Below are positions 1 to 51,348 of a DNA stretch of 51,348 bases, one piece after another (within the stretch, counting starts at the first letter, position 1; every line of letters starts with the position of its first letter). Below the pieces are notes generated by a model, which was given only the letters and a program-made list of their open reading frames with translations, was not told the origin of the DNA and searched no databases. Source of the DNA: Candidatus Woesearchaeota archaeon (lineage in GTDB: Archaea > Nanobdellota > Nanobdellia > Woesearchaeales > WAPJ01); assembly GCA_047602885.1 (NCBI GenBank), contig JBLKOQ010000004.1:1-51348 (forward strand). The letters are read 5' to 3'. Made by a program: the position numbers and the translations under genes.

Positions 1-656
1 ATAAGGTCAATAACACTCCAAGGCTTCTCTGCAAACTTACGTATCGTTATAGTATTGCCTCGGGAGCTTATGGGACTAAGAGTTGCATTTACTCTGTCCC
101 CTGTCTTAAGGTGAGCGTCCATTAGAGGATTAAGCAGCGTTATCTCCTTGCCTATGTCTTTTCCTATCATAGTAGCATAGTATCTTACTCTTGCTTCATT
201 CTCGATCTTAATGTTGGTCTTTAGCCACCCATACTTCTTGTGGTATACCCATACGGGGTCTTCGGCATTATTGACTACAATTTCTTCCAGAAATGCATCT
301 TTTAACACTATTTCCAGTTCTCCTAGCCCGATATTTTGCTGTATAAGATAGGCTATTAGCAAGTCCATCGTCTCAGCATCTATGTTAGGAAAATATTTTG
401 CTATCAGCAATTGTATTTCCTGCTCAAACTTCTTTCTGATATCCTCTTCCTCTAGATCTTGTGTTGATGTTACTATAACATTTTTTGACACGAACTCATC
501 CCTTATCTTGTTGAGTATCAGCTGTGTGCCCCTGCTGATGTTTATCAGGCTTATTATATAGTGAGGCACTGTATCCTGACTGTCCCTTTTTATAGTTACA
601 TTAACTACTGTCTTGTTCAGTTTTATCTGATAATTGTCTAATAGTTCTTCAGCCAT
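1..656 (-). CDS. Type II/IV secretion-system ATPase (PilB/GspE/ArlI-FlaI family), N-terminal part; the 3' end runs off the window
   Basis: Not in the ORF track because it is open at the window edge. My reverse-strand translation from the ATG at 656-654 is stop-free to position 1: MAEELLDNYQIKLNKTVV...DPVWVYHKKYGWLKTNIKIENEARVRYYATMIGKDIGKEITLLNPLMDAHLKTGDRVNATLSPISSRGNTITIRKFAEKPWSVIDL. The block ending in RVNATLSP-SSRG-T-TIRKF is the conserved segment that precedes the Walker A in FlaI/PilB/VirB11-type ATPases. Confidence 0.8.
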   Translation of the reverse strand, partial: MAEELLDNYQIKLNKTVVNVTIKRDSQDTVPHYIISLINISRGTQLILNKIRDEFVSKNVIVTSTQDLEEEDIRKKFEQEIQLLIAKYFPNIDAETMDLLIAYLIQQNIGLGELEIVLKDAFLEEIVVNNAEDPVWVYHKKYGWLKTNIKIENEARVRYYATMIGKDIGKEITLLNPLMDAHLKTGDRVNATLSPISSRGNTITIRKFAEKPWSVIDL

Positions 657-662
657 TTGCTA

Positions 663-3191
663 TCACTTCGACCCGAGCATCTCTTTAAGTTTCATGATGC
701 TAGTTTTTACTTTTGTCTTATGCTTATCCTTATGGTTATTATTATCTGTCGTCTTTCTGGTCTCTATGCTTTCCCTAAGGTCAGGAAGATCCTCGTCTTT
801 CATAGGATCCTCCATCGCTGAGAGCATTAGCGCCGCGCTGACTGTTTTCTCAAATTCTGAGTCATTGTCGTTATCCTCTTTGTCCTCTTTGCTGTTTTTA
901 TCTCTCGTTTTCCCATATTCTTTTAAGGGACCTTTGCCCTCTTTTATGTCAACTGTTTCTTTCTCGTACTGATCGCTTCCTATACTTGGAGGAAGCTGTC
1001 TTTCAACGGATGACTGTTTGTTAACCACAGTGCTGTCTGATACAGCAGTAGTACTGCTCATTAATATGCTCTTAGCATAGTCTATCAGGTTTGTGTCTTC
1101 AGGGCTGTTTCTTGCAACGCTTATTATTGACTCTTTGATTCTGTCCTTAATCTGCTCGTTTGCATTACCTCCTCTAGTAGAAACCTCATATTCTTTTAAT
1201 AGCTTGAATAACTGTTCTTCCTCCTTAAGCTTTCGTATTTCCCTTTCTACGCTAGGGCTTTTCTGCCATATCTCCAATGGTATCTTAGGTGAAATACTGT
1301 CTATTCTTGATACTATTCCCGGAAGGCTTTGTATGTCATTTAGTGCAATATTATGATGAGCGTCTATTATGAGGCTTATTATCTGGCTGTACGCTTCCTG
1401 TACCGTTTTGCTGTTCCTTTCTATAAGACCCATATCCTTCATGTATATTATCTTCCTATAAAACTCAAATAGCATGCTCCTAATCTCTTTTCTCTTATCC
1501 ATAAAACCCGGCTTTAATGTATTATACAAATCTAACGCCTTAACATAAGACTGTTCGGCAAGCTCATATTCCTTCCGGTCCACATATCTTTCTCCCTCGC
1601 TTATTAGAGCCATTAACTGCGTACTGACTCTCATGAACTCATCCTTATAGTGAACTGATGATATGTCAGAAAGATTCTTGTATGAGTCTATAAGCTCATT
1701 TTGGAGTGCTGCCTTATCCGCAAAATAATAGTCTGATATCTCCTGAAGCATTATCTGTATCCTGTTATAGGTTTTTTGGGCTGATTCCACAGCCTTTTCT
1801 GCTATCTGCACGTTCAGTGATTCTATCTCTTTGCGTGTGTTGGTTATCCTGCTCTTGTTTTGTTCTACAAAAACTTCTTTGAAGAGCTTGCTAAGATCCT
1901 GAAAGTCAGACAATAATTGCAGGTGCGCCTCAGTCTTTTCAGGCACTAGTTCTGAGGGAAACCTTTGGAAAGCCATCTTAAGGCTATTATATGCTCTTTG
2001 AGACCTCTTCAAATCCCTCTGTTCAAGTCCTGCATAAAATTCTTTGTGCAATTCCTGTGATGCACTGTCATAATTGGATATCACTCGTTTTATGGTTTCC
2101 GAGCGCAAATCAGCTATCTGTTTTGTTGCCTGTGCAAGCCTTGCCTGCATTTCTTTTTTTTCTTCTTCATATCCTTCAGGCAGGTTTGAGAACAACCCCT
2201 GAATGTATCTTAGCGTGTATATTGCATCAGCCACTCTTCCATCTGTAATAATCTTGGCCAAGCTAGAGAAACCATCCATAATCTGCCCTCTGGCTTTTAT
2301 GTATCTGGAATTCTGTTCCGAGTCTCGTGCAAAAGTAAGGTCCTTGCTTATGTGGAACAAGCTCTTCTTAAGATTCTCTCGCTCCTCTTCAAACCTTTTG
2401 GGCAGTTCTTCCTTGTATAGCCTGTCAAGTTCCGCATAAAGCTTGTTGGCCTCCTCAATCTCCCCTTTTTTAAGGTGTTCTTTTATCTTCTTAGTAAGTT
2501 CATCGTGAGAATACAATGCTTTTTGTTGCCTTACAGCTGCTTCTTCTTTTGCAGGCATGTCTTTAGGCTGCTCCTTTACGGCTTCTTTTTCCCTGTACCT
2601 AGATAATGTACTTTTTGCATTTGATTGTGTTTGCAAAAGCGACTGGTATGCTATGTTTAGGTTTTTTAGAGCATTCCTGTTATTCTTTTTTGATGCCATT
2701 TCTTCAGCTTCCTTTAGCGCTGCATCGACTTTCTGGAGTTCTCTTCGAAACACGTCCACCTCCTGTAATGGCACGTTTTTGTCTTTCAATGCATCTATAA
2801 ACAATACTGCTTTGCTTGCAAGGCTTGACATAAATGATGATGCCTCTTTTGCTTTCTTGCTCTTTATCATCTTAGAGGCCTTATCCATTTCACTGTCTAT
2901 ATGAGCTATTAGGTCTTCCATGCTTCTCTTGAGGAGCTCTTCATTTTCATTACTCTGCATCCTCGATTGTCTCTTCTTTGAAAGGCTTATGTACGGAGTG
3001 GTAAACTTATAGTTTATTACTACATCTCCGGTCTCTTCAAGAAACTGGACCCAAGATTCCAGTACCTTTTCGCTAACACCCAACTCTTTTGCAGCATTAG
3101 GAAAAGTCATCTCAGGATTGTCCTTTAGTGCTTCTAACAGCCTATCAACTGAAGTACTCACAGAAGCATTGCTATTAGGTTGGATGCCCAC
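663..3191 (-). CDS. 842-aa cytoplasmic protein: N-terminal winged-helix-like segment, then a long K/E-rich helical-repeat region; function unknown
   Basis: Long ORF with a GTG start at 3191. The N-terminus (VDRLLEALKDNPEMTFPNAAKELGVSEKVLESWVQFLEETGDVVINY) looks like a wHTH. About six loose repeats of A-x3-Y-x2-L-x3-(F/Y)-x2-(L/F)-P follow, e.g. ANKLYAELDRLYKEELP, DAIYTLRYIQGLFSNLP, RAYNSLKMAFQRFP, QSYVKALDLYNTLKP. It ends 6 nt before the ATPase start. Confidence 0.7.
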   Translation of the reverse strand: MGIQPNSNASVSTSVDRLLEALKDNPEMTFPNAAKELGVSEKVLESWVQFLEETGDVVINYKFTTPYISLSKKRQSRMQSNENEELLKRSMEDLIAHIDSEMDKASKMIKSKKAKEASSFMSSLASKAVLFIDALKDKNVPLQEVDVFRRELQKVDAALKEAEEMASKKNNRNALKNLNIAYQSLLQTQSNAKSTLSRYREKEAVKEQPKDMPAKEEAAVRQQKALYSHDELTKKIKEHLKKGEIEEANKLYAELDRLYKEELPKRFEEERENLKKSLFHISKDLTFARDSEQNSRYIKARGQIMDGFSSLAKIITDGRVADAIYTLRYIQGLFSNLPEGYEEEKKEMQARLAQATKQIADLRSETIKRVISNYDSASQELHKEFYAGLEQRDLKRSQRAYNSLKMAFQRFPSELVPEKTEAHLQLLSDFQDLSKLFKEVFVEQNKSRITNTRKEIESLNVQIAEKAVESAQKTYNRIQIMLQEISDYYFADKAALQNELIDSYKNLSDISSVHYKDEFMRVSTQLMALISEGERYVDRKEYELAEQSYVKALDLYNTLKPGFMDKRKEIRSMLFEFYRKIIYMKDMGLIERNSKTVQEAYSQIISLIIDAHHNIALNDIQSLPGIVSRIDSISPKIPLEIWQKSPSVEREIRKLKEEEQLFKLLKEYEVSTRGGNANEQIKDRIKESIISVARNSPEDTNLIDYAKSILMSSTTAVSDSTVVNKQSSVERQLPPSIGSDQYEKETVDIKEGKGPLKEYGKTRDKNSKEDKEDNDNDSEFEKTVSAALMLSAMEDPMKDEDLPDLRESIETRKTTDNNNHKDKHKTKVKTSIMKLKEMLGSK

Positions 3192-3280
3192 TCTTATTCA
3201 CTCTAACTTTATTTTTATAATATCTCTTCAGAAGAACACTATTAAATGTTTTGTTACTATTTTATAATCGCAATATAAAG

Positions 3281-3775
3281 TCATGGCATTTCAGGAAGAA
3301 TGCATTCTATTGCATCTCCTCCCCCAATAGTATACTCTGCTCTTTCACTGCCAAATATTGCAGGCGCCTGCGTTAGACTACCAGTACCAGTATTGTCATC
3401 AACCATTAGTATTATCAGATTCCCTTCCTGGTCTTCTAAATAAATACAGAAATCGTCTCTTATCCCAAGCTCCAGTTTCATAGCATTATAAGCATTTCTT
3501 CTATCATCGCCAGGAGCCGCATACATGAGACGCTCAATGTACTTTGCGATTTTCTTGTCATCAAGCATTCCCTCTGCTATTATGCCCTGTTCAGGACCGT
3601 CTATGCTTAAGAGGTTTTGGCTTGCAATATTTGCTTCTTGCACCAGTGTCCTCTGTATTCCGTCCTGACTGATATTATAGTAGTATATGACTGCTATTAT
3701 TAGGATTACTACGAATAGTGCTGTTGCGGTTATCGCATCAAAACTGAATGATTGTCCTCTCCTCGCTTTTCTCAT
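3281..3775 (-). CDS. Type IV pilin-like protein (class III signal peptide)
   Basis: N-terminus MRKARRGQSFSFDAITATALFVVILIIAVIYY has a basic leader, G|Q and a hydrophobic helix. It lies in a run of pilin-like genes upstream of the ATPase. Confidence 0.7.
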   Translation of the reverse strand: MRKARRGQSFSFDAITATALFVVILIIAVIYYYNISQDGIQRTLVQEANIASQNLLSIDGPEQGIIAEGMLDDKKIAKYIERLMYAAPGDDRRNAYNAMKLELGIRDDFCIYLEDQEGNLIILMVDDNTGTGSLTQAPAIFGSERAEYTIGGGDAIECILPEMP

Positions 3776-3791
3776 AATAGTCTCCCTTGTC

Positions 3792-4982
3792 TTAGCACGA
3801 TATTGTCTCTAAATGACTTGCTGTGGCTCCCGCCTGGGGATGCCCAGCATTTTCTACTTTTACTTTGAACCCGAACTGGTTGTAAGCCGGACACATATCT
3901 ATATCAGGGGGCATCGAATACTTAAAGCTTATGGTATGAGTCCCTGGATTAAGGTTGGTAGCATAGCACCCTGAATCACATGACAAGAAACCGGCATTCT
4001 TACCCTCTGCTATGAATGTTATGTTAAAGCTATTATCATCTCTGTCATAATCGTCAAATTCTACAGTAGCTATAAACTCTTCACTATCAGGATGACTACT
4101 ACTCTGCGGGCTTACTGATTGTATTATTATGTAAGGAGGACTGTCAACTATTGGTACAGATTCAGACTCTGCTCTAGTTCCTACTCCAGCTTCAATGATG
4201 CACGATATATTATGTCCTCTAAAATGATTATCCAAATCATCTCGAATATGCACTGCATCAGTATAATGTATTCCGTTGATAGCATCTGATCCATGGACAT
4301 GTGACAATGTCAGAGTAGTAATACCTGTAGTAGTGGTACTTCCGCTTGAATCTGTCAGCTCATAAGATAACCTTACACTCAAATCATCATTTGGATTCGC
4401 ATTGACTATTCCATACTCGCACTTAACAGTGCTATTCACATTCAGAGGGCTTATGGGATTGTCTTCTTTCACTATATTTGCATAAGCTACTATGGGTCCG
4501 ATAGAATCAGGTAATCTAGCGTCAATGAGGCCGCTAATGTTTTCAGGTATTATCAAGATTGCATGCTCAGTCTTTATGATAGTATTATTGCCATTATGCA
4601 ATGCTCCCATAACATCATTTCCCAACAATATGTTACGTCCAACCGTAGTATCATCAGCTCTTCTCAAAACCACTCTGCCTTCAGCCGGACTGAGTATTAC
4701 CCCTGTCAATCCAGTAGGAGGATAATATACTTCCACATTCTTAAAGTCTGCAATATATGGTAAGAAAAAAGTCCTCCTGTATCCTGGCTCTGCTGCTCTT
4801 GCCATTTGCAGTTCAGACATTATCATTTCAGCTACCTGAATTGCAACCTCGTTGTCCTTCTCATTAACAGTATTAAGGAATTGCATCATAAAAAAGCCCA
4901 TTCCTATAACGAGGAATAATACCATCCATCCTGTAAGGCTTACTGCTTCTATAGAGACCTGGCCTTTCTTTGTAAATGCCAT
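3792..4982 (-). CDS. Large type IV pilin-like protein (396 aa) with a beta-rich ectodomain
   Basis: N-terminus MAFTKKGQVSIEAVSLTGWMVLFLVIGMGFF contains the KGQ-S-E class III signal motif. The remainder is Thr/Ser/Asn-rich and beta-like. Confidence 0.7.
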   Translation of the reverse strand: MAFTKKGQVSIEAVSLTGWMVLFLVIGMGFFMMQFLNTVNEKDNEVAIQVAEMIMSELQMARAAEPGYRRTFFLPYIADFKNVEVYYPPTGLTGVILSPAEGRVVLRRADDTTVGRNILLGNDVMGALHNGNNTIIKTEHAILIIPENISGLIDARLPDSIGPIVAYANIVKEDNPISPLNVNSTVKCEYGIVNANPNDDLSVRLSYELTDSSGSTTTTGITTLTLSHVHGSDAINGIHYTDAVHIRDDLDNHFRGHNISCIIEAGVGTRAESESVPIVDSPPYIIIQSVSPQSSSHPDSEEFIATVEFDDYDRDDNSFNITFIAEGKNAGFLSCDSGCYATNLNPGTHTISFKYSMPPDIDMCPAYNQFGFKVKVENAGHPQAGATASHLETISC

Positions 4983-4989
4983 AATACCA

Positions 4990-5463
4990 TCATGTAATGT
5001 TCAAGTGCACGTAAAGATTCCTGTTAGAATCTTCCATAGTCGTAAATATCATTGTTCTTCTCCCAGGACCCCATGCTACATTATCAGTGTCCAATGATAC
5101 ATTCACTGGAACGTGAAATCCTATGGATGAAACTCCATCATACCTATATCCTCGAGTATAAAGAACATACTCTCCTCCAATAAACCGACCTGCATCGTAT
5201 AACGGGTAATAAGTAATGTTAATTAGTATTCCTGGAACCTGTTCTTCTATAGTGCTCTTGGAGCCTTTTCCACCATAATATACTTGTTGTGTTTCTATAG
5301 CAAGTCTTGACCCCAACCTTAGTATCTGGTTTGATTCTACCTCCCTAGTCTGGGTATTAGAATATTGTACGAAGGCCAGTATTGCAGGCACTATTACTAT
5401 TAGCATCATGCCACTTACCATTAAGTACTCAACTGATGCCTGACCTCTTGTTTTCTTCTTCAT
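4990..5463 (-). CDS. Type IV pilin-like protein (class III signal peptide, Q-x-S-x-EY type)
   Basis: MKKKTRGQASVEYLMVSGMMLIVIVPAILAF. I prefer the internal ATG at 5463 (M20 of the tracked ORF 4990..5520). It places the basic leader at the N-terminus and sits downstream of the TATA-like TTTATAATA, read on the - strand at 5521-5529. Confidence 0.7.
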   Translation of the reverse strand: MKKKTRGQASVEYLMVSGMMLIVIVPAILAFVQYSNTQTREVESNQILRLGSRLAIETQQVYYGGKGSKSTIEEQVPGILINITYYPLYDAGRFIGGEYVLYTRGYRYDGVSSIGFHVPVNVSLDTDNVAWGPGRRTMIFTTMEDSNRNLYVHLNIT

Positions 5464-5591
5464 AGTAGTATCACTATATATGGTTCTTGCAATTACCTCA
5501 TCATTATTATCATAGTTCATTATTATAAATCTTTGCGTATTATTATCATGAAACCAATATGTTTTTATGTTAGTAACATAACATTACTATT

Positions 5592-6119
5592 ATGCCAGAC
5601 AATAATAAAACAGACAATACCAATGAATGCTTGTTTTGCAGCATTGCCAATAAACAAACAGACTCTATCATTATAAGCGAAACTGATAAGTCCATTGCAT
5701 TTCTTGATATTAAGCCAGCTTCTCCCGGACACGCAATAATTATTCCTAAGAACCACTATCAAATAATGCAGCAGATGAGCGATGAGGACATATCAGAATT
5801 GTTTGTTCATACACAAACTATTAGCCATTCTATGCTTATAGGATTGTCTAAAGAAGGCTATAATGGAACAAGCATACTAGTATGTCAAGGCCAGACTGCA
5901 GGCCAAAAAGCATCCCATCTCATGATTCATATTATACCACAAAAAGATGAGAGCCGCATACTGAAGTGGGAGTCCTACAAAGAGGATGAGCAGAAAGTAT
6001 ATGATACTGCTCGAGTATTAAGGAATATTGTACATGGCAAAACCGGAAACGGGCGAAAGGAAGATACTGATAACAATGATCTTGACACTTTAACAAAATC
6101 TTTAGGAGGTCAAAAATAA
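5592..6119 (+). CDS. HIT-family protein with a degenerate histidine triad (H-L-M-I-H)
   Basis: CLFCSI...AFLDIKPASPGHAIIIPKNH...GQKASHLMIHIIPQ shows the HIT fold signature, but the middle His of H-x-H-x-H is Met. Confidence 0.85.
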   Translation: MPDNNKTDNTNECLFCSIANKQTDSIIISETDKSIAFLDIKPASPGHAIIIPKNHYQIMQQMSDEDISELFVHTQTISHSMLIGLSKEGYNGTSILVCQGQTAGQKASHLMIHIIPQKDESRILKWESYKEDEQKVYDTARVLRNIVHGKTGNGRKEDTDNNDLDTLTKSLGGQK

Positions 6120-6721
6120 TGGTTAGCTGTGCCTATTGTGACTTAAAGAAAATACCTGATGCCATTATTATTGAAGGAAAACACTGTTATGCAGCTCCCA
6201 ATCCTTTTCCTACCATAACCGGAGAAATCCTAATAGTTCCAAAGAACCATTATACCATATTCGAGCAGATTCCAGCAATAGAACTGCATGAGATGGGAAT
6301 ACTTTCAAAATATTTGGGTGCAGCACTTTTTGAGGCCTTCTCTTGTACAGGCACTAATATAATGATAAGCAATGGTACTAGTTCAGGGCAGTTAGTAGCA
6401 CATACTGCTATCAGGATTATTCCAAGAAAGGATATTGGAGAGTTAGATACCGGTTGGGAGCCTGTCTCTATATCTTTAGAGGTACTAAACAAATATGCTA
6501 CAACCATTAGGGGAGCATTAGAGAGCATAAATAGCAATATTCTTCCTGAAAAGAATAATGAAACAAAAACTGTTGCTCCCAATACTAAGACTATCGATAC
6601 TGCCAATGAGGAGCTTAATGACAATGAAAACAGCGATGACAGTTCCAAGCCTCCTGAAAATAAGAAGAGACAATGGGAAGACGCCGATTACATGGTTAGG
6701 CAACTGTTCAGAAAACCATAA
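6119..6721 (+). CDS. HIT-like protein with a strongly degenerate triad (H-T-A-I-R) and an acidic/Lys-rich C-terminal tail
   Basis: CAYCDL...GEILIVPKNH...GQLVAHTAIRIIPRKD. Its start overlaps the upstream stop by 1 nt (TAATG). Confidence 0.75.
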   Translation: MVSCAYCDLKKIPDAIIIEGKHCYAAPNPFPTITGEILIVPKNHYTIFEQIPAIELHEMGILSKYLGAALFEAFSCTGTNIMISNGTSSGQLVAHTAIRIIPRKDIGELDTGWEPVSISLEVLNKYATTIRGALESINSNILPEKNNETKTVAPNTKTIDTANEELNDNENSDDSSKPPENKKRQWEDADYMVRQLFRKP

Positions 6722-7213
6722 TTATCCTGTCCTTCTCTTTATTACTTCCAGTCTTCCTTCAGTGCATATCCTTAGTGCTCCAGAATGAGTGTAATGAGGT
6801 GTTATTACTATCCTTCTAATTTCTCCATATACATCAGTATCATAATTCTCTATGGTAATCCATCGGCTAACCGCCGGAGAAATAGACTGCATCTTCTTTT
6901 CTACAACCAAATTTTCTCGCGTACCTTCAACAACATAGGTTATAGCCTCTACGGGATTAGGGCCTTCATTATACACGTTTACTCGCACACCACTACTGTC
7001 AACATCATAAACATAGTCTCCTGCCCTGTCAGGCGTACTTGATAAGCTCACAAATCTTGAACAGCCCTGCAATGCTGTATCATCAACCAATAGTATAAAA
7101 TAAGTGTAGACTACTGATCCTAGGGCTACAGCGAAGGCTATAAGCAGTATGGTAGCTATAAGGGGGCTTATACCCTTGCGGCTCGCAAAAACGCTGTTCT
7201 TCTTCATACTCAT
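6722..7213 (-). CDS. Archaeal pilin/flagellin N-terminal-like protein (DUF1628-type)
   Basis: MSMKKNSVFASRKGISPLIATILLIAFAVALGSVVYTYF: RKG followed by the I-S-P-L-I-A-T-I-L-L-I-A hydrophobic helix typical of archaeal type IV pilin-like proteins. Confidence 0.7.
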   Translation of the reverse strand: MSMKKNSVFASRKGISPLIATILLIAFAVALGSVVYTYFILLVDDTALQGCSRFVSLSSTPDRAGDYVYDVDSSGVRVNVYNEGPNPVEAITYVVEGTRENLVVEKKMQSISPAVSRWITIENYDTDVYGEIRRIVITPHYTHSGALRICTEGRLEVIKRRTG

Positions 7214-7238
7214 GTTAACCTACATCCACCACTTATTT

Positions 7239-8753
7239 TTAAACTTTGTTGTGTGCTATCTTTGATTCGAATCTTCTCTTCTGATATTCCTGCTCTGACT
7301 TTACTGATACTATGCTGGCGAATAATGTTGCCGTTATAATATACAATATTGTAGCTGCAAGGAATGCGGTCCAAAATTCTCCTGTAAAATGTCTCAGTCC
7401 AAATAGCAATATTATAGTAAGGGCTGTTCCTATCCCTGTAGATGATCCAAGCTTCCTAGAAAACTCTTCCCTGTCATCATGCTGCAAAAGCTCTCTTGTT
7501 ATTCGACTGTATGCTATTCCTGCTATACTGGCCCCTGTTATGCCAATTATTAGATAGAACAATGGCAAAAATGACATAGTATGGCCCGGCACCATGAGCC
7601 CTACAGACTCTAATGCTCTAAGCATTATGGCTGACAATGACTCATTAGTACTTATTGCAAATAATAACGGCAGGAATATTGCAAGCCCTGTTCCTAACAA
7701 CAAAATATAGCTTTTTCCTGATTTTTTTATTGAGCTCTTGTCAAAGAATAGGGGGCTTAAGAATGCTGCAAGGAGTGTTGCTGCTAGCAGTAATCCTACA
7801 AACGTGAAACTTTTATATGTTTCGTATAAGTATAATCCTAGTATGTAATTGAAGCTGGTCTGCAAAGAAAAGAACAATATTCCTGCTATCAGCAAACTAG
7901 TAATAAAAGGGTCCCTGCTTAACGCTTTGTGATGATACTCCGTTTCATGCTCTTGCGCTGATTCTGGCAATGCTCTTTTTAGGCTACTCTGCAGATAAGA
8001 TGATATTATTATGAGTATTCCTGCCATAAAAAATAATATTGCATAACCATATATCTGTACTGTCATCCCTCCTATTACCAGTTGGCTGGACATTTGCATA
8101 GTATCTATTATTATTCCTGCAAGTACCATTACTATGGCTGTTAATGGTAGTCCGTAATATGATATCCATTTAAGATAGTGGCTCTTCTTGTCTCTGGGCA
8201 TCGCTTCGTATGATATTCTTACAGAACCACTCATGTATAGGCTGCCTAACACCCCTATTCCCAAGAAGACCAATGTATATGCAATATAACTATTAAAAGT
8301 GACTGCACATGCTGCAAAAATGAACATGTATCCTAATAGGGCACCATACCAGTATGTTTTATCCTTAAGTTTGGTAAAGCTATCCTTCTTGCCTGCCCTC
8401 TCCTCAACCCAGTATACTATGTATGACCTTAATGCCAAGAACAATCCAATAAACAGATATGAAGGCAACAATATATAGTATAGTATGTTAATGAACTGCA
8501 GGTTTCCTATACCAAAGCTTATTTTGTCTAAAGTTTCTTTGCTTCCTAATATCTTATTGTTCTTTTTTACTATCGCCTTCTTTAGATTTGATGACTTCTT
8601 GTCAAAATCTTTTAATGTATCAGCGCTTTTGCCCCCTCCATACTTTGAGTCTATGCTTTTACGAACTTCGGATAGCTCAACATGGTCATCCAAGAGCTTT
8701 CTTGTTTCAGTATGCACCTCTACATCATCGCTTCTTTTTGGGTAAAATACCAT
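7239..8753 (-). CDS. Polytopic membrane protein (about 12 predicted TM segments, possible transporter) with a ~90-aa cytoplasmic N-domain
   Basis: Long ORF with many hydrophobic segments. The tracked start at 8786 is TTG; the first ATG is at 8753. No family assigned. Confidence 0.6.
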   Translation of the reverse strand: MVFYPKRSDDVEVHTETRKLLDDHVELSEVRKSIDSKYGGGKSADTLKDFDKKSSNLKKAIVKKNNKILGSKETLDKISFGIGNLQFINILYYILLPSYLFIGLFLALRSYIVYWVEERAGKKDSFTKLKDKTYWYGALLGYMFIFAACAVTFNSYIAYTLVFLGIGVLGSLYMSGSVRISYEAMPRDKKSHYLKWISYYGLPLTAIVMVLAGIIIDTMQMSSQLVIGGMTVQIYGYAILFFMAGILIIISSYLQSSLKRALPESAQEHETEYHHKALSRDPFITSLLIAGILFFSLQTSFNYILGLYLYETYKSFTFVGLLLAATLLAAFLSPLFFDKSSIKKSGKSYILLLGTGLAIFLPLLFAISTNESLSAIMLRALESVGLMVPGHTMSFLPLFYLIIGITGASIAGIAYSRITRELLQHDDREEFSRKLGSSTGIGTALTIILLFGLRHFTGEFWTAFLAATILYIITATLFASIVSVKSEQEYQKRRFESKIAHNKV

Positions 8754-8886
8754 CTTGGAACTGCCCTCTACGAATCTTTTTATCAATGACTGGTTTATAA
8801 TGCTTTTCTTTACTAGTACACATCTCTACATACGATTTAGAAAACTTTTTATAGGGTTCGCTTATTAATTGTATAAAGGGGTTTAT

Positions 8887-10116
8887 ATGAGTTCGCTCAG
8901 AAGAGTTAAGATAGGCTATTGTAATGCTAGGGTTAATGAAAAGCCCAGCTATGGGCCTATCATACTGGCTGACGATGGCGAACCAATGGCTTTGGTTGGA
9001 ACCATGAACGGAGGGCTTGTTACTATACCCCTAATATTCGGATCGTCCAAGGATTATCGCGATGAGTACGAAGTACTTAGCCTTACTGCAGGAAATACTA
9101 TTAATCTTAAGGAAATTTTTTTGGACCAGGAAGTCTCGTCTTCAGTTATAGGGATAGAAAATCACAAGAACACTATAATTGTATCCTTGCTGGACGGCAA
9201 GATTTTTAATGTTGGTCCCAAGGGAAACAAGCTCGTTGTTGAGTTTGAAAGCACCCTTAGTGCGCCGCCTACACTAATTGGTATAGGCCCACAATCATTC
9301 CTCTTAGTGCCTACTACTGAAGGAGTATTATATCTTATGGATGTTAACGGCAAGATAATATCGAAGATTGCAAATACTGGTAAAATATCATCTAAACCAT
9401 CGTTCATAGTCGATAATAACAGTGTCCTGATAGGTAACAGTGAAGGAATAGTCACATGCTATGATATTGGAAACAAAGGAGTGTTTGCCAAAAAATGGCA
9501 GTTTAAGGCCAATAAAGCAATAACTACCGAAATTATCCATTCGGACCTTATGTCTGACGGGAGGATATTCTATCTTTTTGGAAGCGCTGACAAGAGTATT
9601 TATTGCATTACTGATGAAGGGATAGTGGCATGGTCGTTTCCTACTGAAGGCAAGATAATCAGCGGTGTTTTCATTGACGATATTAATAATGACGGTGTCA
9701 AAGAAGTGGTTTTTGGCAGCTGTGATGACAAGGTATACGTATTGTCAGCATATGGTACAGAGATTTGGAATTATGAGACTGACTTTTGGGTTGCAGCAAC
9801 ACCGAGTGTTATTGATGTGGATGAGGACAATTACAAGGAAGTATTTGTAGGATCTTATGACAATTCATTATACTGTTTTAGTCCGGAAGCGGACTTCATC
9901 CCGCATTTCTTTTCTGGGGCTTCAGGCATAGTGCAACAGTCGTCCAGTTTCGAGCACGGATACACTGACGCAAGTGCAGGATACTTTGCCAGGAAACTGT
10001 TTCAGGAACAGCTTGACGGGATGATTATAGGGATATATGCGCATGAGAAAAAGAAGATACTGGCCGCTCTTACCAACAAGGGAGAATTCAGGTCATATCA
10101 GTTCGAACAATTGTGA
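8887..10116 (+). CDS. Beta-propeller protein with PQQ-like/FG-GAP-like repeats; no signal peptide
   Basis: Repeats such as VFIDDINNDGVKEVVFGSCDDKVYVLSAYGTEIWNY and VIDVDEDNYKEVFVGSYDNSLYCFS. ATG at 8887 is preceded by AAGGGG (8875-8880); the tracked start at 8869 is TTG. Confidence 0.7.
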   Translation: MSSLRRVKIGYCNARVNEKPSYGPIILADDGEPMALVGTMNGGLVTIPLIFGSSKDYRDEYEVLSLTAGNTINLKEIFLDQEVSSSVIGIENHKNTIIVSLLDGKIFNVGPKGNKLVVEFESTLSAPPTLIGIGPQSFLLVPTTEGVLYLMDVNGKIISKIANTGKISSKPSFIVDNNSVLIGNSEGIVTCYDIGNKGVFAKKWQFKANKAITTEIIHSDLMSDGRIFYLFGSADKSIYCITDEGIVAWSFPTEGKIISGVFIDDINNDGVKEVVFGSCDDKVYVLSAYGTEIWNYETDFWVAATPSVIDVDEDNYKEVFVGSYDNSLYCFSPEADFIPHFFSGASGIVQQSSSFEHGYTDASAGYFARKLFQEQLDGMIIGIYAHEKKKILAALTNKGEFRSYQFEQL

Positions 10117-10126
10117 GGGGTTTATT

Positions 10127-10939
10127 ATGGGAGTAGTACAAAACAAGAGTGAGATAGAAAGAATCAAGACATACATTGAAGGATTTGACAGGGAAATGCA
10201 AGGAGGCATACCCAAAAATCACATAGTCCTGTTCTCTGGGACGGCAGGTACTATGAAGAGCTCTTTGACTTTTAACATATTGTATAATGAGATACTGCAG
10301 AATAACAGGGTTGCATTGTATCTGACGTTAGAGCAGAGTTCTGAATCATTGCTGAATCATATGGTAAACATGGAATATGACCTTAGCAAGATTGATATAT
10401 ATGTCATTGATAATTTAGCAGAGCTTACTAATATAATGAAGTCTCTCAACAAGTCTTCTGAGGGCAGTCTCATAATGGCCGATCTTGGAGCATTAAGGAA
10501 AGAGATTCAGAGCGTAAAGGTCGCTTCTGGAGGGGACTGGATTAATGTAGTAAAAAACCTTATTAGGAAGCTTAAGGAATCTGTCAGCTTAGAAATGTTT
10601 GTACTGGATAGTCTTTCGGCATTGTATGTGGTTTCTGATTTTGAGAAGCCAAGAGTAGAGCTGTTTCATTTGTTCGAGTTCTTGCGTGACCTAAAAATAA
10701 CAACTTTTCTTATATCTGAGATGCCGCTTAGCAAGAACAAGTTTGGAGAGTTTGAAATAGAGTCTTTTCTCGCTGACGGAGTAATAAAGCTCGATCTTGT
10801 TGACAGACACAGAAAAGTCTCTAGGGAAATATCCGTTGTCAAGATGCGTTCTACACATGCCAATAATGATGTGTTTACGCTAGACTTTCAGGGAGGCAAG
10901 TTCAAGGCATTGTATGGCGGTCAGCCTGCACTTGTATAA
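10127..10939 (+). CDS. KaiC/RecA-superfamily ATPase (ArlH/FlaH-like) with a deviant Walker A
   Basis: IERIKTYIEGFDREMQGGIPKNHIVLFSGTAGTMKSSLTFNILY...ALYLTLEQS...MFVLDSLSAL (Walker B-like). ATG at 10127 is preceded by GAGGGG (10115-10120) and follows the upstream stop at 10116, so the tracked start at 10037 is rejected. Confidence 0.8.
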   Translation: MGVVQNKSEIERIKTYIEGFDREMQGGIPKNHIVLFSGTAGTMKSSLTFNILYNEILQNNRVALYLTLEQSSESLLNHMVNMEYDLSKIDIYVIDNLAELTNIMKSLNKSSEGSLIMADLGALRKEIQSVKVASGGDWINVVKNLIRKLKESVSLEMFVLDSLSALYVVSDFEKPRVELFHLFEFLRDLKITTFLISEMPLSKNKFGEFEIESFLADGVIKLDLVDRHRKVSREISVVKMRSTHANNDVFTLDFQGGKFKALYGGQPALV

Positions 10940-10953
10940 TTATAGTGGTGCTT

Positions 10954-11748
10954 ATGAGATTATGGCTTGATGCAGACAAGAGCTTAGAGGAGAATGCAGA
11001 ATCTTTTTTTGTACGTTCCAAAAAAGCAAAGAAGAAGTCAAGGGGAGCTGCCAGCGCTGTAGAAAGGATATCGTCAAGTGAGATTAAAAAGAAAGAGCGC
11101 AAGACAACAAGCAGTGTCAAGCGTAAGAAAGAACATTGGTATATGAAGTACAGATGGTTCTTTATAGACGATAATACTCTTATAATAGGAGGAAGGGATG
11201 CCAATACTAATGAAGAAATAATCAAGCGAAGAACAGAACCTTACGATATTGTATTTCATGCTGAGATGCCGGGAAGCCCTTTTTTTGTTATTAAGGGAAG
11301 CAAAGGGAGATTGTTTACTGAGGATGAAAAGCAGTTTGTGGCTAATGCAACAGCTTCATATTCCAGAGCGTGGAAATATGGTGTTTCTTTTATCGACATA
11401 TTTTGTGTCGCTCCCACACAGGTTTCCAAGAAGGCTAGGGCAGGAGAGTATCTTAGCAAAGGTTCTTTCATGATTAGGGGTAATAAGGAGTTTTATAAGG
11501 GAATATTATTATTGTACGGCTCCATTATAACTCTAGACTCTTCATCATATATTATGATTACTCCTCAAGAGCGAGACGATTCTTTCGTAAGAATAATACC
11601 TGGTAGTATGAAGCCTAGCGATGCTGCAAAGTCAATACTTAGTAATTTGGACAACAAAACAGATATAAACGCTGATGAAATTATATTATCGCTTCCTGCA
11701 GGAAATGTGGAGTTAGAGTTCTTAAAAAAGAGGGGTGAATCCTCTTGA
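10954..11748 (+). CDS. Stand-alone NFACT-R (DUF814) domain protein with a Lys-rich N-terminal segment
   Basis: ENAESFFVRSKKAKKK...WFFIDDNTLIIGGRDANTNEEIIKRRTEPYDIVFHAEMPGSPFFVIKG matches the C-terminal third of RqcH/NEMF/FbpA-type proteins. Alternative GTG starts at 10945 and 10948. Confidence 0.75.
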   Translation: MRLWLDADKSLEENAESFFVRSKKAKKKSRGAASAVERISSSEIKKKERKTTSSVKRKKEHWYMKYRWFFIDDNTLIIGGRDANTNEEIIKRRTEPYDIVFHAEMPGSPFFVIKGSKGRLFTEDEKQFVANATASYSRAWKYGVSFIDIFCVAPTQVSKKARAGEYLSKGSFMIRGNKEFYKGILLLYGSIITLDSSSYIMITPQERDDSFVRIIPGSMKPSDAAKSILSNLDNKTDINADEIILSLPAGNVELEFLKKRGESS

Positions 11749-13853
11749 TAAGAGGACAAGTATCTTTTTTTATCATTATAGGAATACTCATTGTTCTGTT
11801 AACAGCAACCTTGTTGTTTTTATATATACCTGATGGTACTGTAAGCACTCCTCCAGAGTTCCATGAACTGGAAATTATTCTTAGAAGCTGCAGTGAAGAG
11901 GCATTAAACGATGGCATTATTAGAGGCTCTCTTTTGGGAGGTCATCCTGAGCTTGCAAGAGTACTGGATGGTATCAGAGAGTCTGACATTCCTTTGCTGG
12001 CATCGCAGCCAATCGCATTCACCAACAATCATGAGCCTGTTCCTTACTGGACTTACTATAAGATGGCCTGCCATGACGATTGTGTTATGACTATGAAACC
12101 TAAGATTACAGGTTTTTTCAGCAGGAGAACATATAGTTATGATAGTAATGACATGAGTGTTGAAGCGCAGCTTTCAAGATATTCTTCCAGTATCGCCAGA
12201 GACTGTGTTATTGAACGTATCGCAGATGATGATACTTTTTCTTTAGACAGTATTGATGTTATGATGAATATTATATTGTCTGACATTAATCTTCAGTACG
12301 AAACAAGAATGACAGGGAGTATCAGCAGGGGAAGTGCTACTATAAGCTCTCTGCAGTCAAGGGGAAGTTTTGACACTTCTTTCAAGAGACTTTATGATGC
12401 GGCAAGCAAGATTAGCGCTATGGAGTCCGGGACAGGTTTTTCCAGCTTTTTAATAATGGATATAATATCTTTGGATAACAGCCCTAAAGGAAGGTATCCG
12501 CCTATGTGGGCTTTGGACATGAGTTATTCCATTAATAGTTGGACCTCGCGCCAAGTATCAGAAATGCTTTACGAGGATATCACTAATTATTTTAGTTTTG
12601 TTAGGCTTTCTGATTCCAGTCTTTTGTCTTCAGACGATTCTTTGATACCTTATGAGCTTAGGAGGACTATTATGGATATTAGGGATGATGGCACTCCTGT
12701 AGGTGATGATATGATTCTTACTCATTTGCCTTCTTATGCTGCTCCTACCGTTTCTTTCAGGGGCAGGAGCATTGTAATGGGAGAAACTTTGTCTATTCCT
12801 ATGGATCTTATTGCAAGCATCATACCCTTAAGGTCTTACAGGACATATTATGATATTAACACTCCTACCATCTATGAGCTTAGGAGCAAAACTGATGGTC
12901 TGGTCTTTAGATTTGCAGTTGAATCTGTGATAAAATCGAATATGCCAGTATATGACACTAGCCTGGCTCCTGTAACTGCTGGAGATTACATATCTGACGA
13001 TTTCCCTGATATTCATGCATTATCCATGGCCTATTGTGACTCTCCTCAAGGCTCACTAGTCTCATTTGATGTTATTGACGGCTCTACCGGATCGGCAGTA
13101 AGTGATGCTATGATATCATTTGCTTGTGAGCAGGAATTCTGCTCTTATGCTTACGATAGCAGTCCTATAAGGCTTCCCGTATGCATGAATGCGGATATTA
13201 CTGTACATCACGATTCTTTAGCCTTTGGCACAGTATCCTTGGACACTGTTGACTACGATATTCCTAAGAGTGCTTTGCTTATTGGATATGAAGCAAGCAC
13301 TGTGCCAGTAGATATTAGGTTATTGCCCTTATCACTTATAAGAAACGATCCTTATTATAGTACTACAGGTATTGCTCCAAGAACATTACAAGGAGAGGAG
13401 TATGCGATAATATTATTAAGGAATATTGATACTGAAAGTCAGCATGCAACCATTGTTACCCGTCATGGAATGAGTCAGGAATTATTGCTAACGCCAGGCT
13501 TCCACACCCTTGACATAATGGTTTTGAGAGATATTGAACTTTCTACTGTAACAATTCCTGAAGACAACAGATGTACTGTCAGCCTTTTTGGAGGACCTTG
13601 CCTTATTGGAAGTTATACTATTGACCGGGTAGACTTGGAGGACACTTTAGTATTGTCTAGTGTTTCATTTGGGGAGCACGAACCGATCTATATTCCTCCT
13701 GCTATTGCTACTGTACCACATACTGTTAATATGATTGTGCCCATAGTCGATTTGCAATCCATATCACAGTCTAATAGGATTATAGAACACTTGTCAGTAA
13801 TGGGAGATATGGATTATATTATGCGTTCGGAAGGATTTGTGGAGGTAAGTTAA
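11745..13853 (+). CDS. 702-aa exported protein with a prepilin-like N-terminus; unknown ectodomain
   Basis: The TTG start overlaps the upstream TGA and lies 6 nt after GAGGGGTGA (11730-11738). N-terminus MIRGQVSFFIIIGILIVLLTATLLF. Paralog of 17446..19095. Confidence 0.65.
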   Translation: MIRGQVSFFIIIGILIVLLTATLLFLYIPDGTVSTPPEFHELEIILRSCSEEALNDGIIRGSLLGGHPELARVLDGIRESDIPLLASQPIAFTNNHEPVPYWTYYKMACHDDCVMTMKPKITGFFSRRTYSYDSNDMSVEAQLSRYSSSIARDCVIERIADDDTFSLDSIDVMMNIILSDINLQYETRMTGSISRGSATISSLQSRGSFDTSFKRLYDAASKISAMESGTGFSSFLIMDIISLDNSPKGRYPPMWALDMSYSINSWTSRQVSEMLYEDITNYFSFVRLSDSSLLSSDDSLIPYELRRTIMDIRDDGTPVGDDMILTHLPSYAAPTVSFRGRSIVMGETLSIPMDLIASIIPLRSYRTYYDINTPTIYELRSKTDGLVFRFAVESVIKSNMPVYDTSLAPVTAGDYISDDFPDIHALSMAYCDSPQGSLVSFDVIDGSTGSAVSDAMISFACEQEFCSYAYDSSPIRLPVCMNADITVHHDSLAFGTVSLDTVDYDIPKSALLIGYEASTVPVDIRLLPLSLIRNDPYYSTTGIAPRTLQGEEYAIILLRNIDTESQHATIVTRHGMSQELLLTPGFHTLDIMVLRDIELSTVTIPEDNRCTVSLFGGPCLIGSYTIDRVDLEDTLVLSSVSFGEHEPIYIPPAIATVPHTVNMIVPIVDLQSISQSNRIIEHLSVMGDMDYIMRSEGFVEVS

Positions 13854-13855
13854 GC

Positions 13856-16702
13856 ATGAGAATTATTGTTATTATACTACTAATATTATCGTTCACCATA
13901 TTATTGTCTTCTCCTGTGCTTGCTTCCAGTATTGTTGACCTTCAGTTTTTGAGGGATGGGAGTCCTGCAGGCAAAACAGGGGGTATGCTGTCCGACATTC
14001 GCCTTGAGTTCACCAGTCCTGTAAACAGTGATGACGTTGAAATTAGTATTTACGCAACTGATACTATAAGCTTTAATCCTACATATTGTGATGGAATATA
14101 TTGTTATGTTGAAGGCCTATACATCTCTTCGGCTGGAAGACATGAAATTGAGGTAAAGCATTTTTCTTCCTTCGACCATTTCACCGTAACTATTGATACC
14201 GGTAGACCAGTAGTGTCAGGGCTTAGATTGTATAAGAGTGGCAGTACTTGGATGCTTGAAGGAAAAGTATTTGATCCTATAGCAGACTCTAGTGACATTC
14301 CTGGCTCTGGAATATCATCTATAGAGATAATAAAAGAGGGCACTGTAGAAGAAACGATTAGTCCTGGATTGGATGCAGAATATGATATTGCAATTAATGC
14401 TCCTTTTGATGTTATAGGACCAAGTGTGTCTTTTACTGTTAGGGCTTATGATGCTGCTGGCAATGTAGGACAGGCTATATTTAATGCTGCTATAGACGAG
14501 AATCCTCCTGAGATTATTAGTGTTAATGAAGGCTCTACTACATGGTATGCTAATACTGAGGGGAGGCTGGCTGTAAATATTGTCATTAGAGAGGATGAAA
14601 GGGTTGACACTGATAATTCTTATGTTAGGATAGGATCTATAACCTCTCCTATCAGTTATTGCAATAGTATAGATAGTGATGTGTATAGCTGTACTGCAAT
14701 ACTAAATGTTGATACTGGAATGATAGGAGATTCTCATAATGCTATAGTGCATGTCAGGGACAGGTTTGGAAATCAGGACGAGAATACTTATAGCATTACT
14801 ATAGAAGTTGATACTACCAGGCCAAGGCTATTAGACTTGTGGTCTGATGCACGCAGTTATAGCGAGCCTGCTGAACCATTCCTTTCATCGGGAGAATTTT
14901 TTGCTGAGTTTGAAGATGCTCCTTCAGGAATGGATCCTACAAGAACTATAGCAAGAATTACCAGTCCCTATGATATCGAAATAAGTCCTGATAGGTGCGT
15001 AATGGACGGTGGTCTGGCTAAGTGCTACTATAAAGTACTAGACACTACTAGGGGCGCAGTTACTACTCGCATAGTAAGAGGTTATGATAATAGTGGTAAC
15101 ATGATGCATTCTACTACATTGGAAAGATTGTTTCATATTGACAATAGTCCTCCTGTAATAACTGTTGGCATTGGAAGTCCAACAGCATATAGCACTGACA
15201 ATGTTGTTACTGTGCATTCAGGCTCAGCGTTCCATGCGCGTATAGCTGCAGTTAAGGATTCGGGTAGCAGGATATCGAGAGTTATGATAAAGAAGTATAG
15301 TGTGTCTACAGGAGAGCTATTATATGAAAATAGGATGGAAGGAAATGAATGCACTATTAGAATCAATACTATGGTATGCGATTATTCTGGCAGTGATATT
15401 ACAGAGGATATTCGTGTTGAAATCAAGGTTTATGACGGGGCAGGTAATAGTGCGAGCGTTACCAGGAATGTGAGGACTGGAGACAGCCTAATGGGCAGTA
15501 CTACTTGGAGAGTAATATCAATGACTTCCAGGCCTAGCTACTATTTTACTGGCATACCCTCACAATTCTCTATGACTATAAAATTGTATCCTCAAGGATC
15601 ACCTCCTGGCACTAGCATAGGAAGGGTTGGTCTTTCAAGATGCACTTCAACTAAAGGATCAATTACTGACAGTTATGCTTCTTCGAGCAGCAACAATATT
15701 AAGGTTAGCGGCGCACTGGCTACTTCCCCTAGTGAAGGTGGAATAGTAAATATTTCCTGTGACTTGGATGTTTATGCTCAGAGAGGAAGATATATTTCTG
15801 ATGATAGTGAAAGGATAACTGTTAATTTCTCATTGGCACAATATAACAGCATGGCCAATCCTAACAGTCCGTATAATCGGGGTTCTGACAATACTCTGTT
15901 TAGTGGGCTTTCAAGCCCTTCAGCCATTGATGTTTTAGGAAAGGCAGAAGAGTTTATTAGGATAGGAGAGGCTGTATGCAAGGCTTATGCCATTCTGACT
16001 TCTGGTTCTATAATATTGGATACTGTTGCTGCTGCAACTGGTGACATAGCATCACCAGTGGAGCCTGCTGCAAAAGCAGTTGATGAGGCCACTGACAAAT
16101 TCGGTGACTTTGCCGAGAAGGCTTGCAGTTACATTACTTGTGAGACTCCTGGGGCTGAGAAAGTATTGTCTTTCTATGACAAACTGGAAGGAAAGGTTAT
16201 AGGCAACCTTACTGATATTGGACTATTTCACCTTACTCATTCAGGCAGAAGAAATGTCCAGGACTCTCTGATACAGTCAGTGTTATCTGTTTGTGTTCCT
16301 GGAATAGTAAAGAATGTTCGTAAGTTCCAGCAGGTTGAATGCGGTTATGCTTTATGCCTGCTCGATGCTGATGAGGGAAAAGTGCCTGCTGCTATGTGCG
16401 AGTACGGAAAGAGCACTGCTTATTGTGAAGCTTATGCCTCTGAAGTATTTGCAGTTGTTCCTTACGGCCTAATAGTAAAGGATGCTGGCTTTAATCTTAA
16501 TAGCTTATTGCAGCGTCCTATTACTGTTGCAGGAGGTTTTCTTATGAATCAATTGCAAAAGAACTCTCCTACATTGAGGTATGCCTTAAAACTCGTTAAA
16601 TTTGCACAGGAGCTGGCACCCATATTGGGAATAAATTTTGGGGTTACTCATGAGACTCCAGCAGTGGACTACTGTGATATGCTTGAAAGCAGGAGGGCAT
16701 AA
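13856..16702 (+). CDS. 948-aa secreted protein: Sec signal, about four Ig-like modules, C-terminal Cys-rich module
   Basis: MRIIVIILLILSFTILLSSPVLASS. Recurrent domain-boundary motifs: IDTGRPVV, IDENPPEII, VDTTRPRLL, IDNSPPVIT. The last ~250 aa hold many Cys. GGAGGT lies 9 nt upstream of the ATG. Confidence 0.65.
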   Translation: MRIIVIILLILSFTILLSSPVLASSIVDLQFLRDGSPAGKTGGMLSDIRLEFTSPVNSDDVEISIYATDTISFNPTYCDGIYCYVEGLYISSAGRHEIEVKHFSSFDHFTVTIDTGRPVVSGLRLYKSGSTWMLEGKVFDPIADSSDIPGSGISSIEIIKEGTVEETISPGLDAEYDIAINAPFDVIGPSVSFTVRAYDAAGNVGQAIFNAAIDENPPEIISVNEGSTTWYANTEGRLAVNIVIREDERVDTDNSYVRIGSITSPISYCNSIDSDVYSCTAILNVDTGMIGDSHNAIVHVRDRFGNQDENTYSITIEVDTTRPRLLDLWSDARSYSEPAEPFLSSGEFFAEFEDAPSGMDPTRTIARITSPYDIEISPDRCVMDGGLAKCYYKVLDTTRGAVTTRIVRGYDNSGNMMHSTTLERLFHIDNSPPVITVGIGSPTAYSTDNVVTVHSGSAFHARIAAVKDSGSRISRVMIKKYSVSTGELLYENRMEGNECTIRINTMVCDYSGSDITEDIRVEIKVYDGAGNSASVTRNVRTGDSLMGSTTWRVISMTSRPSYYFTGIPSQFSMTIKLYPQGSPPGTSIGRVGLSRCTSTKGSITDSYASSSSNNIKVSGALATSPSEGGIVNISCDLDVYAQRGRYISDDSERITVNFSLAQYNSMANPNSPYNRGSDNTLFSGLSSPSAIDVLGKAEEFIRIGEAVCKAYAILTSGSIILDTVAAATGDIASPVEPAAKAVDEATDKFGDFAEKACSYITCETPGAEKVLSFYDKLEGKVIGNLTDIGLFHLTHSGRRNVQDSLIQSVLSVCVPGIVKNVRKFQQVECGYALCLLDADEGKVPAAMCEYGKSTAYCEAYASEVFAVVPYGLIVKDAGFNLNSLLQRPITVAGGFLMNQLQKNSPTLRYALKLVKFAQELAPILGINFGVTHETPAVDYCDMLESRRA

Positions 16703-16732
16703 AAGAATTTATAAAAGAAAGGTGCATAGGTA

Positions 16733-17449
16733 TTGGTTATGAATAGTACAAAAAAGCATTTGATAGTAACAGTGGCATTATTGTTCTTAGTCTCTTCAAC
16801 CTCTGTTGTTGCCTTTGATGTAAGCCAAGCGCTTGATGCTATTAACAGGATACAAAGGGTTGCTGACAGCGATGATAGGTATGCTGCTGCAGTAGAGATA
16901 GGAAATATGGCTTGGGGACTGTTTTGTGGGTGTGCTACTACCAATAGTTGTGAGGGCATAGGGGCATTTTTTTGTGCAGATCTGACTGATCCCGCACTAA
17001 TAGACAGCGAAGGTCTTAGGTGGGCTTCTAGAATACTAGGCAATCCTGAGCAAGGTATATGCGCTCTTGTTAACCAGAACAAGGCATATAATGTTGGTCT
17101 TAGCGTTGATAATACGGGTATGAACTCTTCGTTTCAGAGACATGTTAACGCTTATGTTGAGGCGGCAAGAGCTTATAACGAGGATACTATGGAGTATACT
17201 TATTATTATAGCTTTAATTTTTTTCCTACAAGCGCTTATAATTCTACTGATGTTAAGTTCTACGTAATGCAAGGTTCTAGTCGCATAGATCTTCCCACTG
17301 AGGTTATACCAGTGACTGACCAGGGTTTTAGGCATAGGTATACAACTAATAGTAAGCAATTGTATGACAAAGCATGCATGAGGTTCACTAAAGGCAATCC
17401 TGACGGCTTTGCTAGAAACACTCTTTGCGCTAGGGTGACTGCAATATGA
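16733..17449 (+). CDS. 238-aa secreted Cys-containing protein, unknown function
   Basis: Signal-like N-terminus KKHLIVTVALLFLVSSTSVVAF, then CGCATTNSCEGIGAFFC. Start is TTG at 16733 or ATG at 16739, after AAAGGTG. Confidence 0.55.
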   Translation: MVMNSTKKHLIVTVALLFLVSSTSVVAFDVSQALDAINRIQRVADSDDRYAAAVEIGNMAWGLFCGCATTNSCEGIGAFFCADLTDPALIDSEGLRWASRILGNPEQGICALVNQNKAYNVGLSVDNTGMNSSFQRHVNAYVEAARAYNEDTMEYTYYYSFNFFPTSAYNSTDVKFYVMQGSSRIDLPTEVIPVTDQGFRHRYTTNSKQLYDKACMRFTKGNPDGFARNTLCARVTAI

Positions 17450-19095
17450 AAGGCCAAGTATCATTTTTCATTATTATAGGCATACTTGGGGTTATTGCAG
17501 TAGTAGCAGGAATGCTCATATTCAGCACTCCTACTACTGTTACTCCTCCTTCAGAGCATACGTCTGATTTTGTGACTCTGAGGAGCTGTATTGATTCCGA
17601 GTTTGCAGACTCAATACTAGTGGCAGCCTTGAACGGTGGGATTATTGAGATGTCTAGTTATCAGAGAAGGAATGGGGCCTTTTTTGAGCCGATACCCGGA
17701 TATGAGTTCCCATTATGGAATAAGAATAGCATATCTTATATTCCTGACAAGTCCGAGTTAGAGGCAGGACTTGAAAAAGAGCTTTTAGATAGAATAGAAG
17801 AAAGATGTCTTAGAGAGTCAGGTATAGACCCTAGGACTACTGCTCAAGTATCAGTAACACTATCAGAAAACTCCAATAATGCAGAGGTGGCGTTTGAAGG
17901 CGAGTTTATAGAGGATGGTTCTAGGACCAGAATACCAAGTGTAAGAGTTGACAATAATCTCCCACTATTACAAACTTATAATGTTGCTGTGTCATTAGCT
18001 GAGCACCTTCTTAGTTCAGGCATTTTAGTAGGATTGAATCAGAACATTATAGAATTATCTCCTGATGTCCCCACTAGTGGAATGAGTTTTAGCTGCAGAA
18101 CACAACAGTGGCGTAAAAGCCAGGTTCAGAAAGATTTTGAGAAAGGTCTTGAATTGTATGCTCCTTATCTCAGGTTTGACAATAACCCAAGCGTAGTAAG
18201 TGATATAGCATCCAGACATTTTACTTTTGATGTACCTGCAGCCAGAACTCCGGGGATAGATGTCCGTGCCAATTATCATAACAGTTTTGGGATGCTCTTC
18301 GACGCTGAAAAATCTCAGGGGGATATCATGACCAGTTTTGTGACTATGAATCCTGACAGTCCGGGTATTTGTCAAAATCATTATAGTTTCTGGTATAGTG
18401 TCGAATACCCTTTAGTTTTTACTGTTCAGAACAGTGGTTCTTCTATTCCTTTTGAGTTCAGGATGGCTTTATATAATGAGGTTTACAGAAACATTTTGGA
18501 CGAGCCTCCAGCCCGAACAGGTGTGCAGGATTATTGTAGGGACACTACTTTCAGGCGAGCAAAAATCAATCTTAGGGATGATCAAGGAACAACTATACTA
18601 AATGCGTTTGCTAGGATAAGGTGTGGCAATGAAGAGTGTGTTGTCAGAACAGACTCTAACGGTATTATTAATGACTATCTTCCAAGAAGGTGCATTAGGG
18701 GCACTATGACTATAGAAAAAGAAGGCTATCAGACTGCTACAGTTAATTATGATGCATCTGACTTTACCGGTTTCAATGGACAAACAGTAGTAATGTCCAA
18801 GCTTCGGACGATTAAGCTCTCTTTTAGCAGTGATGATTATGATATTAGTAGCTTCTTTTTTACTCTTGTTCATAATGGCAGGTGGACTACTTTTGATATT
18901 GACACTGCAAGAATATCAAGAGACTACATAGACGTAGAATTTCAGATACTGAAGGTCGAGCCAGCAGGCAATCTAGTAGTAGTTTATGGTCCTGATACTA
19001 TTCCCAATAATGATGATTTAACTATTAATATTAATACCCAGCGCTTATATGACGGACAATATTCAACGGCAGTGGATGTGGTGAGGAATGACTAA
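17446..19095 (+). CDS. 549-aa exported protein with a prepilin-like N-terminus (paralog of 11745..13853)
   Basis: MKGQVSFFIIIGILGVIAVVAGMLIF. It shares GQVSFFIIIGIL, then TPP...LRSC...GG, with the 702-aa protein. The ATG overlaps the upstream TGA (ATGA) and AGGGTGA lies upstream. Confidence 0.65.
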   Translation: MKGQVSFFIIIGILGVIAVVAGMLIFSTPTTVTPPSEHTSDFVTLRSCIDSEFADSILVAALNGGIIEMSSYQRRNGAFFEPIPGYEFPLWNKNSISYIPDKSELEAGLEKELLDRIEERCLRESGIDPRTTAQVSVTLSENSNNAEVAFEGEFIEDGSRTRIPSVRVDNNLPLLQTYNVAVSLAEHLLSSGILVGLNQNIIELSPDVPTSGMSFSCRTQQWRKSQVQKDFEKGLELYAPYLRFDNNPSVVSDIASRHFTFDVPAARTPGIDVRANYHNSFGMLFDAEKSQGDIMTSFVTMNPDSPGICQNHYSFWYSVEYPLVFTVQNSGSSIPFEFRMALYNEVYRNILDEPPARTGVQDYCRDTTFRRAKINLRDDQGTTILNAFARIRCGNEECVVRTDSNGIINDYLPRRCIRGTMTIEKEGYQTATVNYDASDFTGFNGQTVVMSKLRTIKLSFSSDDYDISSFFFTLVHNGRWTTFDIDTARISRDYIDVEFQILKVEPAGNLVVVYGPDTIPNNDDLTININTQRLYDGQYSTAVDVVRND

Positions 19096-21619
19096 GAGTA
19101 TTTATATTATGTTAGTGTTGTTAGGACTTACATTATTGTTTAGTCTGGACGCTTACGCTACCTTGCAGTTTCAGGACTGTGTTACTGCAGACCCTTATTT
19201 TAGTATAACACTAGATCCTAGCAATCCCAATCGTTCAGTCCAATCAATACCAAGACTTGACTTTACTGTTGATACTCTTGTAAGAATAACTTCTGACTCT
19301 TCTGTTACTGTAAGAAGGGTTGATTTTGGATTGCTTCCTACTATGGATACTAGAATTAACAGTCTTACAGACCAGAGAGTTACAGGCTCAGACTATCTGC
19401 TTTATGTTAATGCTAGGTTTAATGATAATGCACATAAAAATGATTCTGTAGGGAATAATGTGAGGATTAATGGCATTGCAGCAAGAATAATGTATGATGA
19501 TGCCAACGGAAATCTTGACATGACATACATATGTGTTCCTCCTATCACTCTTCGTATTACTGGCAGCCAGACTAGTCTTCCTGAAGAAGTTGATAAAAGA
19601 ATCAAGGAGATAGAAAAGAGGATTGAGACTGCTGAAAAGATACAATTGGTACTTGCTGTCATGAACCTTATGTCCACGTTCTCTTGCCAGGAGAAGACAA
19701 ATGAACTGAACATAGCAAAGAGTGTGTTCGAAGCAAATTGTAATATGATACATGAAGTATTGAGAAACATTAGCCTTTCTATTAATGATACAGATGCATT
19801 ATGTGTTGATACTGATAATAGTTCAGCATTACACATAGATAATTGTAACTTATGCATCAACTATTACAACACTCTTGTTGGTCTTAAGACAGAAACTGCT
19901 AATGCATGCCAAAGGCTAGAATGCAGTGACATGATATCTTTTGCCCATTTTAAAAACACGTTCCCTGGGGATATTATAGGGCTGAATTATTGTGATGAGA
20001 ATAAAGACTATTATGATGCTGCTAAGTGCGAGAAGCAGTATAGGGCTTCAGAACAGCCGAAATGCTGGCTACAAGATCCTGTAGAACTATCTAAGAATGC
20101 TGAGAATCCCGCTTCAGGATTCAATCCCCTTGGATTTATTACGGGTTTTGACTTTTGTTCTGACAAGAGAGATCCAATACAAGTTATTAAGAGTCCTGCT
20201 AACGATCTTTTTAGCTCTCTGACATGTGGATGTTTTCCAGGCTTATTGGGATGGTCTGACCTATATTTAGACAGCCTAAAAATGGAACTACAATGTGTGA
20301 AGGGAGCTACTAGCAGGAATTTGAGCACTTGTAGAAACGCTTTATTTGTATTCGGATGTGATATGTTAATTAATGCTCTTACATGCGGAGGAGTCAATTT
20401 CGGAATTCACAATAACGATGCAAGGTTCTTGTTCAGGCATTCTGATGGCTCATCGATTGACATGTCAGACCTTACTCCTCAGCAGATCAGAGAATATATT
20501 AATGACGGTTATACGACTATGATTAGTGGTTCTGTATCATTTGACACTTCCGAACTGATACATAATGTTTGTTCTTCAGTATTTGGAGACAAGGATGTTG
20601 ATTGGGCTGAGACTATACTGAGCGGTATCGATGTGGGCTCCACTGATGTTATCTCATTATGTCCTACTGGAAGCGTTAGGGGACCTTGTTATTGCGGGAG
20701 CGATTTTGAAAGCGCCACCATAAACTGCGGCAACACGCCATCTAACAACTATTGTGATTTTTCAGACGGCAATCCTACTGGGGAATGTACAGGTACAGTA
20801 ACTATACCAGTGCCTGAGCCTTCTATTGATGTAGATTTTCCTGCAGATAACGATGTAGAAGTGGACGAGAATGATTATAATCAAGGTGATAATCCTGATA
20901 TTATCGATTCTCAATATAGTGCCCAGTATTATCATAGAATGTCTGCAGATGTTCCAGTTAGGGTTGAAGATTGTGTACGTTACTTAGACGGAAGGGGAGT
21001 TTATATTAGGGTAAGGTCTTTTTCAGATTTTAGGATTACTGATTACTATATCAGACTATATAATCGATACCATACGACTACTAATAGTGGGAGTATTCAT
21101 AAGTTCTTTTGTTTAGACGACAATCGCAATAAAGTTAATAGAGGTACACACGTCGTTAGGATAGAGCACGATGAGAGTGGCAACCAGTTGCCGCCTGAAC
21201 AACAAACACCATTTGATAATAGTAATGCTGTAAGGGCTACTGAGGCTCAAATAAGCTCTCTAGCCAGTATGATAACTACAAGGATTATTAATGAGTGCAA
21301 AGATTTGGGAACGCGGCAGGATCAATATACAAGAAGTGGGGCATATAGTAATATTAGAACTGCGACTAATAGTTATATAAACAGCTTTGCAACATGCATT
21401 GCAGACTATAACCAGTATCCACAATGCAGACCAGCACCATATCTTTTCGATAGTGCAGATAAGAACACTGCAAAAAATCGTTTAATCGAAGAAATGAAAA
21501 AACAATTAGAAGATTATGATAGAATCCGGGCCCTTCCTATACATGGTGAGCCTGGATCTAATGATATCTCTTTTTCAGATATTGTTATGAGAGGATGCAT
21601 TCATTATTTAGAAGTATAA
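19088..21619 (+). CDS. 843-aa secreted Cys-rich protein, unknown function
   Basis: MTKSIYIMLVLLGLTLLFSLDAYA signal peptide. Dense Cys in the central 370 aa. The start overlaps the upstream gene by 8 nt, with GGTGAGGA immediately upstream. Confidence 0.65.
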   Translation: MTKSIYIMLVLLGLTLLFSLDAYATLQFQDCVTADPYFSITLDPSNPNRSVQSIPRLDFTVDTLVRITSDSSVTVRRVDFGLLPTMDTRINSLTDQRVTGSDYLLYVNARFNDNAHKNDSVGNNVRINGIAARIMYDDANGNLDMTYICVPPITLRITGSQTSLPEEVDKRIKEIEKRIETAEKIQLVLAVMNLMSTFSCQEKTNELNIAKSVFEANCNMIHEVLRNISLSINDTDALCVDTDNSSALHIDNCNLCINYYNTLVGLKTETANACQRLECSDMISFAHFKNTFPGDIIGLNYCDENKDYYDAAKCEKQYRASEQPKCWLQDPVELSKNAENPASGFNPLGFITGFDFCSDKRDPIQVIKSPANDLFSSLTCGCFPGLLGWSDLYLDSLKMELQCVKGATSRNLSTCRNALFVFGCDMLINALTCGGVNFGIHNNDARFLFRHSDGSSIDMSDLTPQQIREYINDGYTTMISGSVSFDTSELIHNVCSSVFGDKDVDWAETILSGIDVGSTDVISLCPTGSVRGPCYCGSDFESATINCGNTPSNNYCDFSDGNPTGECTGTVTIPVPEPSIDVDFPADNDVEVDENDYNQGDNPDIIDSQYSAQYYHRMSADVPVRVEDCVRYLDGRGVYIRVRSFSDFRITDYYIRLYNRYHTTTNSGSIHKFFCLDDNRNKVNRGTHVVRIEHDESGNQLPPEQQTPFDNSNAVRATEAQISSLASMITTRIINECKDLGTRQDQYTRSGAYSNIRTATNSYINSFATCIADYNQYPQCRPAPYLFDSADKNTAKNRLIEEMKKQLEDYDRIRALPIHGEPGSNDISFSDIVMRGCIHYLEV

Positions 21620-21778
21620 TGATATGCTTTGTAGTAAAAGTATGCGATATTCGTCAGTTAGATTAAAGATTACTGTTCTTTCCAGATGCTAATGCGCCAA
21701 TTGTAGCCTTTAGGTTGGCACATAGCACACTCTTCCCAACTTTTTCTAGAGAGCTGATATTAGAACAACATTTATAAT

Positions 21779-22348
21779 ATGAACAATGTTCCATTTATTC
21801 TTATGGAAGAAGCGCCTGATATTATCAACGGGGAGACATGCCCTATATGCCACCAAAACACTCTTATACTCACAGAGTCTGAGAGGGATATTCCTTTTTT
21901 TGGCGTAGTCTACTTATTCAGCATGAATTGTACTAATGATGAGTGCAAGTACAGCATGAGTGATGTTGAGACTGTAGAGTCTCATGAGCCTACAAAATAT
22001 TCTTTGGAGGTTAAGACTATAGAGGATCTTAATGCACGTGTTGTTAAGAGCAGCGAGGCAACTGTTAAGATTGGCAGTATTGCATCTATAGAGCCTGGTT
22101 CTGCAAGCCAAGGCTTTATTAGTAATGTTGAAGGCGTTCTTAAACGTATGTTGAGACAGATGGAATCTTTTTATGAGAGCGAAGATGATACTGCTATAAA
22201 GAACAAGCTGAAAAATAAGATAAAAAAGCTTAAGAGAGTCATGACCGGTTTTGATCCTATTACTATTACGGTTAGTGATCCTAGCGGCAATAGCGCTATT
22301 ATTCATGACAATGCTGTAATAACCCCTTTGAAGAAAGGGAAAAAGTAG
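21779..22348 (+). CDS. ZPR1-type zinc-finger protein
   Basis: CPICHQNTLILTESERDIPFFGVVYLFSMNCTNDECKY: C-x2-C ... IPFFG ... C-x4-C, as in archaeal ZPR1-like proteins of about 190 aa. Confidence 0.75.
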   Translation: MNNVPFILMEEAPDIINGETCPICHQNTLILTESERDIPFFGVVYLFSMNCTNDECKYSMSDVETVESHEPTKYSLEVKTIEDLNARVVKSSEATVKIGSIASIEPGSASQGFISNVEGVLKRMLRQMESFYESEDDTAIKNKLKNKIKKLKRVMTGFDPITITVSDPSGNSAIIHDNAVITPLKKGKK

Positions 22349-22370
22349 GAAGAGAAATAATAATATGTTA

Positions 22371-23114
22371 TTATAAGCCGTTCATAGACTTGTATTGATA
22401 GTACGCTTTTTCCATTAGTATGGGAAGGCTTGTAACATCGTATTCTACGTATTCTGATAGTATGCCTAGATAGTGTTCATCTCCTGTAGCCTTGTATGCC
22501 CTCCAAAGTCTTATTGGGTCTCCACTACTTACATCATATGACATGCTCCTTATTATACCCATATCCTTTTCTATCTTCTTTAATCCTCCACTATATCCAA
22601 TTGTTCTTAGTAAATGCTTTAGGTCTATAACTATTTTTCCTACGATACTAATATTATATTGCTTGATTAATAATGGAAGGTCATAGCTCTTCCCATTGTA
22701 TGTTATTATTCCTTTGGCCTTTACTATTAATCCTAGTATGATGCTGCTGTCAGTATTGTCCCCTCTTATTATTCTGGTATTTTCTCCGTCAGAGAGTCCT
22801 ATTATTGTTATTCTGTTTGTTTTATGGCCGTAGCTCTCCAAATCTATATACAACAAGTCTTCCTTTATCATATGATAACATCTGTAATGGAGTCTTGAAG
22901 GCATTATTCTAGTAAAGAACTCGTAGTCTTCTTCCTCTATTTTTGACTTATAAAGCCTTATCTTATAGTCCATATATGCTTTCTTGTTAGATGATATTCC
23001 ATTAATGCTATCTCTTCTTAAGAATGCATCCCAGTCTTTAATGCCACTTTCCCACAATCTCTTTTCTGTAAGGCTTCCTATTCCTTTGAATATCTGGAAT
23101 GTGTTTTGTATCAT
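22371..23114 (-). CDS. RNase H-like (YprB/PolB-exonuclease-like) predicted 3'-5' exonuclease
   Basis: LLYIDLESYGHKTNRITIIGLSDGEN...ITYNGKSYDLPLL...DLKHLL...GGLKKIEKDMGI. I prefer the start at M45 (23114, MIQNTFQIFKGIGSLTEKRL...) because it avoids overlap with proS. Confidence 0.6.
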   Translation of the reverse strand: MIQNTFQIFKGIGSLTEKRLWESGIKDWDAFLRRDSINGISSNKKAYMDYKIRLYKSKIEEEDYEFFTRIMPSRLHYRCYHMIKEDLLYIDLESYGHKTNRITIIGLSDGENTRIIRGDNTDSSIILGLIVKAKGIITYNGKSYDLPLLIKQYNISIVGKIVIDLKHLLRTIGYSGGLKKIEKDMGIIRSMSYDVSSGDPIRLWRAYKATGDEHYLGILSEYVEYDVTSLPILMEKAYYQYKSMNGL

Positions 23115-23162
23115 AGGCTGGGCAATGACTATTTTTATAAAAGGATATTGCCTCTTAGTCTT

Positions 23163-24620
23163 ATGGAGTCTAACACTGATGATAGGAAAAAGAGTCTTGG
23201 CATTACTGTAAGGAAGTCTGATAATATGAGCGAATGGTATACTCAAGTAGTATTACAGAGCGAGCTTGCCGACTACAGTCCGGTGTCAGGATGCATTGTT
23301 TACAGGCCGCTATCATATGCCATTTGGGAGAATGTCCAGAGAATATTTGATAGTATGATTAAGTCTACAGGTCATAAGAACGTATATTTTCCTATGCTTA
23401 TTCCTGAAAGCCTAATGAATAAGGAAGAAGAGCATATTGAAGGTTTCGCTCCTGAAGTAGCATGGGTTACTAGGGGAGGTAACTCTGAACTTTCTGAGCC
23501 TTTGGCTATTAGACCTACTAGCGAGACTATTATTTATGATAGCATGAGCAAGTGGATTAGGAGCCATAGGGACCTTCCACTGTTATTAAATCAGTGGTGC
23601 TCAGTAGTTAGGTGGGAGTTCAAGCATCCAAGGCCCTTCCTTAGAGGTAGGGAATTCTTATGGCAAGAAGGTCATACTGCTCATACAACCTATGAGGAGG
23701 CTGTAGAGGAAGTGATGATGATACTCGAATATTATAGGACTATATTGGAGGATTATTATGCTATGCCAGTGCTTATAGGTAAGAAGAGTGAACAGGAAAA
23801 GTTTGCAGGCGCTCATTATACTCTTGCATGCGAGGCCATAATGCCTGACGGCAAGAGCCTGCAGGTATGCACTTCACATCATATGGGAACCAATTTTTCT
23901 GAGGAGTTTGACTTACAGTTTTCTGATGCTGATGGTCAGATTAAGCACGCGTATACCACTTCGTGGGGTATTAGCACTAGGACTATTGGAGGTCTAATAC
24001 TTGTTCATGGTGATGATAAAGGATTAATTATTCCTCCTAAGATTGCTCCTCTACAATGTGTTATAGTTCCTATCTATAATGATACTACTAAGAAAGATGT
24101 GTTGGAGTATGCTAACACTGTCAAGAACATGGTCGAGAGTGTCTGCACTGTATCATTAGATGCAAGAGACTATGTAAACCCGGGATATAAGTATAATGAG
24201 CATGAGCTTAAAGGCGTTCCTATCAGGATAGAGGCAGGTCCTAGGGATATAGAAAACAACAATGTGATTATGGTTAGGAGGGATACTGGTGAGAAGAAGA
24301 TTGTATCACTGGATGAGATTTCTGATACGATTGTATTCATGCTCAATGCCATTCAGGAGAATTTGTATAAAACTGCTAAGGAAAGGCATGATGCTATGAT
24401 ACTATTAGCGAGAGATTATGATGCTCTAGAAAAAGCAATATCTGATAAGAAGGTGGCTTTCAGCCCTTTTTGTGGCTCTGCAGAATGCGAATCGACTGTT
24501 AAGGACAAGACTGGTGCTATCTCATTGGTTTTTCCTCTCATGCAGCCTCATGGCAAGTCATCTTGCATTATATGTAATGCTAAAGGATCCGACTATGCAT
24601 ATTTTGGAAAGAGCTATTAA
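23163..24620 (+). CDS. proS: Prolyl-tRNA synthetase, archaeal/eukaryotic type
   Basis: ...MSEWYTQVVLQSELADYSPVSGCIVYRP...IRPTSETIIY...WCSVVRWEFKHPRPFLRGREFLWQEGHTAH...TTSWGISTR... and a C-terminal zinc domain ending ...YFGKSY. The start is ambiguous between 23163 (MESN..) and 23226 (MSEWY..). Confidence 0.9.
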   Translation: MESNTDDRKKSLGITVRKSDNMSEWYTQVVLQSELADYSPVSGCIVYRPLSYAIWENVQRIFDSMIKSTGHKNVYFPMLIPESLMNKEEEHIEGFAPEVAWVTRGGNSELSEPLAIRPTSETIIYDSMSKWIRSHRDLPLLLNQWCSVVRWEFKHPRPFLRGREFLWQEGHTAHTTYEEAVEEVMMILEYYRTILEDYYAMPVLIGKKSEQEKFAGAHYTLACEAIMPDGKSLQVCTSHHMGTNFSEEFDLQFSDADGQIKHAYTTSWGISTRTIGGLILVHGDDKGLIIPPKIAPLQCVIVPIYNDTTKKDVLEYANTVKNMVESVCTVSLDARDYVNPGYKYNEHELKGVPIRIEAGPRDIENNNVIMVRRDTGEKKIVSLDEISDTIVFMLNAIQENLYKTAKERHDAMILLARDYDALEKAISDKKVAFSPFCGSAECESTVKDKTGAISLVFPLMQPHGKSSCIICNAKGSDYAYFGKSY

Positions 24621-24683
24621 TAAAATATACTTTTTACTACACTAACTATCGGTTTTCACTATTATATAGAAACAACAACCAAA

Positions 24684-24696
24684 ATATTTATAAATA
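24684..24696 (+). promoter_or_regulatory. TATA-like box (ATATTTATAAATA) upstream of the GC-rich hairpin RNA candidate
   Basis: TTTATAAA at 24687-24694 lies about 25-30 nt before the start of the long stem at 24718-24724. Confidence 0.4.
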
Positions 24697-24717
24697 GTGA
24701 GTACTCTCTAGTAGTTA

Positions 24718-24803
24718 GTAAGTCAGTGGTGTGGGTGACGATTCTTTGCAACCCGATCACCCCTCTGCGAATAACTGCCCGCACCACTGCTACTGTCTTT
24801 CTT
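24718..24803 (+). ncRNA. Candidate small structured RNA (class unknown)
   Basis: GC-rich island in AT-rich intergenic DNA. CAGTGGTGTGGG (24724-24735) pairs with CCCGCACCACTG (24778-24789), giving 12 bp with one G-U. AGTA/TACT extend the stem. An inner alternative stem is GGGTGA/TCACCC. A TATA box lies upstream and the T-rich TCTTTCTT lies downstream. Confidence 0.35.
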
Positions 24804-24863
24804 ATATCCTAAAGGAATTACGAATTAGCTAATAATGTATCTGCAAACTATGTCAAAGCAATC

Positions 24864-24874
24864 ATATATAAATT
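24864..24874 (+). promoter_or_regulatory. TATA-like box (ATATATAAATT) consistent with a leaderless transcript of the 24894 gene
   Basis: Centre is about 25 nt upstream of the ATG at 24894, and there is no SD box. Confidence 0.4.
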
Positions 24875-24893
24875 AGAACACTGATTAGGACGC

Positions 24894-25442
24894 ATGAAAG
24901 TATTAATACTCTTTGCAGGTCTTCCAGGAACAGGAAAAAGCCACATAGCAAGGATACTGTCCAAAAAAATAAGATCATACTATTTCGATTCTGACAAATT
25001 TAGCAAGGATTTTCTAAAAGACAATAATATTGAATCATTAAACGCAGACGAAGTTTTGCGCTTAAGAATAGAGTCTCAGAAAAAGAAGATTAAGCATATT
25101 CTTATGCTGTATGAGAAGCACGACATAATAATGCTGGATACCTGTTTTGATATTCTTGAAGCAAGAAAATTATACTACAATCTGCAAAACAACAAGAATA
25201 TGAGCATTAGAATAATAGTACTGGAGGTAAAATGCACTGTTAACACGAGCAAACAAAGAATACTATGCAAAGAGCATGAGCATGATAGGATGATAGGGAC
25301 GAGCAAAAGCCGATGGAAAACATATTTAAGGATGAGAAAATCATGGACTCCTATCATGCATAAGAATCACTTTGTCATTGACTCTGACAAGGACATACTG
25401 CCACAAATAAGCGCTTTCATAGAAAAATTCGAGCTTTCTTAA
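24894..25442 (+). CDS. P-loop NTPase/kinase (AAA_33-like)
   Basis: MKVLILFAGLPGTGKSHIARILSKK carries a Walker A at the N-terminus of a ~180-aa protein. Confidence 0.7.
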   Translation: MKVLILFAGLPGTGKSHIARILSKKIRSYYFDSDKFSKDFLKDNNIESLNADEVLRLRIESQKKKIKHILMLYEKHDIIMLDTCFDILEARKLYYNLQNNKNMSIRIIVLEVKCTVNTSKQRILCKEHEHDRMIGTSKSRWKTYLRMRKSWTPIMHKNHFVIDSDKDILPQISAFIEKFELS

Positions 25443-25450
25443 TGATTATG

Positions 25451-27286
25451 TTAGTCTGAAAAGTCTATTTTTGCATGCAGTTCCAATAGCATGGCAGCGC
25501 TCCATGACTGAGCCCAGCATCCTCTAGGCTCTTGTACCTTAAAGCTTGTAATCTCACTGCAATATCCTATTGTTCCTTGTTCCGAAAGGTCTATAATGGC
25601 AGCATCATATATTTCTCTTGCAATATCTCTGTACTTCTTCCTGTTCAAGTCTAATAATGATATGGCGGCTATGCTATTAATATAATACCAGCTATCCCCC
25701 CTATGATACGACTTGTTATTTATTCCAGTATGATAAGACTCAAATAATTCGCTTTTAGGACTGATGCTTGCAAACAATCCTTTAACATCCTTATTATAGA
25801 TATCTTCGATTGTATTGTCAAACGCATCTTCCCATTCCTTCTTTTCTAATAGTCTTGGACTGTAATAGTATGCGAGGAATACGTTAGGAGTAATATCTTT
25901 GGCAGGACTGTTATCGATTGTTATATGGTCTGATATTATGCCGTTGTTTATGAATTTCTTTCCTACTTTTTTCTTTAGAGCGTCTTTCTTTTTTCTATAC
26001 TTTGCCTTAACAGTCTCTTTCTTTTCTGTCTTTTCCATAAAAGAGTATGCCCTGTGCATTAGTGCCTGTATCTCTATGCAAGCGCCCCTCCTAAACTCAT
26101 TATCCCCTGTATCCATCCATGTCTCTAGTGTTTCACTCCATACCAAGCCTTCCCTTGTATGATCTGACTCTAATCTCCTTATTATCCTTCCAGCTATAGT
26201 CCTAAGGCTCTTTCTTTCTGTTTGACTAAAGCTATCATAAGCCTCGTCAAGCCTCATTATTGCTATTAGGGGAGCGTCTATGCTTCTTAGTATTCCTTCA
26301 GGTATGCTCATAGTATCCCTGTCAGTATGCCTTAATAGGCTGCTGATAATTTCTTTATACTCTTCTATTAGTCCTGCCAGCCTGAGTCCGTGTAGACTAA
26401 TGCCAGTGTCTCGTGACCAGCTCTGAAAGAACCAGGGTATTCCTGCCATCATAGTATAATACTTCTTTTTCATGCCAGACTCTAGCGTTACCGATTTTAT
26501 ATGATGTCCGAGCATTGATATTAGCATGCCTGAAAGGTCATTAATGCTGTTTTGCATATTATCCTCGTCAGGAGCGCTTTCTATGAAAGACTCAGGATGG
26601 TCTTCGGCTATTATTATCCTGTGCTGGCTAATGAACCTAAAAGGGGCATAACCATAATGGCTTTTTATTGTCTCTCCACGCCTCTCGTCATGTCCATCTT
26701 TAAACTCATGCCACCATTCTATCCTCTCAACCTGCGCATCGTCTTGCGCGCTTTCAAACATTATCTTATAATGGGTATCGAGATCATACACATCAGTTTC
26801 CTCTCCTCTCTTAGTGAAGTCTATATTGTATGACTGACATTTAGAATACCTCTTTTTCCTCTTTTGGTCATGATATTCACTAATATTGTAATTTTTATGA
26901 AAAGCTCCTATATCGTAAGGATGCCTAGTATCAAGCCATATCGTCCCAGTAAAAGACCTGTTAGCGTGTATTACCAAACTGTTAACACTCTTGTTCCTGC
27001 TGGTAGCGCATTTAACCGAGTACCTTATTATTAATCCTGACTCGTATACGATTATTGCTTCGGTAGGCCTTATGTGAGTTTGGACTATGGGAGAATGCTC
27101 TTCTATATCTATTCTATCCATTATTTTTACTGGATATACGTTGACTCCCTTGTTCTTGTAGAATGTAAGTCCATCATACCTTGATGACTCTTTTAATGGG
27201 ATGCTGAATGTAGCGCCTTTTCTCATAATCATTATCCTGTCAGGATTAGCATTTTCTATCCTATTACCGGCAATATACCATTCCAT
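25451..27286 (-). CDS. Glycogen debranching enzyme, archaeal type (amylo-alpha-1,6-glucosidase, GDE_C domain)
   Basis: WFFQSWSRDTGISLHGL..., GDSWYYINSIAA..., CWAQSWSAAMLLEL: (alpha/alpha)6-barrel GDE motifs. Confidence 0.85.
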   Translation of the reverse strand: MEWYIAGNRIENANPDRIMIMRKGATFSIPLKESSRYDGLTFYKNKGVNVYPVKIMDRIDIEEHSPIVQTHIRPTEAIIVYESGLIIRYSVKCATSRNKSVNSLVIHANRSFTGTIWLDTRHPYDIGAFHKNYNISEYHDQKRKKRYSKCQSYNIDFTKRGEETDVYDLDTHYKIMFESAQDDAQVERIEWWHEFKDGHDERRGETIKSHYGYAPFRFISQHRIIIAEDHPESFIESAPDEDNMQNSINDLSGMLISMLGHHIKSVTLESGMKKKYYTMMAGIPWFFQSWSRDTGISLHGLRLAGLIEEYKEIISSLLRHTDRDTMSIPEGILRSIDAPLIAIMRLDEAYDSFSQTERKSLRTIAGRIIRRLESDHTREGLVWSETLETWMDTGDNEFRRGACIEIQALMHRAYSFMEKTEKKETVKAKYRKKKDALKKKVGKKFINNGIISDHITIDNSPAKDITPNVFLAYYYSPRLLEKKEWEDAFDNTIEDIYNKDVKGLFASISPKSELFESYHTGINNKSYHRGDSWYYINSIAAISLLDLNRKKYRDIAREIYDAAIIDLSEQGTIGYCSEITSFKVQEPRGCWAQSWSAAMLLELHAKIDFSD

Positions 27287-27300
27287 AAATTATAACCCGA

Positions 27301-28449
27301 CTATTTGGAACCCCTAAGGTGGTGCGCCGCTCTTTCAGGGCTTATGTCATTAACTATTAGCCCTCCTCCTATTTCAAGTCCCGCCCATGTCTGTCTACGA
27401 GGCAGTATCTCTATGTGAAAGTGCAGTCCCGAAAATTTTTCTTTGTATGCTTTTGTTAACGGCTCATAATGTACTACCAAGTTATAGTGCAGTCCAATGT
27501 TCTTGAGCCTTTTTACAACGTATAGTATGGCATCTGACAATCCTTCATAGTCTTTTGGCAGGAATTCCTGGAATGAGCTCTTATGCATCCTGCTCATTAT
27601 CCATGTCTCAAAATTGTATCGTGAAGCGTACGGCGCAAATACAATAAATGACTTATTCTCATAAATGAATCTTGGACCCTTCTTTTCTGCCTGCAATACA
27701 TCACAATAGACGCATCTTCTCCTGCTCCTGAAATACCTGCTGCTCTCGCTTATCTCCTCTTCCACCCTGGGAGGTACGAACGGCAGTGCTATCAGTTGGC
27801 TGTGCTCATGTATTATGCTTGTGCCTGCCCTTGCGCCTTTATTTTTGAATACCAGAACATATTTTATGCCTTGGATATCATGATGTCTTTGTATCTCCTG
27901 CCCATAAACTTGTAATAATGATTCGAGCTGTTTAGGCGTAAAGTCTTCTATGTTCCTGTCTTTCTGGTTGGTTGCCACTATAACTTCATGAAATCCTTTT
28001 GCAGGTTTTGACTGGAAGAGAGCATCATATTTTTTGGGACCTTGATCTACAGGGGTAAGGTTGAACAATGGATACTTATTTTCGAACCATCGCATAGTCC
28101 ATTTCTGCGGACTGCCAATTCTACCTATCTCCATAGGTGTTTTGTCCTCATTTCCAGGAAGGAAAGGATCATCTTTTTTTTCTTTAGGCTCTTTTTCTTT
28201 CATGGCGTATTCATGAGGCCTTTTAGACCTGTTGTCTGCTATGAGTACTTCAAAATCAAGCATGTAATCCTTTCTTATCTCATGAACAGGTTCTATTTCT
28301 GGAGGCTCATCTTTGTTCTTCTTATTATTCTTTTTGCTACTCACAATATTAGTATTAACCTTCTTTTTAGGAGTTTTTGCAGATGTCTTTTTTTTTGAGC
28401 TATTTTTTTTAGCAGTTTTTTTTACAGCCATACCCCACTTTAAAAACAT
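27301..28449 (-). CDS. galT: Galactose-1-phosphate uridylyltransferase-type nucleotidyltransferase (HIT superfamily) with a ~55-aa Lys/Ser-rich N-terminal extension
   Basis: CVYCDVL, HEHSQLIALP (H-x-H-x-Q), HFHIEILPR. The N-terminus reads AVKKTAKKNSSKKKTSAKTPKKKVNTNIVSSKKNNKKNK. Confidence 0.85.
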   Translation of the reverse strand: MFLKWGMAVKKTAKKNSSKKKTSAKTPKKKVNTNIVSSKKNNKKNKDEPPEIEPVHEIRKDYMLDFEVLIADNRSKRPHEYAMKEKEPKEKKDDPFLPGNEDKTPMEIGRIGSPQKWTMRWFENKYPLFNLTPVDQGPKKYDALFQSKPAKGFHEVIVATNQKDRNIEDFTPKQLESLLQVYGQEIQRHHDIQGIKYVLVFKNKGARAGTSIIHEHSQLIALPFVPPRVEEEISESSRYFRSRRRCVYCDVLQAEKKGPRFIYENKSFIVFAPYASRYNFETWIMSRMHKSSFQEFLPKDYEGLSDAILYVVKRLKNIGLHYNLVVHYEPLTKAYKEKFSGLHFHIEILPRRQTWAGLEIGGGLIVNDISPERAAHHLRGSK

Positions 28450-28677
28450 AGCTCTTTAATAAATTTCTGTAATTACTATGGAATTAATATTTTCTCATTA
28501 TAGATTCATTTTACAACATTTTTGCTTAACAACATCTTTACTATCTTTTTCTCGACTGATAAAACATTGTATCACCTGCAAATCCAAAACATTTATATAC
28601 TTAATTCATCTGGTTTCTTAAATGATAGTTTAAAAAACAAATTGACCGCCGGTAGCCGGTCAATGCTAGTGAGCAGA

Positions 28678-29910
28678 ATGAATGTACTTATGTTTGGATG
28701 GGAGTTTCCCCCGCTGGTGTCCGGCGGACTTGGGACTGCCTGTTATGGGCTCACTAAAGGACTTTCTGATGATGGCATAAATATAACATTCGTAATGCCT
28801 AATGCCCCAGGCAATATCAAATCTCATGTCAGGATACGTTCAGCCTCTAAGGATCACTGTACAAATTGTAAGGAGATTAGGATAACCACTACGCTACGTC
28901 CTTATATGAGCGCAACTTCTTATAGCGAAACATGGAACAAGACAATGCATAGCAACAAGATGTCCTCACTATACGGAAAGAATCTTTATGATGAAGTCCA
29001 TAGATATGCAAGAGAAGCAGGTGCTATTGCAAGGGAAGAGGATTTTGATATTATCCATGCTCATGACTGGCTCACGTACAAAGCAGGCATACACGCTAAA
29101 CTGGTTACAGGAAAACCCCTGGTCGTACATGTCCACGCTACCGAGTTCGACAGGACTGGGGGTAACTGCAACCAGTACGTGTATGACATAGAAAGGGAAG
29201 GCATGCATATGGCAGACCATATTATAGCAGTAAGTGAGTATACCAAAAAAACAATATGCACTCATTATGGCGTATCGCATGATAAGATTACTGTAGTCCA
29301 TAATGGCGTGGACAATGGTATTAACGTTCCATACGCGTATGACAATCCTTTTGCTGGCAAGAAAGTGGTATTGTTTTTAGGAAGGCTTACTCTGCAGAAA
29401 GGCCCAGAATATTTCTTGCAGGCTGCAAGCAGGGTAGCTAAGAGTGATCCTGAAGCAGTATTTGTGATAGCAGGTGATGGTGACAAGATGCATGAGTCTA
29501 TAGAATTGAGTTCCAGACTAGGAATATCTGATAAGGTATTCTTTTCAGGGTTCCTTACAGGAGAGGATGTTCACAGGGCTTATAGGATGGCTCATGTTTA
29601 TGTCATGCCTTCAGTCTCTGAGCCTTTTGGCATTACCGCTCTAGAAGCGGCCGCTAATGGAACTCCTGTAATTGTTTCCAAGCAGTCTGGAGTCAGCGAG
29701 GTAATGAAACACGCCCTAAAAACAGATTTTTGGGATGTTGACAAGCTATCCTCATACATTTCATCCATATTAAGGTATCCCAGCCTTAAGAGCACATTGT
29801 CTGTGAATGGACAATCAGAGATTTCCATGATAGACTGGAAGAGCGCTAGCAAGAAGACTATAAGCGTTTACGATAAACTATTATCAGGTTATAGCAGGGC
29901 GTATACATGA
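28678..29910 (+). CDS. GT-B glycosyltransferase (GT4/GT5-like), probable glycogen synthase
   Basis: MNVLMFGWEFPPLVSGGLGTACYGL..., HAHDW..., SEPFGITALEAAANGTPVIVSKQSGVSEV. The tracked start at 28522 is TTG with a non-homologous leader; ATGs at 28663 and 28678 fit the family N-terminus. Confidence 0.8.
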   Translation: MNVLMFGWEFPPLVSGGLGTACYGLTKGLSDDGINITFVMPNAPGNIKSHVRIRSASKDHCTNCKEIRITTTLRPYMSATSYSETWNKTMHSNKMSSLYGKNLYDEVHRYAREAGAIAREEDFDIIHAHDWLTYKAGIHAKLVTGKPLVVHVHATEFDRTGGNCNQYVYDIEREGMHMADHIIAVSEYTKKTICTHYGVSHDKITVVHNGVDNGINVPYAYDNPFAGKKVVLFLGRLTLQKGPEYFLQAASRVAKSDPEAVFVIAGDGDKMHESIELSSRLGISDKVFFSGFLTGEDVHRAYRMAHVYVMPSVSEPFGITALEAAANGTPVIVSKQSGVSEVMKHALKTDFWDVDKLSSYISSILRYPSLKSTLSVNGQSEISMIDWKSASKKTISVYDKLLSGYSRAYT

Positions 29911-31133
29911 CAAGGGTAATGCTTTATTTCCAGCTCCACCAGCCTCATAGGCTATCAGATTACAGGATTTTTGATATAGGCAGTGGCAAAGACTATTTTG
30001 ATGATGGGATGAACAGCCTAATTGCCAACAAGGTATCGTCTAATTGTTATATACCCGTTAGCAATATGCTATTAAAGCTGTTAGAAGAGATTCCTACATT
30101 TTCTTTTGCTATGAGCATATCAGGAGTCCTTATAGAACAGTTAAGAGAATATAATGATGAGGCGTATAATGCTATCTCACAACTCGCGTCTCATGATAGG
30201 GTAGAATTATTGTCTGAAACATATTATCATAGTCTATCATCATTGTTTGACGCGAAAGAATTCAAGTTTCAGGTAAATAAGCACAGGGATATGATAAAAT
30301 CATTGTTTAATAAGAGCCCTGTGGTATTCAGGAATACTGAACTATTGCATTCCAACAGTATAAGCAGTCTAGCCAAAGAATTGGGTTTTAAGGGTATAAT
30401 TGCTGAAGGGTGTCATGGGACTATTGGCGATAGGAGCCCTTATCATGTTTATGAGACTAATGACCATTTACCTCTTATTCCTAAAGCGAGCAAGCTCTCT
30501 GATGATATAGCATTCAGGTTTTCTAATAAGGATTGGGCTCATTGGCCTTTAACTCCCCAGAAATATTATTCGTGGCTCAAAACAATCTCAGAGTCTGGCG
30601 ATACTATTAATATCTGTTTTGACTATGAAACGTTAGGAGAGCATCATCCTAAACAATCAGGGATTATGGATTTTATGGCACAGGTCATAAGACTGGTATC
30701 TAATGACAATAATATCGGTTTTGTAACTCCCACTATGCTTATAGAAAATGTTGCGCCTATAGGAATATCCGATGCTCCAGATATCACCAGTTGGGCTGAT
30801 AAGGAGAGGGACGAGTCGGCCTGGCTTGGCAATGAACTGCAGATTACTGCTGCAAACACATTATATTCTCTGAAAGACAATGTATTGGCTACCAATAACG
30901 ATAAAATAATGGAATTATGGCGTAAATTGCAGACATCAGACCATTATTATTATATGAGTACCAAGAATATGCTTGACGGCTCTGTCCACAAATATTTTTC
31001 TCCTTACGAGAGTCCTTACGACGCTTTCATGAGGTATATGAATGTAATGGAAGACTTTAGGACAATGCTATTAAGACACAATATGAGCAGCAATGAAAAA
31101 ACAGACAATCTTTCACTCAAGAGTATTGACTAA
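29907..31133 (+). CDS. Glycoside hydrolase family 57 (alpha-amylase/glucanotransferase-like)
   Basis: MLYFQLHQPHRL..., FDYETLGEHH... The start overlaps the upstream stop (ATGA). Confidence 0.8.
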   Translation: MTRVMLYFQLHQPHRLSDYRIFDIGSGKDYFDDGMNSLIANKVSSNCYIPVSNMLLKLLEEIPTFSFAMSISGVLIEQLREYNDEAYNAISQLASHDRVELLSETYYHSLSSLFDAKEFKFQVNKHRDMIKSLFNKSPVVFRNTELLHSNSISSLAKELGFKGIIAEGCHGTIGDRSPYHVYETNDHLPLIPKASKLSDDIAFRFSNKDWAHWPLTPQKYYSWLKTISESGDTINICFDYETLGEHHPKQSGIMDFMAQVIRLVSNDNNIGFVTPTMLIENVAPIGISDAPDITSWADKERDESAWLGNELQITAANTLYSLKDNVLATNNDKIMELWRKLQTSDHYYYMSTKNMLDGSVHKYFSPYESPYDAFMRYMNVMEDFRTMLLRHNMSSNEKTDNLSLKSID

Positions 31134-31160
31134 CTTTTTAATAATGTATAGGAATAAAAT

Positions 31161-31556
31161 ATGGCATACAATAAGATAATGGTAAGGAAGAATATGGAAA
31201 AGAGCATAGATGTTCTTAGGAGAGTGGATGAGGATGAAGCATTCTGGCTATGCTCTAATGTAATAGTCCATTCTCTTGAAGAGCTGGCTTTCGAGCTCTC
31301 AAGAGTAGAGGATAATGTCTTCAGATACCATATACATAGGAACAGGAATGATTTTGAGGAATGGATTAGGGACTGTATAGGCGATAAGGAACTTGCAAGG
31401 GATATTGCAAGGGTTAAGACTCGTGATACCCTGGCAAAGAAGATTGAAGCCAGGCTTGATGTATTAAAGAGCAGAAACCAGAGTCCAACCAAAAGAGCTA
31501 TAAAGCTGAGCAGTCATTATAAGAGGATAGGCAAGGTTAAGAGCAAGACGCGATAA
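31161..31556 (+). CDS. Small protein of unknown function, paralog A (F-x-YH...RNDF-x2-WI-x2-CIGD domain)
   Basis: AFWLCSNVIVHSLEELAFELSRVEDNVFRYHIHRNRNDFEEWIRDCIGDKELARDI. Confidence 0.55.
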   Translation: MAYNKIMVRKNMEKSIDVLRRVDEDEAFWLCSNVIVHSLEELAFELSRVEDNVFRYHIHRNRNDFEEWIRDCIGDKELARDIARVKTRDTLAKKIEARLDVLKSRNQSPTKRAIKLSSHYKRIGKVKSKTR

Positions 31557-31561
31557 TAGGG

Positions 31562-32257
31562 GTGGTAATAGTGAAAACACAGGAACTGATAGATGTGGGG
31601 GTTAAGCTTCTCTCTGACGTAAAGGACGAACATATATTTCATGCTGTTGATGGGAGGATACTCCAGAACATACATGATTTGGTGGCTCTTCTTGATACTA
31701 TACAAGACGAGCATTTCTATCATCATGTAACTCAGGACAGGAATGATTTTGCATTGTGGATAGAGAATTGTATAGGCGACCTTGACTTGTCCCTTAAGAT
31801 TAGGGATGCTCCTGACGCTCAGGCTGTCAAGGAAATTATAAAGCAGCGTTTAGAGGCTGTGGAAAAAGCATTGCTAGACTATGAGAATGAGACTATAAAA
31901 AAGAAAGAGAAGAAGTCCAAGGCGAAGAGCAAGATTAGTGTTGATTCTAAGCCAAAAAAGAAGAGGAAATCGAAGAAGAGCGAAGAGCCTGTTCCTGAAG
32001 AGGCCGTATTCGGCCATTCTGATATTCTTGGAGAGATAGAAAGGGCTATTAACGAGACTAAGGATAGAACTATAGCTTTAGAGAAAGCCATTATTGACAA
32101 TGAGACTGCTATAGATGCTGTGCATGCTGCTAGCCAGAAACAATCATCAGGAGTTACCGAAAAGAAGTTTTATTGGGGAGACTTCCTGATAGGTTTTGCT
32201 TTTGGAACAATACTTGGCATTATTGCTACAGCCATATATTATGGTTTTATGCTATGA
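31562..32257 (+). CDS. Paralog B of the same unknown domain, plus a Lys-rich linker and a C-terminal TM helix
   Basis: IFHAVDGRILQNIHDLVALLDTIQDEHFYHHVTQDRNDFALWIENCIGDLDLSLKI; KKKEKKSKAKSK...KKKRKSKK; GDFLIGFAFGTILGIIATAIYYGFML. Start is GTG at 31562 or 31571, after GGGGTGG. Confidence 0.55.
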   Translation: MVIVKTQELIDVGVKLLSDVKDEHIFHAVDGRILQNIHDLVALLDTIQDEHFYHHVTQDRNDFALWIENCIGDLDLSLKIRDAPDAQAVKEIIKQRLEAVEKALLDYENETIKKKEKKSKAKSKISVDSKPKKKRKSKKSEEPVPEEAVFGHSDILGEIERAINETKDRTIALEKAIIDNETAIDAVHAASQKQSSGVTEKKFYWGDFLIGFAFGTILGIIATAIYYGFML

Positions 32258-32910
32258 GAAAACAATTGATAGCATCCAAGGTACTCTCATTATTAAAATC
32301 AGAGTATCCTGATGCTACTGTAAGCCTATATTATAATAATGCTCATGAATTATTGTTCGCTGTCATATTGTCTGCGCAGTGCACTGATGAGCGTGTCAAT
32401 AGCGTCACGCCTATGCTCTACAAGAAGTATCCTTTGCTAGAAGACTATGCTAATGCCAAACTAACTGATATTGAGAATATCATAAAAAGCACAGGTTTCT
32501 ATAGGCAAAAAGCAAAGAGCATTAGGGACAGTGCCAGAATCCTAATAAGTGATTATTCAAGCAGTATTCCAAGAACCATAAGAGAGCTAATATTGCTTCC
32601 GGGAGTTGGACGGAAGACTGCTAATGTTGTATTATCAACATTGTATAATGAAAACCAAGGAATAGTAGTAGACACTCATGTCAGGAGATTGTCTTTAAGG
32701 ATAGGTCTTACTAAGAGCAAAAACCCTGTAATCATTGAACAAGACATAATGAAGCTCTATCATCAAAAGGATTATGGCGTGATAAGCTTATTGCTTATTA
32801 TGCACGGCAGGAGTATATGCAATGCACGCAAGCCAAAGTGTGGAAATTGCATAATATACGATTATTGTAAGTACGACAAGAAAGACCATTACAAAAACAG
32901 GACATTATGA
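32254..32910 (+). CDS. nth: Endonuclease III (DNA glycosylase/AP lyase)
   Basis: LFAVILSAQCTDERVN..., LPGVGRKTANVVL (HhH-GPD), and a C-terminal C-x6-C-x2-C-x5-C cluster (CNARKPKCGNCIIYDYC). The ATG at 32254 overlaps the upstream TGA. Confidence 0.9.
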   Translation: MRKQLIASKVLSLLKSEYPDATVSLYYNNAHELLFAVILSAQCTDERVNSVTPMLYKKYPLLEDYANAKLTDIENIIKSTGFYRQKAKSIRDSARILISDYSSSIPRTIRELILLPGVGRKTANVVLSTLYNENQGIVVDTHVRRLSLRIGLTKSKNPVIIEQDIMKLYHQKDYGVISLLLIMHGRSICNARKPKCGNCIIYDYCKYDKKDHYKNRTL

Positions 32911-32967
32911 TATATTCAGAGATAGAATCCGAAAGGTATAAATATGATTCAGTAGTTTTCATTCTTT

Positions 32968-33195
32968 ATGGTAAAATACAAGATTGTTTTCGATAGGGAT
33001 AATTGCATAGGAGCATACGCCTGCATGGCTATAGCGCCTGACACCTGGCAGGAAGGGGATGACGGAAAAGCCATACTCGTAAAAGAATTCTTTGATGATG
33101 AAGAACTAAAATTACAGTTGGAATCAGCAAGGGCATGCCCTGTAAATGTGATAAAGATATATAATGAGGAGACAGGAGAAGAAATCCCACTATAA
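32968..33195 (+). CDS. Small ferredoxin-like protein (single Fe-S cluster type)
   Basis: DRDNCIGAYACMAIAP...ARACPVNVIKI in 75 aa. Confidence 0.7.
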   Translation: MVKYKIVFDRDNCIGAYACMAIAPDTWQEGDDGKAILVKEFFDDEELKLQLESARACPVNVIKIYNEETGEEIPL

Positions 33196-33210
33196 TACTA
33201 GGTTATAGTT

Positions 33211-34368
33211 ATGACAAACCATTATTTTACTTCTGAGTCAGTAACCGAAGGTCATCCTGACAAGATATGCGACCAGATATCTGATGCCATACTAGACGAT
33301 TTGATACGGCAGGATAATACTTCAAGGGTGGCTGTGGAATGCCTTACTACTACTGGACTAATAATGGTTGCAGGAGAGGTTACTACTGAGGGGTTTGCTG
33401 ATATTCAGAGGATAGCAAGGAATACTCTAAAACAGATAGGATATACTGACCCTTCATTCGGGATAGACTATCAGGATGCATGTGTCTTGACTGCTATTCA
33501 CGAACAGAGTCCCGACATAGCATTGGGTGTTGATACAAAAACTAATAATAGTGGCGAGCAGGGTGCGGGCGACCAGGGCATAATGTTCGGGTTCGCATGT
33601 GACGAGACTAGTGAAATGATGCCGTTGCCTATAATGCTTGCCCATAAGCTTGCCATAAGGCTTGCTGAAGTTAGGAAGAAAGGTATTATCGGCTGGCTTG
33701 GCCCTGACGGGAAAGTGCAAGTTACTGTAGAATACAATGATGATATTCCTCTAAGGATTGAGAGTGTGGTAGTGTCATGCCAGCACAAAAAGAATACTGA
33801 CATTTCGATTATTAGGAACGAAGTTATTAGCAATGTAATAATGCCTATACTAAAGGGTATGGTTGATACTAATACTGTATATCATATTAATCCTACAGGC
33901 TCTTTTGTGATAGGAGGGCCTGAAGGTGATACCGGACTTACGGGCAGGAAGATTATTATAGACACTTATGGAGGTTATTCCCGTCATGGGGGAGGCGCAT
34001 TTTCTGGCAAAGATCCTAGCAAGGTTGACAGGAGCGCAGCTTATGCTGCAAGGCACGCTGCAAAGAACATTGTAGCAGCAGGTCTAGCAAGGAAGTGTGA
34101 ATTGCAGTTGAGCTATGCGATAGGAGTTTCTAAACCAGTATCATTAAGGATAGATACTTTTGGCACTGGAACTGTAGACGACAAAATAATTCTTGAGGCT
34201 GTCAGGAAGACTTTTGATTTTAGTCCTGCTGGTATCATAAAGAATCTTAGGCTGTTAAGGCCCATATATCAAAAGACTGCCTGTTATGGACACTTTGGCA
34301 GGAACGACGATGATTTTTCTTGGGAGAAGACTGATATGGTTGATATTCTCAAGCAGAATATTGGCTAA
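33211..34368 (+). CDS. metK: S-adenosylmethionine synthetase, bacterial/eukaryotic MetK type
   Basis: [79 protein letters not shown]. Nearly collinear with E. coli MetK as I remember it. Confidence 0.95.
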
Positions 34369-34370
34369 CA

Positions 34371-34401
<31 letters not shown>

Positions 34402-34417
34402 TATGCTTCAGGCATCA

Positions 34418-35698
34418 TTATTCTAAACCCAGAGCTTTCATTATTAGTTCTGGAGTGAATTCTTTAATATCATCATATTCTTGGCCTAATCCTATAAAGT
34501 ATATTGGGGCTCTGGTAACATATGATACTGATAATGCTGCGCCTCCCTTGTCATCAACATCAGCCTTGGTAAGTATTATTCCGTCTATGCATATCTTTTG
34601 GTTGAATACTGTGGCTTGTTCGATTACGTCATTTCCTGCTATTGACTCTCCAACGAATAATGTTAGGTCGGGTTTAGCAACCCTCTTTATTTTTTCTAGT
34701 TCTTTTAATAGGTTGTCATTGCTGTGAAGCCTTCCCGCAGTGTCTATTAGGACTATGTCTGCTTTTCCTGACTCTGCATGCCTGATTGCATCGTATGCTA
34801 CTGCTGCAGCGTCAGAGCCATAGTCCTGTTTTATTATCCTTACATCTATCTTCTTGGCGTGTTCTTCTAACTGTTGTATAGCTGCTGCTCTAAAAGTGTC
34901 TCCTGCTGCCAATACTGGTATTAGTCCATTATTCTTTATCTTGTATGCTATTTTTGCTATGGTAGTTGTCTTTCCACTGCCGTTAACACCCAAAAACATT
35001 ATGGTATAAGGCTTCTTTTTCCTGATTAGGCTGTAAAAGTCTTCATGAGGAACGAATAATTCTATGATAGCGTTTGAGAGAGCCTCTCTTATTATCTCGT
35101 GAGGCTTGCTCCTCTGGATCTTTTCGCTCATAATCTCTTTTTTTAATGATTCTTTTATCTTTTCCACTACATCCAGAGCTGTATTGTTTTCTAACAATGC
35201 TATTTCTAGCTCTTCAAACATCCTATCAAACTCTTTTTCAGATATGTTCTTTTTTGTTATGCTGTCAGCCAGTTTAGTAAAGAACCCTCTCTTCTCTTTT
35301 ACACTAGTATCCTGCATTATGATGTTCTCTTCTATGTCATCATATTCTTCTGTGGCAGGCTCTTTTTGGGGCTTAATGCCTATTTCTTTCTTCCGAGCCA
35401 TTCTTTCTGACTCGTATTCTTTTTCTTGCATCCTTTCCTGACTAATATCTTCAGGGTCTATAGCCAGTGACTCTTCCCTGTATTCTTCTGTAAGGCCTTC
35501 TGATACTGACGGAGAATCCTCAATAACATTTTTTAGTGTAATGTCTTCTTCTAATGACTCTATTTCTTTTATATCATCTTGTTTTGTTCCTTTTTCTGTT
35601 ACAGTGTCATCTTTAGTGGCAGACAATTCTTCTTCTTTTTTGAAATTGTCTACGAACCCTTTAATCTTGTTCTTTAGGAATCCGAACATTATTATCAC
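34418..35698 (-). CDS. ftsY: Signal recognition particle receptor FtsY
   Basis: Acidic N-domain followed by the NG domain: FLGVNGSGKTTTIAKIA, DTAGRLH, ILTKADVDDKGGAALS. Confidence 0.9.
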   Translation of the reverse strand: MIIMFGFLKNKIKGFVDNFKKEEELSATKDDTVTEKGTKQDDIKEIESLEEDITLKNVIEDSPSVSEGLTEEYREESLAIDPEDISQERMQEKEYESERMARKKEIGIKPQKEPATEEYDDIEENIIMQDTSVKEKRGFFTKLADSITKKNISEKEFDRMFEELEIALLENNTALDVVEKIKESLKKEIMSEKIQRSKPHEIIREALSNAIIELFVPHEDFYSLIRKKKPYTIMFLGVNGSGKTTTIAKIAYKIKNNGLIPVLAAGDTFRAAAIQQLEEHAKKIDVRIIKQDYGSDAAAVAYDAIRHAESGKADIVLIDTAGRLHSNDNLLKELEKIKRVAKPDLTLFVGESIAGNDVIEQATVFNQKICIDGIILTKADVDDKGGAALSVSYVTRAPIYFIGLGQEYDDIKEFTPELIMKALGLE

Positions 35699-36090
35699 TC
35701 TTTAACATCATTGTATAATCCTATAAGCTGTTCTTCTAGTGCTCTGAACTGTGACTGTAGCTCTATTATGCTACTTTCTATCTCCCCTATCTTTTTTGTA
35801 ATGTATTCTTCTGTTTCTTTCCTCGTCTTTTCTACTAGTGTATTGCTTCCAACTCCTACTATATACCTGTCCTTGTCTACCATTTTTGCCTCTACGTATA
35901 TTCCCTGGCTGAACTGTACTAGTATCTCTTCATTTTCATTAGCCTTAAATTGACCTAGCGCTACTTTTAGGCCTGCTAGCAGAGCTCTCTTTTCGGCCAT
36001 CTCTTCTATATTATTGTTAATGCTCTCGAGTAACTGTTGCAATAGGGTTAGTCCTCTTAGCTTTTCTTCCATCGTAATCTCTTTGTCCAT
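35695..36090 (-). CDS. pfdA: Prefoldin alpha subunit
   Basis: 131-aa coiled-coil/beta-hairpin/coiled-coil pattern (QQLLESINNNIEEM...ILVQFSQGIYVEAKMVD...VGVGSNTLVEK...). Sits in the conserved aIF6-pfdA-ftsY order and overlaps the ftsY start by 4 nt. Confidence 0.8.
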   Translation of the reverse strand: MDKEITMEEKLRGLTLLQQLLESINNNIEEMAEKRALLAGLKVALGQFKANENEEILVQFSQGIYVEAKMVDKDRYIVGVGSNTLVEKTRKETEEYITKKIGEIESSIIELQSQFRALEEQLIGLYNDVKE

Positions 36091-36104
36091 ATTATCACTC
36101 TTTT

Positions 36105-36767
36105 TTATGATAGTCCTTCTGTTATGTCCATTACTTCTTCTGTTATGGAGTCTTGTCCTATTATTATACCGTTATTGTTATGTATTATGCCTGAGCTTAT
36201 AAATAACTGCCTATTGTTTACTGTTGTTTCTATCAGTTCTATGGACAAATGTTTTTCCAGTTTCTTTATAGTCCTCTTTTCAAATATTGGGCTTATTATT
36301 CCTTTATTATTGCCTGCTATTATCATGCTTCCTATATTGTCAAATTCCTCATGTTCCACTATTAGTGTGCTTATTCCCAAGTCATGTAATGCTCTTATAA
36401 TATTTTTATCAGTATTGCTGCTTATTATTGCTTTTTCTTTATTGATCCCTATAATATTGCGCAGGGCTGTTTGTGAAGTGTTTATGGTTAAAACTTTGAG
36501 TCCTGATTCTTTTTCAACCTTCTTTTTTTCGTGTTCGAATATTATGCTTGGCGCCAAGATTATTCCTTTAGCTTCTATTAGGAACAGTCCCGGATAAGGC
36601 GTTCCTGCAATGCTTAGTGAGACTATTCTAACCTTCAGTATTCTTTCTATCATCCTCTTCTGCTCTGTTCTCAGCCTTATTCCTGAAAACAGCACTTCTC
36701 CTACGCTAAAGAAGTATAATCCTATATTGCTATCGGCATGTATGCTTAAAAGTCCCGTCTCTTTCAT
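36105..36767 (-). CDS. eif6: Translation initiation factor 6 (aIF6)
   Basis: 220 aa with a pentein-like internal repeat pattern (SNIGLYFF.., GTPYPGLFLI.., ALRNIIG.., NIGSMIIAGN.., ISSGIIHNN..). Conserved neighbourhood with pfdA and ftsY. Confidence 0.85.
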   Translation of the reverse strand: MKETGLLSIHADSNIGLYFFSVGEVLFSGIRLRTEQKRMIERILKVRIVSLSIAGTPYPGLFLIEAKGIILAPSIIFEHEKKKVEKESGLKVLTINTSQTALRNIIGINKEKAIISSNTDKNIIRALHDLGISTLIVEHEEFDNIGSMIIAGNNKGIISPIFEKRTIKKLEKHLSIELIETTVNNRQLFISSGIIHNNNGIIIGQDSITEEVMDITEGLS

Positions 36768-37123
36768 AATTCTACTACCTTATCGTCTATTAGGTCTATT
36801 AACCTTACGCCAACTCCTAGTTTTAGTACGGCCGATATTAGTGCAGAATGCTCTTTCCCGCTGCCGCTTGTTATGTTAATCTCTGTTTCCATTACGTCTT
36901 GCAATAACCCTTTGAGTTGGCTTATAATCTGATCTCTTATTATAGTGGTATTCTCGTTGAAATCAACTCTTATCATAGTCTCTCCTTTTATGGGAACATA
37001 CTTTTCTATGCCAAAATCATTGGTGATTATGAATATGCTTTCATAATCTCCAAGTTCTACTATTCGTTTTACGTGAGTCCATGTTCCCTTTCCTTGTCCC
37101 AGTATTGCTATTAGCACTCCCAT
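36764..37123 (-). CDS. 119-aa alpha/beta protein of unknown function, translationally coupled to aIF6
   Basis: MGVLIAILGQGKGTW...INITSGSGKEHSALISAVLKLGVGVRLIDL. Its stop overlaps the aIF6 start (ATGA). Confidence 0.5.
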   Translation of the reverse strand: MGVLIAILGQGKGTWTHVKRIVELGDYESIFIITNDFGIEKYVPIKGETMIRVDFNENTTIIRDQIISQLKGLLQDVMETEINITSGSGKEHSALISAVLKLGVGVRLIDLIDDKVVEL

Positions 37124-37227
37124 AATCCTGCGTCCCTATGCTTCCTATATAAACATTCCTATGCTTTTAAATGGTATAAACAAAACTTTTATGAATATGA
37201 TGATAGATTCGCAATACTGGTGTTTGA

Positions 37228-37809
37228 GTGTTTACAATTGCTGAAATAGTGGATATGGCCATAATGGCTGTTGCTATAGGTTTCATATTCAAAGATATCC
37301 CATTATTCAATGTTATTAGGACATCCTATTCTGGCATACCATTAGCTAAAGGGCCTAGCAACTTCCTGCTTGCCATATACTCTATTGTTCCTGGCATAAT
37401 ATTGCATGAGCTCTTCCATAAGTTTTCGGCCATTTATTATGGGGCTGAAGCAGTATTTGTTGCGAATTATACTTTTTTGCTTATAGGAATAGCTATTAAA
37501 CTGTTAAAATTCCCTTTTATACTAATAGCACCTGCTTATGTTGCTATTACTGCAGCTAATGGTCTTGCAGGACATGAAAGGGCTCTTATAGGGTTTGCAG
37601 GTCCATTTGCCAATCTCTTATTGTATATTGCCGCCTTTATTATAGTAAAATATGATTTTAAGATTTTCAGGAAGATTAAAGACAATCCTTATGGTTATAC
37701 CATCTTAGTGGGCACTAGGTATATTAATGGGTTCTTGTTCTTATTCAACATGCTGCCAATACCAGGATTTGACGGTTACCATGTCATGAGAGGACTGCTA
37801 ATGAGTTGA
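37228..37809 (+). CDS. Small membrane metalloprotease, peptidase M50 (site-2 protease)-like
   Basis: HELFH (HExxH) inside a TM segment, and NMLPIPGFDGYHV (NxxPxxxxDG). Start is GTG at 37228 or ATG at 37255. Confidence 0.65.
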   Translation: MFTIAEIVDMAIMAVAIGFIFKDIPLFNVIRTSYSGIPLAKGPSNFLLAIYSIVPGIILHELFHKFSAIYYGAEAVFVANYTFLLIGIAIKLLKFPFILIAPAYVAITAANGLAGHERALIGFAGPFANLLLYIAAFIIVKYDFKIFRKIKDNPYGYTILVGTRYINGFLFLFNMLPIPGFDGYHVMRGLLMS

Positions 37810-37814
37810 TTATT

Positions 37815-39473
37815 ATGAGTAATCTAAAAAGGCTTGTTAAAGACAATAAGACAAAATTCATTTTTGTTACAGGAGGCGTATTGTCCGGACTCGGAAAAGG
37901 TATCACAGTAGCGTCTATAGGCAATCTTCTTTCAAAGAATCATAAGGTAGTGCCTATAAAATGCGAGGGATACTTGAATGTTGACCCTGGAACAATGAAT
38001 CCTGTAGAGCACGGCGAAGTATTTGTCTTGGAGGACGGTGAAGAGGCTGATATGGACTTTGGCCATTATGAGAGGTTTATGAGTATTAATTGTAAGCATA
38101 ACTGGAATATTACTATGGGCAAGGTATTTGAGAAGATTAGGGAAAGAGAGAGGAGGGGCGATTATCTTGGAAAGACCGTCCAATTTGTCCCTCATACTAC
38201 TAATCTGATTAAGGAATTATGGCTAAAAATTGCCATGGAAGAAGAGGCTGATATTATTATAGTGGAAGTCGGAGGCACTGTAGGCGATATTGAAACAGAG
38301 CTCCATCTCGAAGCAGCTAGGCAGCTTAGGAGGGATATAGGTTTTGATAACGTACTTTATATTCATCTGACTTATGTGCCGCTACCATCCAACCTAAAAG
38401 AGTTTAAGACTAAGCCTACCCAACAATCATTAATACTGCTTAGGGAAAGAGGTATTACTCCCCAGATTATACTAACCCGTTCAGAATACTCTCTTCCTGA
38501 CAAGATGATAGAGAAGATAGCCTTATTTTCGGGCCTCCAGTCATCTGAAGTAATACAAAATTATGATGTAGACTCAATATATGAGATCCCGCTAATACTC
38601 TTCAAACAGGGGCTCTCAAAGCTTATAGGTGAAAAGCTAAATATCGATATTACTCATGAGATCGGAGAATGGGATTCTCTGGTTGGGAGGATGAAAAAAT
38701 CGAATGGTCTTGTAAGGATAGCGATATGCGGAAAGTATACCGAATTGGAAGACTCGTATGCTTCTGTAGTAGAAGCATTAAGACATTCAGGTGCTCATAA
38801 TGACGTTTTTGTACAGATTAGTTTTGTTGAGACCAGTGATATCGATAATATTGATGATGCAGGCAAAAGATTGCATGGAATTCATGGTGTCGTAATACCT
38901 GGAGGTTTTGGTAGCAGGGGTGTTGAAGGAAAGATTAGAATTATAGAATATTGTCGTAAAAATAATATTCCTTTCCTAGGGATATGTTATGGATTGCAGC
39001 TTGCCGTAATAGAATATTCCAGGAATGTATTGGGGTTGGATGATGCTAATACTACTGAAGTTGAGCCTAATACTAATAATCCTGTAGTTGATATTCTGCC
39101 TGAGCAAAAAAGCATATCTGACAAGGGGGGTACTATGAGGAGGGGTGCTTATGACGCTGTACTAGCTAAAGGAAGCATAGTACATTCTTTATACAAAAAC
39201 ATTAATGTTTCTGAGAGGCATAGGCACAGGTATGAGGTGAATCCTGAATATCATGACCTGTTAAAGAGCAATGGAATGCTTCTTAGCGGTATGAGTCCAG
39301 ACGGGCGCCTAGTGGAGTTCATAGAAGTTAAGGATCATAACTATTTTGTGGCGTGCCAGGGCCATATAGAGCTAAAGTCCACATTATTAAAGCCTGCTCC
39401 ACTGTTTATGGGTTTTGTTAAGGCTGCAAAAATGATTTCTGCATCAGAGTCTCCTGTATTGCTTGATGACTAG
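37815..39473 (+). CDS. pyrG: CTP synthase
   Basis: KFIFVTGGVLSGLGKGI, YLNVDPGTMNP, GGTVGDIE, GICYGLQ (GATase Cys), HRHRYEVN. ATG at 37815; the tracked start at 37806 is TTG. Confidence 0.95.
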   Translation: MSNLKRLVKDNKTKFIFVTGGVLSGLGKGITVASIGNLLSKNHKVVPIKCEGYLNVDPGTMNPVEHGEVFVLEDGEEADMDFGHYERFMSINCKHNWNITMGKVFEKIRERERRGDYLGKTVQFVPHTTNLIKELWLKIAMEEEADIIIVEVGGTVGDIETELHLEAARQLRRDIGFDNVLYIHLTYVPLPSNLKEFKTKPTQQSLILLRERGITPQIILTRSEYSLPDKMIEKIALFSGLQSSEVIQNYDVDSIYEIPLILFKQGLSKLIGEKLNIDITHEIGEWDSLVGRMKKSNGLVRIAICGKYTELEDSYASVVEALRHSGAHNDVFVQISFVETSDIDNIDDAGKRLHGIHGVVIPGGFGSRGVEGKIRIIEYCRKNNIPFLGICYGLQLAVIEYSRNVLGLDDANTTEVEPNTNNPVVDILPEQKSISDKGGTMRRGAYDAVLAKGSIVHSLYKNINVSERHRHRYEVNPEYHDLLKSNGMLLSGMSPDGRLVEFIEVKDHNYFVACQGHIELKSTLLKPAPLFMGFVKAAKMISASESPVLLDD

Positions 39474-40177
39474 TCTTCAAGAACATAGGTTATCCTTCTG
39501 TTCTTTGAACCTTTATTCTCCATTTTTGTAATAACAATTTTTCCTATATGGCTAATATTGTTTACGTGGCATCCTCCGTCTGCCTGCATGTCTATCCCTA
39601 CAATACTTACTATTCTTAGAGTATCCTGCGTTGGAGGCAATGCGCCTGCAAGCTTTACCATTCCAGGAATTTCTAATGCCTCTTCCCTGTTCATGTAACT
39701 AACTTTGACTTGAGCGCCTCTTTTTATTAGGTTGTTTGCTTCCATCACCTTCTCTTCTATAAGGGCTCTGTCAAACGATTCTATGCTATAGTCCATTCTA
39801 GACTTGTCATAGTCTATCCTATTGCCTGTAATCCTCGCTCCCATTCCAGAAAATAATGCTGACAATAAGTGCGCTGCAGTATGCATTCTCATTAGCCTAT
39901 GCCTTCTGTCCCAGTCTAATACGCATCTAACCTTATCTCCTATAACAAGATCGTGTGAACCTATATCATGCAATATTTTGTTCCCTTCTTTTATTGCCTG
40001 TGACATACTATATTCCAATGATTTTTCATCACATATTATTATTCCTTTGTCTGACGATACTCCTCCGCTTTCAGGATAGAATGCTGTTTCCTCTAACATA
40101 ATGCGTGTCCCATCAATCGCACTTACTGTTGTTATCCATTCTTTAAGTTCCATATTATCCATGTATAATGCTTTCAT
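39470..40177 (-). CDS. alaX: Alanyl-tRNA editing protein AlaX (AlaXM size class)
   Basis: MHTAAHLLSALF (HxxxH) and GGCHV (CxxxH) zinc motifs in 235 aa. Confidence 0.85.
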   Translation of the reverse strand: MKALYMDNMELKEWITTVSAIDGTRIMLEETAFYPESGGVSSDKGIIICDEKSLEYSMSQAIKEGNKILHDIGSHDLVIGDKVRCVLDWDRRHRLMRMHTAAHLLSALFSGMGARITGNRIDYDKSRMDYSIESFDRALIEEKVMEANNLIKRGAQVKVSYMNREEALEIPGMVKLAGALPPTQDTLRIVSIVGIDMQADGGCHVNNISHIGKIVITKMENKGSKNRRITYVLED

Positions 40178-40181
40178 ATTA

Positions 40182-40820
40182 TCACCGAAAGTATTCTGAT
40201 ATAGTATTAGTCAGTGAATCGTTTCCTTCTTGTGAGACATTCATTATGTGAGCTAATAATCCTGTGTTCATAAAATCAAAATGCCTAATTGTGATGTAAG
40301 GTGCTGGTCTCCTGCTGCCGTTCATGGTCACTGCAAGTGTTATCCTTTCAGGATAGGCTTCTATGCTAGGATTATATCCTTCTTTTGCTTGGATATTAAA
40401 TGTTGGGTCAAACATCTTCCATGCCCCGTCCATATTAATGTCTATCCACATATGGTCAGTCCATCCGCTGTTGTCTTTTACCCTTCCTGAACTCAACCTA
40501 ATATTGCTTAAGATATCATTCCTCTCATACAAGGTTGCGTATTCTATTGTTTTGTCATAAACATATGATGCAAAATCGTGACATGAAGCGCCTTCTATTT
40601 CATTTTGATGGGCATAATCCCTAATGCTTGAGAGGAGGCTAATCATGTCTTTATTGACATCCATGCTTCCTACATCAAGATTGTTTCTAATGGCACTCGT
40701 CGTATAATTAGCATTAAGGTATCCTATCATTATGGGAACAGAAATCTGATTTGCAGGGTATATTGCAAGAGCCAAGAATAGTATTCCTTGTTTGATTTGC
40801 TGCCTTATATTAACCCCCAT
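40182..40820 (-). CDS. Transglutaminase-like (papain-fold Cys-His-Asp) domain protein
   Basis: GASCHDFASYVY ... DHMWIDINMDGAWKMFDPT fits the C...H-x-W...D-P-T pattern of the transglutaminase-like core. Hydrophobic N-terminus. Confidence 0.6.
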   Translation of the reverse strand: MGVNIRQQIKQGILFLALAIYPANQISVPIMIGYLNANYTTSAIRNNLDVGSMDVNKDMISLLSSIRDYAHQNEIEGASCHDFASYVYDKTIEYATLYERNDILSNIRLSSGRVKDNSGWTDHMWIDINMDGAWKMFDPTFNIQAKEGYNPSIEAYPERITLAVTMNGSRRPAPYITIRHFDFMNTGLLAHIMNVSQEGNDSLTNTISEYFR

Positions 40821-40855
40821 AATGTTTTTGTGATAATTAGAATATAAAAGGATTA

Positions 40856-40929
40856 TGGTGCAATGGCCGGGATTCGAACCCGGATCATCACCGTGGCAGG
40901 GTGATATACTGCCATTATACTACCATTGC
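40856..40929 (-). tRNA. tRNA-Gly: tRNA-Gly (anticodon GCC) with genomically encoded CCA
   Basis: Hand-folded from the reverse strand: GCAATGG-TA-GTAT-AATGGCA-GTAT-A-TCACC-CTGCCAC-GGTGA-TGAT-CCGGG-TTCGAAT-CCCGG-CCATTGC-A-CCA. It has a 7-bp acceptor stem, 5-bp anticodon and T stems, a TTCGAAT T-loop, and is 74 nt long. Confidence 0.9.
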
Positions 40930-40956
40930 GCTTCATTTTTTGTGTAGTGCTCTTTC

Positions 40957-40968
40957 TTTTAAAAATAT
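40957..40968 (-). promoter_or_regulatory. TATA-like box (TATTTTTAAAAG on the - strand) upstream of tRNA-Gly
   Basis: Centre lies about 33 nt upstream of the mature tRNA 5' end. Confidence 0.4.
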
Positions 40969-40984
40969 GCCTCTATTATGCTAT

Positions 40985-41680
40985 TTACGATAATGCTAAT
41001 ATGCTTTCTATTAATATTCCTGACAGATAAGCTGCTATTACGAGTATCAGGCATATAAGTAGTGTTTCCAACCCGCTTCTTATCCAGTTAATCCTCGTAA
41101 ACCTTGTTTTTATGGAGCCGATAATGAATGCTGCGCCAAAACTGAACAATATACTATACACAAAAGGATTATGCAGTCCGATTGCGTATGATAATAATGG
41201 GAATACCGCCCCTATTATGAATGATATGAACATGAACAGGCTGTCTCTTAATGGACTGTGTGTTTTGCTGTTTTGTACTTGGTCAATATTCCTTAGCAGC
41301 ATACCAGCATATACTTCTTTGTCTTTCATTACAGATTCTTTTGCACTGCTCAGAGTCCTGCCTTTAAGTCCTATGCTTTTTAGGTATGATAATAGTTCTT
41401 CTTCGCTCTTCTCACCAAGATTATCTTTTCTGTGGATAAGCATTGCTCTTTGCATTTCATTCTCTGATTTTGTACTAAGCCATGCTCCAAATCCCATGCT
41501 TAGTGCTGAGGCAAATGCTCCTATCATCCCAACTAATAATATTAGGTTGTTTTGGACTCCAGCTCCATATAGTCCGGCTACAAAAGCGAATGTGCTTACC
41601 AGTCCGTCGTTGAATCCAAATACTAGTTCCCGCAGATTTATGGGGTTATTGTGATATTGGCCTGCTTGATTTGGTCGCAT
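40985..41680 (-). CDS. VIT1/CCC1-family iron/manganese transporter
   Basis: LRELVFGFNDGLVSTFAFVAGL, then a soluble helical insert, then three C-terminal TM segments. ATG at 41680; the tracked start at 41749 is TTG. Confidence 0.8.
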   Translation of the reverse strand: MRPNQAGQYHNNPINLRELVFGFNDGLVSTFAFVAGLYGAGVQNNLILLVGMIGAFASALSMGFGAWLSTKSENEMQRAMLIHRKDNLGEKSEEELLSYLKSIGLKGRTLSSAKESVMKDKEVYAGMLLRNIDQVQNSKTHSPLRDSLFMFISFIIGAVFPLLSYAIGLHNPFVYSILFSFGAAFIIGSIKTRFTRINWIRSGLETLLICLILVIAAYLSGILIESILALS

Positions 41681-41878
41681 ACTATTATTTGGGCTTATCT
41701 TATTATAAGCATTTTGTATTATGAGCTCTGCAGTAAAGGTATTCAACAAGAGTCATCATTAGCAAAAACAACAACTTACACTTGAGGCTAATGCACCAAG
41801 ATTATTCTGATATGTAGCGCGTAGCACGATTTGCAGACAATGTATAAACAACGGATTTAGAGTATTATAGGCATCTGT

Positions 41879-42724
41879 TTAGTTCTTGTTCTTTGTTGCT
41901 GGTCTGCCTTTAGGAGTCTTTCCAGTCCTTTTCTTATCTTTCTTCTTATTAGTAAGAGTGTTTTTTTGTGTTGTTCTTTTAATGCTTCTCTTAACAGAAG
42001 GTTTCTTATCAGTTTTTGGCCTGATATTGTTCTTGTATTCTAGAGTCTTGTCATGGAGAAGTCTTTCGTTTCTTATGAGTATTAGTGTTCCTAGCATTAT
42101 GAGTATCATTATTATAACCCAGTTATATCTTCTGCTGTCCCTTATCCTGTTAATATCCTCTGATGGTATGGGAAGCTCTATCCTAAAAGAATTAGGCTTT
42201 ATATTAGTTTCTTGTACTATGGTACCGTATTCTTCAGCAGACAATACATAGACTAATTCCGCTATTATATTCCTCTCTTCTCCTATAGGATGCCATAATG
42301 ACATTATTATGCTCACATCACTTTTTTCTGGCAAAATCCTAAATATTATGTAGTCCATATCTCCTCCAGAGTAATGGAATGATTCTGATTCTATTGCTCC
42401 TTCCACATTGTATTCTATTATCATAGTACCTCTTTCGAGATACTCCCCTATGATTATACGTTCATGGGGAATCAATCCAGATATAACTATTATGCTGTCG
42501 TAAGGCGTTCCCGCTTGAACCGTTTCAGGACGATGCCATTGAACTGTAGCATTAAATGATGGTTCATCACTACCATCATATCTGCCTATTAAGTATGGTT
42601 CTTGATAAGCGTAATATCCTGTTATAGCAGGCTCGACAAAAAAGTATAGTATCATTAGACTTGCAAATACCATAATAATGCTTATATTTGTCTTAATCCC
42701 TAAACTATTATGCTGTCTTGTCAT
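41879..42724 (-). CDS. Bitopic membrane protein, unknown function, with a Lys-rich C-terminal tail
   Basis: N-terminal TM (ISIIMVFASLMILYFFV), an ~170-aa ectodomain, a second TM (WVIIMILIMLGTLILI), and the tail KKPSVKRSIKRTTQKNTLTNKKKDKKRTGKTPKGRPATKNKN. Confidence 0.5.
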   Translation of the reverse strand: MTRQHNSLGIKTNISIIMVFASLMILYFFVEPAITGYYAYQEPYLIGRYDGSDEPSFNATVQWHRPETVQAGTPYDSIIVISGLIPHERIIIGEYLERGTMIIEYNVEGAIESESFHYSGGDMDYIIFRILPEKSDVSIIMSLWHPIGEERNIIAELVYVLSAEEYGTIVQETNIKPNSFRIELPIPSEDINRIRDSRRYNWVIIMILIMLGTLILIRNERLLHDKTLEYKNNIRPKTDKKPSVKRSIKRTTQKNTLTNKKKDKKRTGKTPKGRPATKNKN

Positions 42725-42788
42725 AACAATGAGATTATCGGCCTGGTATTTATAAAACCTTTCAGAAACCTATTGACTAATATCACTA

Positions 42789-43199
42789 TTAGCTTTTTTT
42801 CTTTATTACTATAAGATAGGCTAATAGTATTCCGGAAGTAAATATGAGTATGCCTATTATGGTTTTAAGAAGATTTTCTATGCTCGTACCTTCATGTATC
42901 CTTTCTCCGCTTCCTATGGCCATCCCTGTAATCATGGAACTTCTAATGGTTTGTTCTTCTGAATAAGTTTCATCAACCAAAGAATCATGAATGAGTTCCA
43001 TAGTTCTGTTCTGCTCGATATCTGGATTTTCTATGATGTATAGTGAAACTGAAGCATGATTCGTGTCTCTCACTAATACCTCTCGTGTATCAGAATCAAG
43101 GCTCATGTTTAATTCTGTCTCGTTGCTTGCATGCACTATCATAGGAAATAGCATTAATACTATTATGAGGAAAATCACAATATTAGTGTTCATAACCAA
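42789..43199 (-). CDS. Small secreted, C-terminally anchored protein, unknown function
   Basis: Signal-like N-terminus NIVIFLIIVLMLFPMIVHA and a C-terminal TM (IIGILIFTSGILLAYLIVIKKK). Confidence 0.45.
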   Translation of the reverse strand: MVMNTNIVIFLIIVLMLFPMIVHASNETELNMSLDSDTREVLVRDTNHASVSLYIIENPDIEQNRTMELIHDSLVDETYSEEQTIRSSMITGMAIGSGERIHEGTSIENLLKTIIGILIFTSGILLAYLIVIKKKS

Positions 43200-43270
43200 T
43201 TATATAGTATGCTAATAAATAAATGTTTAGTCTCCAAAAGATTAATAATAGGATAATGCCCTCTTTTATT

Positions 43271-43870
43271 ATGAAATTGATACTGGCAAGGCATGGAGAG
43301 ACTGTTGGCAATGTGATGAGGATTAATCAGGGCCAAATGCACGGTGAATTAACATCGCAGGGTAGGATGCAGGCAGTCTTATTAGGAAAGAGACTGTCTG
43401 GAGAGAGTATTGGTGCCATCTACGTTTCTGACCTTCGAAGGTGTGTCCAGACTGCCGAGCATGTAATAGTGCATCATCCTGATGTTCCTGTATACTATGA
43501 GCCTCTACTGAGAGAGCGGCATTTGGGATTTCTTGAAGGAACGAAGTGGGGCGAGGTAATTAGGCACACTAATTTATCAGGTGAAGAAATACTAAATTAT
43601 AGGCCTGAAGGAGGCGAATCTATTAATGATGTTAAGTACAGAGTATCACAGTTCTTAACGAATATATCTCAAAGGCATGATAATCAAACAGTGCTGGTAG
43701 TGAGTCACGGCCAGTACATAGCTAATATAGTATTGCATGTCATGGGCCTTGACGATACTCATTATGATGAGCACAAGCCCGAGAATACTGCGGTAAGCAT
43801 TATCGCTCTTACTAATCCTCCCAATCTATTCATGTCTAATTGTACTGCTCATCTGGAAAACAATAAATAA
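43271..43870 (+). CDS. Histidine phosphatase family protein (phosphoglycerate mutase-like)
   Basis: MKLILARHGETVGN (RHGE motif) and VVSHG. ATG at 43271 is preferred over the tracked 43223. Confidence 0.8.
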   Translation: MKLILARHGETVGNVMRINQGQMHGELTSQGRMQAVLLGKRLSGESIGAIYVSDLRRCVQTAEHVIVHHPDVPVYYEPLLRERHLGFLEGTKWGEVIRHTNLSGEEILNYRPEGGESINDVKYRVSQFLTNISQRHDNQTVLVVSHGQYIANIVLHVMGLDDTHYDEHKPENTAVSIIALTNPPNLFMSNCTAHLENNK

Positions 43871-44643
43871 TGCATTATTATGCCAGTATCATGATTAGAG
43901 CTTTAAGTCATGACAATGAAGGAACGTTGTATGTTCTATTAGAGGATACTCAGTGGAGCATCATAGCGTATCCTAAAGGTTATGATAGGCTAATTGGTCT
44001 ACTTAAGGACACTTATAATGCTGATTATCAGCGTTTGTTTTCTTATCCTAATGGTCTTGGTCATAGTGTCATGCAAAGAGCCTTAAGGCCCAGTCTGGGA
44101 TTAGAGACACATATAGAAAGGGCTCTTGATTCTGATACTAATCGCTTTTTGGAAGGCTTTCTTAACAACTATTGGTATAATCCATTTGTGCAAGATAGCT
44201 TTGAAGATTACGCTAAAAGAGTATTAGAAGATTTTGTCAGGCCTGGTAGTAATATGGCACTAGATGACAAGATATTAGGCATTACAGGGCTCCAGTCTAA
44301 TCATATATGCAACCTTCCTCTAGTCAACGTATTGTCGCTTACTTTTAGGAAGGGCAAAGAACTGCAAGAGTACCTATCAAACGGTATAATCAGGCCAAGG
44401 AATACAGGAGTAATACTAGATTATAATCGCGATTATGATACTTACTATCATGACAATGGAAACACCGTGAATGTCTTGTTCTCATCATATATCCATAATA
44501 GCAATAATTTTATGAATAATGACAGGATAGCAAAAAAAGCTGATCTTATGTCACGATTCTATAAAAGCTTTAGCGATAGGCAATTCCATTATTACTATAT
44601 TGCATTGAAAGGCAATGATATTATAAGTTATGTCAAGCTTTAG
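43870..44643 (+). CDS. Hypothetical 257-aa protein, coupled to the phosphatase gene
   Basis: The ATG overlaps the upstream TAA (TAATG). I recognise no motif. Confidence 0.5.
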   Translation: MHYYASIMIRALSHDNEGTLYVLLEDTQWSIIAYPKGYDRLIGLLKDTYNADYQRLFSYPNGLGHSVMQRALRPSLGLETHIERALDSDTNRFLEGFLNNYWYNPFVQDSFEDYAKRVLEDFVRPGSNMALDDKILGITGLQSNHICNLPLVNVLSLTFRKGKELQEYLSNGIIRPRNTGVILDYNRDYDTYYHDNGNTVNVLFSSYIHNSNNFMNNDRIAKKADLMSRFYKSFSDRQFHYYYIALKGNDIISYVKL

Positions 44644-44822
44644 TATGGCCAAAACCACCGCATAAAAAATCATTTATATATTCCAGTATCACACTATTAG
44701 TTATTAGGGAAGGCTTAAATACGGTATAACCACATAAGATGGATACAATAATATGAGTATGATACAAACAAATACGATGTAATGAGGATGATGCAAACAA
44801 AATATTATGGAGGTAATATAAT

Positions 44823-45671
44823 ATGAGATATGCAGTTGTATTAGGAGTGTTAGTTGTACTGTTAGTTGCATCCTGCACTAATGGCGAAGATACAGACAAT
44901 GGAATAGGGGATATAGAAGCTTGCCCTGCAGTATATGACCCTGTATGTGGCAGTGATGGAGTAACATATGGGAATAGCTGCGAAGCAGAAAGAGCTGGAA
45001 TAACAGAATATACTCCTGGAGAGTGCAATGGCGCAGGAGACATAGAAGATAGTAGCATTGAGATTGGTTTCTCTGAAGGATACTGGGATTACAGCCTTGT
45101 AATACTAAAGCCTACTCCATGCCATTCCATAATTGTAGATGAAATAGTAGAAGACAACGTTGTAATGGTAGATATTAGGATGTTGTATAATCAGGCAGAA
45201 CATACTTTGTGTCCTCAGGTAATAAACAATGAGAGTGTTGAAGGATTGATTAGGGCGTCTAATGATGCTGTTTTCAGAATTAGCGTAAATAATATTATAG
45301 TAAGCCAGAAATCAGGATTCCCGATAGCATGCCCTGCTATTTATGAGCCTGTATGTGGACAGCCTCCCATGCCTCACTGCAATCCTGGAATGGCATGCCC
45401 ACAAGTAATGCCACCACCAAAGACTTACAGCAATAGTTGCTTGATGAGGACTGATGGAGCTTACCTTCTGCATATGGGTGAATGCGGTGAAAATAATAAT
45501 GATATGCCTCCTAATGCAGTAGTTTGCACTCCTGAGATGAAAGCTGCAGAAGGTTGTACTATGGAATATATGCCTGTATGCGGTAGTGACGGTCAGACTT
45601 ATGGGAATAAGTGCGTTGCCTGCTCTGCACAAGTAGACTATTATGTGCCGGGAGAATGTGAATACGAATAG
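44823..45671 (+). CDS. Lipoprotein with three Kazal-type inhibitor-like domains
   Basis: Lipobox LLVASC. Kazal-like domains: [26 protein letters not shown]...GEC; [11 protein letters not shown]...[11 protein letters not shown]...GEC (with an insertion); [26 protein letters not shown]...GEC. GGAGGT lies 8 nt upstream of the ATG. Confidence 0.8.
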
Positions 45672-45708
45672 AAAGTATTAATAAACCGTATTACTAAAAC
45701 ATTTTTTT

Positions 45709-46182
45709 ATGATTATATTTGTAATAGCAGGCGTATTAACACTATTGTTAGGTCCTTTTATGTTCGCATTCCTTAGTAGATTGTCTAATAAATATTCTTA
45801 TCCTGTAGGGGTTGCAGACAGTTTGGGCGATGGTTTGTTCTTGGTTTTGTTTAACGCTTATGCTTTTAGCTACGGCCTTCATAATGCTATCATTAATAAT
45901 CTGTTATTAACAGCTATTATTGCCTTAATCAGCGTATCTTTTGGTGTTATCATTTGTTATTGGAGAAAGAGCATTAGTGAGTTTAATGACTGGTCAAGGC
46001 CTAATAAGGGTGTTTTTAATGCAGGAGGATACTATCACAGCGTATTTCTGACAGTGCAGTCTTTCATAGTATTGTATGCTATTATCTATTATGACTCTAT
46101 TATTCTTTATTTATTGTTTGCTGGATATGTTGTATCCTTCATAATACACGAGGCGAAAATTAAATCCAAAGGTCATTTATAA
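45709..46182 (+). CDS. Four-TM membrane protein, unknown function
   Basis: Hydrophobic segments are spread across all 157 aa. Confidence 0.5.
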   Translation: MIIFVIAGVLTLLLGPFMFAFLSRLSNKYSYPVGVADSLGDGLFLVLFNAYAFSYGLHNAIINNLLLTAIIALISVSFGVIICYWRKSISEFNDWSRPNKGVFNAGGYYHSVFLTVQSFIVLYAIIYYDSIILYLLFAGYVVSFIIHEAKIKSKGHL

Positions 46183-46213
46183 GGTATTTTTGTCGATAAT
46201 TATGACAATAATA

Positions 46214-46777
46214 CTATTGTGGAAAGATTATTCTTAATGCAAACTGAGTATCAACGTATTCTGGTTCGGGAGTGTTAGCTTGTGTTTCTATTACTGCATT
46301 TCCTATAAGAGTATAGCTTCCGCCATTCTTTTCACATCCTTGCAATAATATAATGTCTTGTCCGTTGGAATGTATCGGATCTCCTGACAGTATTATGTTC
46401 TCACAATGTCCAACATCAATGCTTATTCCTTCTATTCGCATCCAGCTCCTTGTAGGGTTCATAACAAATACTCTAATGTCTCCCGTATTATAGTCGAGTG
46501 CTGCATTGCATTGTAATAATCCCATGCTGCATACATCCTGAATAGGACCTTGATAGGAATAATTGTTATCATACGAGTAAAAGCCTATAAGCAATGAAGC
46601 AATAATAGCAGTCATAATAATGCTTATAACTAACCCTATAATAGGCAGTGTTATGCTCTTATTAGTTCTATTGTTTATTATTATTCCTACTATGCTTACA
46701 ATAATGCCTATGGGCGCTAAGAGTATGCCAAGAACTATGGATAATATTCCTATAACATCGTTTTTTGACATTAACAA
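46214..46777 (-). CDS. Membrane-anchored protein with two N-terminal TM helices and a beta-rich Cys-containing ectodomain
   Basis: VIGILSIVLGILLAPIGIIVSIVGIII and LPIIGLVISIIMTAIIASLLIGF, followed by CSMGLLQCNAALDYNTGDIRVFVMN... Confidence 0.5.
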   Translation of the reverse strand: MLMSKNDVIGILSIVLGILLAPIGIIVSIVGIIINNRTNKSITLPIIGLVISIIMTAIIASLLIGFYSYDNNYSYQGPIQDVCSMGLLQCNAALDYNTGDIRVFVMNPTRSWMRIEGISIDVGHCENIILSGDPIHSNGQDIILLQGCEKNGGSYTLIGNAVIETQANTPEPEYVDTQFALRIIFPQ

Positions 46778-46830
46778 TCAGTATTTGTCTTTTGATATAA
46801 CTATTTAAGTCTTTTGCCAATACAGAATTC

Positions 46831-47241
46831 TTATTCTTGACTTTCCATTTTCCGGTATCCTCTGGAATAATCGTGGGTTATTCGCCTGCCTTTGCCTTTC
46901 TTGACCTCCAGTGCCATAGGAAGATAATCTTTCCCACTTTCCTCCTTTTGAGAATATAATACTAGTTTTAGTCCATTGTCTTTTTTCCTGTCATACCTTG
47001 TAAGGGATATTTCTGATGCTCCTCCTAATACTCTTTGGCTTATCTCAAGCATACAACTAGCGCCCTCAATTGTTTTGCGTTTAACTTCTGAACTATGCAT
47101 TCTTATGCCATACTTAATAAGCTCTTTTTCTATACCACTCATGTAGTATTTGCATTCTTCCTGCTCTATCCTGCCATTCTGGTAGAATGGCTCTAAAGCC
47201 TCCAATAGTTCGGTAATGTCCTTGTATGCCATTGTTAACAC
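46831..47241 (-). CDS. Hypothetical 136-aa cytoplasmic protein
   Basis: Clean ORF in a coding-dense context; no motif recognised. Confidence 0.45.
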   Translation of the reverse strand: MLTMAYKDITELLEALEPFYQNGRIEQEECKYYMSGIEKELIKYGIRMHSSEVKRKTIEGASCMLEISQRVLGGASEISLTRYDRKKDNGLKLVLYSQKEESGKDYLPMALEVKKGKGRRITHDYSRGYRKMESQE

Positions 47242-47286
47242 TCATTGCTTAATTTCATGGTTTAACAAAACATTTTTTAAGCTTAT

Positions 47287-49062
47287 TTAATTGTTTTTCT
47301 TCCTCCTGACAGCCATTATAGCGATGGCTATTAGTGACAGGAATATAAGCAATAATAGTATTCCTGGGATGCTTTCTATCTGTATTGCTCTGCCTGTCAA
47401 AGGACTCGATGCCATTACCATAGTCTCTTCATCCTCTGCAACTATTTCTTCTGGAACAATCTTATATTCTTGGATATTTCCTTCCACTAACTCCTCTTCT
47501 TCTATTCCTGCAAGCTCTACTTGTTCAGGACCGAACCATATCCATCTCCCTTTATTAGGTTTATTTTCATCTTCAGTTTCAATGGTATTATCACTCTTTT
47601 CAGGCTCATTTTCTTTGGCTGGCTTTTCTTCATTTCGTGTATTGTCTATGTGGAAGTAAAGGATATCATGAGCACTTATCTTTGTAGTAGTGTTTAGCGC
47701 ATAGCATGAAACATATGTGCTTCCAACCATAGAGTATGAGTGCAATGCTACCTTGTTTGCATCCGGCAATGTAGTGCCATCACCAAAAAACCATGTGTAT
47801 TGGTCGGCTCCAAAATTATTGTTGCATGCAAAACCATATTCATTGTTTCCGTTCTTGGTCTTTACTATCTTAGCGTAAGGCCTAACGCTTGTAACGTCAT
47901 CATATGAGGATGGCTCGTAACAATCTATTATGAGGTATCCTTTGTCTTCACCATCTACAAAATTATTGTTTATATTGTCTATGCAATCGCTTATCTGAGA
48001 GGCAGTATAATCGCTGTCTGCTCCTGACAATATTTTGTTGGCTTCTTTTAATACTGAGAATACGCTCATTCCGCTGCATACTCCTTCTTTTACTATTAGT
48101 TGTCCTAATGTTCCGTCTGTACTGCCAAAGCTTTCATCGTAAGAATCAAACCTTACATTCAGTGTTAATGCTATAGCTTGTCCTGCAAGTACTCCTCCCC
48201 CGTTAATGGTGTCTATAGTGTTTTCAGTCAGGCTACTAGGCTTTCCTCCGTTAGGAAGATTGTCTTGTATTGCTTTTGCACTGGTAAATATGGCATTATA
48301 TCCATCTTCTTTTCCTATCATCAATCCATTAGGGAATACGTCTACAAAATTGTCATCCCTGTACTTTCCAGGATTATTTCCTTTTCCAGGAGAACCCCAT
48401 CCTCCCATGCTGTATGTCTTGTATTTTTCAGGCTCACAAATAGGAGTTTCTGCCTTATTGTACATTACGCAATGGGTTGTCCTTTTATCCTCGATGAATG
48501 CCATTTCCCAGTTGTCAGTAAATGTTCCCGGGTCTCCATAACAGAAGAACGCTAGTACATTATCGTCACTGGCTCTTGCTCCATCGACTAGTTCTGAGAC
48601 TCCATACCTGCCTTCAGTGTATAGTCCCGATATGCTTATTCGTCCACTGCTATTTGTCTTGCCTATGCTTACATATTCTATGCCGTCATCCAGTCCAAGG
48701 TATGGCCCTCCAGTTCCACTGTTGTCAGGATCGTATACGTATCCAAATTCTATTCCTTCTGCTAGATTGCATCCTACTGGAGCGTAATGCTCTCCTAGTG
48801 AGTTGGGCGCATTGGCTGATCTTGCAAAAGGCACATTCTCTGGGCATACATACTTTACTATTTCCAAAGAACCGGTAGGTGTTATTGGTTCTGCAGGCTT
48901 TTTGTTTACCACTACTATGGTTGTATCATACGATATAGTCTTCGGACCTAGTCCGCTTATAGGCTCCCATTCCTGATGGTTTATCTCTGACACCTCGTAT
49001 ATGCCATTAGGTACATCTTCTATCTCGAAGCATCCACTTTCATCAGTCCATATGCAAACCCC
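47287..49062 (-). CDS. Segment 3 of the split surface-protein gene: repeat domain, PKD-like domain, C-terminal PGF-CTERM-like anchor
   Basis: The frame is open upstream of the tracked GTG (48993): GVCIWTDESGCFEIEDVPNGIYEVSEINHQEW... PKD-like segment YTWFFGDGTT. C-terminus IPGILLLLIFLSLIAIAIMAVRRKKNN. Confidence 0.6.
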   Translation of the reverse strand, partial: GVCIWTDESGCFEIEDVPNGIYEVSEINHQEWEPISGLGPKTISYDTTIVVVNKKPAEPITPTGSLEIVKYVCPENVPFARSANAPNSLGEHYAPVGCNLAEGIEFGYVYDPDNSGTGGPYLGLDDGIEYVSIGKTNSSGRISISGLYTEGRYGVSELVDGARASDDNVLAFFCYGDPGTFTDNWEMAFIEDKRTTHCVMYNKAETPICEPEKYKTYSMGGWGSPGKGNNPGKYRDDNFVDVFPNGLMIGKEDGYNAIFTSAKAIQDNLPNGGKPSSLTENTIDTINGGGVLAGQAIALTLNVRFDSYDESFGSTDGTLGQLIVKEGVCSGMSVFSVLKEANKILSGADSDYTASQISDCIDNINNNFVDGEDKGYLIIDCYEPSSYDDVTSVRPYAKIVKTKNGNNEYGFACNNNFGADQYTWFFGDGTTLPDANKVALHSYSMVGSTYVSCYALNTTTKISAHDILYFHIDNTRNEEKPAKENEPEKSDNTIETEDENKPNKGRWIWFGPEQVELAGIEEEELVEGNIQEYKIVPEEIVAEDEETMVMASSPLTGRAIQIESIPGILLLLIFLSLIAIAIMAVRRKKNN

Positions 49063-50735
49063 TCATAAACTTTTACTGTTAGATATCCGCTGTTATCCTT
49101 ATAATAATCATCGGTAATAATGAATTCTATGTCTCCTCCAGCATGAGCATAATTGTAAGCATATACATGGTCTTTATTGTATAGCATTCCCCAGTCTACG
49201 CTACTGCCTTGTACTTGTAATGTAAGATAATTTGTGTATCCGTAGAGTCTTACCCAGCTCTCGTAGGTTGGTCCTACTATATTATACATATTGTCTGTTT
49301 CGAGTCTTTGGCTGAATGCAGCATCAGTATACCTTGCATTAGGATTATTTCTGTATACATATTTTCCTTCAGACACTATTACATAGTTTCCTACAGGCAA
49401 GTCCGACAGGAAGAATATGTCTCCGTTAGGATATACTTCTAGTGTTCCTACAGGATCCTTATTATGTAGCATTAACTGCCATCCTTCAAGCCTATTGCCG
49501 TTATCGTCTTCTTTGCACATCATTACATTTGATGTTACTAATGCTGGTGTTTTTTTATTATAAGCGACACACTTGCTCTCCTGACCTTCATATACTAGGG
49601 TGTATTCATAATTGTCTTCCTTTCCGCCACTATCATACATGCAGCCAAAGTATAGCATTTCCTCATCAGGCAGTATCGTATTGTTCATGAACTCTGCAAT
49701 ATCATACTGTCCTGGCATTAGGTTGTCGGCTATTATTAATCCTAAATCATCTGTTATTCCTAATAGTGTATCAAAATCATCTGGGTTTGTTATCCATGGA
49801 CCTATGCCTGTTGTGCCTTCATTTTCTTTGTAGTAATACTGGAACTTTGCTCCTTCTACAGGCACGCATTCTTCTGGCACTATAAATGCTCCTTCGCTGT
49901 CAGGAACATTGTTTGGGCCGAGCATCGTTCCTGCTGGGCACGCATACTTGTATAGTTTTATGCTACCTTGAGGCTCTTCTATTGTGGTTACCTTGTTTGT
50001 TATAGTGCATTGCTTTTCTTCTCCTGGACCGATTGTTATTGTTCCATCATGGCATTCTGAGTAGTCTGTCGTTACCATGTACTTTTCAGAGTCCAATAAT
50101 GATTCTTCTGTTATGGCATATATTCCTGGCGACAATATTATGGGAGTGTTAAGCTCTGCTTCTTCGCCATCAATGTAGAACATAAAATCTGAATCGGATA
50201 TTACTACAGGCTTTTCTGAGTACTCCTTTATTATGGTTAGCGTTCCATTATTGTATTCAATATTGTTTGTTATAAAACAATTATAGTCTCTTTCCATTAC
50301 CTCTGAAAGTGTTATTATTCCTTCATCGCTGCAGTCTCCTGAGAATACTGTTTCCATGCTGTACTTTGTCATGTTTAGTTCATGGCTCTCTGTTATTGTA
50401 TATGTGCCATCCCTATAATTAGTGTATTTTTTTCCTATTGTTATCTCTTCTGTTATTTCGTCCTGAGTTATGTGGAATGTGAAGTCTTCTATAGAAACAC
50501 TGTCTGGAGCGCTTAGCTCTTTGTATATTGTAATGCCATAGCTACCACAGAATGTTATGTGGCTAATATCTCTTATTATTGCTTTTCCTTGGGGGTTAGT
50601 CCATTCTATGCCTGTCTCGCTGCCTTGGTACCCTCCTTCTCTTTCTTTCTGGCTTGATCCTGCCTTTACTATTATTCCGTCTACTGATTTATTTGCATTC
50701 CATTCAGCAAGTGTAGAATCTCCGATATTGCAATA
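49020..50735 (-). CDS. Segment 2 of the split surface-protein gene (tracked ORF 49020..50372 plus its stop-free upstream extension)
   Basis: My translation upstream of the tracked Met is stop-free: YCNIGDSTLAEWNANKSVDGIIVKAGSSQKEREGGYQGSETGIEWTNPQGKAIIRDISHITFCGSYGITIYKEL...NMTKYSMETVF... Confidence 0.55.
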   Translation of the reverse strand, partial: YCNIGDSTLAEWNANKSVDGIIVKAGSSQKEREGGYQGSETGIEWTNPQGKAIIRDISHITFCGSYGITIYKELSAPDSVSIEDFTFHITQDEITEEITIGKKYTNYRDGTYTITESHELNMTKYSMETVFSGDCSDEGIITLSEVMERDYNCFITNNIEYNNGTLTIIKEYSEKPVVISDSDFMFYIDGEEAELNTPIILSPGIYAITEESLLDSEKYMVTTDYSECHDGTITIGPGEEKQCTITNKVTTIEEPQGSIKLYKYACPAGTMLGPNNVPDSEGAFIVPEECVPVEGAKFQYYYKENEGTTGIGPWITNPDDFDTLLGITDDLGLIIADNLMPGQYDIAEFMNNTILPDEEMLYFGCMYDSGGKEDNYEYTLVYEGQESKCVAYNKKTPALVTSNVMMCKEDDNGNRLEGWQLMLHNKDPVGTLEVYPNGDIFFLSDLPVGNYVIVSEGKYVYRNNPNARYTDAAFSQRLETDNMYNIVGPTYESWVRLYGYTNYLTLQVQGSSVDWGMLYNKDHVYAYNYAHAGGDIEFIITDDYYKDNSGYLTVKVYEGFAYGLMKVDASR

Positions 50736-50977
50736 TTATACCCTTCCAGCATTCCTTCGTTGCTTAATATGAATTGTTCCTGGTTTGAATCCCAGTCATA
50801 TTTTGCTATTCCATAGTCAAATCCTGCTGCAATGCATTCTGCATCAGGATTTCCTACTTGGTCTACAGCAATCATAGAAACTGTTGAAGGCATTGATGCT
50901 GATATCATTATTAATGCCATTAAAAGTACTGTAAAGGTTTTTGTTGTTTTATTGTTCCTCATTATCATATCACCCAT
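50681..50977 (-). CDS. Segment 1 of the split surface-protein gene: signal peptide plus the first ~85 aa
   Basis: MRNNKTTKTFTVLLMALIMISASMPSTVSMIA. The frame terminates at 50681, while the -1 frame is open from 50735. Confidence 0.55.
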   Translation of the reverse strand: MGDMIMRNNKTTKTFTVLLMALIMISASMPSTVSMIAVDQVGNPDAECIAAGFDYGIAKYDWDSNQEQFILSNEGMLEGYNIAISEILHLLNGMQINQ

Positions 50978-51230
50978 AAAATATATACTACTTTATAGTG
51001 ACTTCTGTCAGTATTTAAACCTTTCTAAAATATACACTACTATAAAGTATTTAATCCTATATGTGTATTCTTACATTATAATTCCTGAATAGGCAATAGA
51101 AATGGCCGCTTAACCCATCATAATCAACAACCCCGCCCTAAAGGGCGCGGTATGTTGGAGTTAATGGTCAAACTGCTATCGGCCTAAAGACCGAGGTATG
51201 TACCTCACCCATTAACAATCATAATAAACA

Positions 51231-51348
51231 ATGCTGGGGGATAGGCATTAGAAACAAAGCATACAGTAACTATAGGTTCTGGGAGATAGACTATGCGAGA
51301 GGAATAGCTATAGTAATGATGATAATATACCATATATTATGGGACATA
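51231..51348 (+). CDS. Partial 5' end of a membrane protein (DUF1624/acyltransferase-like N-terminus); start disrupted or unresolved
   Basis: The frame ending at the window edge reads ...GIGIRNKAYSNYRFWEIDYARGIAIVMMIIYHILWDI but has no in-frame ATG. The ATG at 51231 is out of frame by one nucleotide across a G5 run (51236-51240). Confidence 0.3.

What the first reader, a model, noticed from the sequence alone, without database searches (positions are those of the whole stretch)
8887..21619. 12.7-kb eight-gene operon: beta-propeller, deviant KaiC-like ATPase, orphan NFACT-R, and duplicated pairs of prepilin-like and Sec-secreted Cys-rich giant proteins; candidate undescribed surface filament/adhesion system
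Seen in sequence:
- Eight consecutive + strand ORFs: 8887-10116, 10127-10939, 10954-11748, 11745-13853, 13856-16702, 16733-17449, 17446-19095, 19088-21619.
- Gaps are 0-30 nt, with three stop/start overlaps.
- Purine-rich SD boxes precede internal starts: GAGGGG before 10127, GAGGGGTGA before the TTG at 11745, GGAGGT before 13856, AGGGTGA before 17446, GGTGAGGA before 19088.
- Content: a cytoplasmic PQQ/FG-GAP-type propeller, a KaiC/ArlH-like RecA ATPase and an NFACT-R-only protein. Then come two copies of a pair: a protein with N-terminus M-x-(R/K)-G-Q-VSFFIIIGIL and a 500-700 aa ectodomain, followed by a Sec-signal protein of 840-950 aa rich in Cys. A 238-aa secreted Cys protein sits between the copies.
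- That is roughly 3,280 aa of exported protein for which I recognise no characterised family.

Established knowledge: archaeal type IV pilin-like proteins are cleaved after the Gly of a (K/R)G motif, and KaiC-like ATPases (ArlH) partner type IV filament motors.

Inference: this is a dedicated, ATPase-regulated surface filament or adhesin module, plausibly host- or substrate-attachment machinery of a small-genome archaeon. It may use the PilB-like ATPase encoded at 1-656.
Basis: partly seen in the sequence, partly recalled or inferred. Interest (0 to 1): 0.85.

Follow-up and report, generated by a model that had tools for sequence, protein, structure and literature searches.

The report
DPANN surface-protein cassettes beside KaiC module
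Eight tightly packed genes of an uncultured DPANN archaeon join a conserved cytoplasmic propeller/KaiC-like ATPase/NFACT-R trio to two copies of a widespread but unannotated cassette (a prepilin-like membrane protein followed by a giant secreted cysteine-containing protein), which probably builds a cell-surface adhesion or envelope complex.

Summary
Eight + strand ORFs lie at the stated coordinates, with gaps of -8 to +30 nt and SD-like boxes. Pfam/NCBIfam confirm a beta-propeller, a single-domain KaiC-like ATPase and an NFACT-R protein equal to the C-terminal half of archaeal RqcH. The other five proteins hit no family and no solved structure.

g4 and g7 are true paralogs with a class III (prepilin-type) N-terminus. 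They belong to a large unannotated family: 1,666 clusters at 50% identity, with members in Pacearchaeota and Nanobdellota. In all 13 distinct loci examined, the family gene is followed directly, usually with a 4-nt overlap, by a large Sec-signal protein. That two-gene cassette is the conserved unit.

g5 and g8 are not demonstrably homologous; they share at most a ~60-residue Cys motif (hhalign E 5e-4, probability 30%).

The KaiC link is lineage-specific. It is kept in five related organisms. In the six more distant Woesearchaeota/Nanoarchaeota MAGs the propeller-KaiC pair persists, but no pilin-like gene lies in the flanks held for them. It is also absent around most distant cassettes. The KaiC-like protein fails the ArlH model.

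The most likely reading is a surface adhesin or envelope complex anchored by a prepilin-like subunit. I rate it a new variant of a known kind.

The parts
8887..10116 (+). g1: cytoplasmic beta-propeller (PQQ/FG-GAP-like), 409 aa
   Evidence: PF25292 1e-15 (above cut-off) and PF13570 7.8e-24. No hydrophobic segment. A homolog lies immediately upstream of the KaiC-like gene in all six Woesearchaeota/Nanoarchaeota MAGs, and also in L001, L003 and L037.
10127..10939 (+). g2: single-domain KaiC-like RecA-type ATPase, 270 aa, Walker A GTAGTMKS
   Evidence: PF06745 2.5e-38. ArlH model scores 50.8 bits against a cut-off of 215. KaiC structures match at 2.4e-30. It is 91-92% identical in L001/L003, where neighbouring genes are 37-64%. 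The GTMKS variant is shared by a whole subfamily.
10954..11748 (+). g3: stand-alone NFACT-R protein, equal to the C-terminal half of archaeal RqcH, 264 aa
   Evidence: PF05670 5.3e-28. NF041120 RqcH_arch 2.4e-78, but only profile positions 381-644 and below the cut-off. Homologs in relatives have the same 258-276 aa size.
11745..13853 (+). g4: prepilin-like (class III signal) surface protein, 702 aa, TTG start overlapping the g3 stop
   Evidence: N-terminus MIRG|QVSFFIIIGIL. Paralog of g7. Member of the 1,666-cluster family. A g5-type giant follows it in L001, L003 and L037.
13856..16702 (+). g5: Sec-signal giant protein, 948 aa, with a variable Ig-like N-terminal region and a conserved Cys-containing C-terminal domain (about residues 690-948)
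   Evidence: Weak Big_3 hits. The C-terminal domain is conserved in L001, L003, L032 and L037, and the motif also in L038, L034, L039 and L042. No TM segment beyond the signal.
16733..17449 (+). g6: small secreted Cys protein, 238 aa (alternative start ATG 16739)
   Evidence: Signal-like N-terminus and 7 Cys. Homologs precede the g7-like gene in L001, L003 and L030/L031. A TATA-like TTTATAAAA lies in the 30-nt gap upstream.
17446..19095 (+). g7: prepilin-like (class III signal) surface protein, 549 aa
   Evidence: N-terminus MKG|QVSFFIIIGIL. AF2 model pLDDT 84.9: helix 2-27, helix 38-62, an alpha/beta head, and C-terminal beta-sandwiches. No global structural analog.
19088..21619 (+). g8: Sec-signal protein, 843 aa, 32 Cys
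   Evidence: Homologs P0005-7. A g8-type 1,607-aa protein follows the g7-like gene in L032. The AF2 model is poor (pLDDT 47); only the N-terminal beta-sandwich at about residues 35-160 is confident.
1..656 (-). N-terminal part of a GspE/FlaI-type type IV filament secretion ATPase (runs off the window)
   Evidence: phmmer against PDB: 2oap 2.7e-18, FlaI 1.2e-12, CpaF 2e-8.
663..5520 (-). Upstream type IV filament locus: three small or medium pilin-like proteins (4990-5520, 3792-4982, 3281-3775) and an 842-aa coiled-coil protein (663-3191)
   Evidence: N-termini are TRGQASVEYL, KKGQVSIEAV and RRGQSFSFDAI, each followed by a hydrophobic stretch. Two of the three have E at +5.
6722..7213 (-). Additional small pilin-like protein, 163 aa
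   Evidence: N-terminus SRKG|ISPLIATILLIAFAVALG.

Best explanation
The block is a composite of two modules, co-oriented and probably co-transcribed in this lineage.

**Module A (g1-g3), cytoplasmic.** It comprises a beta-propeller, a single-domain KaiC-like ATPase of the 'GTMKS' subfamily, and a stand-alone NFACT-R protein derived from RqcH. The propeller-KaiC pair is the conserved core.

**Module B (g4-g8), a cell-surface module.** It is built from two diverged copies of a two-gene cassette that is widespread in DPANN archaea of the Woese-/Pacearchaeota type.
- The first gene encodes a 550-700 aa protein with a class III (prepilin) signal, [KR][GA]|Q-x-x-x-F.
- Its stop overlaps the start of a large Sec-exported, disulfide-containing protein (g5 or g8).
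- A small secreted Cys protein (g6) sits between the two copies.

**Inferred mechanism (not shown).**
- A class III signal peptidase cuts the prepilin-like subunit after Gly/Ala.
- Its N-terminal helix then stays in the membrane, or is incorporated at the tip or base of a type IV-like filament. That filament would be made by the machinery and the E5-bearing pilins encoded just upstream.
- Lacking an acidic residue at +5, the subunit resembles tip-type minor pilins such as GspK.
- It holds the anchorless giant partner at the cell surface, where Ig-like and beta-sandwich domains mediate adhesion to a host or a substrate.
- The KaiC module is at most a lineage-specific regulatory or co-expression partner. 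It is not a motor component.
For: **Shown by tool results**
- ORF packing and SD boxes.
- Domain identities.
- Topology.
- g4/g7 paralogy.
- Family size: 1,666 clusters at E<=1e-3 and 881 at E<=1e-10, with matches starting at residues 2-5.
- The class III motif occurs in 147 of 153 representatives. The +5 residue is Phe in 122 and is never acidic.
- The AF2 model of g7 has pLDDT 84.9, with an N-terminal helix and C-terminal beta-sandwiches. Its local fold matches are to Gram-positive pilus adhesins and carboxypeptidase-regulatory-like domains.
- In 13 distinct loci the family gene is directly followed by a large Sec-signal protein. Several of these share the g5-type Cys domain at 33-43% identity.
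- g1-g5 order is kept in L037, where the KaiC-like protein is 77% identical but the g4- and g5-like proteins only 27-29%. KaiC, NFACT-R and g4 are kept in L033, and g6-g7-g8 in L030/L031.
- The propeller-KaiC pair occurs without the surface module in L004-L009.
- A secretion ATPase and pilins lie upstream.

**From the literature**
- KaiC-like ATPases, large signal-peptide proteins and conserved cysteines recur in archaeal type IV pilus loci (PMC4858521; bioRxiv 10.64898/2026.04.22.720090).
Against: - No signal peptidase or platform (TadC) gene was found in the window.
- Foldseek found no pilin among the matches, and the best global TM-score was <=0.16.
- An N-terminal [KR][GA]Q plus a hydrophobic helix could simply be an uncleaved signal anchor.
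- Many archaeal pilins also lack E5, so the analogy with tip pilins is weak.
- Physical interaction between the prepilin-like protein and the giant is inferred only from conserved adjacency and overlapping stop/start codons.
- Most distant cassettes have no filament machinery nearby, and they lie among housekeeping genes. That placement fits a constitutive envelope component at least as well.
- The g8 structure could not be modelled (pLDDT 47).
Confidence: 0.5

Rival explanations
1. Two-component cell envelope (S-layer-like). The prepilin-like protein would be a membrane stalk or anchor held by its N-terminal helix, and the giant secreted partner would be the outer canopy. This is analogous to the co-transcribed SlaB/SlaA pair of Sulfolobales. 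On this reading the cassette is a housekeeping wall component of Woese-/Pacearchaeota, not an adhesin.
For: - The cassette is very widespread (1,666 clusters).
- In distant genomes it stands alone between ribosomal-protein, TFIIB, SRP and tRNA-synthetase genes.
- The giants have no membrane anchor of their own.
- Sequence divergence is fast (27-60% identity where KaiC is 77-92%), as is typical of S-layer proteins.
Against: - There is no sequence or fold similarity to any known S-layer protein.
- To my knowledge, class III signals are not known on S-layer anchors.
- The window holds other candidate wall proteins with C-terminal anchors (47287-48993).
- Two or more diverged cassettes per genome, with different giants, would be unusual for a lattice.
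Confidence: 0.22
2. All eight genes form one dedicated surface filament system, in which the KaiC-like ATPase acts like ArlH as a partner of the PilB-like motor, and NFACT-R and the propeller are system components.
For: - Tight packing, with the g3 stop overlapping the g4 start.
- The order propeller, KaiC, NFACT-R, g4-like, g5-like is retained in L037 although the surface proteins have diverged to 27-29% identity. KaiC, NFACT-R and g4-like are retained in L033.
- KaiC-like ATPases are known neighbours of archaeal type IV pilus loci (PMC4858521).
Against: - The ArlH equivalog model is failed (50.8 bits against 215).
- The propeller-KaiC pair is conserved without any pilin-like gene in the flanks held for six MAGs.
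- Seven distant cassettes with upstream sequence held (L034) have no KaiC beside them. The upstream side of an eighth, L032, is cut by the contig end.
- The same GTMKS KaiC subfamily occurs as tandem arrays in Thermoplasmata, where no homolog of the other seven window proteins was found in the flanks.
- KaiC is 91-92% conserved where the surface proteins are 37-60%. That suggests a different, housekeeping-like constraint.
Confidence: 0.12
3. Bindosome-like display. On this reading g4 and g7 are not filament or anchor subunits. They would be class III-signal ligand-binding proteins that a type IV-like system assembles at the surface for nutrient capture, as in the Sulfolobus Bas system.
For: - Size of 550-700 aa and a class III signal on a non-pilin-sized protein.
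- DPANN cells scavenge nutrients.
Against: - The confident AF2 model matched no solute-binding protein.
- No ABC transporter genes are adjacent in any locus.
- The obligate giant partner is not explained.
Confidence: 0.06

Closest known systems
Archaeal type IV filament (TFF) loci with class III signal (SPIII) pilins, large adhesin-like proteins and KaiC-like ATPases (Makarova, Koonin & Albers 2016, PMC4858521; bioRxiv 10.64898/2026.04.22.720090)
   Same: - [KR][GA]|Q class III motif followed by a hydrophobic helix.
- Large signal-peptide proteins with conserved cysteines and Ig-like folds.
- A KaiC-family ATPase in the same predicted operon.
- A secretion ATPase and small pilins nearby.
   Different: - The SPIII proteins here are 550-700 aa, and no Pfam or NCBIfam model reaches its curated cut-off on them.
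- They are strictly paired with a downstream giant partner.
- In most genomes the cassette is detached from any ATPase or platform gene.
Tip-type minor (pseudo)pilins such as GspK, and the minor-pilin/PilY1 tip complex of bacterial type IV pili and type II secretion (from my own knowledge)
   Same: - A large pilin-like subunit lacking the acidic residue at +5.
- It is proposed to sit at a filament tip and present a large non-pilin adhesin.
   Different: - No sequence or fold homology was detected.
- E5 is not a reliable marker in archaea.
- The partner giants have no PilY1-like propeller or DUF2341 domain.
SlaA/SlaB two-component S-layer of Sulfolobales (from my own knowledge)
   Same: A co-transcribed pair of a membrane-anchored subunit and a large secreted outer subunit. 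The sequences evolve fast.
   Different: SlaB is anchored by a C-terminal helix and has a Sec signal. No homology was found, and there are two different cassettes per genome.
ArlH/KaiC-like ATPases
   Same: A single RecA-like KaiC domain (PF06745), with Walker B and the catalytic Glu retained.
   Different: - It fails the ArlH equivalog model.
- Walker A is GxxGTMKS, with Met replacing the Gly before Lys.
- Its conserved partner is a beta-propeller, not ArlI/ArlJ.
RqcH/NEMF (NFACT) ribosome quality-control factor
   Same: The NFACT-R and C-terminal region align to archaeal RqcH positions 381-644 at 2.4e-78.
   Different: It lacks the NFACT-N and most of the coiled-coil part needed for tRNA and ribosome tailing, and it stands alone at about 260 aa in all relatives seen.

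Membership tests
Archaeal type IV pilin-like (class III signal peptide) proteins | N-terminal [KR][GA]|x motif followed by about 20 hydrophobic residues | tested here: met
   g4 has MIRG|QVSFFIIIGIL and g7 has MKG|QVSFFIIIGIL. The motif occurs in 147 of 153 family representatives, with a median leader of 5 aa. There is a single N-terminal hydrophobic segment.
Archaeal type IV pilin-like (class III signal peptide) proteins | Cleavage by a PibD/FlaK/EppA-type prepilin peptidase | not testable with these tools
   No peptidase gene was recognised among the window ORFs scanned. N-terminal proteomics is needed.
Archaeal type IV pilin-like (class III signal peptide) proteins | Pilin fold: a long N-terminal helix packed against a beta-sheet head | tested here: inconclusive
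   AF2 gives helix 2-27, a low-confidence break, helix 38-62, and then an alpha/beta head. Foldseek returned no pilin or archaellin. The profile's N-terminus matched a fimbrial protein only weakly (E 0.78).
Archaeal type IV pilin-like (class III signal peptide) proteins | Match to a curated pilin or archaellin family model | tested here: not met
   No significant Pfam or NCBIfam hit for g4 or g7.
Type IV filament system (complete locus) | Secretion ATPase, platform protein, pilins and peptidase encoded together | tested here: inconclusive
   An ATPase N-terminus and four small pilins lie 3-9 kb upstream on the other strand. No platform or peptidase gene was seen, and the window ends inside the ATPase.
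ArlH (archaellum KaiC-like ATPase) | Score at or above the NCBIfam equivalog cut-off | tested here: not met
   NF052589 scores 50.8 bits against a cut-off of 215.
KaiC superfamily | PF06745 domain above the gathering score | tested here: met
   132.2 bits against 26.6. KaiC structures match at 2.4e-30.
KaiC superfamily | Canonical Walker A GxxxxGK[ST] and two tandem domains | tested here: not met
   Walker A is GTAGTMKS. The protein has a single 270-aa domain.
RqcH/NEMF | NFACT-N + coiled coil + NFACT-R architecture, with a score at or above the equivalog cut-off | tested here: not met
   Only profile positions 381-644 are matched, at 264.5 bits against a cut-off of 400. NFACT_N gives only a 49-residue sub-threshold hit.
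Archaeal S-layer proteins | Homology to a known S-layer family, or lattice formation | tested here: not met
   No hit above threshold for g4-g8, and none to any S-layer family, in Pfam, NCBIfam or PDB sequences; Foldseek on the g7 model returned no S-layer protein. Lattice formation is not testable here.
The g4/g7-type cassette (defined here) | The family gene is immediately followed by a large Sec-signal protein with overlapping or near-overlapping stop/start | tested here: met
   Met twice in the window, and in L001, L003, L032, L034, L037, L038, L039, L040, L042, L044 and L030/31.

The most novel reading that the evidence does not exclude
The prepilin-like + giant-partner cassette is the principal host- or substrate-attachment device of Woese-/Pacearchaeota-type DPANN archaea. 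It would be an unrecognised, structurally new class of type IV filament-associated tip or anchor complex present in most of these genomes. In this lineage its expression or assembly would be coupled to a propeller/KaiC-like/NFACT-R signalling or translation-control module.
Probability: 0.2. Interest if true: 0.8.

Novelty: new variant of a known kind. Interest (0 to 1): 0.55.

Why it matters
DPANN archaea of the Woese-/Pacearchaeota type are abundant and uncultured, and are thought to live attached to hosts. The proteins that mediate that contact are essentially unknown. This analysis makes three contributions.

- It turns five 'hypothetical proteins' into a defined, very widespread two-gene cassette: more than 1,600 sequence clusters, a confident AF2 model, and no analog among solved structures or in curated families. 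The cassette has a testable topology and a testable partner relationship.
- It separates that cassette from a second conserved unit, the propeller + GTMKS-type KaiC-like ATPase ± stand-alone NFACT-R. The function of that unit is also unknown, and its extreme conservation (91-92%) suggests something important.
- If the cassette is the attachment or envelope device, it offers a marker for predicting host interaction and a target for cryo-ET and proteomics in enrichment cultures.

Tried and rejected
- **Exact look-up of g7.** The sequence was not on record.
- **Word-based homolog search.** It found only 3 relatives each for g7 and g8. This wrongly suggests a tiny family; the exhaustive profile search showed 1,666 clusters.
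- **Metagenome scan with the N-terminal motif.** It returned only 4 loci.
- **Third homolog search, with the g5 C-terminal domain alignment.** It returned nothing, not even the known relatives, so it gives no information on how large the g5 family is.
- **AF2 of g8.**
  - With 4 close sequences the model was poor (pLDDT 47), so I did not run a fold search on it.
- **g5 versus g8 homology.**
  - BLASTP gave nothing.
  - hhalign gave E 0.031 and probability 1.6%.
  - With broader profiles it gave E 5e-4 and probability 30% over 59 columns, with four aligned Cys.
  - I rate this suggestive only.
- **Foldseek of g7 against PDB and BFVD.** Only local beta-sandwich matches appeared. I rejected any reading as a cholesterol-dependent cytolysin or a protease, because TM-scores were <=0.16 and rmsd 19-40 Å.
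- **Two ideas rejected.** I rejected ArlH membership and an intact RqcH.
- **My regex scan for class III signals.** It was too strict and missed the upstream pilins, so I did not use it.
- **Literature searches.** I found no description of this family or of a KaiC/NFACT-R link.

Full report
**1. Observation**

The window is archaeal. It carries prefoldin, eIF6, ZPR1, an archaeal-type ProRS and FtsY, and its GC content is about 0.39.

Eight + strand ORFs occupy 8887-21619 exactly as described. The gaps are 10, 14, -4, 2, 30, -4 and -8 nt, and SD-like purine boxes precede the internal starts. A 159-nt spacer containing a T5 tract separates g8 from ZPR1.

- **g1** is a beta-propeller (PF25292 1e-15; PF13570 7.8e-24).
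- **g2** is a KaiC domain (PF06745 2.5e-38).
- **g3** is an NFACT-R protein. It matches the archaeal RqcH model only over profile positions 381-644 (2.4e-78, below the cut-off).
- **g4-g8** have no significant Pfam, NCBIfam or PDB-sequence relative.

Hydropathy shows no hydrophobic segment in g1-g3. g4 and g7 have one N-terminal helix. g5, g6 and g8 have only an N-terminal signal, apart from one marginal interior segment in g8.

**2. Corrections to the description**

- g4 and g7 are paralogs: 22% identity over about 540 residues, E 2e-13.
- g5 and g8 are not detectably related by BLASTP. Profile-profile comparison repeatedly aligns one ~60-residue motif (S-x-x-x-C-x-P-G-[IL] ... C ... C ... 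C), but only at E 0.031, or at E 5e-4 with 30% probability using broader profiles. 'Duplicated pairs' is therefore proven for one partner only.
- The Walker A motif GTAGTMKS is real. It is shared by every relative recovered, including tandem KaiC-like arrays in Thermoplasmata. It is a subfamily signature, with Lys, Ser, the catalytic Glu and Walker B all retained.
- g2 fails the ArlH model (50.8 bits against a cut-off of 215).
- The fragment at 1-656 lies on the minus strand. It is the N-terminus of a GspE/FlaI-type secretion ATPase.
- That fragment ends a minus-strand locus with three pilin-like proteins (TRGQASVEYL..., KKGQVSIEAV..., RRGQSFSFDAI...) and an 842-aa coiled-coil protein. A further small pilin lies at 6722-7213.

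**3. The prepilin-like family**

A word-based search found only three relatives of g7, at 51-60% identity. An exhaustive profile search against 1.84 billion representatives found 1,666 proteins at E<=1e-3 and 881 at E<=1e-10. They are typically 600-720 aa, and the match begins at residues 2-5.

- Of 153 representatives, 147 carry [KRS][GAS]-Q near the N-terminus. The median leader is 5 aa.
- The +5 residue is Phe in 122 of them and is never acidic.
- By contrast, two of the three pilins in the upstream locus have Glu at +5.
- Six cysteines, a GGY motif and a PYW motif are conserved in the family.
- Named members are 'hypothetical protein' from Candidatus Pacearchaeota and Nanobdellota archaea.

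With a 26-sequence alignment AF2 gave a good model of g7 (pLDDT 84.9). It shows helix 2-27, a flexible break, helix 38-62, an alpha/beta head, and beta-sandwich domains from about residue 367 to 548.

Foldseek found no global analog in PDB or BFVD (TM-score normalised to the query <=0.22). It found only local matches:
- Ig-like and pilus-adhesin proteins (B. anthracis TIE, SpyCEP, SpaC, PitA);
- carboxypeptidase-regulatory-like and PEGA domains.

**4. Genomic context**

*Close relatives.* L001/L002 and L003 are JGI metagenome contigs. They keep all eight genes plus ZPR1.

*More divergent contigs.*
- L037 has propeller 51%, KaiC 77%, NFACT-R 43%, g4-like 29% and g5-like 27% identity, in the same order.
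- L033 has KaiC 75%, NFACT-R 46% and g4-like 34%.
- L030/L031 have g6-like, g7-like and g8-like genes in order.

The eight-gene order is therefore conserved in about five organisms. This is not just recent common ancestry.

*Species-representative genomes.* The closest KaiC orthologs found there (52-55% identity) are six Woesearchaeota/Nanoarchaeota MAGs. Two of these records carry Methanosarcinales titles.
- All six have the propeller immediately upstream of KaiC.
- NFACT-R is adjacent in one, 2.5 kb away in a second, and about 5 kb away on the opposite strand in a third.
- None has a pilin-like family member within the flanks held, up to 10 kb on each side. Three of the six contigs are only 5.7-7.5 kb.

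*Distant family members.* They are found as follows.
- L032: g5-like, a Cys-rich 631-aa protein, g4-like, g7-like, then a g8-like protein of 1,607 aa.
- L038: a family member, then proteins of 1,460, 455 and 1,597 aa.
- L039: a family member, then a 2,031-aa protein, next to ribosomal protein genes.
- L042: a family member, then a 1,933-aa protein, between Cdc45-like and TFIIB genes.
- L034, L040 and L044: the same pattern.

No KaiC or secretion ATPase was seen beside any of them; in L032 the upstream side is cut by the contig end.

In all 13 distinct loci the family gene is directly followed by a large Sec-signal protein, usually with a 4-nt overlap. The giants of L034, L038, L039 and L042 share a 230-430-residue region at 33-43% identity. 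That region contains the g5-type Cys motif.

The conserved functional unit is therefore the two-gene cassette. The window has two diverged copies (g4-g5 and g7-g8), with g6 between them.

**5. Interpretation**

The data support a composite block.

*Module A (g1-g3).* The propeller-KaiC pair is the stable core. KaiC is 91-92% identical among close relatives, where the neighbouring genes are 37-64%. That points to a strongly constrained cytoplasmic role. The stand-alone ~260-aa NFACT-R is a lineage feature.

*Module B (g4-g8).* These are surface proteins. The giants lack any anchor, and their genes are translationally coupled to a gene for a protein with a single N-terminal helix. The simplest mechanism is therefore that the prepilin-like subunit retains its partner at the cell surface.

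Three features suggest processing by the class III peptidase and handling by the type IV filament machinery:
- the strictly conserved [KR][GA]Q signature;
- the same signature on the pilins of the adjacent filament locus;
- the absence of an acidic +5 residue.

The subunit could then act as a tip or base subunit presenting an adhesin. These steps are inference. Neither cleavage, nor complex formation, nor filament association has been shown.

*Rivals.*
- An S-layer-like two-component envelope is a serious rival. The cassette is near-ubiquitous and often sits among housekeeping genes.
The retained g1-g5 order at 27-29% identity keeps a lineage-specific functional coupling possible.

**6. Comparison with what is known**

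Comparative genomics has already reported three things: archaeal type IV pilus loci carry KaiC-family ATPases, they carry large signal-peptide proteins that may be adhesins or minor pilins, and many components have conserved cysteines (PMC4858521). A 2026 preprint again stresses SPIII proteins and Ig-rich adhesin-like proteins in these loci, including in DPANN (10.64898/2026.04.22.720090). DPANN-specific families without annotation are known to be mostly membrane-bound or extracellular (PMC8204110).

What is new here:
- the specific, very large family;
- its obligatory giant partner;
- its fold, which has no solved analog;
- the recognition that the propeller-KaiC(-NFACT-R) unit is separate.

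I found no paper describing either unit.

**7. Verdict**

I rate it a new variant of a known kind: class III-signal surface proteins plus adhesin-like partners near a type IV filament locus. Interest is moderate to good, because the cassette is widespread, unannotated and directly testable. It is not the self-contained new machine that was proposed.

Noticed in passing
window 44823-45671 (+): A 282-aa secreted protein with Kazal-type serine protease inhibitor domains (Kazal_1 1.7e-21, Kazal_2 1.8e-13, two stretches each). To my knowledge Kazal domains are unusual in archaea.
   Followed up: no
window 47287-48993 (-) and 49020-50372 (-): Two further surface-type proteins. The second has a weak SpaA/prealbumin-like hit. 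The first ends in a PG-hydrophobic-RRKKNN C-terminal anchor, so it is a candidate wall or S-layer protein.
   Followed up: no
window 16703-16732: The 30-nt g5-g6 spacer contains TTTATAAAA, an archaeal TATA-like box, about 25-30 nt upstream of ATG 16739. This could be an internal promoter, and it suggests an alternative start for g6.
   Followed up: partly
L010-L020 (Methanomassiliicoccales/Thermoplasmata MAGs): The same GTMKS-type KaiC-like subfamily occurs there as tandem arrays of 2-4 paralogs. No homolog of the window's other seven proteins was found in those flanks.
   Followed up: partly
L003 1475-2715: The propeller gene upstream of KaiC is broken into three ORFs in this relative. This may be a pseudogene or an assembly frameshift.
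   Followed up: no
L040 5935-6120, L042 9871-10011, L044 4534-4689: Small ORFs of 46-61 aa lie just upstream of the pilin-like gene in three distant loci. They overlap its start in L042 and L044, and end about 100 nt before it in L040. They may be a conserved small partner or leader peptide.
   Followed up: no
window 5592-6721 (+): Two tandem HIT-family hydrolase genes with a 1-nt overlap lie between the pilin locus and the operon.
   Followed up: no
L004 1321-8619: A 2,432-aa surface protein lies immediately upstream of the propeller-KaiC pair in a Woesearchaeota-like MAG whose record title says Methanosarcinales. By my reading of its sequence it has a subtilase-like region, repeat arrays and a C-terminal TM segment; I ran no family search on it.
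   Followed up: no
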